This document shows positions 1 through 64,000 of a stretch of DNA of 64,000 nt, one piece after another. The notes under the pieces are model-generated. The model saw only the letters and a list, made by a program, of their open reading frames with translations, did not search any database and had not been told where the DNA came from. Location: positions 55,118,001 through 55,182,000 of the forward strand of contig OZ024741.1 in assembly GCA_964016885.1 (NCBI GenBank). The letters run 5' to 3'. The stretch comes from Eledone cirrhosa (Eukaryota). Numbering within the stretch: the first letter of the stretch is position 1; each line of letters starts with the position of its first letter. Made by a program: the position numbers and the translations under genes.

Positions 1-1443
1 TCTTCAAAAAGTGAAATAAGTCCCTTGCAGTGAACTACCGTCCGATCTCACTCACCTCTCGTATTATCAAGGTATTTGAGAGGGTGGTGAGATCACGAAT
101 AACCCACTTTCTTGAAAGCAACGGCCTGCTGAACTCCAACTAACATGGGTTCCGTAATGGAAAGGACTGCCTAACGCAGCTCCTGCATCACTTTGACGAC
201 GTTTTGAGAGCCTTGGGAGAGGGCTCCAACACTGATGTCATCTACCTTGATTTCAGCAAGGCCTTCGACAGGGTTGATCATAAGATTCTACTGAAAAAAC
301 TATCCAATGTTGGTGTCTCTGGAAGGTTACTACAGTGGATCAAATGTTTCCTGACAGGCAGAACCCAGCATGTTGTATTCGAAGGAGTAGAATCAAGCCC
401 TGCCAAAGTCCGCAGTGGCGTCCCACAGGGCACTGTGTTGGGTCCACTTATTTTCATCATCTACATTAATAACATTACTGACATCATCAAACACAGTAAC
501 ATCAGAATCTTCGCAGATGATTCCAAGCTCCAAAGGGTCATCAATGAGGTGGGTGACCGGACTTGCCTTCAGTCAGACCTACTGGCTGTTATCCAATGGG
601 CAGAGATGAATAATATGCTGTTGAATGAGGATAAATTTGAACTAATCCACTTTGGAAAAAAGGATGCTCTGAAACTACCATACTCTCTTCCTTCGGGTGA
701 AACTCTGGTGACTTCCAATAACATCAGAGACCTGGGAGTAATTGTGAACAACAATATAAGCTGGGCCACGCATATAAACAGCAAAGTTGATATGGTCCGC
801 AGAATGTGTTCCTGGATTCTCAGAACTTTCCAGTCGAGAGATATCCACACTGTTATCCTTCACTTCTCCCCTTTTGCCAGACCCCACCTTGAATACTGTT
901 GTCCACTGTGGTCACCCCACACGAAACAAAGTATCATGAAAGATGAAGCACCCCAAAGGTCAATTATAAAAAAGATAGTTGGCATGACAGGCCTTGACTA
1001 TTGGGGTCGATTAGAAAAGCTCAAACTTTATTCTCTTCAACGTCCCCGTGAGCACTACATTATCTGTATGATGTGGAAAATATTCCATTAGGTTAGCCCA
1101 AATGATGTTGGCATCATCTTTAGTGTACACGCAAGGCTTGGGCCCCATGCTATCCGCCCAGGACAAAAATCCCACTCGCATTACATAAGAACAATACGGC
1201 ACAATTATTTCACCTCAATTGGCCCTGCACTCTTTAAGATTACACCAAAACACATCAAAGCAGAGACAGACCCCATCAAGTTCAAGAAGTCTTTGGATAA
1301 ATTCCATCAAGAAATCCCGGATAAGCCTCCTACACCCGGATATGCCTCCGTAAAGAATAACAAAGACTTCGCCAGATGGTGCTATTAAGTTAGACATGGC
1401 CTGGACCAATACTGGCCGAAACCTATCAAAGTTATCAAAGTTA
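1..1443 (+). mobile_element. CR1-clade LINE, 3' part (RT, pseudogenised), runs off window start
   Basis: ORF 204-1091 has RT motifs YLDFSKAFD, GVPQGTVLGP, FADD. Upstream NYRPISLTS and HGFR are interrupted by a stop near 141, and there is a premature TAG at 1089-1091. The end is a tandem ATCAAAGTT tail followed by (TA)n. Confidence 0.9.
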
Positions 1444-1445
1444 TA

Positions 1446-1503
<58 letters not shown>

Positions 1504-1508
1504 CATAA

Positions 1509-1545
<37 letters not shown>

Positions 1546-1546
1546 C

Positions 1547-1579
<33 letters not shown>

Positions 1580-1585
1580 CATATA

Positions 1586-1696
<111 letters not shown>

Positions 1697-1736
1697 GATA
1701 TTAAATAAATGGAAACTATATTTATAAAACCATATT

Positions 1737-1802
1737 TATTTCATTATATATATTTCAGGGATATCATATTAACAATATGTTATGCCTTCTTCAGACAAAA
1801 TA
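1737..1802 (-). ncRNA. Minimal type-I hammerhead ribozyme (inverted copy, family A)
   Basis: Reverse complement of 4173-4238. Confidence 0.75.
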
Positions 1803-2640
1803 CAATATAGACAGTTTTATAGATAAATAGATTTGACATACCGTTCAACATCGACTTGTATTTGAAAAAGTTGATTTGGCAGTGAAAAATTGTAAACAGA
1901 AAGAAAGAAAGAAAGAAAGAAGGAAAGAAAGAAAGAAAACGAAGAAAAAGAAGAAAAAGAAGAAATGCATGCAACAAAATAGAGAGATGGAAAGATAGAT
2001 AAAGAGAAGAACTTCATGTAAAGAAACAGAGAGAGATATATAGAGAGAGGAAATAGATAGAGATAGATATATATAGAGAAAAGTAGGTAGTTGAACGACG
2101 TATCAATGATACATTTATTTATTTATTTATTTATTTATTTAGCTCTAGTATTAATGTAAGGGAGATATATGTGGTTAGGAAAGAAACCAGCCGTTATATA
2201 GAGAGAAAAATGAAAAGTAACCAGACATAGGCGAGGCAGAATTTAAAAACCCTATGTTTTAATGTAGAAATATTAGTTCGTATAAAAACCAGGCATTATA
2301 ATGTAAATATCAGTATTCCTGAATGAGACACGTATCTATAATGTGTGAAAAGTAATGATCTTATGTCTAGTTTTAAAAATTCATATGTTTATATGATAAC
2401 TACAAACATCGATGTGAATTTACGTGATCAACTCTGCAAACCCCTATTTTACACGGAGAACATTCTCATTGTGCTATAAAAATTTAAGTATACATATATG
2501 TGTATATATACACATATATATAGAGTCTATATTAATTTTAACAATACTATTCTTGTCTTTACTCTACATGATTATCTATCAAGCAGAAATAGAGAACAGA
2601 TTTCAATATATTAATAAAAATATCAGAAACAAAAACAAAA

Positions 2641-2721
<81 letters not shown>

Positions 2722-2723
<2 letters not shown>

Positions 2724-2862
2724 GACATGTGACCTCTGCGCGGAGGAGATATTCTTTATACTAAAATCTAAAAATTCCCTTAATCTACGGACAAATTTAT
2801 TCAGTTGCTGCAAACATAGATTGAACTCAACTTTTAAATATAAATTTAAATTTAAAATGTAG
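2722..2862 (+). pseudogene. C-terminal remnant of PLE GIY-YIG endonuclease
   Basis: My translation KTCDLCAEEIFFILKSKNSLNLRTNLFSCCKHRLNSTFKYKFKFKM* aligns to the end of ORF 7936-10296 (CRLCSQELFEIMKSKDILLNKRQELIISCNHKLRKTFKY). Confidence 0.85.
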
Positions 2863-4172
2863 TATATTTAGTTTGATTTGTAATTATTTGGGAAACTAGC
2901 CGATAAATCTTTCGATTTCTTCTTTTTCTTTTTATTTTTATTTTAAACATTCTTCATGAAAAATTAAACTACCCTAAAAGTTGATGCTCCAAATATATCG
3001 AATAAACGTTACACTAGATAAACTTCTATATTAAATATAAGAACATATGTAGACCAAATGGGCATCCTAAACTTTTGAAATGATTTCTGCTAGACGCGAT
3101 TTGGTAAATAATTTTTAGCTTTATCTGTTTTCGACTCTGATGCTTATAATGAACTTGGCAATATATTGTCAATTAATTTTGAATGGTTGATCTTTGTGGT
3201 CGATTTGCGTGGCATATTATGTTTTTATTTTTATTATTTTAATATTTTTTTAATATTTTTAATATTTTCATTTTTAATATGTAATATTTTTTAGTTTTAT
3301 ATTTTATTTATTTGTTTATTATTATTATTATTATTATTTTTTGTTTTTGTTTCTGATATTTTTATTAATATATTGAAATCTGTTCTCTATTTCTGCTTGA
3401 TAGATAATCATGTAGAGTAAAGACAAGAATAGTATTGTTAAAATTAATATAGACTCTATATATATGTGTATATATACACATATATGTATACTTAAATTTT
3501 TATAGCACAATGAGAATGTTCTCCGTGTAAAATAGGGGTTTGCAGAGTTGATCACGTAAATTCACATCGATGTTTGTAGTTATCATATAAACATATGAAT
3601 TTTTAAAACTAGACATAAGATCATTACTTTTCACACATTATAGATACGTGTCTCATTCAGGAATACTGATATTTACATTATAATGCCTGGTTTTTATACG
3701 AACTAATATTTCTACATTAAAACATAGGGTTTTTAAATTCTGCCTCGCCTATGTCTGGTTACTTTTCATTTTTCTCTCTATATAACGGCTGGTTTCTTTC
3801 CTAACCACATATATCTCCCTTACATTAATACTAGAGCTAAATAAATAAATAAATAAATAAATGTATCATTGATACGTCGTTCAACTACCTACTTTTCTCT
3901 ATATATATCTATCTCTATCTATTTCCTCTCTCTATATATCTCTCTCTGTTTCTTTACATGAAGTTCTTCTCTTTATCTATCTTTCCATCTCTCTATTTTG
4001 TTGCATGCATTTCTTCTTTTTCTTCTTTTTCTTCGTTTTCTTTCTTTCTTTCCTTCCTTCTTTCTTTCTTTCTTTCTGTTTACAATTTTTCACTGCCAAA
4101 TCAACTTTTTCAAATACAAGTCGATGTTGAACGGTATGTCAAATCTATTTATCTATAAAACTGTCTATATTG

Positions 4173-4238
4173 TATTTTGTCTGAAGAAGGCATAACATAT
4201 TGTTAATATGATATCCCTGAAATATATATAATGAAATA
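4173..4238 (+). ncRNA. Minimal type-I hammerhead ribozyme (family A pseudo-LTR)
   Basis: Stem I TATTTTGT/ATGAAATA; core CTGAAGA (4181-4187); stem II AGG..CCT; GAAA (4219-4222); palindromic mini stem III T-ATAT-A, then UA. Predicted cleavage after 4230. Confidence 0.8.
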
Positions 4239-4365
4239 AATATGGTTTTATAAATATAGTTTCCATTTATTTAATATCGTAAATATACTCCAAATACTTG
4301 TTGAGTGCTTTTATATCAGTTATAAATATTTACTAGTTGTAACCCAACAATTTAAATATAACTTT

Positions 4366-5150
<785 letters not shown>

Positions 5151-5173
5151 GTATATATATATGTATATATATG

Positions 5174-5245
<72 letters not shown>

Positions 5246-5295
5246 TGTATATATATATATATGAATATATATGTATATATATATGTATATATATG

Positions 5296-5328
<33 letters not shown>

Positions 5329-5366
5329 GTATGTATATATATATACATATATATATATATACATAC

Positions 5367-5495
<129 letters not shown>

Positions 5496-5586
5496 CATAT
5501 ATATACACATATATATATACATATATATATATACATATATATATATATACATATATATATAAACATATATATAAATATATATATAC

Positions 5587-5679
<93 letters not shown>

Positions 5680-5684
5680 CATAT

Positions 5685-5747
<63 letters not shown>

Positions 5748-5801
5748 TAAAAAAAATAATGAATAAAACAATGAAACAGTTCCTTATATTAAACAAAAAA
5801 G

Positions 5802-5955
5802 TTCATTATTTAACGATCGTTTCTAGGATATATATGTGTTAGAATTGGCATGCATATTCAACAGATCTATGTACAAAATTATACAAAATTATACAAACTA
5901 TCAAAATTAAATATACATACCAACACATATATATGCCGTCTTCAGAAATAATGAA
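5802..5955 (-). ncRNA. Hammerhead ribozyme (inverted copy, family B)
   Basis: Reverse complement of 14143-14296. Confidence 0.65.
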
Positions 5956-6556
5956 ATATATTTATTGATAATAACAACAATTCAAAATTACAGGTCTGTT
6001 TGGGAACAGAGTTCAAATTGACCAATGAAAACACAAAAAGTTTATACAGTTAGGTGTATGTATATATGTAAGTAACTTCGGGCACAGATATGCATAAAAA
6101 CATATGTTCACATGCATACGCATGCCGAAAAGATGTATGTAAATACAAAAATTCAGGGCTAATGTCTCTGTATGTTTATAATCTACAGATAAAATACGTA
6201 TACGCATATAAACACATAAATATAAAAATAAATATATACACATTCATATACTCACACATATACATACATTCACACACACACGCGCGTATACGCATAAACA
6301 TACACACAACCACGAACATACATACACACACACACCCCCACACACATATATGTGTATATACTATTATCATAAGCATATGGACATTAATGCGCGCACATAA
6401 ACACTGCCACACATATTTAGATCCAGATACAGAAAGTAGGTGGGGGGGAAGAGGTCAGTATTTACCGGTGTCAGCAAACTGCCTATTTATAAATGTATCT
6501 ATAAATTTAGAAATAAAAAGAAAAAAGAAAAATATTAAGAAAACATATATATATAC

Positions 6557-6646
<90 letters not shown>

Positions 6647-6686
6647 AAGTAAAATATAAAATATACATCGATATACATACATATAC

Positions 6687-6719
<33 letters not shown>

Positions 6720-6924
6720 CACATACATACATATGCATACACATATACATAAACACATACATACACATACATATACATACACACACCATATAAATACATA
6801 TACACATACACACACGCATACATATAGAGACACATACATATACATATATAAATACATAGACATATACATATATACACACATATATATATACACATACACA
6901 CATAGATATATATATACATTCACA

Positions 6925-6977
<53 letters not shown>

Positions 6978-7050
6978 TATATACACATATATCTATACAC
7001 ATATATAAACACACTCATGTATATACACACATACACATACATACCCACAC

Positions 7051-7084
<34 letters not shown>

Positions 7085-7154
7085 ATACACACATATACAC
7101 ATACACACATACAAAGATATATATATATATATACACACACACACATATAATATA

Positions 7155-7191
<37 letters not shown>

Positions 7192-7650
7192 TATATACAT
7201 ATATATACACATATATATATATATATATATACACATACATACACATACATACTCATACATAGATATACATATATACACACACACACATACACACATACAT
7301 ATACGCATATATACACATACATACACATCCATGTATGCGTATACACATATAAACACAACCACACGCTCACATAACTCAGACATACATAAATAAAGGGATA
7401 TACATACACATATATACATATATAAATAGAGATACATATACACATATAAATATATACACACATACACACACACACATATACATACACACACATACACACA
7501 TACATATATATACACACACATACATATACATATATATATATATATATATACATATATATATAAAAATAAAGAAATAAAAGAAATAAATAAATAAATTAAT
7601 TAATACACACAGTCAGACAAATATGCACACACATACATATACACACATAT

Positions 7651-7681
<31 letters not shown>

Positions 7682-7725
7682 CATACATATACATACATAT
7701 ATATATACACATACACACATCAACT

Positions 7726-7763
<38 letters not shown>

Positions 7764-7935
7764 AAAGTTATATTTAAATTGTTGGGTTACAACTAGTAAA
7801 TATTTATAACTGATATAAATGCACTCAACAAGTATTTGGAGTATATTTACGATACTAAATAAATGGAAACTACATCTACAAAACCATATCTATCTCATCA
7901 TACATACCTCAGGGACATCACACTAACAATATGTT

Positions 7936-10296
7936 ATGCCCTCCTCAGACAAAATACTGCCAAATCAACTTTTCAAATACAAGTCGATGTTGAACGGTAT
8001 GTCAAATCTATTTATTTATAAAACTGTCTATATTGTATTTTGTCTGAAGAAGGCACAACACTCTTTGCTTGAAGACTTTGAGAAAGACCTTTTTAATTTA
8101 ATTAAACACCTCAAATTTAAGAAGTATAAATCTGTCTTTCAAAAGGACCTTGATTCTACCCTATTTGACCTAAAAAAGTCTAAAAAAATCCATGTCCACT
8201 CGGACAAAACTCGTAACTTGTATCACATGGATATTGAAGATTATAATGAGTTCATATATAAAGAACTCAGGAAAAATTATAAAAAATCTAATAATGCGTC
8301 ACTCACCAACATCAACAACAAAACACACAACATAGTAAAAAAACTAAACATTGAAGATAGAACTGAACCTTTGGCATTGAAAAGACCACACTTCAACCTG
8401 AAGGATCATAAATCAAACTTTAACTCAAATCCTTCTATAAGACTTATATGTCCCTCCAAATCTGATATTGGAATAATTAGCAAAAAAATTTTGGATAGAG
8501 TCATCCCACAAATAAGAAAACACGTTAATTTACCACTCTGGGAAAACACTTCCCAGGTAATTAACTGGTTTAAAAATATTAGATGTAAATCTTCTGCTTC
8601 ATTTCTACAATTTGATATAGATAATTACTATTCTTCTATATCACCTATACTCCTGAACAAAGCATTGATATTTGCTAAAAATAGATCTAACTTAACTTTG
8701 GATGACATTAATATTATTACACATGCTAGACTAACACTTATTGAATTTCAGAATGAATACTGGACCAGAAACACATATAATTATCTATTTGATATTACTA
8801 TGGGTTCAAGCGATTCCGCCCAAATTACTGATCTTGTGGGCCTCTTTCTCCTTTTCAACATAAATGCCTCCTTTCCCCACCTTAAAGGTGGTTTATATCG
8901 TGATGACTGTCTTCTTCTTTCCAACAACCTTAGCCTTTCAGAAATAGAAAAAAACAAAAAGCATATTAGAACTTTCCTTAAAGACTATTATAGTCTTCAT
9001 ATTACTTTTGAAAAAACAAGTAAAGTAGTAAATTTCCTAGATATAACTTTAGACTTAGCTACGGGTATCTACCAACCTTACCATAAACCCAACCAAAACT
9101 TACACTACATACACTCACAATCTAATCACCCTAAATCTATCCTTAAAAACCTTGCATATAATATATCACTTAGAATTTCTAACCTTTCTTCTAACCAAGA
9201 TGTATTTGATAAAAATGCGACCTTCTATAACGAAGCTCTAGATAGAAGTGGCCACAAAAATAGATTAGAGTATATACCTTCTACTAAAAATACTATAAAC
9301 ATACAACCTAATATTACCAACAAACACCAAATGAAAAGTACACACCTAAATGCCACCCACATTATACCCCAAAATACCAACAACTCTTCTAATATAAAGT
9401 ATAGTAACTCTCAAAAAACTACTCATCATACAACTCTAATAAATGTTAATAATAAAACCCCTAATAAACAAGATAAAACACCTAAATCTATAAATCTAAC
9501 TAAAAATGTGCGTGGTGAGATCATTAACATTAATCCTCCTAGTAAACATCACGATACAACCTATAAAAATAATAAACAACATAGAAACCGTAATAGACGA
9601 GTTACTTGGTATAATGCTCCATTTAATTTACAAATTAAGGATAATATTGCTAAAAAAATTTTTTGTATCCTAGAGAAAAACTTCCCGCCAAACCACAAAT
9701 ACCATCAAATCTTAAATAGGTCTACAGTTAAATTCTCATACTCAACAACCAATAACATAAAACAAAATATAAGTGCCTATAATGCATATAAATGTAAGAA
9801 TACCATAAGTATACCACCAATACATCAAACTAACCATAATATCTCCTCAAATACAGAATTAACGAAAGGTTGTAACTGTAGAAACAAAGCAAACTGCCCA
9901 TTAAAAGGAAATTGTCTTGTTAACAACATAGTTTATAAATGTAATGTTAAAACTAAAGATTCTATTTGCTCATATATAGGAGCTACTTCTAACAATTTTA
10001 AGGTAAGGTTTAATACCCACAAACATAGTTTTAAAAATGCCGCACTGGCTAATACAACATCTCTAGCAGAAAAAATCAATAGTTATAAAAATAAGAATAT
10101 AGAATATGATATGACCTGGAGTGTGCTCAAAAGAGCCACCCCTTATCAAAATAATAGAAATGAATGTAGATTATGTTCCCAAGAACTATTTGAAATAATG
10201 AAATCTAAGGATATCCTATTAAATAAACGACAGGAATTAATTATATCGTGTAATCATAAACTAAGAAAAACATTTAAATATTATAAACCTAATTAA
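7936..10296 (+). CDS. PLE reverse transcriptase plus C-terminal GIY-YIG endonuclease; genuine coding sequence starts ~8062 (5'-truncated)
   Basis: Motifs SDKTRNLY, LKDHK..PSIRLICP, QFDIDNYYSSI, TMGS, LYRDD, FLDITL, YHKP; linker CNCx5Cx5C; IVY..YIG, RFNTH, CRLC..E, LLNKR..CNH. No stop in 786 codons. The first ~42 codons derive from the inverted repeat. Confidence 0.93.
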   Translation: MPSSDKILPNQLFKYKSMLNGMSNLFIYKTVYIVFCLKKAQHSLLEDFEKDLFNLIKHLKFKKYKSVFQKDLDSTLFDLKKSKKIHVHSDKTRNLYHMDIEDYNEFIYKELRKNYKKSNNASLTNINNKTHNIVKKLNIEDRTEPLALKRPHFNLKDHKSNFNSNPSIRLICPSKSDIGIISKKILDRVIPQIRKHVNLPLWENTSQVINWFKNIRCKSSASFLQFDIDNYYSSISPILLNKALIFAKNRSNLTLDDINIITHARLTLIEFQNEYWTRNTYNYLFDITMGSSDSAQITDLVGLFLLFNINASFPHLKGGLYRDDCLLLSNNLSLSEIEKNKKHIRTFLKDYYSLHITFEKTSKVVNFLDITLDLATGIYQPYHKPNQNLHYIHSQSNHPKSILKNLAYNISLRISNLSSNQDVFDKNATFYNEALDRSGHKNRLEYIPSTKNTINIQPNITNKHQMKSTHLNATHIIPQNTNNSSNIKYSNSQKTTHHTTLINVNNKTPNKQDKTPKSINLTKNVRGEIININPPSKHHDTTYKNNKQHRNRNRRVTWYNAPFNLQIKDNIAKKIFCILEKNFPPNHKYHQILNRSTVKFSYSTTNNIKQNISAYNAYKCKNTISIPPIHQTNHNISSNTELTKGCNCRNKANCPLKGNCLVNNIVYKCNVKTKDSICSYIGATSNNFKVRFNTHKHSFKNAALANTTSLAEKINSYKNKNIEYDMTWSVLKRATPYQNNRNECRLCSQELFEIMKSKDILLNKRQELIISCNHKLRKTFKYYKPN

Positions 10297-10779
10297 TAAC
10301 ATTATTTTAGAAATTAATATATAATTTAATTTAAATGTTAGTTAACCTATAAATTTAATTTAATTAAAATTCTACTACAGATGAGATTATAAAATATTGT
10401 GTAATCATAAATTGTGAAAAACTTTTAAATATTACTAATATATACTTCGTAAATTAATTTATAGATTAATTTTAATTTATTTAACCTTTTATTAAAATTC
10501 CTTTACAGATTAAATATAACAAAATATCGTGTATTCAATGACAGAGAAATATTTTTTAATATTATAGACCTAATTATTGTACATTTTAGAAATATATTTA
10601 TAATTTGGTTTTAATTTGGTTAACCTAAAAATTTAATTTAATTGGCTTAAAATTAAAATCCTAATACAGATGGATTGCAGAGTGTCATGTAATCATAGAC
10701 TGAGATAGGTTTTGGATATATACCTAGTTAATATATTCTTTGCAATTTTTGAAAAAATATGTATATATGTATGTATATG

Positions 10780-10840
<61 letters not shown>

Positions 10841-11230
10841 GTGTGTATATATATATGTGTATATATTAATTTTAATTTCTGTTTACCTATAATTATATTC
10901 TACTATAGATAAAATACAATATCTGTTTTAATTATTATAAACCTAATTAACATATACTATAGAAATTAATATATAATTTTTAATTTAGTTAACCTATAAT
11001 TTATATTCTACTACCGATGTAATACTTTATTTGGTTTTTTTCCCTATTACTAAATTCATTTCCTAATATTGATACCATAACGTTAATAATTTTAATTTAG
11101 TTATACTATAATTAATACTCTACTACTATTTAACTTCAAAATTCCGCTTCAAATATTATAAACCTAAGTAGTATACACCTTAGAAATCAATATATTAACT
11201 ATCTTTAATTTAGTTAACCTATAATTAATA
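10243..11230 (+). repeat. Degenerate ~130-160-bp tandem repeats derived from the ORF end/3' UTR start
   Basis: Recurring motifs (A)TATCGTGTAATCATAAA (10243, 10394, 10524, 10682), TTATAAACCTAATTA, GTTAACCTATAA and TCTACTACAGAT. Confidence 0.7.
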
Positions 11231-11510
11231 GTCTACTTATATTAAAATGCATAATTTTGCCTTCTTTCTTACATTTCCTAATACTGAAACTACTATGTAA
11301 ACACATATTATGATCTAAATGCAGATTAATATTCTATGTTTCTTGAAACCTATATTTACTATAATCCCCTCCCCCCCCCCTATTATTATTTGTATTTGTA
11401 AGCGTGGATGTATGTATGTATATGTAGGTAGGTATGTATGTTTGGGTGTTTGTATGTGAGTATAAAAATACATATGTGCGCATGTAAATAAGGGTGTATG
11501 ATTGTGTGTA

Positions 11511-11575
<65 letters not shown>

Positions 11576-11717
11576 GTATGTATATATATATATATATATA
11601 TATGTATCTATGTATTTATGTGGGTATATGTGTGTATGTATATGTATGCGCATGTATACGTCTATGTGTATATGTGTGTATGTGTATATATGTACGTATG
11701 TGCGCATGTATATGTGA

Positions 11718-11768
<51 letters not shown>

Positions 11769-11769
<1 letters not shown>

Positions 11770-12149
11770 GATATTGAATGAATGGAGGCTGTATTTGTAG
11801 GGCCATGTTTGTTTCATTATATATGTTTCAGGGATGTCATATTGACGATGTGTTGTGCCTTCTTCAGATAAAATACAATATAGACAGTTTTATAAATAAA
11901 TAGATTTGACATACCGTTCAACATCGACTTGTATTTGAAAAGTTGATTTGGCAGTATTTTGTCTGAGGAGGGCATAACATATTGTTAGTGTGATGTCCCT
12001 GAGGTATGTATGATGAGATAGATATGGTTTTGTAGATGTAGTTTCCATTTATTTAGTATCGTAAATATACTCCAAATACTTGTTGAGTGCTTTTATATCA
12101 GTTATAAATATTTACTAGTTGTAACCCAACAATTTAAATATAACTTTCC

Positions 12150-12150
<1 letters not shown>
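11769..12150 (+). mobile_element. Family-A pseudo-LTR mini-insertion (inverted + direct copy forming a hairpin), A-to-G hypermutated, nested in a (TA)n tract of the element B 3' UTR
   Basis: 11769-11954 matches 1696-1883 and 11955-12150 matches 4173-4368. The 32 A>G differences are confined to the paired arms. Confidence 0.9.
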
Positions 12151-12181
<31 letters not shown>

Positions 12182-12225
12182 AGTTGATGTGTGTATGTGT
12201 ATATATATATGTATGTATATGTACG

Positions 12226-12262
<37 letters not shown>

Positions 12263-12757
12263 ATATGTGTGTATATGTATGTGTGTGCATATTTGTCTGA
12301 CTGTGTGTATTAATTTATTTATTTATTTATTTATTTTATTTCTTTATTTTTATATATATATGTATATATATATATATATATATGTATATGTATGTGTGTG
12401 TATATATATGTATGTGTGTATGTGTGTGTATGTATATGTGTGTGTGTGTATGTGTGTATATATTTATATGTGTATATGTATCTCTATTTATATATGTATA
12501 TATGTGTATGTATATCCCTTTATTTATGTATGTCTGAGTTATGTGAGCGTGTGGTTGTGTTTATATGTGTATACGCATACATGGATGTGTATGTATGTGT
12601 ATATATGCGTATATGTATGTGTGTATGTGTGTGTGTGTATATATGTATATCTATGTATGAGTATGTATGTGTATGTATGTGTATATATATATATATGTGT
12701 ATATATATGTATATATATATGTATATATATATATATATATATATTTATTATATTATA

Positions 12758-12788
<31 letters not shown>

Positions 12789-12820
12789 CTTTGTATGTGT
12801 GTATGTGTATATGTGTGTAT

Positions 12821-12907
<87 letters not shown>

Positions 12908-12975
12908 GGTATGTATGTGTATGTGTGTATATACATGAGTGTGTTTATATATGTGTATAGATATATGTGTATATA

Positions 12976-13012
<37 letters not shown>

Positions 13013-13217
13013 TGTGAATGTATATATATATCTATGTGTGTATGTGTATATATATATGTGTGTATATATGTATATGTCTATGTATTTATATATGTATATG
13101 TATGTGTCTCTATATGTATGCGTGTGTGTATGTGTATATGTATTTATATGGTGTGTGTATGTATATGTATGTGTATGTATGTGTTTATGTATATGTGTAT
13201 GTATATGTATGTATGTG

Positions 13218-13252
<35 letters not shown>

Positions 13253-13292
13253 GTATATGTATGTATATCGATGTATATTTTATATTTTACTT

Positions 13293-13344
<52 letters not shown>

Positions 13345-13369
13345 GTATATATATATGTTTTCTTAATAT

Positions 13370-13582
13370 TTTTCTTTTTTCTTTTTTCTTTTTTCTTTTT
13401 TCTTTTTTCTTTTTTCTTTTTTCTTTTTTCTTTTTTCTTTTTTCTTTTTTCTTTTTTCTTTTTTCTTTTTTCTTTTTTCTTTTTTCTTTTTTCTTTTTTC
13501 TTTTTTCTTTTTTCTTTTTTCTTTTTTCTTTTTTCTTTTTTCTTTTTTCTTTTTTCTTTTTTCTTTTTTCTTTTTTCTTTTT
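13370..13582 (+). repeat. (CTTTTTT)n heptamer expansion
   Basis: About 30 perfect units. The mirror site in the left arm (~6515-6532) has about 2. Confidence 0.9.
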
Positions 13583-14142
13583 ATTTCTAAATTTATAGAT
13601 ACATTTATAAATAGGCAGTTTGCTGACACCGGTAAATACTGACCTCTCCCCCCCCCCCACCTACTTTCTGTATCTGGATCTAAATATGTGTGGCAGTGTT
13701 TATGTGCGCGCATTAATGTCCATATGCTTATGATAATAGTATATACACATATATGTGTGTGGGGGTGTGTGTGTGTATGTATGTTCGTGGTTGTGTGTAT
13801 GTTTATGCGTATACGCGCGTGTGTGTGTGAATGTATGTATATGTGTGAGTATATGAATGTGTATATATTTATTTTTATATTTATGTGTTTATATGCGTAT
13901 ACGTATTTTATCTGTAGATTATAAACATAGAGACATTAGCCCTGAATTTTTGTATTTACATACATCTTTTCGGCATGCGTATGCATGTGAACATATATTT
14001 TTATGCATATCTGTGAACGAAGTTACTTACATATATACATACACCTAACTGTATAAACTTTTTGTGTTTTCATTGGTCAATTTGAACTCTGTTCCCAAAC
14101 AGACCTGTAATTTTGAATTGTTGTTATGATCAATAAATATAT

Positions 14143-14296
14143 TTCATTATTTCTGAAGACGACATATATATGTGTTGGTATGTATATTTAATTTTGATAG
14201 TTTGTATAATTTTGTATAATTTTGTACATAGATCTGTTGAATATGCATGCCAATTCTAACACATATATATCCTAGAAACGATCGTTAAATAATGAA
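14143..14296 (+). ncRNA. Type-I hammerhead ribozyme with long stem II (family B pseudo-LTR)
   Basis: Perfect 10-bp stem I TTCATTATTT/AAATAATGAA; CTGAAGA 14153-14159; stem II ATATATATGTGTTGG/CTAACACATATATAT with imperfect closing pairs; GAAA 14275-14278; palindromic ACGATCGT, GUU triplet. Confidence 0.7.
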
Positions 14297-14490
14297 CTTT
14301 TTTTGTTTAATATAAGGAACTGTTTCATTGTTTTATTCATTATTTTTTTAATATTTTATCTTGACTCTGTATTCCGTTTATCTTTCACCGAAAGTGATTT
14401 TTCATTGCATCTCTTCTTTCCATGATATCCGGATTACATTGAGTTCTTCATACGGATTGGACACTACCGTAAACTCTTGGTAGATTTATC

Positions 14491-14547
<57 letters not shown>

Positions 14548-14707
14548 CGAATTAGTATATCTACCAACATATTTATACAAAAGTATACTTATGCTAGCAA
14601 GATATTGGTTTTGTCTTAGTAACTTTGTGGTTCAATACAAAAATGTACAACAATTATATGAAAGACGTAAAATAAGAAAATTATAATAATTAACTTACTT
14701 AAGTTTC

Positions 14708-14787
14708 ACTCCAACTAATTAGTTTCTGAAAGGAGATATACATAGTGTTTTCAAAACCATGGAGAATTCCTTTCTTCATCAGGGAGT
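14708..14787 (-). ncRNA. Type-I hammerhead ribozyme (family C pseudo-LTR)
   Basis: Minus strand reads ACTCC-CTGATGA-A-GAAAGGA...TCCTTTC-A-GAA-ACTAATTAGT-T-GGAGT: perfect stem I, 7-bp stem II, palindromic stem III. Confidence 0.8.
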
Positions 14788-14970
14788 CAATTCTCTGCTA
14801 AGATCCCTGGCGATAGGCGGACACCGGGATCATATATATATATACACATATATATATATATGTATATATATATATATGTATATATATGTATATATATATA
14901 TATGTATATATATGTATATATATATATTTATATATATATATGTATGTATATGTATGTATATATATATATA

Positions 14971-15184
<214 letters not shown>

Positions 15185-15446
15185 TATATAAAGAATGAAT
15201 AATAACAGGTAGACATCATAAAAAGATAATTTATTCTGTGTGCTTACAAATGTTTCCACGGTGGTTATACACCCTAGTTATGCTATGTGCAAATTTATAA
15301 CTATTTGCAAAACTCAATTATCAAATGCTGTGACAAATGTATCATCGGGGCAGAATGGTTAAAATGTAAAATGTAAATACCCTTAAGTGAGGTTATTGGG
15401 GAAGATGGAGTAGAAAAGGAAGAAAGAAAAGAGGGGCGAGGGAGCG

Positions 15447-15545
<99 letters not shown>

Positions 15546-15947
15546 GGGGTTGGAGAAATGGGAGAGAGTGGTTTGTAGATATCTTAATCAAAATGTTGTG
15601 GTAGGGGTTTTATTATACTGGTTACTCTTAAAGCGACCACCTTAAGCGATGCGTTGATAGTCAAGGTTGGAATTATTTATTTCCACAGAGGGCAAGTTCA
15701 TAGATGTGGAGAGGGAGGGAGGTGAACCTAGGGCGAGAGAGAGAGAGTGAGAGGGAAATGGAGAGAGAGGGAGAGATAGAGAGGGGACAGACGAAAGCTA
15801 TGGGATGGGTGTACATTGAGTTCATATTAGTAGGCTACAAATTGCACTAAGTTTCCATTTATAGTGATAAGCAGGGTATTGTCTTGTAGTGTGGGGGAAG
15901 AGAAAGTGGTTAGCTAGAAAGCGATGTTATAGTTACGGGTTCGAATG

Positions 15948-17632
15948 TTAAGTTATTTTATAGTGAGAGAATTTAGTCTTCAGTTTGTGGTTGCAGTATA
16001 ATGATCGTTCGATTCTATCATTTAGTAATTTATTTTTGGATTTTAAGATGTAAAAGAGTTCAAGGTTACATAACCTACAGTACTTCAATCCATTCCGATA
16101 TGCACTAGCGCTGGAAAGTATATCCCATTTCAAGGTGAACTGTTGGTTCCGTTCACGGAGTTGCCAGGTCTTGTTGGCGATCGTGGTCACAAAACGGTGA
16201 TTAGGATGTTTAATTGAGAATCGATGACGATACCAGCGAGATTTAAAGGAGGTAGTGGTAGACCCGATATAATACCATTTCTGGTCGTTCGATTCAACAG
16301 TGCATTGGTAAACAATGTTCGACTTTAGGCATTTATTCTTCAATGGACATCTTTCTGGTAGGTGGCAGTTACAGTTTTTGTTGTGGTAGCGGGTATACAT
16401 ACCATGGATAGGTTGGGATAGCATTACAGGTGGGTTCTGTAATACCCGTCTCCCGTTTAGTGGTTGGGAGGCCGATATTACGTTATGCTCATCTGTTATT
16501 AAAATATTTTGTTTTGTAGTGTTGTTTAATTGCTTTAAGTTAAGTTTTTTTATGTATGCTTCAAGGTTTGGTGCCGTGGAGTATGATAGTTTAATAGTTT
16601 TAGAGTTCAGAATTTTACTGTATTTATGGGAACTAGGGAAATGCTTGTTGATTAACTTAAAAAATGAAAGAGATAGTTTTGTACTAATCGAAGCATTAAA
16701 AATGGGGTTATACCAGATATACTTTCTACAACGTAATTTATTTGGTGATGATTTTCTATTATTAGTACCTTTGGTGGTACTGCGTGTGTGCGCTTGTATT
16801 TCAGTACCCCGGTTACGTATACTTTGATTCCGTGTAGAGCTATGTGTGTTATGGAGATTCTTATCAATGTATTCTATTGTATTCCGGTGGTCGTCATTCC
16901 TTAATGCATTATTATAGTATTCAGCATGTTCACTGAAAATCTCAGAGTCAGACGATAGACGAGAGATTCTAAGAGAAATACTATGGGGAACCGATTTGAT
17001 CATGAAAAGTGGGTGGTTTGAGTTAAAATTGATATAGGTAAGGTTCTCATTTATCTTGTGGAAGGGTCGTATCAGTCCGGTATTTAAATTAAGAGTTACG
17101 TCTAGAAAATTTACTACTTTAAGATTGTATTCGTACGTTATTTTTAGACCCAGTTCGCTAAAAGATTTTCTAACGTTTTTCCGTAGCCTTTCAAGATTTT
17201 GGTTATTTAAGTTATTAACTAATAAGAGCCCGTCATCTCTATATATTCCCCCCTGTAGGTTACTAAATTTACCATGTAGTATGTGGGCTATGTAAATTCC
17301 CACAAGATCGGTGACCTCCGCTGAGTCGTTGGAACCCATGGTGATGTCGAAGTTTGTGGGTCTGTCCTTACGTTCCCAGTAGCAGTTATCAAACTTGATA
17401 ATAGTTTTTCTAGCCTCTATAATAATATTAATGTCGTCCTCCGTTAGGTCGGAATTGACTTTAGCAAACGATAGGGCCCTACGTAAAGTGCCGGGTGAGA
17501 TTGAAGAGTAGTATTCGTCTATGTCAAGTTGTATAAATTTAGATTTATTCTTGTTCTTAACGTTATTAAACTAGCGAATTGCTTCGCTAGTGTTGCCCCA
17601 TAATTTAATTTCTATTTTCTTTTTCAATTGAG

Positions 17633-17633
<1 letters not shown>
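15948..17633 (-). pseudogene. PLE RT + GIY-YIG, one in-frame stop
   Basis: ORF 15948-17339 has MGS, IYRDD, FLDVTL, CNCx5Cx5C, IVY..YIG and CRLC. The frame extends upstream (LWGNTSEAIR*FNNVK..IQLDIDEYYSSISP) with TAG replacing the conserved Trp near 17572. Confidence 0.9.
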
Positions 17634-17712
<79 letters not shown>

Positions 17713-17848
17713 CAAGTAAGTACGTTTTGAAACAGTGAGCAAGTTTGAAATTAGAAAATAGAATAGCTTTCACCGTATTTTTGACTAAAGAAATTTTAGC
17801 CTGTTAATGGGGTTTAGAACCCTCAGATAAATGGAAAAAGATGAGTAT

Positions 17849-17919
17849 TGACGTACATGGGAGTCGAACCCACATCTTTGGTTATCCAGACCACTGTGCT
17901 ACCATTACACCAACACATC
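17849..17919 (-). ncRNA. tRNA-like sequence (mirror copy)
   Basis: Exact reverse complement of 17925-17995. Confidence 0.7.
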
Positions 17920-17924
17920 ACCCT

Positions 17925-17995
17925 GATGTGTTGGTGTAATGGTAGCACAGTGGTCTGGATAACCAAAGATGTGGGTTCGACTCCCATGTACGTCA
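17925..17995 (+). ncRNA. tRNA-like sequence (SINE head or tRNA pseudogene)
   Basis: Cloverleaf GATGTGT-TG-GTGT-AATGGTA-GCAC-A-GTGGT-CTGGATA-ACCAA-AGAT-GTGGG-TTCGACT-CCCAT-GTACGTC-A, with A box TGGTGTAATGG, B box GGTTCGACTCC and T5 ~10 nt downstream. Non-canonical: T37, GGA anticodon without a Ser long variable arm, and a Gln-like D arm. Confidence 0.7.
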
Positions 17996-18077
17996 ATACT
18001 CATCTTTTTCCATTTATCTGAGGGTTCTAAACCCCATTAACAGGCTAAAATTTCTTTAGTCAAAAATACGGTGAAAG

Positions 18078-18249
<172 letters not shown>

Positions 18250-18259
18250 ATATGTATAC

Positions 18260-18364
<105 letters not shown>

Positions 18365-18429
18365 TACATATATATGTATATATATATATCGTGAGAGAGA
18401 CTTGGGACATTTAATAATCTGTACTGATA

Positions 18430-18680
18430 TCTATATGTATAAAAGCAAGTCGGTCTGTGGGTGTGTCTGTCTGTCTGTCTGTGTACAAATACTAGGCTCC
18501 TTTTAAATTTTAGAAATACTAGGCCGATTTGGCACGTGCTATTGAGGCGACCTCTCATTGGCTAGCCAATTAGCTGACATAAGGTGACATGCACTCAGAA
18601 ATTGCTAGCTAAGCCATAAACGACCTTGAACAATTCAGGATGTTATTCATTTCCCGAGCAACGCCGGGTACATTTGCTAG
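18430..18680 (+). mobile_element. Non-autonomous Helitron
   Basis: A|TCTATATGTATAAA 5' end, (GTCT)n, 3' hairpin CCCGAGCAACGCCGGG, 8-nt spacer, CTAG|T. Confidence 0.8.
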
Positions 18681-18955
18681 TCTATCTATATGTCTATATT
18701 ATCCATTTAAAATACTTTTCTATTCCTATCTGTCTTTACTTTTTATTTTTCTGGTTGTCTGTCTGTCTATCTATTTATCTATCTATCAATCGATTTCTCT
18801 ATTAATCCATCTATCTATCGATCAATCAATCCGTCTCTCTGTTACCGCATCCATTTGTTTATCGAACTGTCTGCCTGACTGTCTGCAACTTTTCTTCTTC
18901 AGTGTATAGTGATAAATTGAATATTATTAATAATGATGTATGAGGTACTGTGTTG

Positions 18956-19031
<76 letters not shown>

Positions 19032-19074
19032 ATGAATGTGTGTATATATATGTATGTATGAATGTATATATATA

Positions 19075-19155
<81 letters not shown>

Positions 19156-19185
19156 TGTGTGTATATATATGTATGCATGAATGTG

Positions 19186-19277
<92 letters not shown>

Positions 19278-20545
19278 TTATATATAAACATATTTCCGCA
19301 CAAACACGTTTGTATGTAATATATATATATATATATATATATGAATGAACGTACATGACTATGTAAGTGTATATATATGCATGTACATATGTATATATGT
19401 ATGTATATAAGTATATAAGTATAAATATCTCCATATAGATCTATCTGTTTACAGTAACATTAATTGTTGTCGACAAGTAGTTTATGGCTGATCATAAAAC
19501 ATCCGCCATTGCCACCGCCACCGCCAAAACCATAATAACCAACAAACTCAAACGCTGCTGTGTTAATCAAGGAAATCCGTAACTACACGAAACTAGCGCC
19601 TCCTGTCGAGCAGAAAGATAAAAGAAACCAAAGCTACTACACTCACACATAAATAGTGTGGCCTCTCTTGGTTGAAACAGTAAACTAAGTCTCTCTAGAT
19701 TAACAACTGTTGGTATGAAAATTTAGTAGACATGAAGAGATGAGAGAAAGAGGGCGATGATAAACAGAGAGAAATACCAGGAGAAACAGAGAGAGAAAGA
19801 GAGAGAGTGATGATAATCAGAGGGCGGGCCATAGAGAGAGAGAGAGATGGGGATGATAAACAGAAAGAAGGAGAGAAAGAAAGAGAGTGGCGGGATGATA
19901 AACAAAGAGAAGGTGAATGAGAGAGATGGATGGGGAATAAACGGAGAGAACGAGAGGGAGAGAGAGGGTAAGAATGGGAGAGATTGGATGATAAACAGAG
20001 AGAGGAACAGAGAGAAAGAGAGAGAGAGAGAAGTATAGACAGAGAGAAAAAGAGCGAGAAAAGAAAGTGAGTAGGCAATAATGGGAGAGGACAAGGAGAA
20101 TGAGAGAAAGAGTGATAATAAAGAGAGAGAAGAGTGGGCTGGAAGGGAGAGCGTTGTTTGGTGACCAGACATTTGTCCGTTTTCCTGACTATGTCTAGTC
20201 TGCTAGTGTATGTGTAATTGTGTAGTTGTATGCGTGAGTATATGAATGATTTAGTGCGCGTGTGTGTGAATGAGTTAGTATGTCAGTACATGTTTGTGTG
20301 TGTACATATGTATATACGTGTATGTGAGTGTTTGTGTGCGGGCGTGAGTTAACGTGTGTGTGGGTGTGTATGTCTATATCTGTATGTGAGTGTGTGTATG
20401 TGTTTGCGTGTGAATGCATGTGTGTGTCATTGATGCCATAACTCCCCTTCCTGTTACATGATTGTTGTTGCATTTGTTGTTGTTGTTGCTTATGATGTAT
20501 CTATGTATATATATATATGTATATATATATATATACATATATAAA

Positions 20546-20581
<36 letters not shown>

Positions 20582-20657
20582 AATATTAGACAGGAACAAA
20601 AAAACAGAGAGGCAGTACAAATGGTAGTGTATTAAGTTCACGATTTTGAGGGGAGGG

Positions 20658-20754
<97 letters not shown>

Positions 20755-20791
20755 GGGAGAGAGAGAGAGATGGGTAGATGGATGGATGGAC

Positions 20792-20894
<103 letters not shown>

Positions 20895-21664
20895 GAAGGC
20901 TTTTTGTAATTGTTTTTCCTTCCAGCTAATCACTTCAGGTAATGAAGTTTCTCACAGACAAATTTTAACTCCTGTTTGAGGGTCATCATTTTATAGTCAA
21001 GTGTTCTCACCAAATATATTTTTTTTTTTTAGTTTTTAATATTCGTGAGTAAGATGGCGAGGGGGGCTATTTATTTGTTTGCATTTCATAAGAATCGCCA
21101 CATAACTCATGGTCTTCTCTATATCTATGATTTTATTTGTTGTTTTCCAAATAAAAGGATTCCAGCTTTTTAAGTTGTTTTGTTTTTTTTTACTTCTTTA
21201 GTATGTATCGTTGAGATAATTTTCAAGTTCTTGACATTTATGGAAAGATCATATAATCAGATACTTAATAGTAAAATGAAAGGATATTATTCTGTTGTGA
21301 ATATCCCTATTTATATTGTTAACCAATGTCAACATTAATTTGATTAATTCCTTATGAATATTTGTCAAACATAGTCTGGTTTAATTCTAGCCCGTATTTT
21401 TTTTTTGTTTTATAAATTGATACTTTCTTGAAACATTTCGCTTTTAGAATACTTTTCAATCATCTACATATATTCGTTGCTCTCTCAGATCACCATGCTG
21501 TCACCAATGCATACCAATCTCCTCTCTTCACGTCACCGATGGTGTCCAAGGGAAAGGCAATGTCTGATTCAGCTTGACACTAGTGTCGACAAAACTGGAT
21601 CATTTTGTTTGTTTTTGTTTTTGCTTGTTATTTTTTATTTTACCCACTGTGGCTGCTTATATGG

Positions 21665-21815
21665 TCACTGAGTTCAAATCCCACCGAGGTCAAATTTTCC
21701 TTTCATCATTCCGGGTTCGATAAAACTAAGTTCCAGTTAAGTACTGGGTCGATATAATCGACTTTTGCCTATCCTCTAAATTGCTGGTTTTGTGCCAATG
21801 ATAGAAAGAATTATT
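21665..21815 (+). mobile_element. tRNA-derived SINE with Deu/Nin-type central domain (partial)
   Basis: B box GAGTTCAAATCC followed by a CCTTTCATC..GGG.TCGATAAAA motif and TAGAAAGAATTATT tail. Confidence 0.75.
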
Positions 21816-23099
21816 TCTGGACAGTTTGCACTTTTTGTTATACAATTATAACACGCCATTTGCGTTCACGAAATGTATCTGTCTTGTGAAATTGTTTTGT
21901 CATGAAATAATTTAGCTTTGAGTGTACTTTGTCCCAGTATAATTTCATTCTCTGCGTATGGTCAACAGAAAGAGAGTGATGGATTGGTTAGATTCTAACC
22001 AATCTATCGCTCTCTTATTTCAAACCATTAGAGAGATAAGATTGGTGAATAAATACTGCTTAGCAATATTTGTTACGGCTCTTGAGTTCATAACTCCAAG
22101 AAAAATAGACTTTATAATATGCCTTTTTGGATATGGAATTTCTTTAGTTCTTCACTGATGTTATTCATGTTTCCAACCATGTCATTTTTAATGTTATTCG
22201 GAATGGATATTCTCTTTTGAGCCAAATATCGCCACAAGCTTCAATAAAATATTTTTTAATGGATGCGATCCTAAGAATATCTATATTTAACATGGCTCGT
22301 GCTGTCATATTAAGGTATCTAATCACGTTGTATATCTATATGTCTGCATGCATGTATCTATGTAATGTATGTATCTATGTAATGTATGTATGTAATGTAA
22401 TGTATGTATCTATGAATGTTTAGAATGGCTGGTATCATATTAGTAAACATATTTGTGTTACAATTGTACAAAGAATAAGAATAGCAGTGTGTGTTTATAC
22501 TGGTTTACTTTCTGGCAGTGAATAATGAAACGTACATATATTTTATCATTCATAGTGAGGAGGCTGGAGTCTCCTTAGGCTGTTGGTGAGTTGAGGATTT
22601 GCTCTGTATTCTGGTGTATTGTTAACGAGGCTGCTGCGAAGCGTCAAAGAGCGAGAGTTGATCTTTCAGCCTCTTACTTATAGTGGCCAAGAGGACGTAA
22701 CTCCTTTTACCTCCTGTAGGTGACACCAGGGGTCACTACCGTCACAAAGGGACGCAACTCTTATTTTAGTTCTGATGTCCCCCGCAAGGGAGTGGGGACG
22801 CTACAAATGTATGTATCTATAAATGTATGTATCTATGAATGTATGTATGTGAGTATGTATGTAGGTGTGTATGTTCTTCTGGTTTTATAATTTCACAAAG
22901 TTTTACCAATAGAGAGAGAGTCGGTTTCTGACATAGACACAAGACTCTCTCATTGGAATTTACACAACATCAACTAGGTAGATATGTATGCATGCATGTG
23001 TAGATATGGATGTTATTGCATGTGTAGATGTTTTGAGTTGTATGTGTGCATGTGTATATGCTTTGCATCTGTACATGTGTATATGCAGTTATTAGATGC

Positions 23100-23272
23100 A
23101 AATTTTTTGGAATGTTTTACATATTTTTACTGTTCCATTAATGGATTATACTTGTAGTTTCCTAACTAGTTGTGTTCTTTCTGTTCCTGTGAAGCCTAGC
23201 TTCTCAAGATTTGTATTGAGGCAGTTACTAACATATCCCAGTGCCCCAATAATCACAGGCATAAATCTGAAG
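23100..23272 (-). pseudogene. Decayed C-terminus of a restriction-like-endonuclease non-LTR retrotransposon
   Basis: My translation FRFMPVIIGALGYVSNCL...LQV*SINGTVKICKTF resembles the PIVIGALG..LQK..GT end of ORF 46687-47298. Confidence 0.55.
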
Positions 23273-24659
23273 GTATATGTATGTATCTATCTATGTATGT
23301 ACGTATGTATGTATTTATTTATTTATGCAAGTAAAACCACCGATTGTCCCAAGCCGTTAACAAAACACTCAGAAAACCATTAAACTAACACCGGCCCGCC
23401 TTCCTAAGTTCTGTAAATCAATCACAGAACTGCACCACATACAGGAAGACAAACATTACCAAACTGGAGCAATCGTATTACGTGATTTCGATATAATAAA
23501 AACTCTCTAGTATGTAATGTATGTATGCAAGTATGTATGTAATCATATATATGTGTATGTATGCATGTAATCATGTGTATGTAAACATATGTATATGTAC
23601 GCATGACATGTACGTCATGTATGCATGTATATATGTAATGTATGTATGTAGTTATGCAGTGTGTGTATATAATGTATGTATATATGTAATGTATGTAAGT
23701 AATGTATGTAGGCAGGTATGTATAAAATACATGCGTGAATGTGTGCATGTTTACATGTATGTATGTATGCAAAGTATGTATGTATAAAATGTATACATAT
23801 ATGTAATGTATGTATGTATTGATTGATTGATTGATTGATTATCTTCGGGAAAAAAAATCGAAATTTTTTCAAAACATGGCTGCAGGTTAGCAAATATTCA
23901 ATGTAAATAAAATCTAACTTACAATATTTTACAATAATACCGAGCTCCCAGAATCCTTGTACGTAGTTTGCACTTAGACTTAACAGCTATGACGCTTTTA
24001 TTCATAATTAAAGATTTAATAAGCTAATACTGAAAGGTGTCGTCTGTGTTACGATAAACTCAAGTTTACGTGTGTGCGTGTGTTGCTGAACTTTAAAGTT
24101 GTTTCGTGACACTTTAACTGAAGTTACAAATCCTCATACTGATTGACCTGTTTTATCCTTGTTGGAAATTTTCGAAGTTTGAAGATTCCTGCTAGTGAAG
24201 AAATTGGTCAGTAATAGTCAGGAAGTTTCACTTCAATTCCATCCATTTATAGAGTATATTTACGCAGTTGCAGCAATGTATGCTTGCTGATGCATACATG
24301 GCTGCAATGGCTATCAAAAAGTAATTAACCTCGTTAATTTGTGGCAATCTGAGACTATATTGTGTAATTTCTGTATAATAAGTATCCTGGAGAACACTTG
24401 GTTGCTGCCAGATGTGATATAACTTAACTCTCAAATGTATTCGAAAAATTTAATTTGCTGAACAATTAGGAGAAACAGTTATGAGGGGGAAAACTGTAGT
24501 CTTTTAACGTACAAAATGAAAGCAAATGGGTTAGTGATTTGAGCGTTGGATTCACAATCGTGATGTTGTGAGTTCAATAAATGAGGACGACATGAATTGT
24601 TGTAGTTTTTAAAACTGCATATCATTGAATTTCAACTGCATGGTGAAATGTCTTGAAGG

Positions 24660-24725
24660 TATTCATCAACCTCGAAAGGATGAAAAGAAAAGTTGACCTC
24701 GGCGTATTTTAATCTCAGCGCAGAA
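24660..24725 (-). mobile_element. Degenerate Deu/Nin-type SINE fragment
   Basis: Reverse complement reads GCCGAGGTCAACTTTTCTTTTCATCCTTTCGAGGTTGAT. Confidence 0.6.
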
Positions 24726-24974
24726 AACAGGAACGAATATCACAAACTATTTTTACATGAGCGTTCGGTTTAGCGATATGCTAGAGGTGAATATTCCACC
24801 CAGGCTGGTGGAGTCATTTTGCTAATGCTGACAATACAGAATAACCTCATTACGGTTAAGAAAAACAACGCAAACCGAGATTTTAACATAGCAAATGTTG
24901 CTGCAGGCGGCGAATTAGCAGTCGGATAGAATGCTGAGAGGCATATTCGTTCTGGCTCTTGTGTTCTGATATTA

Positions 24975-25006
<32 letters not shown>

Positions 25007-25009
25007 CAT

Positions 25010-25940
25010 CAGGGCGGTGAATTGGCAGTATCGGTAGAGTGTCGGACATGCTTTCCAGCATAGTTACGTCCCTTTACGATCTCAGTTCAAATCCCGCCGA
25101 GGTTAACTTTGCTTTTCATCCTTACGGGGTCGATAAAATAAAGTACCAATAATGTACTGGATAATTGCTGGCCTTGTGTCAAAAGTAGAAACAATTATTA
25201 TTATCATCATTATTATTATTTGTTTTTCTTCTACCTTCAGTATTGCTTCCGTTTTTTGCGGAGTATCTTCCTGACACCTAGGGCAAATAAACTGACTGTA
25301 TACATTGTCCTGGTGCCTTCCAGTTACTTACTTTTTTCCGTGCGCCAAACACATCATCTGATTTAGTATCTTCCCATAGTTGTTCGTGACAGTGTTAGTT
25401 GTTCTTTCTAGTTCTGTGCACGATAATTTCCCTTCTTCTGTGCATAATCTTCTTCAGAACTCTTCTAATTCTTTTAATTTCGAGGCTACATTTACCTTAT
25501 TATTACTGGTTTGTCAGTATCAGTAGAACATCAGACACCATGCTTTGCAGCATAGAGTTATGGCCCTTTGCGTTCTGAGTTCAAATCCCGCTGAGGTTAA
25601 CTTTGCCTTTCATCCTTACGGGGTCTATAAAATAAAGCACCAGTAATACACTGGGGTAATTGCTGGCCTTGTGCCAAAAGTAGAAACATTATTATTATTA
25701 TTATCATTATGGATTGGCAGTATCTGTAGAACGTCGGACAACATACTTTGTGGCATTGAGTTATGGCCCTTTACGTTATGAGTTCAAATCCTGCCAAGGT
25801 TAGTTTTGCCTTTCATCCTTACGTGGTCGATAAAATAAAGCACCAGTAATGCACTTGGGTTGATGTAATAGACTTTCCCTTCCCCAAATTTTACGGGCCT
25901 GTGCCTAAAAAGTAGAAACAATTATTATTATTATTATTAG
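25010..25940 (+). mobile_element. Cluster of three same-orientation Deu/Nin-type tRNA SINEs (~25010-25200, ~25505-25700, ~25710-25940)
   Basis: Each has GGCAGTATCGGTAGA-like head, GTTCAAATCC, GCCTTTCATCCTTACGGGGTCGATAAAATAAAG-like core, and AAGTAGAAAC plus (ATT)n tail. Confidence 0.85.
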
Positions 25941-26714
25941 CTACCAATATCCACTCCATCGTGACCTCGGGATGTTATTGGTATTGATAATCAAAATGCG
26001 CTACGACTAACGCACCTGTGTAACTGCAGCAGCTGTTAAGATGATTGTGTGTTGATACCTGATGTAGTTTCTATTAGTGATTTGGTTGGTCAGTTGTTCA
26101 TTGAAGTGTGGCAGAATTTGTATTAGTAATTGTGGCATGATGGGTGATTTCGTGAGTTGTTCTATCCCATAGATAACTTACATCGAAGTTATGATAACAC
26201 AGGAAAAACAACAAAGAGTCAAAGTGTAATTGTTTGTTGTTTGTGTGATAGGTTTTACGTGAACGCCGTAGTCTGAAAAGATGCATGGAACTAACATTTG
26301 TTGGAATCAAACGAGAGTACAGCTGTCTCGACTCGCTGACCGAAAAGCCCAAGTGAATATCTATTGGCGACTACATCGTTTGGCCGCCAGAAGAAACTGG
26401 GCTGGACTGAGCTGGACAGCCGGGAGCAGACTTTCTATGAGAATTTGTTATCGTTGACACTAAACAGATGGTCCTCAGAAAATTGTTTACTTCCAAACAT
26501 TTTGGCGACATGAATCCCTCAAAACAAAGAAAATAAAGAAATATGCGGGTACAGGGGAAATTGTTTATCTGTGAGGCCAGAGACAGTCTATGTGGTTATA
26601 TGATATTTTTTCACCAACCGAAGGAACAATAGTTCAAATCTCTCTGTTTAGATTGTGTTACAGAACTATTCCAAGCAACGCAATGACATGACAGTGAAAG
26701 TTAAGCTCAACCAA

Positions 26715-27520
26715 GTATGGGCATCTTTCGTACGGCGTGTCTTTCCGCAATTCATCTCCCTGGCATTCGTGGGTCAAGCGCAAAGCAAAGTTGGGAGACT
26801 GGCATCTAGAGTATTACCAGGGGTTCCCGGCACTTTACCCGGACAACACGATAAGAGGCCAGAAAACCACACGAGCCGTCTATAAAGGGTTAATGGAAGG
26901 TATTAGTTATGATGGCCTTGGAACAGCTTTGAGTATTGACGATGACAGTCTGAACAGGCTCTTCTTGAGAACTTTCTGGTAGGAGATCATGGGTAAATAT
27001 CCAAAACTCCTTGGCATGGCAGGACTACAAAGGCGCACTTCCAGTTCGAGAAAAGCTCTACAAACATAGAAGTGCCAACAGCAGGACCTATCCGATATGC
27101 ACACAGAGCGAAAAACCGTCCTGCATGATGACATCCAGTACTCGTACATTGCAGAATTGTGAGCTTGCGTTGGATAACTGCTATCACGTTAAGGACAGAT
27201 CCGGCTACCAGCCGAATCTATAGTGAAGATTAAACTGCCGCCTTCTTTTAGAAGATTGGCACGAATAGTGTCCCTCTGTCTGGTAGATATGGCGAAAGAA
27301 GCTGTATGGTGGATTTGTCTCAAAGGATTGAGGACAGGGATTTTCTCTCCGGCTAATCCCTCATCAACTTCTTCAAATAGAATTTGAATAAGGTGAGGCT
27401 AGAGAGTGAGTTCTGCTTTCTAATGTGTTTTAGGAAATATGGGTGAGGGCGGCGAGATTGACACGACAGAACGGACCTAATCTGTCAATGTTTTTTTAAA
27501 TAGGAGGAAGGAACATGAGA
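26715..27520 (+). mobile_element. Decayed L1/Tx1-type LINE 3' fragment
   Basis: Fragmented frames including LAWQDYKGALPVREKLYKH..RTYPICTQSE, a degenerate C-terminal zinc-knuckle region, with many stops and frameshifts. Confidence 0.6.
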
Positions 27521-27642
27521 AAGGGCAGGTTTGATGTCGTGAAGTAACAGAGTAATCCGGGATTTTTTGTAAGAGTTTCCCATTGTTGACATTGATTATT
27601 GTTTTATTTATTTTGTTCTAATGTTTTGTATATTTATTACAA

Positions 27643-27775
27643 GGAAGACGCGTGGCTGAGTGGTTAGAGAATTGGATTCGCAATCGTGAGATTGTGAGTT
27701 CGATTCCTCGACCGGACGATGCGTTATGTCCTTAAGCAAGACACTTTATTTCCCGTTGCTCCTTCTACCTGGAGT
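27643..27775 (+). mobile_element. tRNA-derived CORE-type SINE
   Basis: A box GTGGCTGAGTGG, B box GAGTTCGATTCC, CORE-like TATGTCCTTAAGCAAGACACTT. Confidence 0.75.
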
Positions 27776-28159
27776 TGCGACCGATAGATACTATTACCAA
27801 TTGGAAAGACCAAGAAAACATTGTTTCCTCGGTCCGATTTGACGAAAGTCGATCGATTCTCCTTATTACAATTGTTATTATTGTTATTCCTACTGTTTTC
27901 CCCTCTGTGATGTTGCTTTTCCTGTATTTAATGTAAACCCCGCATTTTCTTGTGTTACCTTTGTCCTTGTATTGTCCCCAATGTTCTGGGTCCTTGTGGC
28001 CAATAAAAGAAATTACTACTACTACTACTACTGTTACTATTATTAGTCATATTTCCCTTGCGTGTTGTCAATGCATTACTGAGAACTGCTTTGTGCACCT
28101 TGGTTCTGTGCAGCGCTCTTTTTGATGTGGTTGTTTCTATTGTATTCATATTATTATTA

Positions 28160-28187
28160 CTATCATCATCATCATCATCACCATCAC

Positions 28188-28225
<38 letters not shown>

Positions 28226-28437
28226 CCGTCATCATCACCATCTCCATCACCATCATCATCATCACCATCATCACCACTCCAAAACCATCATCATCACCAG
28301 CATCATCACCACCATCACCAGTAACACCATCATCATCATCATCATCATCACCGTCTTCATCACCATCTCCAACACCATTATCGTCACCAGCATCATCATC
28401 ACCATCATCACCATCACCATCATCATCATCATCATTA
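28160..28437 (+). repeat. (CAT)/(CAC) trinucleotide microsatellite
   Basis: Direct inspection. Confidence 0.9.
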
Positions 28438-28584
28438 TTTTTTTTTAGCAGCCATTGAAATGGTTTGTTTGTTTTTTACAGCACAAACAAAAGTCGTCAG
28501 TTATCGACTGGTCTTTCTTTCTTCAAAGCAGCATAAAAATTTACTACAGACGAAAAATCAGAAAGTCAGGAATAAAATACAAAG

Positions 28585-28700
<116 letters not shown>

Positions 28701-28908
28701 CGTTTCTGAATTTGTTTAGCAAGATTCTTTATCTGAAAACGTGTGTTGAAACCGATATTGTTATACTTTGGGAGGTTCATGTTGCCAATAAGAAACACAC
28801 GCACCAGTTGATTTCACTTCAATTTATTATAATAAATTTATAAATTTAGGAATTTATAAATTTCCGGTTGGTTGGCTGGTTCCACAACCAGATGATTGTT
28901 TATATATT

Positions 28909-28951
28909 GTCAAAGTTCTTTCGTCACACATTATGTGACCTCTTCAGTGAC
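28909..28951 (-). ncRNA. Minimal hammerhead-like motif in a probable solo PLE pseudo-LTR (~28698-28997)
   Basis: Minus strand reads GTCA-CTGAAGA-G-GTCACA..TGTGAC-GAAA-GAAC-TT-TGAC. The segment is flanked by (TA)n and 28710-28780 resembles 36780-36860. Confidence 0.6.
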
Positions 28952-29007
28952 TGGGGATTCTTTTCTTTGTTTTTGTGCCTCTCCTTTGTTCTGTCCTATA
29001 TATATAT

Positions 29008-29947
29008 ATAAATGAAAGGTATAGAAAGTATTGTAGCAAGAAGCCAACAGTATTCCATAATATATAAGTGACTATAGCGTCAAAATGGGAAAATAGTTAA
29101 CGTAAGATGTGGGAAAAATAATTCAAACTCAATTCAAAAAGAATCAGGATATAGATTTATCCAACAGAATTTAGTGAAATCCAGGGAAGAATCAATAGAG
29201 CCTTAACTCGTGATAAAATAAAGTTTAAAATACTCATCCTTCAATTTGGAACAACTACAAATGCTCTGTATAGTCTTGAAAAGACTATTTCACGAAAACT
29301 TTCAGTGGGGATGGTCACAGTTGGAATTCGATCCTCAGCAGAGCTCAACATGATAACCAAAATCTCACTGATTAATATGCCAAAAAGGGAATTTAAAAGC
29401 AGGCTAGTTTAACATCATGCGTGATTATGAAAATAAAGCGCACATGTGGAAAAACAGGGCTGGTGACGTCAGAATGAGACGAATGTTTGTTTACATGAAA
29501 CAACAGTCAAAAACATTCCGAAAAAAACTCTACAATAAGGATTTCAGCAAAAAGCAATATTATCGCGGTTTTTTTAATATACCGGGATTAGTCACAAATA
29601 ATTTAAGCACTCTAGGAAAGAAATCCGAGTATAAATATATAAATGAAAAGTATAGAAATTATTGTAGCAAGTATTCCATAATATATAAGTGACTATAGCG
29701 TCAGAATGGGAAAATAGTTAACGTAAGATGTGGTTAAAATAATTCAAACTCAATTCAAAAAGAATCAGGATATAGATTTATCCAACAAAATTTAGTGAAA
29801 TCCAGGGAAAAATCAATAGAGCCTTAACTCATGATAAAATAAAGTTTAAAATACTCATCCTTCAATTTGGAGCAACTACAAATGCTCTGTATAGTCTTGA
29901 AAAGACTATTTCACGAAAACTTTCAGTGGGGGTGGTCACGGTTGGAA
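29008..29947 (+). repeat. ~310-bp direct repeat (29008-29326 / 29638-29947)
   Basis: Near-identical blocks from AAATGAAA.GTATAGAAA to GGTCAC.GTTGGAAT. Confidence 0.9.
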
Positions 29948-30437
29948 TATATATATAAAATCTGCATCCAAGTGAGTTTGTTTCCTGATGATTTCGAAGC
30001 TCGAGAATTTATCCTTGATCGGATATTTCCAAAAGCGAATGAAACCCTAAGGGGTAGAAACGTAATCCTGGTATGTTTATATACAGTTTTTCTTCTAACT
30101 TTAATTTTATACATAATTGTGTATGGTTGACGATATATTTAATCGATTTCCGTGTGCTATTGAAATGGTGGGGAAATATTCTATAGCTGTTGATCGCGAA
30201 TAGATGGCTGTCGTTTATTTATCTATTATTTCTTCATAGGTGCCTTTTAATCTTATAGACGGGTTTAATTGTTGTTTTTTTTGTGTGGTTGATTATGCTT
30301 ACTGGGAGAGGAAATGGTGTATATATCTTATCTAATGATTCTATGGACATATTTTATAGTATATATATATATATATATATAAGCGTGCGTGTGTGTCTGT
30401 ATACATATATATACATATATATATATATATGGATATA

Positions 30438-32533
<2,096 letters not shown>

Positions 32534-32535
32534 TA

Positions 32536-32842
32536 TATAATAAATGTTATGTGAGTTTTTCGAATATTAATAATAACATTCGATTCGTTTGCAATTATGC
32601 GAACAAACCTCAATTTTATAGCCATGTCAGTAGAATGAACACTTCATTCTTGCTCTCGTGTTGGCATGTGAACAGACCTGCAGACACTAATGTTTCTGGG
32701 TATCACCGTTCATCAGTACAGCTCACTGTTCACCTGCCAAACTGTCAGAGCTAGTGAAAATATATATGAGGCTTGCTTGTATAATTGCAAACGAATCGAA
32801 TGTTATTATTAATATTCGAAAAACTGACATTACATTTATTGT
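32536..32842. repeat. ~85-bp imperfect inverted repeat (32536-32620 / ~32761-32842)
   Basis: TTTTTCGAATATTAATAATAACATTCGATTCGTTTGCAATTAT and its exact reverse complement. Confidence 0.8.
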
Positions 32843-32867
32843 ATTCAGCCATGTAGAGCGAAATTTT

Positions 32868-33038
<171 letters not shown>

Positions 33039-33238
33039 GATATATATATACATATATATATTCATATATGTATGTGTGTGTGTGCATGTGTGCGTGTATG
33101 TGTGTGCGTATGTATGCATGTATGTGTATGTGTGTATATGTATGCATGTGTTTATGGATGTGTGTGTGTCTGTGTGTGCGGGTGTGAACGTGTCTGTGCA
33201 TGTGTGTGTATGTGTGTGTGTGCGTGCGTGTCTGTGTG

Positions 33239-33269
<31 letters not shown>

Positions 33270-33592
33270 ACATGAAACGACTGGAAAAGTATATCGGTCT
33301 CAACGGAATTTCTTCATATTCTTTCATATGCTTCAGAATGATTGCTCACAGCGGAAAGCCAAAAGCCATTTATATATATTGTCGCTTGCCAAAATGTTGT
33401 AAAACATAGGAGGGAAGGTTTAAACGTCAACATTTATTGTAGCTAATCAAAAAGTATTCTAGCATTCAACTAACTTTCCAGGTATTCAATTTCACAGTAA
33501 GACTGCAAAATCTACATATTTTGCCTAAGTTAAGATATCATTAGCCAGAGCGAACATGAGAAGCTAGAAACCACATGTAGATATGTATGTAA

Positions 33593-33703
<111 letters not shown>

Positions 33704-33730
33704 TGTAAATATATATATATATGTATGTAA

Positions 33731-33781
<51 letters not shown>

Positions 33782-33977
33782 TATATATATATATGCATAT
33801 ATATATGTAAACATATATTTATATACATATATATATATACGTATATAAATCTAATTATATATATATATATGCATACATATACATATATTTATATATGTGT
33901 GTGTATATGTGTATATATGTATATATATATATATATGTATGTGTGTGCGTGTGTGTGTGTGCGTGTGTGTGTGTGTG

Positions 33978-34722
33978 GACAACAACATAAGCTGGGCCAC
34001 TCATATAAACAGCAAAGAAGACATGGCCCGCAGAATGTGTTCCTGGATTCTCAGAACCTTCCAGTCGAGAGATATCCACACTGTTATCCTTCTCTTCTCC
34101 ACTTTTTCCCGACCCCACCTTGAATACTGTTGTCCACTGTGGTCTCCCCACACGAAATAAAGTATCATGAAAGTTGAAGCACCCCAAAATCGATTACAAA
34201 AAAGATAGATGGCATGACAGGCCTTGACTATTGGGGTCGATTAGAAAAGCTCAACCTTATTTCTCTCCAACGTCGCCGTGAGCGCTACATTATCTGCATG
34301 ATGTGGAAAATATTCCATCAGCTTTACCCAAATGATGTTGGCATCACCTTTAATGTGCACTCAAGGCTTGGGCCCCGTGTTATCCGCCCACGACAAAAAT
34401 ATCACTCGCTTCACATAACAACAATATGGCACAATTATTTCACCTCAATTGGCCCTGCTCTCTTTAAGATTACACCAAAATACATAGAAACAGACTCCAT
34501 CAAGTTCAAGAAGGCTTTGGACAAATTCCTTCAAGAGATCCCGGATAAGCCTCCGACACCCGGATAAGCCTCCTACACCCGGATATGCCTCCGTAAACAA
34601 TAACTCTCTGCTCGAGTGGGCCATGGTGCCCAAACCCTGATTTGTAAGACTTCGCCAGGTGGTGGTATTAAGTTAGACATGGCCTGGGCCTATAGTGGCC
34701 GAAACCTATGAAAGTTATCAAA
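33978..34722 (+). mobile_element. Second 5'-truncated copy of the CR1-clade LINE
   Basis: High similarity to 748-1443, a 20-bp internal tandem duplication at 34541-34582, and the same AAAGTTATCAAA tail. Confidence 0.9.
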
Positions 34723-34809
34723 TATATATATATATATATATGCATATATATATATAATATATATATATGCATATATACATATATATATATGTATATATAT
34801 ACATATATA

Positions 34810-34853
<44 letters not shown>

Positions 34854-35118
34854 TAACTATATATATATATATAAAATAATAAAATGTGGAGAGGAAGCAC
34901 ACGAGTTAGGATATATATATATATATGAAAACAGGGAGAAAGAGACGATTATGAGGAAGAAAAATATATTTTTTTCCTTTTTTGTTTCTCTCTCTTTTCT
35001 GGGTTAGAAAATGATTAAAACGAAATGTTTTACTTTGTGTGAAGTGTTAAGGTATTAGTTGATTTATTTATTATTTAACAATGGCATTTATTTATCTATT
35101 TATATATTTAATTATTGT

Positions 35119-35160
35119 CTATTACCGGTTTCAGCATTTATATGCATTATCAAATGATAG
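35119..35160 (-). ncRNA. Hammerhead-like motif with U3-A8 core variant
   Basis: TTGATAA-TGCAT-ATAA-ATGC(T/A)-GAA-ACCGGT-A-ATAG. The same core is in the inverted copy at 36321-36355. Stem I is weak. Confidence 0.5.
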
Positions 35161-35570
35161 TGAAATGTATTAGTGTGGTGTCGCACATGTTAAACAGAAG
35201 GTGCAGAAAGAATAATGTTATATACAAACAAGTTTTAAGAAGTGAAAAGAAAAAAGAAAAAGGAAAAAAAAAACGTGCATAATGTGGAACGTAAAAAGTC
35301 AATGTGGAAGAAAAAATAATATTATTTACAAGCACAGTCATTGAAGTTAAGCAGTTCAAAATGTGTTAATATCGCAAGAGTGCTTAGTTGAACCATAGTT
35401 CCGTGAAGGAGGCAAATGGTGGACTGTGGTTTGATATGATTTCCTTTTTAGAGAGTTAATATGCAGGGGGAAGCAATTCTTGCTGGGTGATATTAATTTA
35501 TTTAAGAAAAAGAATTAGGTAAGGTGTGAGGGAGGTAACTCTTGTAAATGTTTGATAATTTGTTGCAGTT

Positions 35571-36320
35571 TTAGATTGGTCCGATTTTTAGAGCATTGAG
35601 TAGTGGTTGAAATTTATTAAAGAAATGTGTTTCCTTATTGGTACGTTGGATTAACGTAGCGTTGTCTATGAATTTGTAAATGGGGAAAATGTTAAAGTTT
35701 GGATGTTGGTTGAGAGCACAATTGGGGATATGTTCACTAAATGCAATCTTTCTGTATTCCTGTATTTTAATTTGTGATTTATGGACGGTCATACGTTGAC
35801 GGAGGCTGTTTTTTGTCTGTCCTATGTAGTGTTCTTGACAAGCTGAGCATGTCAAAACATAGATAAGGTTTTCAGATGCACATGTAAAGTTGTGTTTAAC
35901 TGTGAAACGTTGTCCTTGTTTAAAATGGAATGTTGAACCTTCTATTAGATTTATGCATATGCCACAGTTGGGCCGTCCGCATTTTGTTACTGTAGGGTTC
36001 ATTGTGAGGGTTTGTTGGATTTTGGCTTGTGTGAGGATCTTTTTTATGGATTTGGGTTGTCTTTTGCTCTTTATGATGTTGTGTGTTTGGAGGATATTGT
36101 TCATTCTTGGGTCTCTTTTTAGTAAAGGAATGTTCTGGAGGATGGTGTCGAATGCCTCATTGTTGAGGGGGTTGTGTGTGGAGATGTATGGTAGAGTTTT
36201 TTGTTGCGGTTCATTCCTGGGTTTGGGGTGTCTGAGTTCCTGGATGTCTAGTTTTAGGGCACGTTGGAATCCATTGGTGATTAGGGATGGTGGGTAGTTT
36301 CTGCTGATAAGTGTGTTCTT
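35571..36320 (-). pseudogene. PLE RT C-terminus, Cys linker and GIY-YIG endonuclease
   Basis: RNYP..LI, CGRPNCGIC, FTCASENLIYVLTCSAC..YIGQT, RQRMTVH, FSEH, KETHF..LN. The ORF-track N-terminus comes from the inverted repeat. Confidence 0.88.
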
Positions 36321-36607
36321 TTGATAATGCATATAAATGCAGAAACCGGTAATAGACAATAATTAAATATATAAATAGATAAATAAATGCCATTGTTAAA
36401 TAATAAATAAATCAACTAATACCTTAACACTTCACACAAAGTAAAACATTTCGTTTTAATAATTTTCTAACCCAGAAAAAAGAGAGAGAGAAACAAAAAA
36501 GAAAAAATATATATTTTTCTTCCTCATAATCGTCTCTTTCTCCCTGTTTTCATATATATGTGTGTGTGTGTGTGTATGTGTGTGTGTGTGTGGGTGTGGG
36601 TGTGTGT

Positions 36608-36678
<71 letters not shown>

Positions 36679-36715
36679 CACACATTCATATATTATGTGT
36701 CTCATAATATATGAG

Positions 36716-36757
<42 letters not shown>

Positions 36758-37338
36758 CATATATATATATATATAACGGCGATGAATTAGTTTTGCGAGG
36801 TTTTTTATATGAAATCGTGTGTCGAAACAAATATTGTTATACTTGGGGAGGGTCATATTTGTGTAATATTGCCAGAATTAATAACAGAACACACTCACTG
36901 TTTGGTTGGTTTTCGCTTTTCGCTTCTGTGTCTTTTATATCGGTAATCTAATTTATTCGGTCCTCAATGTTGCCATTGACTGACCAACGGTCAAAAATAA
37001 TACAGATACAATATAGACACAAACACATATATATAGTTTATCAAAGTTCATTCGTTGCACATCTGCTACATCGTCAGTGGTGCTATTGTTTCCTCCCGTT
37101 ACATTGTATGTCTACGCCATCTTTATTTAGTCTGTTTATATATTTATTTATTTATTTCTTTGTTTGTTTATTTTATTTTGTCTTCTTTGCGCATGTGTTT
37201 GCGTGTGTGTATAGTGTTTTGTTTGATGTGTGTTCGTGATTGGGTGACTGTGTATTGGTTAATGTATTCTATCTTTACTAGTGTGTGTTTATATGTGTTT
37301 GTTGTTATTGTGCTTGTGTATGTATTTATTTATTTATT

Positions 37339-37556
37339 TATACTTCTCTTAGGTCAGTGTTGTTTGTTTGGGTGTTGTTGTTATTCCATTCATTTTTTCT
37401 GTTTAGTCTTGGCCTTCTAAGTTCTATTTCACTGGCCTCTCTGATTTGCCTATCTGCTGAGTCATTTCTATGTTTAGATATTCTAATTTCTATGGTGTCT
37501 ATGTTACCGTCGTGTTGTTGTCTGGCATGTTCGTATAGTACTGACCCGTTTTTTCG
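37339..37556 (-). pseudogene. PLE GIY-YIG C-terminal remnant
   Basis: My translation: KNGSVLYEHARQQHDGNIDTIEIRISKHRNDSADRQIREASEIELRRPRLNRKNEWNNNTQTNNTDLREV* (S..xEH...H, RxIxEA.xI...P.LN pattern). Confidence 0.7.
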
Positions 37557-38047
37557 TCCTTATATGATAACATGTAACCAAGTTTAACCTATCATGTGGT
37601 CATGTCATCAGCACTAAACCTCCTCCTCACCAAGCTTGTTTGCTTTGTGAGGAGGAGGTTTTGGGATACGATGCAGGATGAAAAACAAAACCTATCAAAT
37701 GGCGGAGGAACTCAGGATAATCACCGACCATCCAATAGTTTGTAAATGTTTATGTTGAGTGTGTGTATATATATATATTTATATATATATATATACATAA
37801 CAACAACAAATGCATGAAGGACATCTCCATGCATTCGAGATGTCCTTCATGCATTTGTTGTTGTTATGAGAACGGTATCCTCAGATGATAACCGATATGT
37901 TTGATATGCCGCAGGCAGGAAAAAACACACGTCCTATTGCCCGTGTGTCCAGCAGACATATGAGTTTCTTAAGGGTCTCCCAGCCGTCGCTTTTGCTAGA
38001 GAAAATGCTGCTATCAACGATAGCATTTATATATATATATATATGCG

Positions 38048-38120
<73 letters not shown>

Positions 38121-38825
38121 CAAAATATTAACAAATGAAAGATATTCACACAATCAAAATATATTATTTATTATATATATTTCAAAAGTACTGTGTTGTT
38201 TTTTCTTCAGTACGTCTTCATCAGATAAAATATATGATTTGATATATGACATACCGCTACGGTCTTGATTATACAATTCCAGTATTGGCAGTGATTTATT
38301 TCATCAGATCTCAATGTTTATATACCACAAATAATATGATAAACTTAAAGAAGAAGAAAAGGACGTAGAGCAAATTTGAGATATGGGAGAGGGTGTAAAT
38401 AAGAGTAAAGGCAAGAAAAAATAAATAAATACATATATAAATACATACATAAATAGATAAAAGAATGAATGAGTTAAAGAAATATATAAAAAAAGAAAAG
38501 AGGAATAACGACAAAAGATGGAAAATGTAAGGAAAGTAAAGGGAACAGAGGCGGTAAAGAAAAATAAAGAAAAAAAAGGAAACATCAAATAGAGGTAGGT
38601 AGAGAAAAACCGTTGTTTTCAAATGCTAAATCAAATAGGACATTCCATCAATTCAACTAAACAATTGAATATCTTTAGTATTTGATTATGCCTTAGCTAA
38701 TTATACTTATATATTATATCAAAATTAATCAGTATAGATTATTTTCTATAGTAATCACATATAAGGTTTAATTAAACATTTATATAATTTAATTTAACTC
38801 ATTATATATTATTATTTTTAATTTT

Positions 38826-39018
38826 AAGGCGGTGGATTGGGAGTATCGGTAGAGGGTCGGACGCCATGCTTTCCAGCATAGTTACGTCCCTTTATGACCT
38901 GAGTTCAAATCCCACCGAGGTTGACTTTGCCTTTCATCCTTACGGGGTCGATAAAATAAAGTACCAGTAATGCACTGGGGGATTGCTGGCCTTGTGCCTA
39001 AAGTAGAAACAATTATTT
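38826..39018 (+). mobile_element. Deu/Nin-type tRNA SINE, full length
   Basis: Same family as 25010-25200. Confidence 0.85.
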
Positions 39019-39756
39019 TTAATTTTAAGGTAAGATATTCTATAAATATTTTGTTACAATTTTAAAGTTGTAATTAATTTTTAAAGCGTATTTAAATAAT
39101 TATTACATATGCATTAAAATCTAATACCATACATAAATCAGCATCAATACATATAATATATTTAGATCCTATATTACTCAAATTATTTAATTATGATATT
39201 CTCTTTATAAAATCTTCACTATTCTTTAATTTTCATTTAATTTCTAGGATTAAACTGCAGTTACATTTACTCTCAAAAGTTTAGTTTCATTAATTTAATG
39301 AAAGGTTATATTTACTTCTGTATTTACTTATTTTGATATATAGTTTCATTTTAATGATAGTCTGTATATTAGTCTACATATTGCAAAACTAATATAATTC
39401 AGCAAGCTAGTCAAAAACAAAGGAAATTTTTCCGGACAATGTAAACAAAAGGAAGATAACTCATTCACCATATACAAACATTTATAACATATCTCTATTC
39501 ACACATTCCGCGATATTTTGAAAACCATAAATCATCTATTGGAAACATCATAAAAGATGTCTAGTTAAATATTGAACTATCCTAATCAAAACATAGGGTA
39601 ACGAGACTCTTAATGAAATAATTCTAATACATATTAATATCAATAAATTATTACCACAATAAGGCAAAAGCATATATATATATTAAATTATTAATTGTCA
39701 ATATTTTTTCGAAACTTGTACAATGTTTGGAAAGTTTTACCAATTTTACCAATTTT

Positions 39757-40142
39757 ATGCCGTCCAACAGCGTTGTTAGGCGCTGGAGAGACGGACCGGT
39801 AAAGTTGCTAGGGGTTTGGTTCGGGCCAGACCTCCAGGTGGACAAGAATTGGGACGAGGTGATGGGCGGGGTAGCCAATCTCATCCAGAAATGGGCTGGG
39901 ATGAAGCTATCACTGAAAGGTCGGGCGGAGGTGGCGACGCGTACATCGCGTCCGTCATCTACTACCGTCTGACCGTCGTCCCTTGCTCCCGTTCGCGCCT
40001 CGCCATCTTGGAACGGCTCCTCTTCAAATTCTTGTGGAGGGGTCAGGTTCTGCTGGTGAGGAGGTCCATCTTCTGCCAGCACCCTCTACGTGGAGGGCTG
40101 GGCATGCCGTGGCTAATGATGCGCAGGCACGCGCTGAGGCTA
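39757..40142 (+). mobile_element. L1/Tx1-type LINE fragment (RT C-terminal region)
   Basis: KLLGVWF, W...LSLKGR, then after a frameshift YIASVIYYRL..FKFLW..GGLGMP. The segment is a GC-rich island. Confidence 0.8.
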
Positions 40143-41597
40143 GCCTCCTCCTTGTAAATATGGTGTTTCAACCACTTCGTTTTGAGGGCCTGCTCTTGCG
40201 CAGCCATTAGCATTCCTTCTGTAGCCTTTTTAAGGTCTCCTCTTTTCAACCAGTTCCATGTCTGTGGATATCTGAATTCAGTTTTCTCAAAGAAGGTACT
40301 ATGAAGGGATTTTTTATGAAAGCTGCTCTTTCTCCTTGTTATTTCCTGCTTGGACATCCCCTGGCCTATTGTCCCCTCCTTCAGTACAATTCTGAGCATT
40401 GGCTCCTTACTATCAGTCACGTATTTGTGTAGGTTGTTTTTCTCCATCTGAACACGTCCTCTATGCTGATAAGACCTCTTCCACCTTCAGATCTCCTTAA
40501 GTAGAGTCTATCGACATCACTCCTCTTGTGGAACATGTTGTAGATAGTCAATAGCTTCCTAGTCTTCCTATCCATTTCTTTTTGTTCAGCAACATTCCAT
40601 CTCAGAATTCCCGCACTGTACCTAATAATAGACACAGCTCGGGAATTTACTGCACTTATGGCATTCCTACTGTTCAGATGTGACTTTAATACGCTCCTTA
40701 CTCTCCGAATGTATTCAGATCTTATCAATTCCTTCATTTTTTTTTTGTTCTTGATGTCATCAGCCTCCAGAACACCCAAATACTTGTATCCTTCTTCAGT
40801 GTCAATTTCCTTTATCATTTCACCTGTTGGTACCTGGATTCCGTTGCTTCTGCTCAATTTACCCCTCTTCATCACAAGGACTCCACACTTACTAATACCA
40901 AATTGCATACATATATCATTGCTGAAAATACGGACAGTGTCAACAAGCACATCCAACTCCTTCTCACTCTTCCCGAAGAGCTTAAGATCGTCCATGAAGA
41001 GGAGGTGATTGATGGTAAGCTTTCCCTTTCCCAACTTGTATCCTGCTCTCATTTTTCGCAGTATAATGGTCAGGGGCATCAGTGCAAGGACAAACAACAG
41101 AGGGGACAGACTATCTCCCTGGAAGATACCTCTCTTGATCTTCACGCCTCCCAAGGATTCTCCAGCTGATGTTAACTCTGTTTTCCAGGACTTTATACTT
41201 TTGCCCAACAACTGTCTGATGTTATCTGCCACCTTGAAGATCTCTAGGCTTTTGGTGATCCAAGAATGAGGTACCATGTCAAATGCCTTTTTGTAGTCTA
41301 TCCATCCCATGGCAAGACCAGTGTGTCTCCTCTTGCAATTCCTCATTACCATCTTATCAATAAGTAACTGGTCCTTTGTACCACGGGACTTCTTTCGGCA
41401 TCCTTTCTGTTCGTCCGGTAACAAGTTGTTTGTGTGGAGGTGATGGTAGATTTCCTCAGACATAATGCTTGTCAACAGTTTCCACATTACGGACAGACAT
41501 GTGATAGGTCTATAGTTGGTAACATCATTACCCTTGATTCGGTCTTTCATTACCAGAACTGTGGTACCTTTTGTCAACCTCACCTGACATCAAGCAG

Positions 41598-41602
<5 letters not shown>
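40143..41602 (-). mobile_element. R4/Dong-type non-LTR retrotransposon fragment 1 (RT), truncated at both ends
   Basis: ORF 40417-41583 has [45 protein letters not shown] and GGRGL. Highly similar to 47268-48732. Confidence 0.92.
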
Positions 41603-41652
<50 letters not shown>

Positions 41653-41653
<1 letters not shown>

Positions 41654-44600
41654 GCTGCATTTATCTTGCTTTATGTTCATACGAGTTATCACCAAGTCAC
41701 AACCAGTGACCTCAAGAGACAACAAGGTCCGCCATGTTCAAGAAAGAACATACATACTCACACATGCATCTTTAGGTGTTTAGACTTGTGATGTACTTAT
41801 ATTGACAGAATCTTCCTTAGTATATGGGCAGTTCCCATTAGTACTATATTTTGTATTTTTCCTATACGCGGGTTTCCTGGCTTTGCGATAAGTAATCATT
41901 AGACCCCTTAGGTATCATTCCTAGAGCGTCTACAACCACTGGTATTGTTTTAGTTCTCAATTTCCACATTTTTCCAATTTCTATCTCCAGGTCCTTATAC
42001 TTGCTCAATTTTTCAAATGTTTTTATAGATACATTCTTGTCTATTGGAACGGACATATCAATTAGCAGGCATACCCTCTTTTTAAAGTCCTTCAATATTA
42101 TATCAGGTCTATTTGCATCTATTTTTCGGTCTGTTTGGATGCTAAAGTTCCACAAGATTGAGATGTGATCTTTTTCAAGTATGGGAGGTGGTTGATGCTC
42201 CCACCAATTCTTTTGATGGGGCAGATCAAAATCCTTACACATTATCCAATGTATATATTGTGCAGCTCTGTCATGCCTGTTTAGGTATTCGGTTGGGGCT
42301 ATAGGACTGCACATTGAAATTATATGGTCAATGGTCTCTGGTTGTTTTTTACATACACGGCATAATGGGCTGCATCCATTTTTTATTATGTTGGCTTGGT
42401 AATTTTTTGTTGGCAGACACTGATCTTGTGCTGATATAATCAGTCCTTCAGTCTCCGATTTCAGTCCAGAGGATGCCAACCACTGATGGGTTAAAGTTTT
42501 GTCAACATCAGGATTGTTAGCTCGTTCTGGGTATTTTCCATACAGAGGCTTTTCTTGCCATTTCTTAGCCAGTTTCTGTAGCAGTTCTTTCTTTGCAATT
42601 ACTTTTACCTGCTTTGCTTTTTCTGTGTTTCCATTTCAGCAGTAAATGGGACTTCTGAAATTTGTAGTCATTTACTGTATCTTTGTGCATCTTTTGTAAT
42701 GGAGTATGATCTTTTGATGCTTTCGTGTTTCAAAACGGTTTGATCATCCAATCATGTGATTCCCTTAGATATGTAGATAATCCAATTGTTGCAGTTTTCA
42801 ACGCAATGTCTAACTGGACTAACCCACGTCCTCCTTCTTTCCTAGGGAGATATATTCTATCTATATCTGCCTTAGGGTGATGCATTCTGTGCATGGTTAA
42901 GAATTTTCGAATTTTTGTATCGAGCCTACGGATCTCTGTGCTTGACCAGTTGATGACATTGTAACTGTAGGTTACTACCGGTATGGCAAGCGTGTTTATG
43001 GCATCGATCCTATTCCTTGCATTCAATTCCGTTCTTAAGATTGCTCTTACTCTGCGGTAACATTCCTTCCTTATCCTTTCCCTCATTGTCGAGTGCTTGA
43101 TTCCGTCTCCCTCACAAACACCTAGATATTGGTAAGTTTTTTCTTGATCAAGTTCTCTTATCACGTTCCCCCGATCAAGATTAATGTCTGAAATTTTCAG
43201 CAGCTTTCCTCTGGTGAACGTTGCTTTGGCGCATTTATCTAGTCCAAACTCCATTTTAATGTCATCACTGAACTGCTCCACAGTGGATAATAGCCCTTGC
43301 AATTGTTCATCATTTTTTGAAAATAGTTTCAGGTCATCCATGTAGAACAAGTGATTAATGGTTTTGTCATAGACTTTATATCTATGTTTTGTTTCATTGA
43401 GCATTTTATTTAATGGTATAAGTGCGATGCAGAATAAAAGCGGTGATAAAGAGTCACCCTGAAAAATTCCACAATTAATATTAGCTTCTCCAGCTTCCAG
43501 TGATTTTGTTTCACTATTCAAAAGGAGTGTCGTTTTCCATGTCTTCATACTGAATGACAAAAACCTCCTGACAACGGGAGATATTTTGAAAATCTCTAAA
43601 CATTTTTCAATCCAACTGTGTGGCAAACTATCGAATGCTTTTTTATAATCTATCCAAGCAATTGATAGATTTTTGTGTCTATTATGACAATCTTCCAGTA
43701 TCATTTTGTTAACCAAAAGCTGATCCTTACAGCCATATGAGCCTCGTTTACACCCTTTCTGCTCAATGGGAAATAGGTCATTTGTTATCAGGTGGTCATA
43801 TGTATATTCAGTTAGGACTGATGTTAAAATTTTATACATTGTAATCATGCAAGTTATCGGTCTTTAATTTTGGGGATTGTTTGTCTCATCATTCTTCGGA
43901 AGCAGGAATGTAATGCCGTTAACTAGCCATGATGGTATCTTTTCTGGCTCCTTAACTATTTCATTGTAAAGTTGGGCTAACAGCTCATGAGACTCTGTGA
44001 AAGCATTTATCCAAATTTTTTGGATTTTGTCTTTTCCTGGGGATTTCCATTTGCTGGTTTTTCTTAGAGCCAAACGCAACTGTTCAACTGTTATATTTTC
44101 CCATATTTGTTCCTCAAGGTGAGCTGTATCTTTCATTTGTCTGTCTATCCATGGGGCATGTATATTATGAACTTTTTCTTCGGCCCAGATCTTTTCCCAG
44201 AATTCTTGCACTTCCTCCTTGGGTGGTATTGATTTAGTAGTTATTGTTGACTTACCAATTTTTCTGTAGAAGTTTCTTTGGTTGCTTTTGAACATATTAT
44301 TGTCCTTATAGAATCTAGATCGTTTTTCAAAGTGCCTTATACGAGCAGCTTTGGCCGACACTTTTTGCTTGATTATTTCTATCAGCATGTCTATGTCACT
44401 TGTTGATTTTATACTGTACTTTCTTTTCAATTTTCTAAGTTTAGTTTGTTTAACATGTTCACCTACTTTATAGTTTGTTAAAATTTCTATGTCAGATCGG
44501 AGAAGGTTTATTTGGCGATTGATGTTCTCTTGCCAAGTAGATTTCTTGTGGGAATTCCTTTGTTTTTTCATCTTCACTCCACATAAGTGAGTGGTGACTT

Positions 44601-46575
44601 TAGCCGATGCACAATAGAGATGATTTAAATCAGTAATGTTTAGTTTGTTTGTGATGATAATGTTTTTGAGAATTATGTTAGTCTTGTGTATTATCTTTTG
44701 GTCCTGTTTGGAGTTCTGGATCTTAGGGAGGGTGTCTCGTTCCCCCATGTCAGATTCTTTCATTTTCATCCATTCGATCATAATTTCATCCTTCAAGTTG
44801 GCAAGTTCATTCTCATTCATTTCTTTATCATTTACGATCTCATTGTTTTCATTTGGAGTTTCATCTTGAGCATGCACTCCCTCCACTTTTTCGATCCTTT
44901 CTTTAATTTGTTCTGTTGTCAGTGATTCCGCTCCAACCCTGGGATTCGAAGTGTTACAATTTACCTCGTTTTCACTGACACATGTTTCATTTTCCCTTCG
45001 CTGACTTTGTGCTAATAGCTTGATCTGATCAATTTCTATATCAGTTAGTAACTTTTTTTTTACAATATTTCTTCGTATATTGGCTAGTTTATTACTGTCA
45101 ATATAGCCTCTGTTTTCGGGATGTTTCTTTTTCCAGTTGATATATGTCTGTTCTGTATTCGATGTATTTGATGGGTAGTACATGGCAGTGTAGAAAGCCT
45201 CAAGGACTTCTTTATTATCTTTCCTCTCTTTTTCTTTGGATTTCTTGGTGGTGAGCATGGGGGGCCAACAGTAGGAGTATTCCGGTTATGGGAGGTCTCC
45301 AGCTCCGAAGTGATGGGAAGGTTTGAACCATTAGCTGATTTTTCGACCCCAGTCTGGTTCCTCTCTGAGGGACGCGGCCCTTTTTGACCCGGGTGACGGC
45401 CGATCCGGTATGAGATTTTATCATTAGACATTTACTTTATTTTGTCGCGTTTTATCCTTATCCGCCAAGGGGTAATCATTTCGTGTTACCACTTCTAGGA
45501 CGAGTGTCAACCAAGACTAGTGGGGTCGTCCTCCCCTAGAGACACGGCTATTCCCCTCCGGCCGCCATCCCGGTATTTCTTGGTCACGGGTTTTCTTTTT
45601 TGCTGTTTTTTAAATTGTTATTATCATGAGTGGTTCCTTAATGTGAGCATTGCGTGGCTTAAGAATGAAATTATTAATAATATAATATACTTTTTGCTGA
45701 AGTTGCCTGTTATTATTGTTGGCTATGTCGGTGGTGGTACTGGGGATTTTTCTATTGTTGGTGGGGAAGGGGAGAGCCAGCAGGTCCATAGTCGTTGATG
45801 TTTGACCGGGTCACTAAGTCAATCTATTTATATCTTTGCTAGCCTCTCCCTTGTCTAGTGATACCGCCACCTTCTCCTTTCTTAAGTTAACAGAAGGTAA
45901 TGGGGGAATAGTGGTGGTAGCAATGAAGGAGTGGTGGCGGCGGTGATGGGATAGTGGTAGCAATGATGGATGGAGTGGTGGCGGCGGTGACTATAGAGAT
46001 GGCGTTGTCGTTACTGAGTTTTGTTGAATATACTGTAGTTTTGTTTGATCTGTGTATCTATGCGTTTGTCGCGTATGTTTAATATATGTATTGACATATT
46101 TCCTTAATATTAGAATTAAACATTTTGTTAAAACTTGAGACAAAAATAATAACTTGAGACAAAAGTAATTATTATTATTATGCTGGGATTGGTGGTGGTG
46201 GTGGTGGTGGTGGTGGTGAAATTGCCGTTATCTGGCTGTTGTATTTAGTGTACACAGAGGGGTGATGGGGTAGGTGGTGTATCTAGTTTCTGGTGTTGGT
46301 TAAATTGCTGTTATTTGGCTGTTCTATATAGTGTAGACAGAGGGGGTTTTCTTCCATTTATAACCATTTTCTTTTTTGAATATAAAATGTATAATACAAA
46401 ATTGAATATTTGAGCGATATAACAATATATTATGGATCCGAATTTTCTGGGACTTGAGTCCGGTACTTTACGTATCATTTGTACTAAGAATTGTTATTTC
46501 ACAATTGATTTAAATATGTTAAAAATCAAAAACTTACGGGAGCGATTTCATGACCTTCTATCCACCACGTGCGTC
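41653..46575 (-). mobile_element. R4/Dong-type retrotransposon 2, apparently full length, frameshifted
   Basis: ORF pieces 45431-45084, 45258-43864, 43848-42730 (RT: FYMDDLKL) and 42479-41862 (CRVC..ETIDHIISMC, RHD, RPDI, KLSKY restriction-like endonuclease). The 3' end abuts (TAA)n at 41600-41652. Confidence 0.92.
45850..46575 (-). repeat. 5' leader shared by Dong elements 2 and 3 (second copy 50759-51447)
   Basis: Long near-identical blocks from TTGTCTAGTGATACCGCCA to CTTCTATCCACCA.GTGCGT. Confidence 0.9.
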
Positions 46576-46610
46576 TTCTTCCCTTATTATTCTTATTATT
46601 ATTATTATTA

Positions 46611-49600
46611 CTCTTTGAGTCTCAGTCATTGATGTTAGTTAACTGGAAAGTTTGTTGAAATTAATATCAAGCCACTACCTGCAGCCTCAGATATTCAGGA
46701 CGTATCGGAGGGTTCTTGCTGTTCCCAGCAAGCATGCCTTTTGAAGCGTTCCAAAAACCGTGGCGGCGCCAATTTTCTTTAACCATCCCTGGAAACTTTT
46801 TGAGATAGTCCCTAGTGCGCCTATGACAATCGGGATCACTTTGACTTCATGGCAGTTCCAAATCCTTTTTACCTCCCACTTTAAGTCCTGGTATCGGTTA
46901 ATTTTCTCCCTCTCCTTCTCTTGCACTCTCGTGTCGAATGGGCAGGCCACATCCACAATCAGGCACGATCTTTTTTCTTTGTCCACAACCACCAGGTCAG
47001 GTCTAGTGTGTTCCAGTTTCTTGTCCGTCTGTATCCTAAAATCCCAGAGCACCTTCACCTGATCGTTTTCTATCACCGCCTCTGGCTTATGCTCATACCA
47101 CTTCTCAGAATGTGGTAAATTGTTTACTTTGCATAGGTGCCAGTGGATCACACTGCCCATCACATCATGTCTCCAGCCCTTATAGTGAGTCTGGGCTAGG
47201 TGTTTACACTCGGATACAATGTGAGCCACAGTCTCCTCTCTCTCTCCACAGATCCTGCACAGTGGGCTCGCCTCCTCCTTGTAAATATGGTGTTTCAACT
47301 ACTTCGTTTTGAGGGCCTGCTCCTGCGCAGCCATTAACATTCCTTCTGTAGCCTTTTTAAGGTCTCCTCTTTTCAACCAGTTCCATGTCTGTGGATCTCT
47401 AAATTCAGTTTTCTCAAAGAAGGTACTATGATGGGATTTTTCCTGCTCTTTCTCCTTGATGTTATTTCCTCCTTGGACATCCACTGGTCTATTGTCCTCT
47501 CCTTCAATACAGTTCTGAGCATTGGCCCCTTACTATCAGTCACGTATTTGTGTAGGTTGTTTTTCTCCATCTGAACACAGTCCTCTATGCTGATAAGACC
47601 TCTTCCACCTTCAGATCTCCTTAAGTAGAGTCTATCGACATCACTCCTCTTGTGGAACATGTTGTAGATAGTCAATAGCTTCCTAGTCTTCCTATCCATT
47701 TCTTTTTGTTCAGCAACATTCCATCTCAGAATTCCCGCACTGTACCTAATAATAGACAGAGCTCGGGAATTTACTGCACTTATGGCATTCCTACTGTTCA
47801 GATGTGACTTTAATACGCTCCTTACTCTCCGAATGTATTCAGTTCTTATCAATTCCTTCATTTTTTTGTTCTTGATGTCATCAGCCTCCATAACGCCCAA
47901 ATACTTGTATCTTTCTTCAGAGTCAATTTCCTTTATCATCTCACCTGTTGGGACCTGGATTCCGTTACTTCTGCTCAACTTACCCCTCTTCATCACAATG
48001 ACTCCACACTTACTAATACCAAATTGCATACATATATCATTGCTGAAAATACGGACAGTGTCAACAAGCACATCCAACTCCTTCTCACTCTTCCCGAAGA
48101 GCTTAAGATCGTCCATGAAGAGGAGGTGATTGATAGTAAGCCCTCCCTTTCCCAACCTGTATCCTGCTCTCACTTTTCGCAGTACACTGGTCAGGGGCAT
48201 CAGGGCAAGGACAAACAACAGAGGGGACAGATAATCTCCCTGGAAGATACCTCTCTTGATCTTCACGCTTCCCAAGGATTCTCCAGTTGATGTTAACTCT
48301 GTTTCCCAGGACTTCATACTTTTGCCCAACAACTGTCTGATGTTATCTGCCACCTTGAAGATCTCCAGGCTTTTGGTGATCCAAGAATGAGGCACCATGT
48401 CAAATGCCTTTTTGTAGTCTATCCATCCCATGGCAAGACCAGTGTGTCTCCTCTTGCAATTCATCATTACCTCTTATCAATAAGTAACTGGTCCTTTGTA
48501 CCACGTGACTTCTTTCGGCATCCTTCTGTTCGTCCGGTAACAAGTTGTTTGTGTGGAGGTGATGGTAGATTTCCTCAGACATAATGCTTGTCAACAGTTT
48601 CCATATTACGGACAGACATGTGATAGGTCTATAGTTGGTAACATCATTACCCTTGATTCGGTCTTTCATTATCAGAACTGTGGTACCTTTTGTCAACCAC
48701 TCTGGTACCTCACCTGACATCACGCAGTTATTGAACATGGTTGTCAGTTTCGGGTGGAGGGGTGTTATATTTTTAATCCAATACCCCTGCACACCATCTG
48801 GGCCTGGTGATTTCCAGTTGGTTAGTTTTTTGGCCTGCCCCTTAAGAGTTTCAACTGTGATACTCAAATCAGTTTGTTGGTGTGCCTGTTCACTAATCTC
48901 CTTCTGTACTGTCTCAATCCACACTGCCTGGTCATTATGTTTAACATCCTGCTCCCATATTCCTCTCCAGAATGTTTTAGTTTGTTCCGCCTCAGGGATC
49001 AAGTCGTTGCCTCTTTCTTTCCCTTCAAGCTGTCCAAACAGCATCTTCTGGTTGTTGTCGAACATGCGGTTCTGTCTATACTGACTGACTCTGTTCTCGT
49101 ATCGCCTGATTTTTGCACTCTTTGCTACAATGCGTTGCTTCAGTTCCTCTATGATAATATTTAGCTTTTGCCTCCTAGTTTTGTACTTTATTTCCAGTCT
49201 ATTTTTAGTGTCTATGTTTTTTAGTGTCCCATTCAGTAGGGACTCAAGCTTTCCAATGTCATTTCTCATTTCCCTGATTTGACCACTCGGCCGTTTCTTC
49301 CACCAAGGCTCTGTTCTTTCTTGTCTGTTGTTTCCTCTCGCTTTCATACCAAGTAGTTTCCTCACCGTATTTGCTGTTGCTTGGAGGATATTGTTGCACT
49401 GGTGAAGGCTCCTCGCCTCAAGGTATGGGATGACTTGGTTTACCTTAGCTGTTGTTTCTTTTAACTTTTTCCTGTCTACAAATCTTAGGTTCATAGGTCT
49501 CCCACTATCATTGTTCAATTCATCTACCACTAAGTTTAGGATATCAACCAAATCTTGTCCTAGCCCGTCAGCATTCATCTCCTCAGTGGCCGTATCTCTG

Positions 49601-51447
49601 TTCCAGGTATTATTTATCTCAGCATTCAGATCATTGTTTGCTTCGGGTGGTTCCTCCGTTCTCTCGACCTCTTCACCTTCATTTCCCACTGGCTCGTTTG
49701 CCTGGCATACTCCACTCTCCATCTCCAAGCTAATCTCTCTGCTCAGTTCCTCCAGTTCTAGCTCGCTTATCCACCCATTAGTTCTTATTACCCGAGCCTG
49801 CCCGGCCAATTTTTGTTCATCTAATTTAAATAGACCAACCTCGTTCCAGATGTTTTACATCCGTTTCCTATAGCCTTTCTCCTTGGGGTTACTCTTCGGG
49901 TAACATTGCATAACAGTTCTATTCAATTCTTTCGTCCAGTTGGTTCTGGTCCCTTTCCTTCTTCTTCTTCCTCCAACACCAGCAGTATTTGGTTGACAGC
50001 CAGGTCCCTGCTGCTGAGCCAGGGAACACCTGTTGGGTGAGAGTCTGTCACATGACATTCTAGTCTCCATTTCACCGTTATTCGAACTGTTTAGGTTCGA
50101 CATTTAAACACTCTTATCGAGGATTGGCGAATGTATGGTTACATAACCACCGGTGAATTCATCGCCTCCGGTGGTTTCGTCACTCCATGTGACTTTTGTG
50201 TGACATTATCACGCTGTAGACAAACACAAATAAACAAACAAACAAACAGGCAGAAAAAAACCAAAAAATGAATAAGCATAAGTTTCCTTGTAATGTAGTG
50301 TTTGAATGTCTGACTTAGTTTTTCCCTTCCCTTCTCTGTCCGGCTGTTTGTTTTTCTCTTCATTTTTATTTTCTTTACGTTTTTCGTTGTTGCTGTGCTG
50401 CTTTGATTTTGATTTTTGTTTTTTTTATTTTGACCGGGTCATCAATTCAGTCTATTTATATATTTTGATGCCTTCCTCTTTTAGTGGGGATTGTACAATG
50501 TAGCAGGGGGTAGCGGGAGAGAATAGCGGCGGTACCGATAATGAGGCAGTGGTGGTGGTGATGTGGTCGTATTACTGTAGTTATGGTGTTGAAGTTGGAG
50601 TAGAAATCTGAGTCGACTTGACCAGAGTTTTCATCGTGGTAGTGGTGGTGGTGTTGGTGGTGAAATTATATTTAGTTATTTAGTCACTTTGTCATTTTCC
50701 TCCTTTTCGACTCCAACATTCCTGATCCAAAATTAAATATTAATCTTGTTTATTAATATTGTCTAGTGATACCGCCATCTTCACCTTTCGTAAGTTAACA
50801 GAAGGTAATGGGGGGGGGGTAGCGGTGGTAGCAATGAAGGAGTGGTGGCAGCGGTGATGGGATAATGGTAGTAATGATGGATGGGCGGCGGTGACTGTAG
50901 TGATGGCGTTGTCGTTACTGAGTTTTGTTGAATAGACTGTATTTTGGTTGATCGGTGAATCTATGGGGTTAGTCGCGTATATATGTTGACATACATTCTT
51001 AATATTGGAATTAAACATTTTGTTAAAACTTGAGACAATAATAATAGTAATTATTATTATTATGCTGAGATTGGTGGTGGTGGTGGTGAAATTGCCGTTA
51101 TCTGGCTGTTGTGTTTAGTGTATACAGAGGGGTGATGGGGTAGGTGGTGTATCTAGTTTCTGGTGTTGGTTAAATTGCTGTTATTTGGCTGTTCTATATA
51201 GTGTAGACAGAGGGGTTTTCTTCCATTTATAACCATTTACTTTTTTGAATATAAAATGTATAATACAAAATTGAATATTTGAGCGATATAACAATATATT
51301 ATGGATCCGAATTTTTTGGGGACTCAAGCCGGCGGATGCTTTATGTATCATTTGTACTAAGAATTGTTATTTCACAATTGATTTAAATATGTTAAAAATC
51401 AAAACTTACGGGAGCGATTTCACGACCTTCTATCCACCATGTGCGTA
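46611..51447 (-). mobile_element. R4/Dong-type retrotransposon 3, apparently full length, frameshifted
   Basis: ORF pieces 50103-49855, 49809-48400, 48467-47373 (RT) and 47298-46687 (CRIC..ETVAHIVSEC, RHD, RPD, D...P, K..RY). (TAA)n at both ends (46583-46610, 51447-51470). Confidence 0.92.
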
Positions 51448-51567
51448 TTATTATTATTATTATTATTATACTCCAGATAAATTTATACCGTTGAGTGCTT
51501 GACATCTGTTATGTAATAGTCAGCTGAATATAAATCTACTAACTCTTTTTCATTGAACAATAATATT

Positions 51568-51784
<217 letters not shown>

Positions 51785-52247
51785 AGAATTTAGCTTCGAA
51801 CATAGCTGTATACAAATATGTATTTTAATTTTGTATTTCTAAAGAAATACGGTAGGTTTATAAATAAACATTTAGGAAGCTAAAGCTATGAATAACACAC
51901 TGGAAGCTAACGCCACAAGGCGGTATCTAGTAGAAGCAAGGGGGACAATCGTCGATGCATTTCGAAATCAACTGGTTTTCGTCAAGACGATCTCTCCCGC
52001 TCTTGCAACTGCCGGACTTTGAAAATAGGCGACAATATATAGTTTCTTCTCTGTGAAAATTAGGTGATTAATCTCACCTGCATATGAAGCTGTGCAATTT
52101 GGCTCAACTTATAGTAGAATTAGAATTAGAATTTATCCTCGAACATAGCTGTATACAAATATGTATTTGAATTTCGTATTTCAAAAGCTGTAAATTTATA
52201 AACATACCGTATCTCTTTAGAAATACAAAATTCAAATTCACAGCCTT

Positions 52248-52346
<99 letters not shown>

Positions 52347-53314
52347 AAAGGCTGTGAATGAGAAAGCGTTTCTCCAGACGTAATGCTTAATGTATAAGAT
52401 GAATTTTTCATTGGGAGATCAAAAAACGAGTAAAGAAAGGCGAAGTATAGGAGTGAAATATATAGTAGCAATAAAACATTCGTTCTATTCAGCTATAATT
52501 TCAAATTGAGGGCCCTTGAAATACATGAAGGCTAAGTTAACAGATCCAGGAGAAACAGAATTTACTCCTTTGAAAATAAAACAAAACAAAGTGCTAATTC
52601 TTCTATGACTAAAATCTCCCTGTGGCTATTGGAATTCCAAGAATAAGATGTTTACATTTTACTCTCTTTTTAGGAAAGAGCTACTTACATGTTTGAAAAA
52701 CCATCCTAATGATCTCTCCAGCTGATGGATTCACTGTGACTGACACCATCTTTCAAACCTCTGAATTTATTACTTGATCTCTTAATGGGTACACTTCAAC
52801 TATCCAATTCTTCGCTCATCAAACAATTATTTCTTGCAAGCAATAACCATTCACCAATATTAGAGGGAAGAGTTGTCACTCTTGTATTGTCTCTTTCCTT
52901 CCTTCCTTCCTTCCTTCCTTCCTTCCTTCCTTCTTTCTCTCACAGATTATTTCCCACAATTTCCTATAAAATATTAAACAGATATCATCATCATCCGGCG
53001 GCCTCAGCCTAAATGGACACAACAATTGATCTCCACGTGGGTCTGCCGTTCATTCCCGTTGCCAAGTCCTGGATTTCAATACCAACATTTCTGCCCCCTA
53101 TTATTAGTGACTGCTTGTGGTTTCCAAAGCACTAATGGAGACACAGCCTTATAGGCAGATATATGGTACACATGTCACGCCTGAATAATATATATATAAC
53201 AAATACCAAGACGAAATTCCGAAGTGAGCTCCATAAGAAAAGTTACAGAAGATCGCGTATAGAGCAAAAGCAGAAATTATTTACTTAAATTTTAATCTGT
53301 ACTGATAATAATAA

Positions 53315-53384
<70 letters not shown>

Positions 53385-53638
53385 TACAGATAAGTGTATA
53401 TATATATATTTAATTATTTATTTATTTATAATTATACTACGTACACACACACACGTACAATTTTTAATTATTTTGTATTAGCATGAGGCAATGCAATCTA
53501 TGTACTGATGTCTGCCGAAGATATCACCAGACATAATAAGTATCATGTCTATTGCTGTAATATTATTTTTCCCTAATTTCAAACATCTCGTAGTGCCACA
53601 CCACAGATTGTATCAGCCTTCACCAATTAGGAAACTAA

Positions 53639-53737
<99 letters not shown>

Positions 53738-54419
53738 GAGAGAGAGAGAGAGAGGGGGGAAGAGGGGATATGGGTGCTACAGGCAACATGTAACCCAGTA
53801 TAACCTGTGCATGGTCGGGTCGTCGGCAACTAAACCAGCATCTCCACGAAACTTGCTTGGTGATTAGCGTGATTCTTGGACACCATACGGTATGAAAAAT
53901 AAAACTCGCAAGGGGGCGGAGAAGCTCTTGAGAGTCAATGGCCGTCCAATACTAAGGTGTGTTGTCACTAGGTCGGTAGCAAACTTATACACCATTCCTT
54001 AATTATCAACATTTCTAAAAAATGTGGCTGGTCCAACACAAGCCTTCACCATTATAAACAATTCCTTTATCTGGGTATCTCAATAAGTCTACCAATTCTG
54101 TATATTTGATATTCCACCATTATCACAAAACCCACTAATGAGTGAGCAAAAGTGACGGGGACATGTAAAGGGTATTACAGGAAGTCCTTAGCTGGAACAG
54201 TGTCGACCACCTGGTGTTGGCCGTTCATGCACAAAATATGAGCAATTTGTGCAGTTCGTGTCCTCTGATCGTGATAAAGCAGGTCTTTTTAGATATAGCA
54301 CTGCTTTCCCTAAATAGGTAGGGGGAAGTAAAAGGAACCCTAAACAAATGATTGTTTAATCTATTAACTTATCAGTCAACCGCGGCAGTCTGATTATCCA
54401 AATTTGCAGTCGAAACAAA

Positions 54420-55725
54420 ACAAATCATTTAACTTATGATTCCTGGAATGTTAGAACATTCCAGGATAGCAGCTCAAATCTGGAGTGAAGATCAGCCTTC
54501 ATCTGCAATGCACTCAACAGATATAACATTGACATCTGTGCCATAAGTGAAACCCGACACCCTGGCATCTCCTAAATGGAAGAAGTGGGAGAAAGGTGCA
54601 CAGTCTTCTGGTCCGGAAGAAGTAGGAGAAAGGTGCACAGTCTTCTGGTCCGGAAGAAGTGGGAGAAAGGTGCACAGTCTTCTGGTCCGGAAGAAGTAGG
54701 AGAAAGGTGCACAGTCTTCTGGCCCGGAAGAAGTAGGAGAAAGGTGCACAGTCTTCTGGCCCTGAAGAATAGGAGAAAGGTGCACAGTCTTCTGGCCCGG
54801 AAGAAGTAGGAGAAAGGTGCACAGTCTTCTGGCCCGGAAGAAGTAGGAGAAAGGTGCACAGTCTTCTGGCCCGGAAGAAGTAGGAGAAAGGTGCACAGTC
54901 TTCTGGCCCGGAAGAAGTAGGAGAAAGGTGCACAGTCTTCTGGCCCGGAAGAAGTAGGAGAAAGGTGCACAGTCTTCTGGCCCGGAAGAAGTAGGAGAAA
55001 GGTGCACAGTCTTCTGGTCCGGAAAAAGGAGGAGAAAGGTGCACAGTCTTCTGGCCCGGAAGAAGTAGGAGAAAGGTGCACAGTCTTCTGGCCCGGAAGA
55101 AGTAGGAGAAAGGTGCACAGTCTTCTGGTCCGGAAAAAGGAGGAGAAAGGTGCACAGTCTTCTGGCCCGGAAGAAGTAGGAGAAAGGTGCACAGTCTTCT
55201 GGCCCGGAAGAAGTAGGAGAAAGGTGCACAGTCTTCTGGCCCGGAAGAAGTAGGAGAAAGGTGCACAGTCTTCTGGTCCGGAAAAAGGAGGAGAAAGGTG
55301 CACAGTCTTCTGGCCCGGAAGAAGTAGGAGAAAGGTGCACAGTCTTCTGGCCCGGAAGAAGTAGGAGAAAGGTGCACAGTCTTCTGGCCCGGAAGATGTA
55401 GGAGAAAGGTGCACAGTCTTCTGGCCCGGAAGAAGTAGGAGAAAGGTGCACAGTCTTCTGGTCCGGAAAAAGGAGGAGAAAGGTGCACAGTCTTCTGGTC
55501 CGGAAGAAGTAGGAGAAAGGTGCACAGTCTTCTGGTCCGGAATAAGTAGGAGAAAGGTGCACAGTCTTCTGGCCCGGAAGAAGTAGAAGAAAGGTGCACA
55601 GTCTTCTGGCCCGGAAGAAGTAGGAGAAAGGTGCACAGTCTTCTGGTCCGGAAAAAGGAGGAGAAAGGTGCACAGTCTTCTGGCCCGGAAGATGTAAAGA
55701 AAACCGCCGTCAGTATAGGGTTGAA
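54420..55725 (+). pseudogene. RTE-clade LINE APE endonuclease N-terminus, decayed and interrupted by a minisatellite
   Basis: My translation: LTYDSWNVRTFQD..E*RSAFICNALNRYNIDICAISETR....*MEEVGERCTVFWSGR. This matches the RTE pattern WNVRT / RYNIDI.ALSETR / EEVG.GYTFFWSG. ~53770-54420 may be its 5' UTR. Confidence 0.8.
54578..55692 (+). repeat. 37-bp minisatellite, ~30 copies
   Basis: Unit GGAAGAAGTAGGAGAAAGGTGCACAGTCTTCTGGCCC, a few recurring variants, one 1-bp deletion, no spacers. Confidence 0.97.
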
Positions 55726-55789
55726 GGAAAGAAGTGAGTAGATAGGCTAATAACGGGGATTTCTAGTAAATGAGTAAGGCGATAAACGA

Positions 55790-58700
55790 TGAACAATAAA
55801 CCATAACAATAAAAACAATTCTACCAACCAAAAACAATAGCAATAACTAACAATAACAACAATAACAACTATCAATAACTAACAATAACAACAGTAACAA
55901 CTATCAATAACAAACAATAACAACAGTAACAACTATCAATAACTAATAATAACAACAGTAACAACTATCAATAACTAACAATAACAACAGTAACAACTAT
56001 CAATAACTAACTATAACAACAGTAACAACTATCAATAACTAACAATAACAACAGTAACAACTATCAATAACTAACAATAACAACAGTAACAACTATCAAT
56101 AACAAACAATAACAACAGTAACAACTATCAATAACTAATAATAACAACAGTAACAACTATCAATAACTAACAATAACAACAGTAACAACTATCAATAACT
56201 AACAATAACAACAGTAACAACTATCAATAACAAACAATAACAACAGTAACAACTATCAATAACTAATAATAACAACAGTAACAACTATCAATAACTAACA
56301 ATAACAACAGTAACAACTATCAATAACTAACAATAACAACAGTAACAACTATCAATAACAAACAATAACAACAGTAACAACTATCAATAACTAATAATAA
56401 CAACAGTAACAACTATCAATAACTAACAATAACAACAGTAACAACTATCAATAACTAACAATAACAACAGTAACAACTATCAATAACAAACAATAACAAC
56501 AGTAACAACTATCAATAACTAATAATAACAACAGTAACAACTATCAATAACTAACAATAACAACAGTAACAACTATCAATAACTAACAATAACAACAGTA
56601 ACATCTATCAATAACTAACAATAACAACAGTAACAACTATCAATAACTAACTATAACAACAGTAACAACTATCAATAACTAACAATAACAACAGTAACAA
56701 CTATCAATAACTAACAATAACAACAGAAACAACTATCAATAACAAACAATAACAACAGTAACAACTATCAATAACTAACAATAACAACAGTAACAACTAT
56801 CAATAACTAACAATAACAACAGTAACAACTATCAATAACAAACAATAACAACAGAAACAACTATCAATAACAAACAATAACGACAGTAACAACTATCAAT
56901 AATAAACAATAACAACAGTAACAACTATCAATAACGAACAATAACAACAGTAACAACTATCAATAACAAACAATAACAACAGTAACAACTATCGATAACA
57001 AACAATAACAACAGAAAAAACTATCAATAACAAACAATAACAACAATAACAAATAACAATAACAAACAATAACAACAGTAACAACTATCAATAACAAACA
57101 ATAACAACAGTAACAACTATCAATAATAAACAATAACAACAGTAACAACTATCAATAACGAACAATAACAACAGTAACAACTATCAATAACAAACAATAA
57201 CAACAATAACAACTATTAATAACTAACAATAACAACAGTAACAACTATCAATAACAAACAATAACAACAGTAACAACTATCAATAACAAACAATAACAAC
57301 AGTAACAACTATCAATAACAACAATAACAACAGTAACAACTAAGAATAACAAACAATAACAACAGTAACAAATATCAATAACAAACAATAACAACAGTAA
57401 CAACTATCAATAACAAACAATAACAGCAGTAACAACTATCAATAATAAACAATAACAACAGTAACAACTATCAATAACAACAATAACAACAGTAACAACT
57501 AAGAATAACAAACAATAACAACAGTAACAAATATCAATAACAAACAATAACAACAGTAACAACTATCAATAATAAACAATAACAACAGTAACAACTATCA
57601 ATAACGAACAATAACAACAGTAACAACTATCAATAACAAACAATAACAACAGTAACAACTATCAATAACAAAAATAACAACAGTAACAACTAACAATAAC
57701 TAACAATAACAACAGTAACAACTATCAATAACAAACAATAACAACAGTAACAACTATCAATAACAAACAATAACAACAGTAACAACTATCAATAACGACA
57801 ATAACAACAGTAACAACTAACAATAACAAACAATAACAACAGTAACAACTATCAATAACAAACAATAACAACAGTAACAACTATCAATAATAAACAATAA
57901 CAACAGTAACAACTATCAATAACGAACAATAACAACAGTAACAACTATCAATAACAAACAATAACAACAGAAACAACTATCAATAACAAACAATAACAAC
58001 AGTAACAACTATCAATAACAAACAATAACAACAGTAACAACTATCAATAACAAAAATAACAACAGTAACAACTATCAATAACAAACAATAACAACAGTAA
58101 CAACTATCAATAACAACAATAACAACAGTAACAACTATCAATAACAAACAATAACAACAGTAACAACTATCAATAACAAACAATAACAACAGTAACAACT
58201 ATCAATAACAAAAAATAACAACAGTAACAACTATCAATAACGACAATAACAACAGAAACAACTATCAATAACAAACAATAACAACAGTAACAACTATCAA
58301 TAACAACAATAACAACAGTAACAACTATCAATAACAAACAATAACAACAGTAACAAATATCAATAACTAACAATAATAAAAGTAACAACTATCAATAACA
58401 AACAATAACAACAGTAACAACTATCAATAACAAACAATAACAACAGTAACAACTATCAATAACAACAATAACAACAGTAACAACTATCAATAACAAACAA
58501 TAACAACAGTAACAAATATCAATAACTAACAATAATAAAAGTAACAACTATCAATAACAAACAATAACAACAGTAACAACTATCAATAACAAAAATAACA
58601 ACAGTAACAACTATCAATAACAACAATAACAACAGTAACAACTAAGAATAACAAACAATAACAACAGTAACAACTATCAATAACAAACAATAACAACAGA

Positions 58701-61700
58701 AAAAACTATCAATAACAAACAATAACAACAGTAACAACTATCAATAATAAACAATAACAACAGTAACAACTATCAATAACAAACAATAACAACAGTAACA
58801 TCTATCAATAACTAACAATAACAACAGTAACAACTATCAATAATAAACAATAACAACAGTAACAACTATCAATAACAAACAATAACAACAGTAACATCTA
58901 TCAATAACTAACAATAACAACAGTAACAACTATCAATAACAAACAATAACAACAGTAACATCTATCAATAACTAACAATAACAACAGTAACAACTATCAA
59001 TAACTAACAATAATAAAAGTAACAACTATCAATAACAAACAATAACAACAGTAACAACTATCAATAAGTAACAATAACAACAGTAACAAATATCAATAAC
59101 TAACAATAATAAAAGTAACAACTATCAATAACAAACAATAACAACAGAAACAAATATCAATAACAAACAATAACAACAGTAACAACTATCAATAACAAAC
59201 AATAACAACAGTAACAACTATCAATAACAAACAATAACAACAGAAACAACTATCAATAACAAACAATAACAACAGTAACAACTATCAATAACTAACAATA
59301 ACAACAGTAACAACTATCAATAACAAACAATAACAACAGTGACAACTATCAATAACAAACAATAACAACAGTAACAACTATCAATAACTAACAATAACAA
59401 CAGTAACAACTATCAATAACAAACAATAACAACAGAAACAACTATCAATAACAAACAATAACAACAGTAACAACTATCAATAACAAACAATAACAACAGT
59501 GACAACTATAAATAACTAACAATAACAACAGTAACAACTATCAATAACAAACAATAACAACAGAAACAACTATCAATAACAAACAATAACAACAGTAACA
59601 ACTATCAATAACAAACAATAACAACACTAAAAAATATCAATAACAAACAATAACAACAGTAACAACTATCAATAACAAACAATAACAACACTAACAAATA
59701 TCAATAACAAACAATAACAACAGTAACAAATATCAATAACAAACAATAACAACAGTAACAACTATCAATAACAAACAATAACAACAGTAACAAATATCAA
59801 TAACAATCGATAACAACAGTAACAACTATCAATAACAAACAATAACAACAGAAACAACTATCAATAACAAACAATAACAACAGTAACAACTATCAATAAC
59901 AAACAATAACAACAGAAACAACTATCAATAACAAACAATAACAACAGTAACAACTATCAATAACAAACAATAACAACAGAAACAACTATCAATAACAAAC
60001 AATAACAACAGAAACAACTATCAATAACAAACAATAACATCTATCAATAACAAACAATAACAACAGTAACAACTATCAATAACAAACAATAACAACAGAA
60101 ACAACAATCAATAACAAACAATAACAACAGTAACAACTAACAATAACAAACAATAACAACAGTAACAACTATCAATAACAAACAATAACAACAGTAACAA
60201 CTATCAATAACAAACAATAACAACAGTAACAACTATCAATAACAAACAATAACAACAGTAACAACTATCAATAACAAACAATAACAACAGTAACAACTAA
60301 CAATAACAAACAATAACAACAGTAACAACTATCAATAACAAACAATAACAACAGTAACAACTATCAATAACAAACAATAACAACAGTAACAACTATCAAT
60401 AACAAACAATAACAACAGTAACAACTATCAATAACAAACAATAACAACAGTAACAACTATCAATAACAAACAATAACAACAGTAACAACTATCAATAACT
60501 AACAATAACAACAGTAACAACTATCAATAACTAACAATAACAACAGTAACATCTATCAATAACTAACAATAACAACAGTAACAACTATCAATAACAAACA
60601 ATAACGACAGTAACAACTATCAATAACAACAATAACAACAGTAACAACTATCAATAACTAACAATAACAACAGTAACAACTATCAATAACAAACAATAAC
60701 GACAGTAACAACTATCAATAACAACAATAACAACAGTAACAACTATCAATAACTAACAATAACAACAGTAACATCTATCAATAACTAACAATAACAACAG
60801 TAACAACTATCAATAACAAACAATAACAACAGTAACAACTATCAATAACTAACAATAACAACAGTAACAACTATCAATAACTAACAATAACAACAGTAAC
60901 AACTATCAATAACAAACAATAACAACAGAAACAACTATCAATAACAAACAATAACGACAGTAACAACTATCAATAATAAACAATAACAACAGTAACAACT
61001 ATCAATAACGAACAATAACAACAGTAACAACTATCAATAACAAACAATAACAACAGTAACAACTATCGATAACAAACAATAACAACAGAAAAAACTATCA
61101 ATAACAAACAATAACAACAATAACAAATAACAATAACAAACAATAACAACAGTAACAACTATCAATAACAAACAATAACAACAGTAACAACTATCAATAA
61201 TAAACAATAACAACAGTAACAACTATCAATAACGAACAATAACAACAGTAACAACTATCAATAACAAACAATAACAACAATAACAACTATTAATAACTAA
61301 CAATAACAACAGTACAACTATCAATAACAAACAATAACAACAGTAACAACTATCAATAACAAACAATAACAACAGTAACAACTATCAATAACAACAATAA
61401 CAACAGTAACAACTAAGAATAACAAACAATAACAACAGTAACAAATATCAATAACAAACAATAACAACAGTAACAACTATCAATAACAAACAATAACAGC
61501 AGTAACAACTATCAATAATAAACAATAACAACAGTAACAACTATCAATAACAACAATAACAACAGTAACAACTAAGAATAATAAACAATAACAACAGTAA
61601 CAAATATCAATAACAAACAATAACAACAGTAACAACTATCAATAATAAACAATAACAACAGTAACAACTATCAATAACGAACAATAACAACAGTAACAAC

Positions 61701-64000
61701 TATCAATAACAAACAATAACAACAGTAACAACTATCAATAACAAAAATAACAACAGTAACAACTAACAATAACTAACAATAACAACAGTAACAACTATCA
61801 ATAACAAACAATAACAACAGTAACAACTATCAATAACAAACAATAACAACAGTAACAACTATCAATAACGACAATAACAACAGTAACAACTAACAATAAC
61901 AAACAATAACAACAGTAACAACTATCAATAACAAACAATAACAACAGTAACAACTATCAATAATAAACAATAACAACAGTAACAACTATCAATAACGAAC
62001 AATAACAACAGTAACAACTATCAATAACAAACAATAACAACAGAAACAACTATCAATAACAAACAATAACAACAGTAACAACTATCAATAACAAACAATA
62101 ACAACAGTAACAACTATCAATAACAAAAATAACAACAGTAACAACTATCAATAACAAACAATAACAACAGTAACAACTATCAATAACAACAATAACAACA
62201 GTAACAACTATCAATAACAAACAATAACAACAGTAACAACTATCAATAACAAACAATAACAACAGTAACAACTATCAATAACAAACAATAACAACAGTAA
62301 CAACTATCAATAACGACAATAACAACAGAAACAACTATCAATAACAAACAATAACAACAGTAACAACTATCAATAACAACAATAACAACAGTAACAACTA
62401 TCAATAACAAACAATAACAACAGTAACAAATATCAATAACTAACAATAATAAAAGTAACAACTATCAATAACAAACAATAACAACAGTAACAACTATCAA
62501 TAACAAACAATAACAACAGTAACAACTATCAATAACAACAATAACAACAGTAACAACTATCAATAACAAACAATAACAACAGTAACAAATATCAATAACT
62601 AACAATAATAAAAGTAACAACTATCAATAACAAACAATAACAACAGTAACAACTATCAATAACAAAAATAACAACAGTAACAACTATCAATAACAACAAT
62701 AACAACAGTAACAACTAAGAATAACAAACAATAACAACAGTAACAACTATCAATAACAAACAATAACAACAGAAAAAACTATCAATAACAAACAATAACA
62801 ACAGTAACAACTATCAATAATAAACAATAACAACAGTAACAACTATCAATAACAAACAATAACAACAGTAACATCTATCAATAACTAACAATAACAACAG
62901 TAACAACTATCAATAATAAACAATAACAACAGTAACAACTATCAATAACAAACAATAACAACAGTAACATCTATCAATAACTAACAATAACAACAGTAAC
63001 AACTATCAATAACAAACAATAACAACAGTAACATCTATCAATAACTAACAATAACAACAGTAACAACTATCAATAACTAACAATAATAAAAGTAACAACT
63101 ATCAATAACAAACAATAACAACAGTAACAACTATCAATAAGTAACAATAACAACAGTAACAAATATCAATAACTAACAATAATAAAAGTAACAACTATCA
63201 ATAACAAACAATAACAACAGAAACAACTATCAATAACAAACAATAACAACAGTAACAACTATCAATAACAAACAATAACAACAGTAACAACTATCAATAA
63301 CAAACAATAACAACAGAAACAACTATCAATAACAAACAATAACAACAGTAACAACTATCAATAACAAACAATAACAACAGTAACAACTATCAATAACAAA
63401 CAATAACAACAGTGACAACTATCAATAACTAACAATAACAACAGTAACAACTATCAATAACAAACAATAACAACAGAAACAACTATCAATAACAAACAAT
63501 AACAACAGTAACAACTATCAATAACAAACAATAACAACAGAAACAACTATCAATAACAAACAATAACAACAGAAACAACTATCAATAACAAACAATAACA
63601 ACTATCAATAACAAACAATAACAACAGTAACAACTATCAATAACAAACAATAACAACAGAAACAACAATCAATAACAAACAATAACAACAGTAACAACTA
63701 ACAATAACAAACAATAACAACAGTAACAACTATCAAAAACAAACAATAACAACAGTAACAACTATCAATAACAAACAATAACAACAGTAACAACTATCAA
63801 TAACAAACAATAACAACAGTAACAACTATCAATAACAAACAATAACAACAGTAACAACTATCAATAACAAACAATAACAACAGTAACAACTAACAATAAC
63901 AAACAATAACAACAGTAACAACTATCAATAACAAACAATAACAACAGTAACAACTATCAATAACAAACAATAACAACAGTAACAACTATCAATAACAAAC
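55790..64000 (+). repeat. 32-bp satellite array (>8 kb, runs off window end) with ~4.07-kb higher-order duplication
   Basis: Unit AACAATAACAACAGTAACAACTATCAATAAC(T/A). The same rare variants recur at offset 4073-4074 (ORF-track pairs 56960/61034, 57980/62053, 58170/62243). Confidence 0.95.

What the first reader, a model, noticed from the sequence alone, without database searches (positions are those of the whole stretch)
11769..12062. ADAR A-to-I hyper-editing fossilised in genomic DNA by a Penelope-like RT
Seen: arms 11769-11876 and 11954-12062 form a ~108-bp hairpin. Against the unedited copies (1696-1803, 4173-4280) I count 17 A>G in arm 1 and 15 in arm 2, both on the + strand, which is the sense strand of element B. 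The only other stem change is one C>T. The 77-nt loop and the 88-nt tail have no A>G. No changed A has a 5' G (all follow T or A, one follows C), while GA dinucleotides are spared. Each new G sits opposite a retained T in the partner arm, so A is ancestral. Established: ADAR acts on duplex RNA, disfavours a 5' G, and RT reads inosine as G; coleoid cephalopods edit RNA extensively. Inference: an edited transcript was reverse-transcribed and integrated heritably, making RNA editing a source of genome sequence change.
Basis: partly seen in the sequence, partly recalled or inferred. Interest (0 to 1): 0.95.

Follow-up and report, generated by a model that had tools for sequence, protein, structure and literature searches.

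The report
Heritable ADAR edits in octopod retrotransposon
An RNA hairpin carried inside an active octopod retrotransposon was heavily rewritten A-to-G, most likely by the RNA-editing enzyme ADAR, copied back into DNA, multiplied, and appears to have gained more such changes in later rounds of copying, so RNA editing has become inherited genome sequence.

Summary
Observation confirmed: 17+15 A>G on one strand in the two arms, none in loop or tail. The hairpin is a fold-back fragment of one Penelope-like family (A; 4711 exact unedited arm matches), inserted in the 3' UTR of another, active family (B). 28 of 29 genomic matches to its junction are edited and one is unedited. 29 of the window's 32 changes are inherited from a founder. 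Across 29 copies, 22 of the 57 remaining stem adenosines later became G, against 3 of 86 stem T>C and 2 of 62 loop/tail A>G, and these gains follow the element's tree. Seven other stems in five loci show the same one-strand signature, with 5' neighbours T 33%, A 23%, C 11%, G 1%. Loop or tail sequence is changed where it is paired. The host encodes an ADAR2 95% identical to octopus ADAR2. Public reads neither confirm nor refute it. Best reading: ADAR editing fixed by reverse transcription over repeated retrotransposition cycles.

The parts
11768..11876 (+). Hairpin 5' arm (family-A terminal sequence), 17 A>G and 1 private C>T
11877..11953 (+). 77-nt loop; 0 of 29 adenosines changed to G in any of 29 copies. 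The same sequence has 8 of 28 A>G where it is paired (L140)
11954..12062 (+). Hairpin 3' arm, 15 A>G
12063..12150 (+). 88-nt family-A tail, unpaired and unchanged here; changed A>G where it is paired (L161, L162)
8062..10296 (+). 5'-truncated ORF of Penelope-like family B (RT with YRDD, Cys-rich linker, YIG-type endonuclease motif); full-length copies have an 830-aa frame
10297..11767 (+). B 3' UTR upstream of the hairpin; ends in the (TA)n tract into which the hairpin inserted (empty tract in sister copies such as L086 and L088)
12151..14494 (+). Rest of the B 3' UTR (TA/TG simple sequence), the terminal repeat (about 13558-14359) and a ~135-nt end piece absent from the inverted copy, followed by (TA)n
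5739..8061 (-). Inverted, 5'-attached copy of the B 3' end (matches 11850-14359); 7761-8061 repeats the hairpin part with identical edits
1695..4368 (+). Unedited family-A insertion (1-kb inverted arms plus tail), used as the reference state; not the parent of the B hairpin

Best explanation
Step 1 (shown by comparing copies): a short, 5'-truncated fold-back copy of Penelope-like family A landed in a (TA)n tract in the 3' UTR of an active copy of family B, putting a perfect ~109-bp stem in B's transcript. Step 2 (inferred from the signature): host ADAR deaminated about a third of the stem adenosines in one transcript (29 founder sites). Step 3 (inferred; that RT reads inosine as G is established knowledge): B's RT copied that RNA and integrated it in the germline. 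The 5' inverted repeat is made from the new cDNA at each insertion, so it carries the same edits. Step 4 (shown as a pattern, cause inferred): the edited copy stayed active. Fixed G still pairs with U, so the stem persisted (-166 vs about -180 kcal/mol for the unedited sibling), and daughter lineages gained further A>G in later rounds, up to 38 G in one copy. The same route operated independently at least five more times on other A-derived hairpins. No function or selection is claimed: this is a mutational by-product of ADAR surveillance of dsRNA.
For: One strand, both arms: 32 A>G, 0 T>C. 28 of 29 junction matches edited, 1 unedited; 4711 unedited arm matches. Later gains: 22 of 57 remaining stem A, vs 3 of 86 stem T>C (p=7e-8) and 2 of 62 loop/tail A (p=1e-6) in 29 copies; vs 35 of 1509 A in ORF/UTR controls for the first 24 copies (18 of 57, p=2e-14). 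A tree built without stem adenosines groups all hairpin copies (support 96); 10 shared later sites need 32 steps against a shuffled mean of 71, minimum 54. Within-insertion inverted pairs: 0 edit differences in 7 of 8 pairs, vs mean 5.7 between insertions, while junction positions differ among insertions. Paired/unpaired controls: L140 (a B copy with a different 188-bp hairpin in the same tract) is changed in the segment that is loop in the window; L161 and L162 are changed in paired tails. Seven stems from five other loci: 188 A>G, 5' T 104/320, A 69/305, C 14/130, G 1/101, p=1e-10; G depletion upstream is the conserved ADAR motif (PMC5625713 passages). No A>G bias in the ORF: 5 of 345 A vs 13 of 274 T>C. 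Host ADAR2 deaminase exons carry the CHAE, PCG and SCSDK motifs and are 95% identical to octopus ADAR2.
Against: No RNA data and no read-level confirmation: in RAD-seq run X16 nearly all reads show A at the arm-1 sites (for example 3279 of 3281 at 11825), and no listed piece spans the edited hairpin. These runs may be another species or individual, and RAD coverage is patchy. 5'-G avoidance is modest for the founder (0 of 9 vs 29 of 76, p=0.025) and lost among later gains (4 of 9 GA sites changed somewhere: 19, 199, 235, 249). The 3' neighbour in the pooled stems favours G/C (33-35%) over A/T (18-19%), whereas PMC5625713 reports A enrichment for invertebrate hyper-editing. Six founder sites read A in single copies or a few copies, and several later sites recur in separate clades, which recombination or conversion could also produce. 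Many tree nodes have weak support, and coverage is uneven because of 5' truncation. The independent loci were picked with patterns requiring one A>G, so they are enriched, not a census. No unedited B-plus-founder-hairpin master was found.
Confidence: 0.76

Rival explanations
1. ADAR plus RT acted once (or on a few transcripts of an unedited master). The later variation comes from recombination or template switching among copies, conversion by the thousands of unedited arms, and ordinary mutation, not from repeated rounds.
For: Founder sites read A in some copies (9, 69, 236, 237, 265, 289). A40G, A250G, A210G and A257G recur in several clades. Later gains do not avoid a 5' G.
Against: 22 distinct new A>G sites, 11 of them seen in single copies, are far above the local T>C and loop rates. 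Gains nest inside clades defined by non-edit markers, for example 38/103/104/249/250 on top of 6/40/210. No unedited master was found.
Confidence: 0.13
2. Adenine deamination at the DNA level (ADAR acting on an RNA:DNA hybrid, or on a DNA hairpin or cruciform) rather than on RNA.
For: ADAR can edit the DNA strand of hybrids (cited in PMC12925331 passages). The sequence can extrude a hairpin as DNA.
Against: Editing first-strand cDNA would show as T>C on the sense strand and would not stop at the stem ends. A cruciform offers both strands equally. The observed changes are sense-strand A>G in both B lineages, and unedited stand-alone A palindromes show no skew.
Confidence: 0.05
3. The PLE reverse transcriptase misincorporates C opposite A when it displaces a long stem.
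For: RTs are error-prone (general knowledge), and the changes are confined to structured template.
Against: No A>G excess in the ORF. The graded 5'-neighbour bias T>A>C>>G matches ADAR. A third of adenosines with no other class of error is far beyond any RT error I know of (recalled).
Confidence: 0.03
4. Assembly or polishing artefact, for example edited RNA reads leaking into the consensus.
For: The public runs laid did not confirm the edited lineage.
Against: The pattern sits at about 30 dispersed loci on many chromosomes, inside different flanks, with nested haplotypes linked to non-edit markers kilobases away, and is mirrored as T>C in inverted copies.
Confidence: 0.02

Closest known systems
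ADAR-type A>G hypermutation of avian retroviral RNA (Felder 1994; Hajjar and Linial 1995; seen only as cited in PMC12925331 and PMC8586724 passages)
   Same: A>G clusters in an inverted-repeat region of an RNA that is then reverse-transcribed; about half of the adenosines changed there, a third to 44% here.
   Different: Those are exogenous retroviruses. Here it is an endogenous Penelope-like retrotransposon, fixed in the host genome, amplified to about 30 copies, with lineage-nested further gains.
APOBEC 'DNA editing' footprints in retroelements (PMC2873906 passages)
   Same: A host deaminase leaves clustered, one-class changes in retroelement copies that persist in the genome.
   Different: APOBEC acts on minus-strand cDNA and gives G>A without needing a duplex. 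This is A>G, sense strand, stem-restricted, and it did not inactivate the element.
RNA-level hyper-editing of palindromic repeats and of Penelope in lizard (PMC5625713 passages)
   Same: Same substrate class (self-folding repeat, PLE transcripts), same upstream G depletion; octopus is named there as one of the two strongest hyper-editors.
   Different: There the edits are in RNA reads only; here they are genomic and inherited.
Canonical C-terminal-endonuclease Penelope-like elements, Neptune/Nematis type (PMC8557442 passages; PMC11167929 first part)
   Same: Partial tandems, 5' truncation, adjacent inverted 5' copy, a tail at one end only, (TA)n targets, Cys-rich linker before the endonuclease.
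   Different: Tails here are about 88 and 135 nt rather than 30-40. No hammerhead was found. The clade was not tested by phylogeny.

Membership tests
ADAR A-to-I hyper-editing product | Clustered A>G on a single strand, the transcribed one | tested here: met
   32 A>G, 0 T>C on the ORF-sense strand; same in L140
ADAR A-to-I hyper-editing product | Restricted to long duplex RNA | tested here: met
   loop 0 of 29 A in 29 copies; same sequence 8 of 28 when paired in L140; tails changed when paired in L161 and L162
ADAR A-to-I hyper-editing product | Depletion of G 5' of edited A | tested here: met
   founder 0 of 9 (p=0.025); seven other stems 1 of 101 (p=1e-10); not held by the later gains (4 of 9)
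ADAR A-to-I hyper-editing product | 3'-neighbour preference as reported for invertebrates (A enriched) | tested here: inconclusive
   pooled stems G 26/78, C 36/103, T 72/371, A 54/304: not A-enriched; closer to the G/C preference I recall for vertebrate ADAR2
ADAR A-to-I hyper-editing product | Host has a catalytically plausible ADAR | tested here: met
   four A_deamin loci in G000; one has CHAE/PCG/SCSDK and 95% identity to octopus ADAR2
ADAR A-to-I hyper-editing product | Inosine or RNA-DNA mismatch seen in transcripts; dependence on ADAR | not testable with these tools
   no RNA holder listed
Penelope-like element, EN+ (element B) | Single ORF with RT followed by a GIY-YIG endonuclease | tested here: inconclusive
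   motifs visible (YRDD; C-x-C...CPL...C linker; YIG; CRLC...CNH); Atlas feature hits 0.96-0.98 to clusters carrying HTH_animal, DUF8422 and GIY-YIG; but no Pfam RT or GIY-YIG hit and no PDB relative
Penelope-like element, EN+ (element B) | Partial tandems/pseudo-LTR, inverted 5'-truncated copy, tail at one end, microsatellite target | tested here: met
   ~6.7-kb tandem units on C1 and C6; terminal repeat upstream of the ORF in L095, L097, L098; inverted copies with variable junctions; (TA)n flanks
Penelope-like element, EN+ (element B) | Hammerhead ribozyme in the terminal repeat (common in canonical PLEs, not universal) | tested here: not met
   no hammerhead among 120 Rfam matches up to E 1 in window 1-20000
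Neptune/Nematis clade | Placement by RT phylogeny | not tested
   only the Cys-rich linker resembles the motif described in PMC8557442

The most novel reading that the evidence does not exclude
In this octopod germline, ADAR works as a recurring, structure-directed mutagen of active retrotransposons. Inosine is fixed as G, G.U pairing keeps the stem alive as a substrate, and each retrotransposition cycle adds edits: a ratchet that defines subfamilies, counts transposition generations and records germline ADAR specificity in the genome. The same route may have helped turn the (TA)n tracts of these UTRs into one-stranded TA/TG compound repeats. My test of that last part gave no support, and I put it at about 0.15.
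Probability: 0.6. Interest if true: 0.9.

Novelty: new variant of a known kind. Interest (0 to 1): 0.8.

Why it matters
[quoted passage not shown] Here is a subfamily defined by an ADAR-type burst, with an unedited sibling, sister elements lacking the hairpin, built-in paired/unpaired controls and a tree of later gains. It makes the RNA-editing-to-genome route testable from DNA alone. It implies ADAR activity in germline or early embryonic cells of a coleoid, a group whose editing is studied mostly in neural tissue (my recall). It also gives a reference-free scan (one-strand G.T skew between hairpin arms) usable in any genome. It is a neutral by-product as far as shown; nothing here indicates write-back of edits into host genes.

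Tried and rejected
DNA search of G000 with 4172-4368 returned nothing because common words are skipped; exact patterns were used instead. The idea that the UTR's TA/TG simple sequence is fossil editing of (UA)n was not supported: minority alleles among 34 and 32 copies of two segments were A>G 52 of 240 A, G>A 64 of 206 G, T>C 28 of 463 T, so A/G exchange is high but shows no net direction towards G; slippage can explain this. Public reads: no RNA holder listed; best share of words 0.61. One 393-nt contig of depth 5 in X1 (run kind not recorded) appears to keep G at six edited positions while differing at 11 others, a hint of a differently edited hairpin, not evidence. Pfam, PDB and a pairwise comparison did not confirm B's domains. 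Rfam gave only tRNA-like and microRNA-like chance matches. Of 31 candidate loci fetched (L138-L148, L154-L173), five gave clear two-armed signatures (L138, L139, L141, L161, L162) besides the B-borne L140; three were founder-subfamily fragments (L171-L173); four were near-perfect palindromes with 3-14 mirrored changes (L155-L158), compatible with editing followed by fold-back but not tested statistically; the rest were ordinary variants. Rows dropped before counts: L084 (same locus as L083), four inverted partners and the unedited L072; L070 and L071 are a tandem pair at one locus and were both kept. The window's other palindromes show no significant skew. The junction microhomology at 8061 (2-6 nt) was examined and not used as evidence. 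Ten literature searches found no report of ADAR edits fixed and accumulating in a retrotransposon lineage; the library lacks most subscription journals, so absence from print is not shown. Papers seen: passages of PMC8557442, PMC5625713, PMC4982230, PMC8586724, PMC2873906, PMC526178, PMC12925331 and bioRxiv 10.64898/2026.07.22.740005 (nothing relevant in the last); first quarter of PMC11167929. Hajjar and Linial 1995 and Felder 1994 were not seen. No supplements were read.

Full report
Observation. The counts are right. Against the unedited arms at 1696-1803 and 4172-4280, arm 1 has 17 A>G plus one C>T and arm 2 has 15 A>G. The tail is identical. The loop has no A>G but one G>A and a 1-nt deletion. 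All changes are on the + strand, each new G faces a T, and the 5' neighbours are T 17, A 14, C 1, G 0 with 9 GA sites available. The region folds as one uninterrupted ~108-bp RNA stem (-166 kcal/mol, z -18).

Anatomy. The hairpin lies in the 3' UTR of element B, which spans about 5739-14494. B consists of an inverted copy of its 3' end (5739-8061, matching 11850-14359), a 5'-truncated ORF (8062-10296), a simple-sequence UTR, a terminal repeat and an end piece present on one side only, all between (TA)n tracts. The family is young and abundant: the 131 best-scored candidates are 97-100% identical, many have an 830-aa frame, and some lie in ~6.7-kb tandems. This layout matches the description of Penelope-like elements in PMC8557442 (passages). 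Pfam and PDB did not confirm the domains; the Atlas feature search points to HTH_animal/DUF8422/GIY-YIG clusters. Sister B copies have an empty (TA)n tract where the hairpin sits, so the hairpin is an insertion. Its sequence is the end of a second family, A: arms of A flank PLE-like ORFs 40-47% identical to B in 4 of 30 sampled loci, and an unedited 36-mer of the arm occurs 4711 times. A is therefore the ancestral base. The host genome (3.0 Gb) has four A_deamin loci, one an ADAR2 with intact catalytic motifs and 95% identity to octopus ADAR2, so the host is an octopod-like coleoid.

It is a lineage, not a single locus. The loop/arm-2 junction has 29 exact matches in the genome; 28 are edited and one, in unrelated flanks, is not. 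Five more insertions were added. In the 29 copies kept (dropped rows are listed under Tried and rejected), 29 sites are G in nearly all, and the window has these plus three more (11807, 11970, 12017). Beyond the founder set, 22 of the 57 remaining stem adenosines are G in at least one copy, against 3 of 86 stem T>C and 2 of 62 loop or tail A>G; ORF/UTR controls gave 35 of 1509. A tree from ORF, UTR, terminal repeat and non-adenosine hairpin columns unites the hairpin copies (support 96). On it, ten shared later sites need 32 changes against 71 for shuffled labels (minimum 54 in 1000). Sets nest: 210, then 6, then 38/103/104/249/250 in one clade; 203/257, then 199, then 81 in another. Some sites recur across clades, and many nodes are weak.

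Where in the cycle the change is fixed. The inverted 5' copy begins at a different place in each insertion, so it is made anew each time, yet it repeats the edit pattern of its own 3' copy: 0 differences in 7 of 8 pairs, against a mean of 5.7 between insertions. The edits were therefore present in the template or first-strand cDNA before the inversion was copied (inference). Editing of that cDNA would appear as T>C on the sense strand, which is not seen, so RNA is the simplest substrate.

Independent events and natural controls. Patterns requiring one A>G gave 115 and 114 matches, of which 100 each were listed; most are single variants. L140 is a B copy outside the founder clade with a different, 188-bp A hairpin in the same tract: 33 one-strand G.T pairs, 8 of them in the segment that is loop, and unchanged, in the window's lineage. 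L138, L139, L141, L161 (two stems) and L162 show the same two-armed, one-strand skew, and in L161 and L162 the tail is changed where it is paired. Pooling these seven stems without any reference gives 188 A>G with 5' neighbours T 104/320, A 69/305, C 14/130, G 1/101 (p=1e-10). Upstream G depletion is the conserved ADAR motif (PMC5625713 passages); the order U>A>C>G is what I recall for ADARs. A-family palindromes found through the unedited 36-mer show no skew in their arms, and the ORF shows no A>G bias.

Results against. Public reads did not confirm the lineage. RAD-seq run X16 shows almost only A at arm-1 sites, no listed piece spans the edited hairpin, and no RNA run was listed. The runs may not be the same species or individual. 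Later gains include 4 of 9 GA sites. The 3' context is G/C-rich rather than A-rich. Six founder sites read A in some copies. The idea that the UTR's TA/TG repeats are edited (UA)n got no support.

Mechanism. Shown: insertion of an A fold-back fragment into B's UTR; stem-restricted sense-strand A>G with ADAR-like context; amplification; nested later gains; copying of edits into the per-insertion inversion. Inferred: that ADAR is the enzyme, that B's own RT fixed the edits, and that the gains are separate editing rounds, made possible because G.U pairs keep the stem (-166 vs about -180 kcal/mol for the slightly longer unedited fragment). I put ADAR-plus-RT at about 0.9 and the multi-round form at about 0.76.

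Comparison and novelty. It works like the A>G hypermutation of avian retroviral inverted repeats (known to me through two reviews) and parallels APOBEC footprints in retroelements. A 2016 review lists ADAR's role in retrotransposon subfamily evolution as undetermined. Ten searches found no paper on inherited, accumulating ADAR edits in a retrotransposon lineage, within the limits of the library. Three unchecked notes from this scan report similar one-off fossils in LINEs of other genomes; they suggest the basic route is not peculiar to octopods and are not support. What this case adds is the lineage resolution, the internal controls and the repeated rounds. Verdict: real; new variant of a known kind; interest 0.8.

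Noticed in passing
window 11380-11767 and 12177-13290: The B 3' UTR is TA/TG simple sequence almost without CA on the sense strand (TG 238, CA 8). It could be old editing of (UA)n duplexes, but the polarity test among copies showed no net A>G.
   Followed up: partly
L155-L158 (G000 C4, C14, C22): Stand-alone A palindromes whose tail-side arm has 3-14 A>G at the same hot spots, mirrored as T>C in the other arm, as expected if an edited RNA was copied and then folded back.
   Followed up: partly
L161 614-1573: Two nested hairpins of different families, both with one-strand G.T skew on the same strand, next to a PLE ORF fragment.
   Followed up: partly
L139 6013-8598, L163 691-2460, L144 962-5850, L108 1265-2123: Further inverted repeats with significant G.T versus A.C skew that were not examined; some include simple-sequence flanks.
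   Followed up: no
window 17634-18210: Palindrome with tRNA-like halves (17849-17919, 17925-17995) next to a second PLE-like ORF (15948-17570, minus strand, 52% identical to B over 225 aa); G.T 10 vs A.C 2, p=0.04 uncorrected.
   Followed up: partly
L087 7200-9060 and the small insert near 5900: A B copy carrying an unedited 1-kb-arm A element in antisense plus another short insert in the same (TA)n tract; the UTR tracts are repeated landing sites for other elements.
   Followed up: partly
window 34919-36559: Another inverted-repeat-flanked element with a GIY-YIG ORF fragment (35571-36362); its arms show no skew.
   Followed up: partly
window 144-1400, 33974-34873, 40138-49854: Several RVT_1 LINE fragments of other families.
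   Followed up: no
window 54578-55702 and 56000-64000: A 37-bp tandem array, followed by about 8 kb of extremely skewed composition (GC skew about -0.72, AT skew about +0.57) that looks like a satellite; not read.
   Followed up: no
run X1, record 1: A 393-nt, depth-5 contig that seems to carry a differently edited hairpin of this family in another sample; run kind unknown.
   Followed up: no

Follow-up and report, generated by a model that had tools for sequence, protein, structure and literature searches.

Duplex-confined A-to-G changes in a Penelope-like element lineage of Eledone cirrhosa point to heritable, accumulating RNA editing with loss of a hammerhead core as a by-product

The window analysed here, a stretch of 64,000 nucleotides of the 3.0 Gb genome of Eledone cirrhosa (assembly GCA_964016885.1, contig OZ024741.1, positions 55,118,001 to 55,182,000 of the forward strand), is rich in (TA)n tracts and Penelope-like elements (PLEs). 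One of these, element B, carries in its 3′ UTR a fold-back insert derived from a second element family, family A (Table 1). The two (TA)n tracts that border the insert correspond to an empty (TA)n site in B copies that lack it, and in the sense RNA of B the fold-back is predicted to form a duplex of about 110 bp. Element B is itself inserted together with an inverted upstream half, in which the altered hammerhead motif is repeated with the same changes (core from 7948, minus strand). An inverted-plus-direct layout of this kind is the usual form of PLE insertions according to the accessible text of PMC8557442.

Table 1. Coordinates of element B, the family-A fold-back and related features, counted from the first nucleotide of the window
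Feature	Position	Strand	Description
Unedited family-A hammerhead, reference	4173..4238	+	Belongs to another family-A insertion (sense part 3250-4369, inverted half about 1694-2723)
Inverted upstream half of the same B insertion	5739..8061	-	Copy of about 11850-14359
Element B ORF, 5′-truncated	8062..10296	+	Reverse transcriptase and C-terminal GIY-YIG-type endonuclease
(TA)n target tract, 5′ of insert	11727..11766	.
Fold-back insert, family A	11767-12151		385 nt; flanked by (TA)n tracts within the B 3′ UTR
Inverted (antisense) arm	11767..11955	-	Family-A positions 4281 to 4092
Part of antisense arm pairing with sense arm	11767-11876		17 A>G on the + strand; the rest of the arm is unedited loop
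Sense arm	11954..12151	+	Family-A positions 4172-4369
Edited family-A hammerhead motif	11955..12020	+	CTGAGGA 11963-11969, GAGG 12001-12004, H17 = G at 12012
(TA)n target tract, 3′ of insert	12152..12177	.
B's own hammerhead-like motif	14143..14296	+	10-bp stem I, CTGAAGA 14153-14159, long stem II, GAAAC
B 3′ end and tail	14297..14494	+	Downstream of B's own hammerhead; ends in (TA)n

Pfam assigned no family to the B frame. Its translation nevertheless contains DKT in place of DKG, a CxCx5C linker, and CxxC and CxH motifs around the E and N of the endonuclease; DKT, CNCRNKANC and CRLC were located by pattern and CxH by eye, with the Hydra definition taken from PMC8557442. The insertion habits of B are also of the Hydra type, namely a (TA)n target, an inverted 5′ half, a tail on one end and a hammerhead near the 3′ end. 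By these motifs and habits, which the accessible text of Craig et al. (2021; PMC8557442) describes for the Hydra clade together with a C-terminal endonuclease, element B is regarded as a Hydra-clade-like Penelope element. It differs from that clade in its 3′ UTR of about 4 kb, which is full of microsatellites and collects elements, and in exceeding the usual length of <3 kb. A further difference is that the N-terminal RWK motif was seen in none of four long B frames, whose N-termini may be truncated or lie outside the fetched stretch. Membership in Naiad was ruled out by the presence of the C-terminal endonuclease and of the hammerhead. Copies L158 and L162 of the lineage described below have open frames of 780 and 783 residues containing both domains.

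The hammerhead-like motif that belongs to B has a palindromic GATC loop and atypical stem II junctions, is unedited, and has its core about 210 nt before the 3′ end of the element. All 34 lineage arms that extend over this core have it intact, and in 18 of them the 3′ tail is present too; its CTGAAGA box is visible in 40 of 60 other B copies. In the window, the inverted half of B abuts the direct half so as to create a chimeric frame (7927-10296, plus strand, 789 residues), whose opening 45 codons (in-frame ATG at 7936) derive from the family-A loop sequence of the inverted half and are fused to the truncated reverse transcriptase of B (junction region 7927-8061). A 5′ half-hammerhead, with CTGAAGA at 8044 and without GAAA, lies at this junction.

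The microsatellite-rich 3′ UTR of B, surveyed at loci L191-L250, collects other (TA)n-targeting elements. The inserts include pieces of family A (L223, L226 and L250) and perfect fold-backs of other families (L196 and L203), and one element recurs with the same end base in L217, L225, L233, L234 and L245 and also follows an edited hairpin in L255. Most de novo inserts in B are single.

The unedited family-A motif consists of the CTGAAGA box (4181-4187), GAAA (4219-4222) and a cleavage nucleotide at 4230 within an AUA triplet, arranged around an 8-bp stem I (extendable to about 15 bp), stem II, and a 2-bp helix III whose loop is the palindrome ATAT. Rfam returned no hammerhead family at E up to 1 for the window or up to 10 for 4100-4320, and the motif is called a hammerhead by its core and stems. 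Among 27 distinct family-A variants without G at H17, CTGANGA is kept in 25, GAAA in 24 and UH in all 27, and position 7 takes any base (A 10, G 10, C 4, T 3). A free position 7 within a held CTGANGA/GAAA core is how a conserved hammerhead behaves, and self-cleavage is a predicted activity of this family. Stems I and II form in the minimum-energy fold and mostly pair across the variants, a comparison in which part of stem II was fixed by the search pattern; the changes are one-sided only, with no two-sided stem covariation across the 27 variants.

In hammerhead ribozymes A14, A15.1 and H17 are required, and G at position 17 blocks cleavage. All three are G in the copy carried by B (12003, 12004 and 12012), which reads CTGAGGA, GAGG, TATGTA and TG, just as a first-pass annotation of this DNA had described; its placing of the motif downstream of the B frame (end at 10296) and before the hammerhead (14143-14296) and 3′ end (about 14494) of B itself was likewise confirmed. 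The same 66-nt stretch contains further A>G changes at 11967 (N7, a free position), 11970, 11988, 11990, 11995, 12008 and 12017. The changes at A14, A15.1 and H17 belong to the near-fixed founder set defined below, and those at 11970 and 12017 are later.

Compared with the unedited family-A copy in the window, 32 of the 34 substitutions in the fold-back are A>G on one and the same strand, the sense strand of B, and they occur in both arms. The sense arm has 15 differences, all A>G and all between 11967 and 12056, with none in the unpaired tail beyond. The antisense arm, leaving aside four mismatches at its (TA)n border (11758-11766), has lost 1 nt and shows 17 A>G changes besides a single C>T and a single G>A. 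Every one of the 32 A>G changes lies inside the predicted duplex (11767-11876 and 11954-12063), and the loop and tail have none. Since both arms were changed on the same strand, the editing would postdate the hairpin and would have acted on an RNA running through it. With 100% identity in 40 of 40 scored hits and 9,974 places in the genome that match the core motif, family A is young and large. G at A15.1 occurs in only 52 of these places, 38 in the edited lineage; the 14 others were examined except for six single-change matches. Given a young family and the rarity of G at A15.1, the pattern lies far beyond chance. The first-pass annotation had taken the changes for A-to-I-type edits made on a B transcript and fixed by retrotransposition, a reading that the one-strand, duplex-confined A>G pattern supports. 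The founder edits avoid adenosines preceded by G (0 of 9 such sites, P = 0.017), the ADAR context described in the accessible text of PMC2873906, whereas later edits do not (8 of 16 G-preceded against 10 of 21 T-preceded sites). The edited form was also found, letter for letter over 80 nt (11928-12007), in contigs of one public DNA sample, which may be the assembly's own. The sequencing runs listed as containing the sequence include no RNA run, and the two that were compared were contigs of that one DNA sample.

The edited arm was found at 44 places by pattern, or 45 with one added, and 44 arms were recovered at 36 loci on many contigs. The 45 places are a lower bound, as there are further 5′-truncated members (L190:407-556 and G000:C9:27134922); one place (L170) gave no arm, and a second copy in L179, a separate unedited insertion, was dropped before counting. 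Locus L190 also contains a later, unedited family-A fold-back in the same region. Across the 44 arms, the 87 adenosines of the duplex fall into 28 sites that are G in >=90% of arms, 27 that vary and 32 that are never G, a distribution that identifies the arms as descendants of one founder with 28 edits. The core is intact in none of the 44: H17 is G in all of them, and A14 and A15.1 in 43 each. Of 261 B places, the first 100 were compared by coordinate with those of the lineage, and 14 coincide. Among the B loci compared we found no unedited copy with the hairpin insert, and without such a progenitor the first editing could have occurred in another transcript.

After the founder, A>G changes continued to collect in the duplex: of the 53 A sites still left there 26 were hit, compared with 41 out of 613 in the flanks (p = 1e-14). 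T>C changes in the duplex stayed at background level, at 6 of 84 T sites (p = 3e-8 against duplex A>G). Edit distance tracks the distance in flanking SNPs (Mantel rho 0.63 over 33 insertion events, exceeded in 0 of 2,000 permutations; 11 arms, comprising eight second halves and three truncated arms, were dropped), and SNPs as distant as 2.5 kb in the flanks segregate together with the extra edits. On the flank tree, 10 of the 13 variable sites that copies share can be explained with fewer steps than in all, or nearly all, shuffled versions, a count for which the tree took in both halves of the same insertions and non-A hairpin columns; the fit of the other three (11848, 12017 and 12056) is no better than that of shuffles. 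In one clade the edits are nested, 11807 and 11977 being followed by 11773, then by five more (L163, L175 and L187) and then by 11786. Insertion events total 27 to 38 edits each, and we take the nesting to reflect a minimum of three to four rounds following the founder. Flank and edit haplotypes are mixed in some copies (e.g. L158), through recombination or recurrence, and the count of rounds is blurred accordingly. In the clade of L166, L167, L173, L180, L186 and L188, about 50 nt of the 3′ UTR (window equivalent 10461-10511) have been replaced, apparently by conversion from a neighbouring related repeat.

The two halves of single B insertions agree in all 166 comparisons at variable edit sites (35 with G in both), made in the window (5739-8061 against 11850-14359) and in L152, L163, L166, L167, L172/L173 and L185. 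Few edits are private to one insertion, and descent from a shared source element therefore explains most of this agreement.

Unedited family-A fold-backs of the same geometry are common, being present at 26 of the 30 loci fetched, two of them with the same junction as the insert. One of the two, L107, was considered as the donor of the insert and rejected, for it has about eight private differences, one of them common to both its arms; L125 has the same junction, which shows that the junction recurs. At L121-L150 the junctions cluster beside stem I of the hammerhead, with the inverted arm ending at 4092-4112 and the direct arm starting at about 4150-4190, a clustering that is partly due to the choice of these loci for their likeness to L107.

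Degenerate patterns led to nine loci outside the lineage, 100 of the 150 places matching the second pattern having been examined. Five of the nine are hyper-edited, each with a pattern of its own. The arm mismatches are of the A>G type in 34 of 36 cases in L254 and in 46 of 47 in L255, which is single among 40 scored hits. In L259, an older copy, 34 A>G-type arm mismatches stand among many others, and in the antisense arm of L258 18 of 28 differences are A>G; L258 and L259 share a motif by convergence, and their insertions are unrelated, so that they were rejected as one lineage. In L256 (G000:C28:99482900-99485200), the two halves are complementary to each other and share 15 A>G changes on the sense strand, one of them the G at A15.1. 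They seem to be copies of a single edited template, and the insertion took place in spite of the broken core. By their separate patterns, these five are family-A copies edited independently of the lineage. Of the remaining loci, L253 has a few changes, and L251, L252 and L257 have a single G only; these three were considered as a second spreading edited lineage and dismissed, as they are of a sister subfamily and share just the one G at A15.1.

By computation, adopting the hammerhead in place of the duplex would cost two naturally occurring unedited fold-backs 90 kcal/mol (L107) and 97 kcal/mol (L125); the cost is 81 kcal/mol for the edited copy and 2.8 kcal/mol for the sense strand alone. In every tail-out fold-back the antisense arm is transcribed first. 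Because the duplex far outweighs the hammerhead and its antisense arm is made first, the RNA to be edited would already be folded and uncut. The notion, also raised in the first-pass annotation, that the hairpin alone could mask the ribozyme is thus in keeping with a computed difference of about 90 kcal/mol in favour of the duplex. Nor do the edits concentrate on the core. At a rate of 28 in 87, at least one of the six key adenosines would be edited with P = 0.91 and at least three with P = 0.29; three of the six were edited (P = 0.29 for both arms and 0.22 for the sense arm). Editing also continued after the death of the core, reaching A6 in ten arms and A13 in one.

Taken together, we consider it very probable that the lineage holds a heritable and cumulative record of ADAR activity, and that its hammerhead was lost as a by-product. 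The history would have begun when a B copy received, at a (TA)n tract in its 3′ UTR, a family-A element in the form of a short inverted-plus-direct fold-back. In the B transcript the fold-back would form a perfect duplex of about 110 bp, antisense arm first, burying the family-A hammerhead, and ADAR would hyper-edit about a third of the duplex adenosines (28 of 87). The reverse transcriptase of B would then read inosine as G, and the daughter copy would become a source element, whose descendants would be transcribed, lightly re-edited at the remaining adenosines and retrotransposed for at least three to four further rounds, so that edits are inherited and accumulate. Editing would be heavy in the first pass and light in later ones, presumably as a hairpin with G-U pairs is a less suitable substrate. 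Being located in the paired end of every such fold-back, the core would be lost along the way.

A different source of the changes, such as misincorporation by the reverse transcriptase, DNA-level deamination in a cruciform or an assembly artefact, appears most improbable. It would suit the later edits, which do not avoid a 5′ G, and ADAR is here named from DNA sequence; such a source is, however, at odds with changes that stop at the duplex ends, with A>G on the transcript strand in both arms, with T>C at background in the duplex and with recurrence at 36 loci on many contigs as well as in contigs of the public DNA run. Hardly more credible is a single burst of editing, after which RNAs or loci with different edits would have exchanged sequence by template switching or gene conversion and so acquired the nested extra Gs. 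Mosaic copies do exist, such as L158 and the clade with the replaced block at 10461-10511, and three sites are homoplastic, but shuffling cannot make new G alleles at 26 further sites. The 28-site core is common to all copies, whereas independent first-pass events differ in pattern, and the linkage of extra edits to SNPs as far as 2.5 kb into the flanks also speaks against one burst.

The first-pass annotation had proposed that an active internal family-A hammerhead would cut the B RNA and that editing of its core rescues mobilisation. In favour of such a switch are the dead core in 44 of 44 arms, the lack of an unedited B copy with the insert among the loci compared, and the resemblance of the motif to a real type I hammerhead, with position 7 taking all four bases and CTGANGA in 25 of 27 variants. 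The one unmasked sense insert of family A that was traced, L250 with an intact core, is moreover confined to its own locus, with no other end-to-end match among 40 scored hits; its two copies form a local tandem, and L250 was set aside as proof that unmasked hammerheads travel, neither refuting nor supporting a switch. Against a switch, the computed advantage of the duplex over the hammerhead is already about 90 kcal/mol in the unedited RNA, the core edits occur at chance level in one founder only, and most de novo inserts in B are single anyway. Copies of B and A also routinely span their own intact hammerheads, an argument that weakens if B replicates through cleaved and circularised RNA, as proposed in the accessible text of PMC4209133, for spanning would then be no proof of inactivity. 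For the element hammerhead reported there, cleavage of the monomer was undetectable and that of the multimer low, and motifs with a short helix III are expected to need a dimer; the family-A loop (ATAT) and the B loop (GATC) are not complementary, so that B RNA would offer no partner in cis. The annotation had asked whether copies with the insert are always edited at the core. All 44 arms are dead, but all lineage copies share the founder pattern, and 'always edited' comes down to one event. A switch or rescue is not supported by these models, with a ribozyme already buried when unedited, and we hold it to be very improbable; the broken ribozyme would be a by-product of editing. A less remote, though still doubtful, alternative is that the perfect 110-bp hairpin stalls reverse transcription or feeds RNA silencing, and that editing loosens or disguises it. 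This is compatible with a cumulative record and adds selection to it. The only fold-back seen spreading inside B, at about 14% of the listed B places, is indeed the edited one, and the unedited fold-backs inside B (L149, L196, L203 and L223) were not shared between any of the loci that were compared. However, edits read as G are computed to cost only about 10 kcal/mol, leaving the full duplex to form, and any transcribed perfect duplex gets edited, whether this helps or not. On a speculative extension, to which we give no more credence, ADAR would be a heritable and self-limiting mutator that licenses hairpin-bearing B RNA, with new edits in each round and with edits that barcode the origin of both halves from a single RNA.

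Editing of retroelement RNA as such has precedents, which are cited here from the accessible parts of the sources. In the avian retroviruses RAV-1 (Felder 1994) and avian leukosis virus (Hajjar and Linial 1995), both cited in PMC8586724, A-to-G hyperediting was linked to ADAR. The B lineage resembles them in its clustered A>G changes in a retroelement, ascribed to ADAR acting on RNA before reverse transcription, but it is a non-viral PLE in an animal genome assembly, its substrate is a captured hairpin, and its edits were added over several apparent rounds in a lineage of 36 loci. Deaminase footprints fixed in genomic retroelement copies are also known from APOBEC 'DNA editing' (PMC4866542; PMC2873906), where G>A footprints are common in vertebrate LTR elements and absent from invertebrate controls (PMC4866542). 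In that system sense-strand G>A arises on cDNA, as found in an LTR screen, whereas the B lineage has A>G, apparently made on RNA, limited to a duplex and cumulative. ADAR1 likewise meets a retrotransposon RNA in the case of LINE-1, yet the LINE-1 RNA there was not edited by ADAR1 and its restriction was independent of editing (PMC5224506), while the progeny of the B lineage record editing and kept moving. The family-A motif agrees with the metazoan PLE hammerheads of Cervera and De la Pena (2014; PMC4209133) in being of type I, in its short helix III and palindromic loop, in lying near the 3′ end of its element and in the expected need for a dimer. The copy in the B lineage differs from these in that another family brought it into B, a fold-back buries it and its core is edited; it is known from sequence. 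A preprint on retrozymes (10.64898/2026.07.22.740005) has, in its accessible part, no bearing on editing. In a literature search that mostly did not extend to subscription papers, we found no report of a retroelement lineage that accumulates edits over generations, or of ADAR footprints in PLE copies.

Normally RNA edits are not passed on. In this case a lineage of retroelements appears to have entered host A-to-I edits into the genome time after time while continuing to move. In an animal genome, ADAR would thereby mutate mobile DNA in a manner specific to strand and structure. The edits may be read as a fossil record of element RNA that met ADAR in the germ line, folded into a hairpin, before reverse transcription, and as a counter of retrotransposition generations and source elements. 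They may also provide a handle on the open question of how PLEs build inverted and tandem insertions, given the 166 of 166 agreement between halves and the 15 edits common to the halves of L256. Should editing indeed license the hairpin RNA, each round would write new edits into the germline and supply a natural barcode of the single RNA template. The loss of the ribozyme would be ordinary collateral damage.

Three further features of the window lie downstream of B. Just beyond the element, the minus strand of 15948-17570 contains a second Penelope-like frame of 540 residues with related motifs, to which Pfam assigned no family. A palindrome at 17634-18216, centred near 17922, contains two inverted tRNA-like matches (17849-17919 and 17925-17995; 49.7 bits) and is probably a fold-back of a tRNA-derived repeat. 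The end of the window (55689-64000) is occupied by a tandem array of more than 220 copies of a 32-nt unit, preceded by a related satellite at about 54492-55762.
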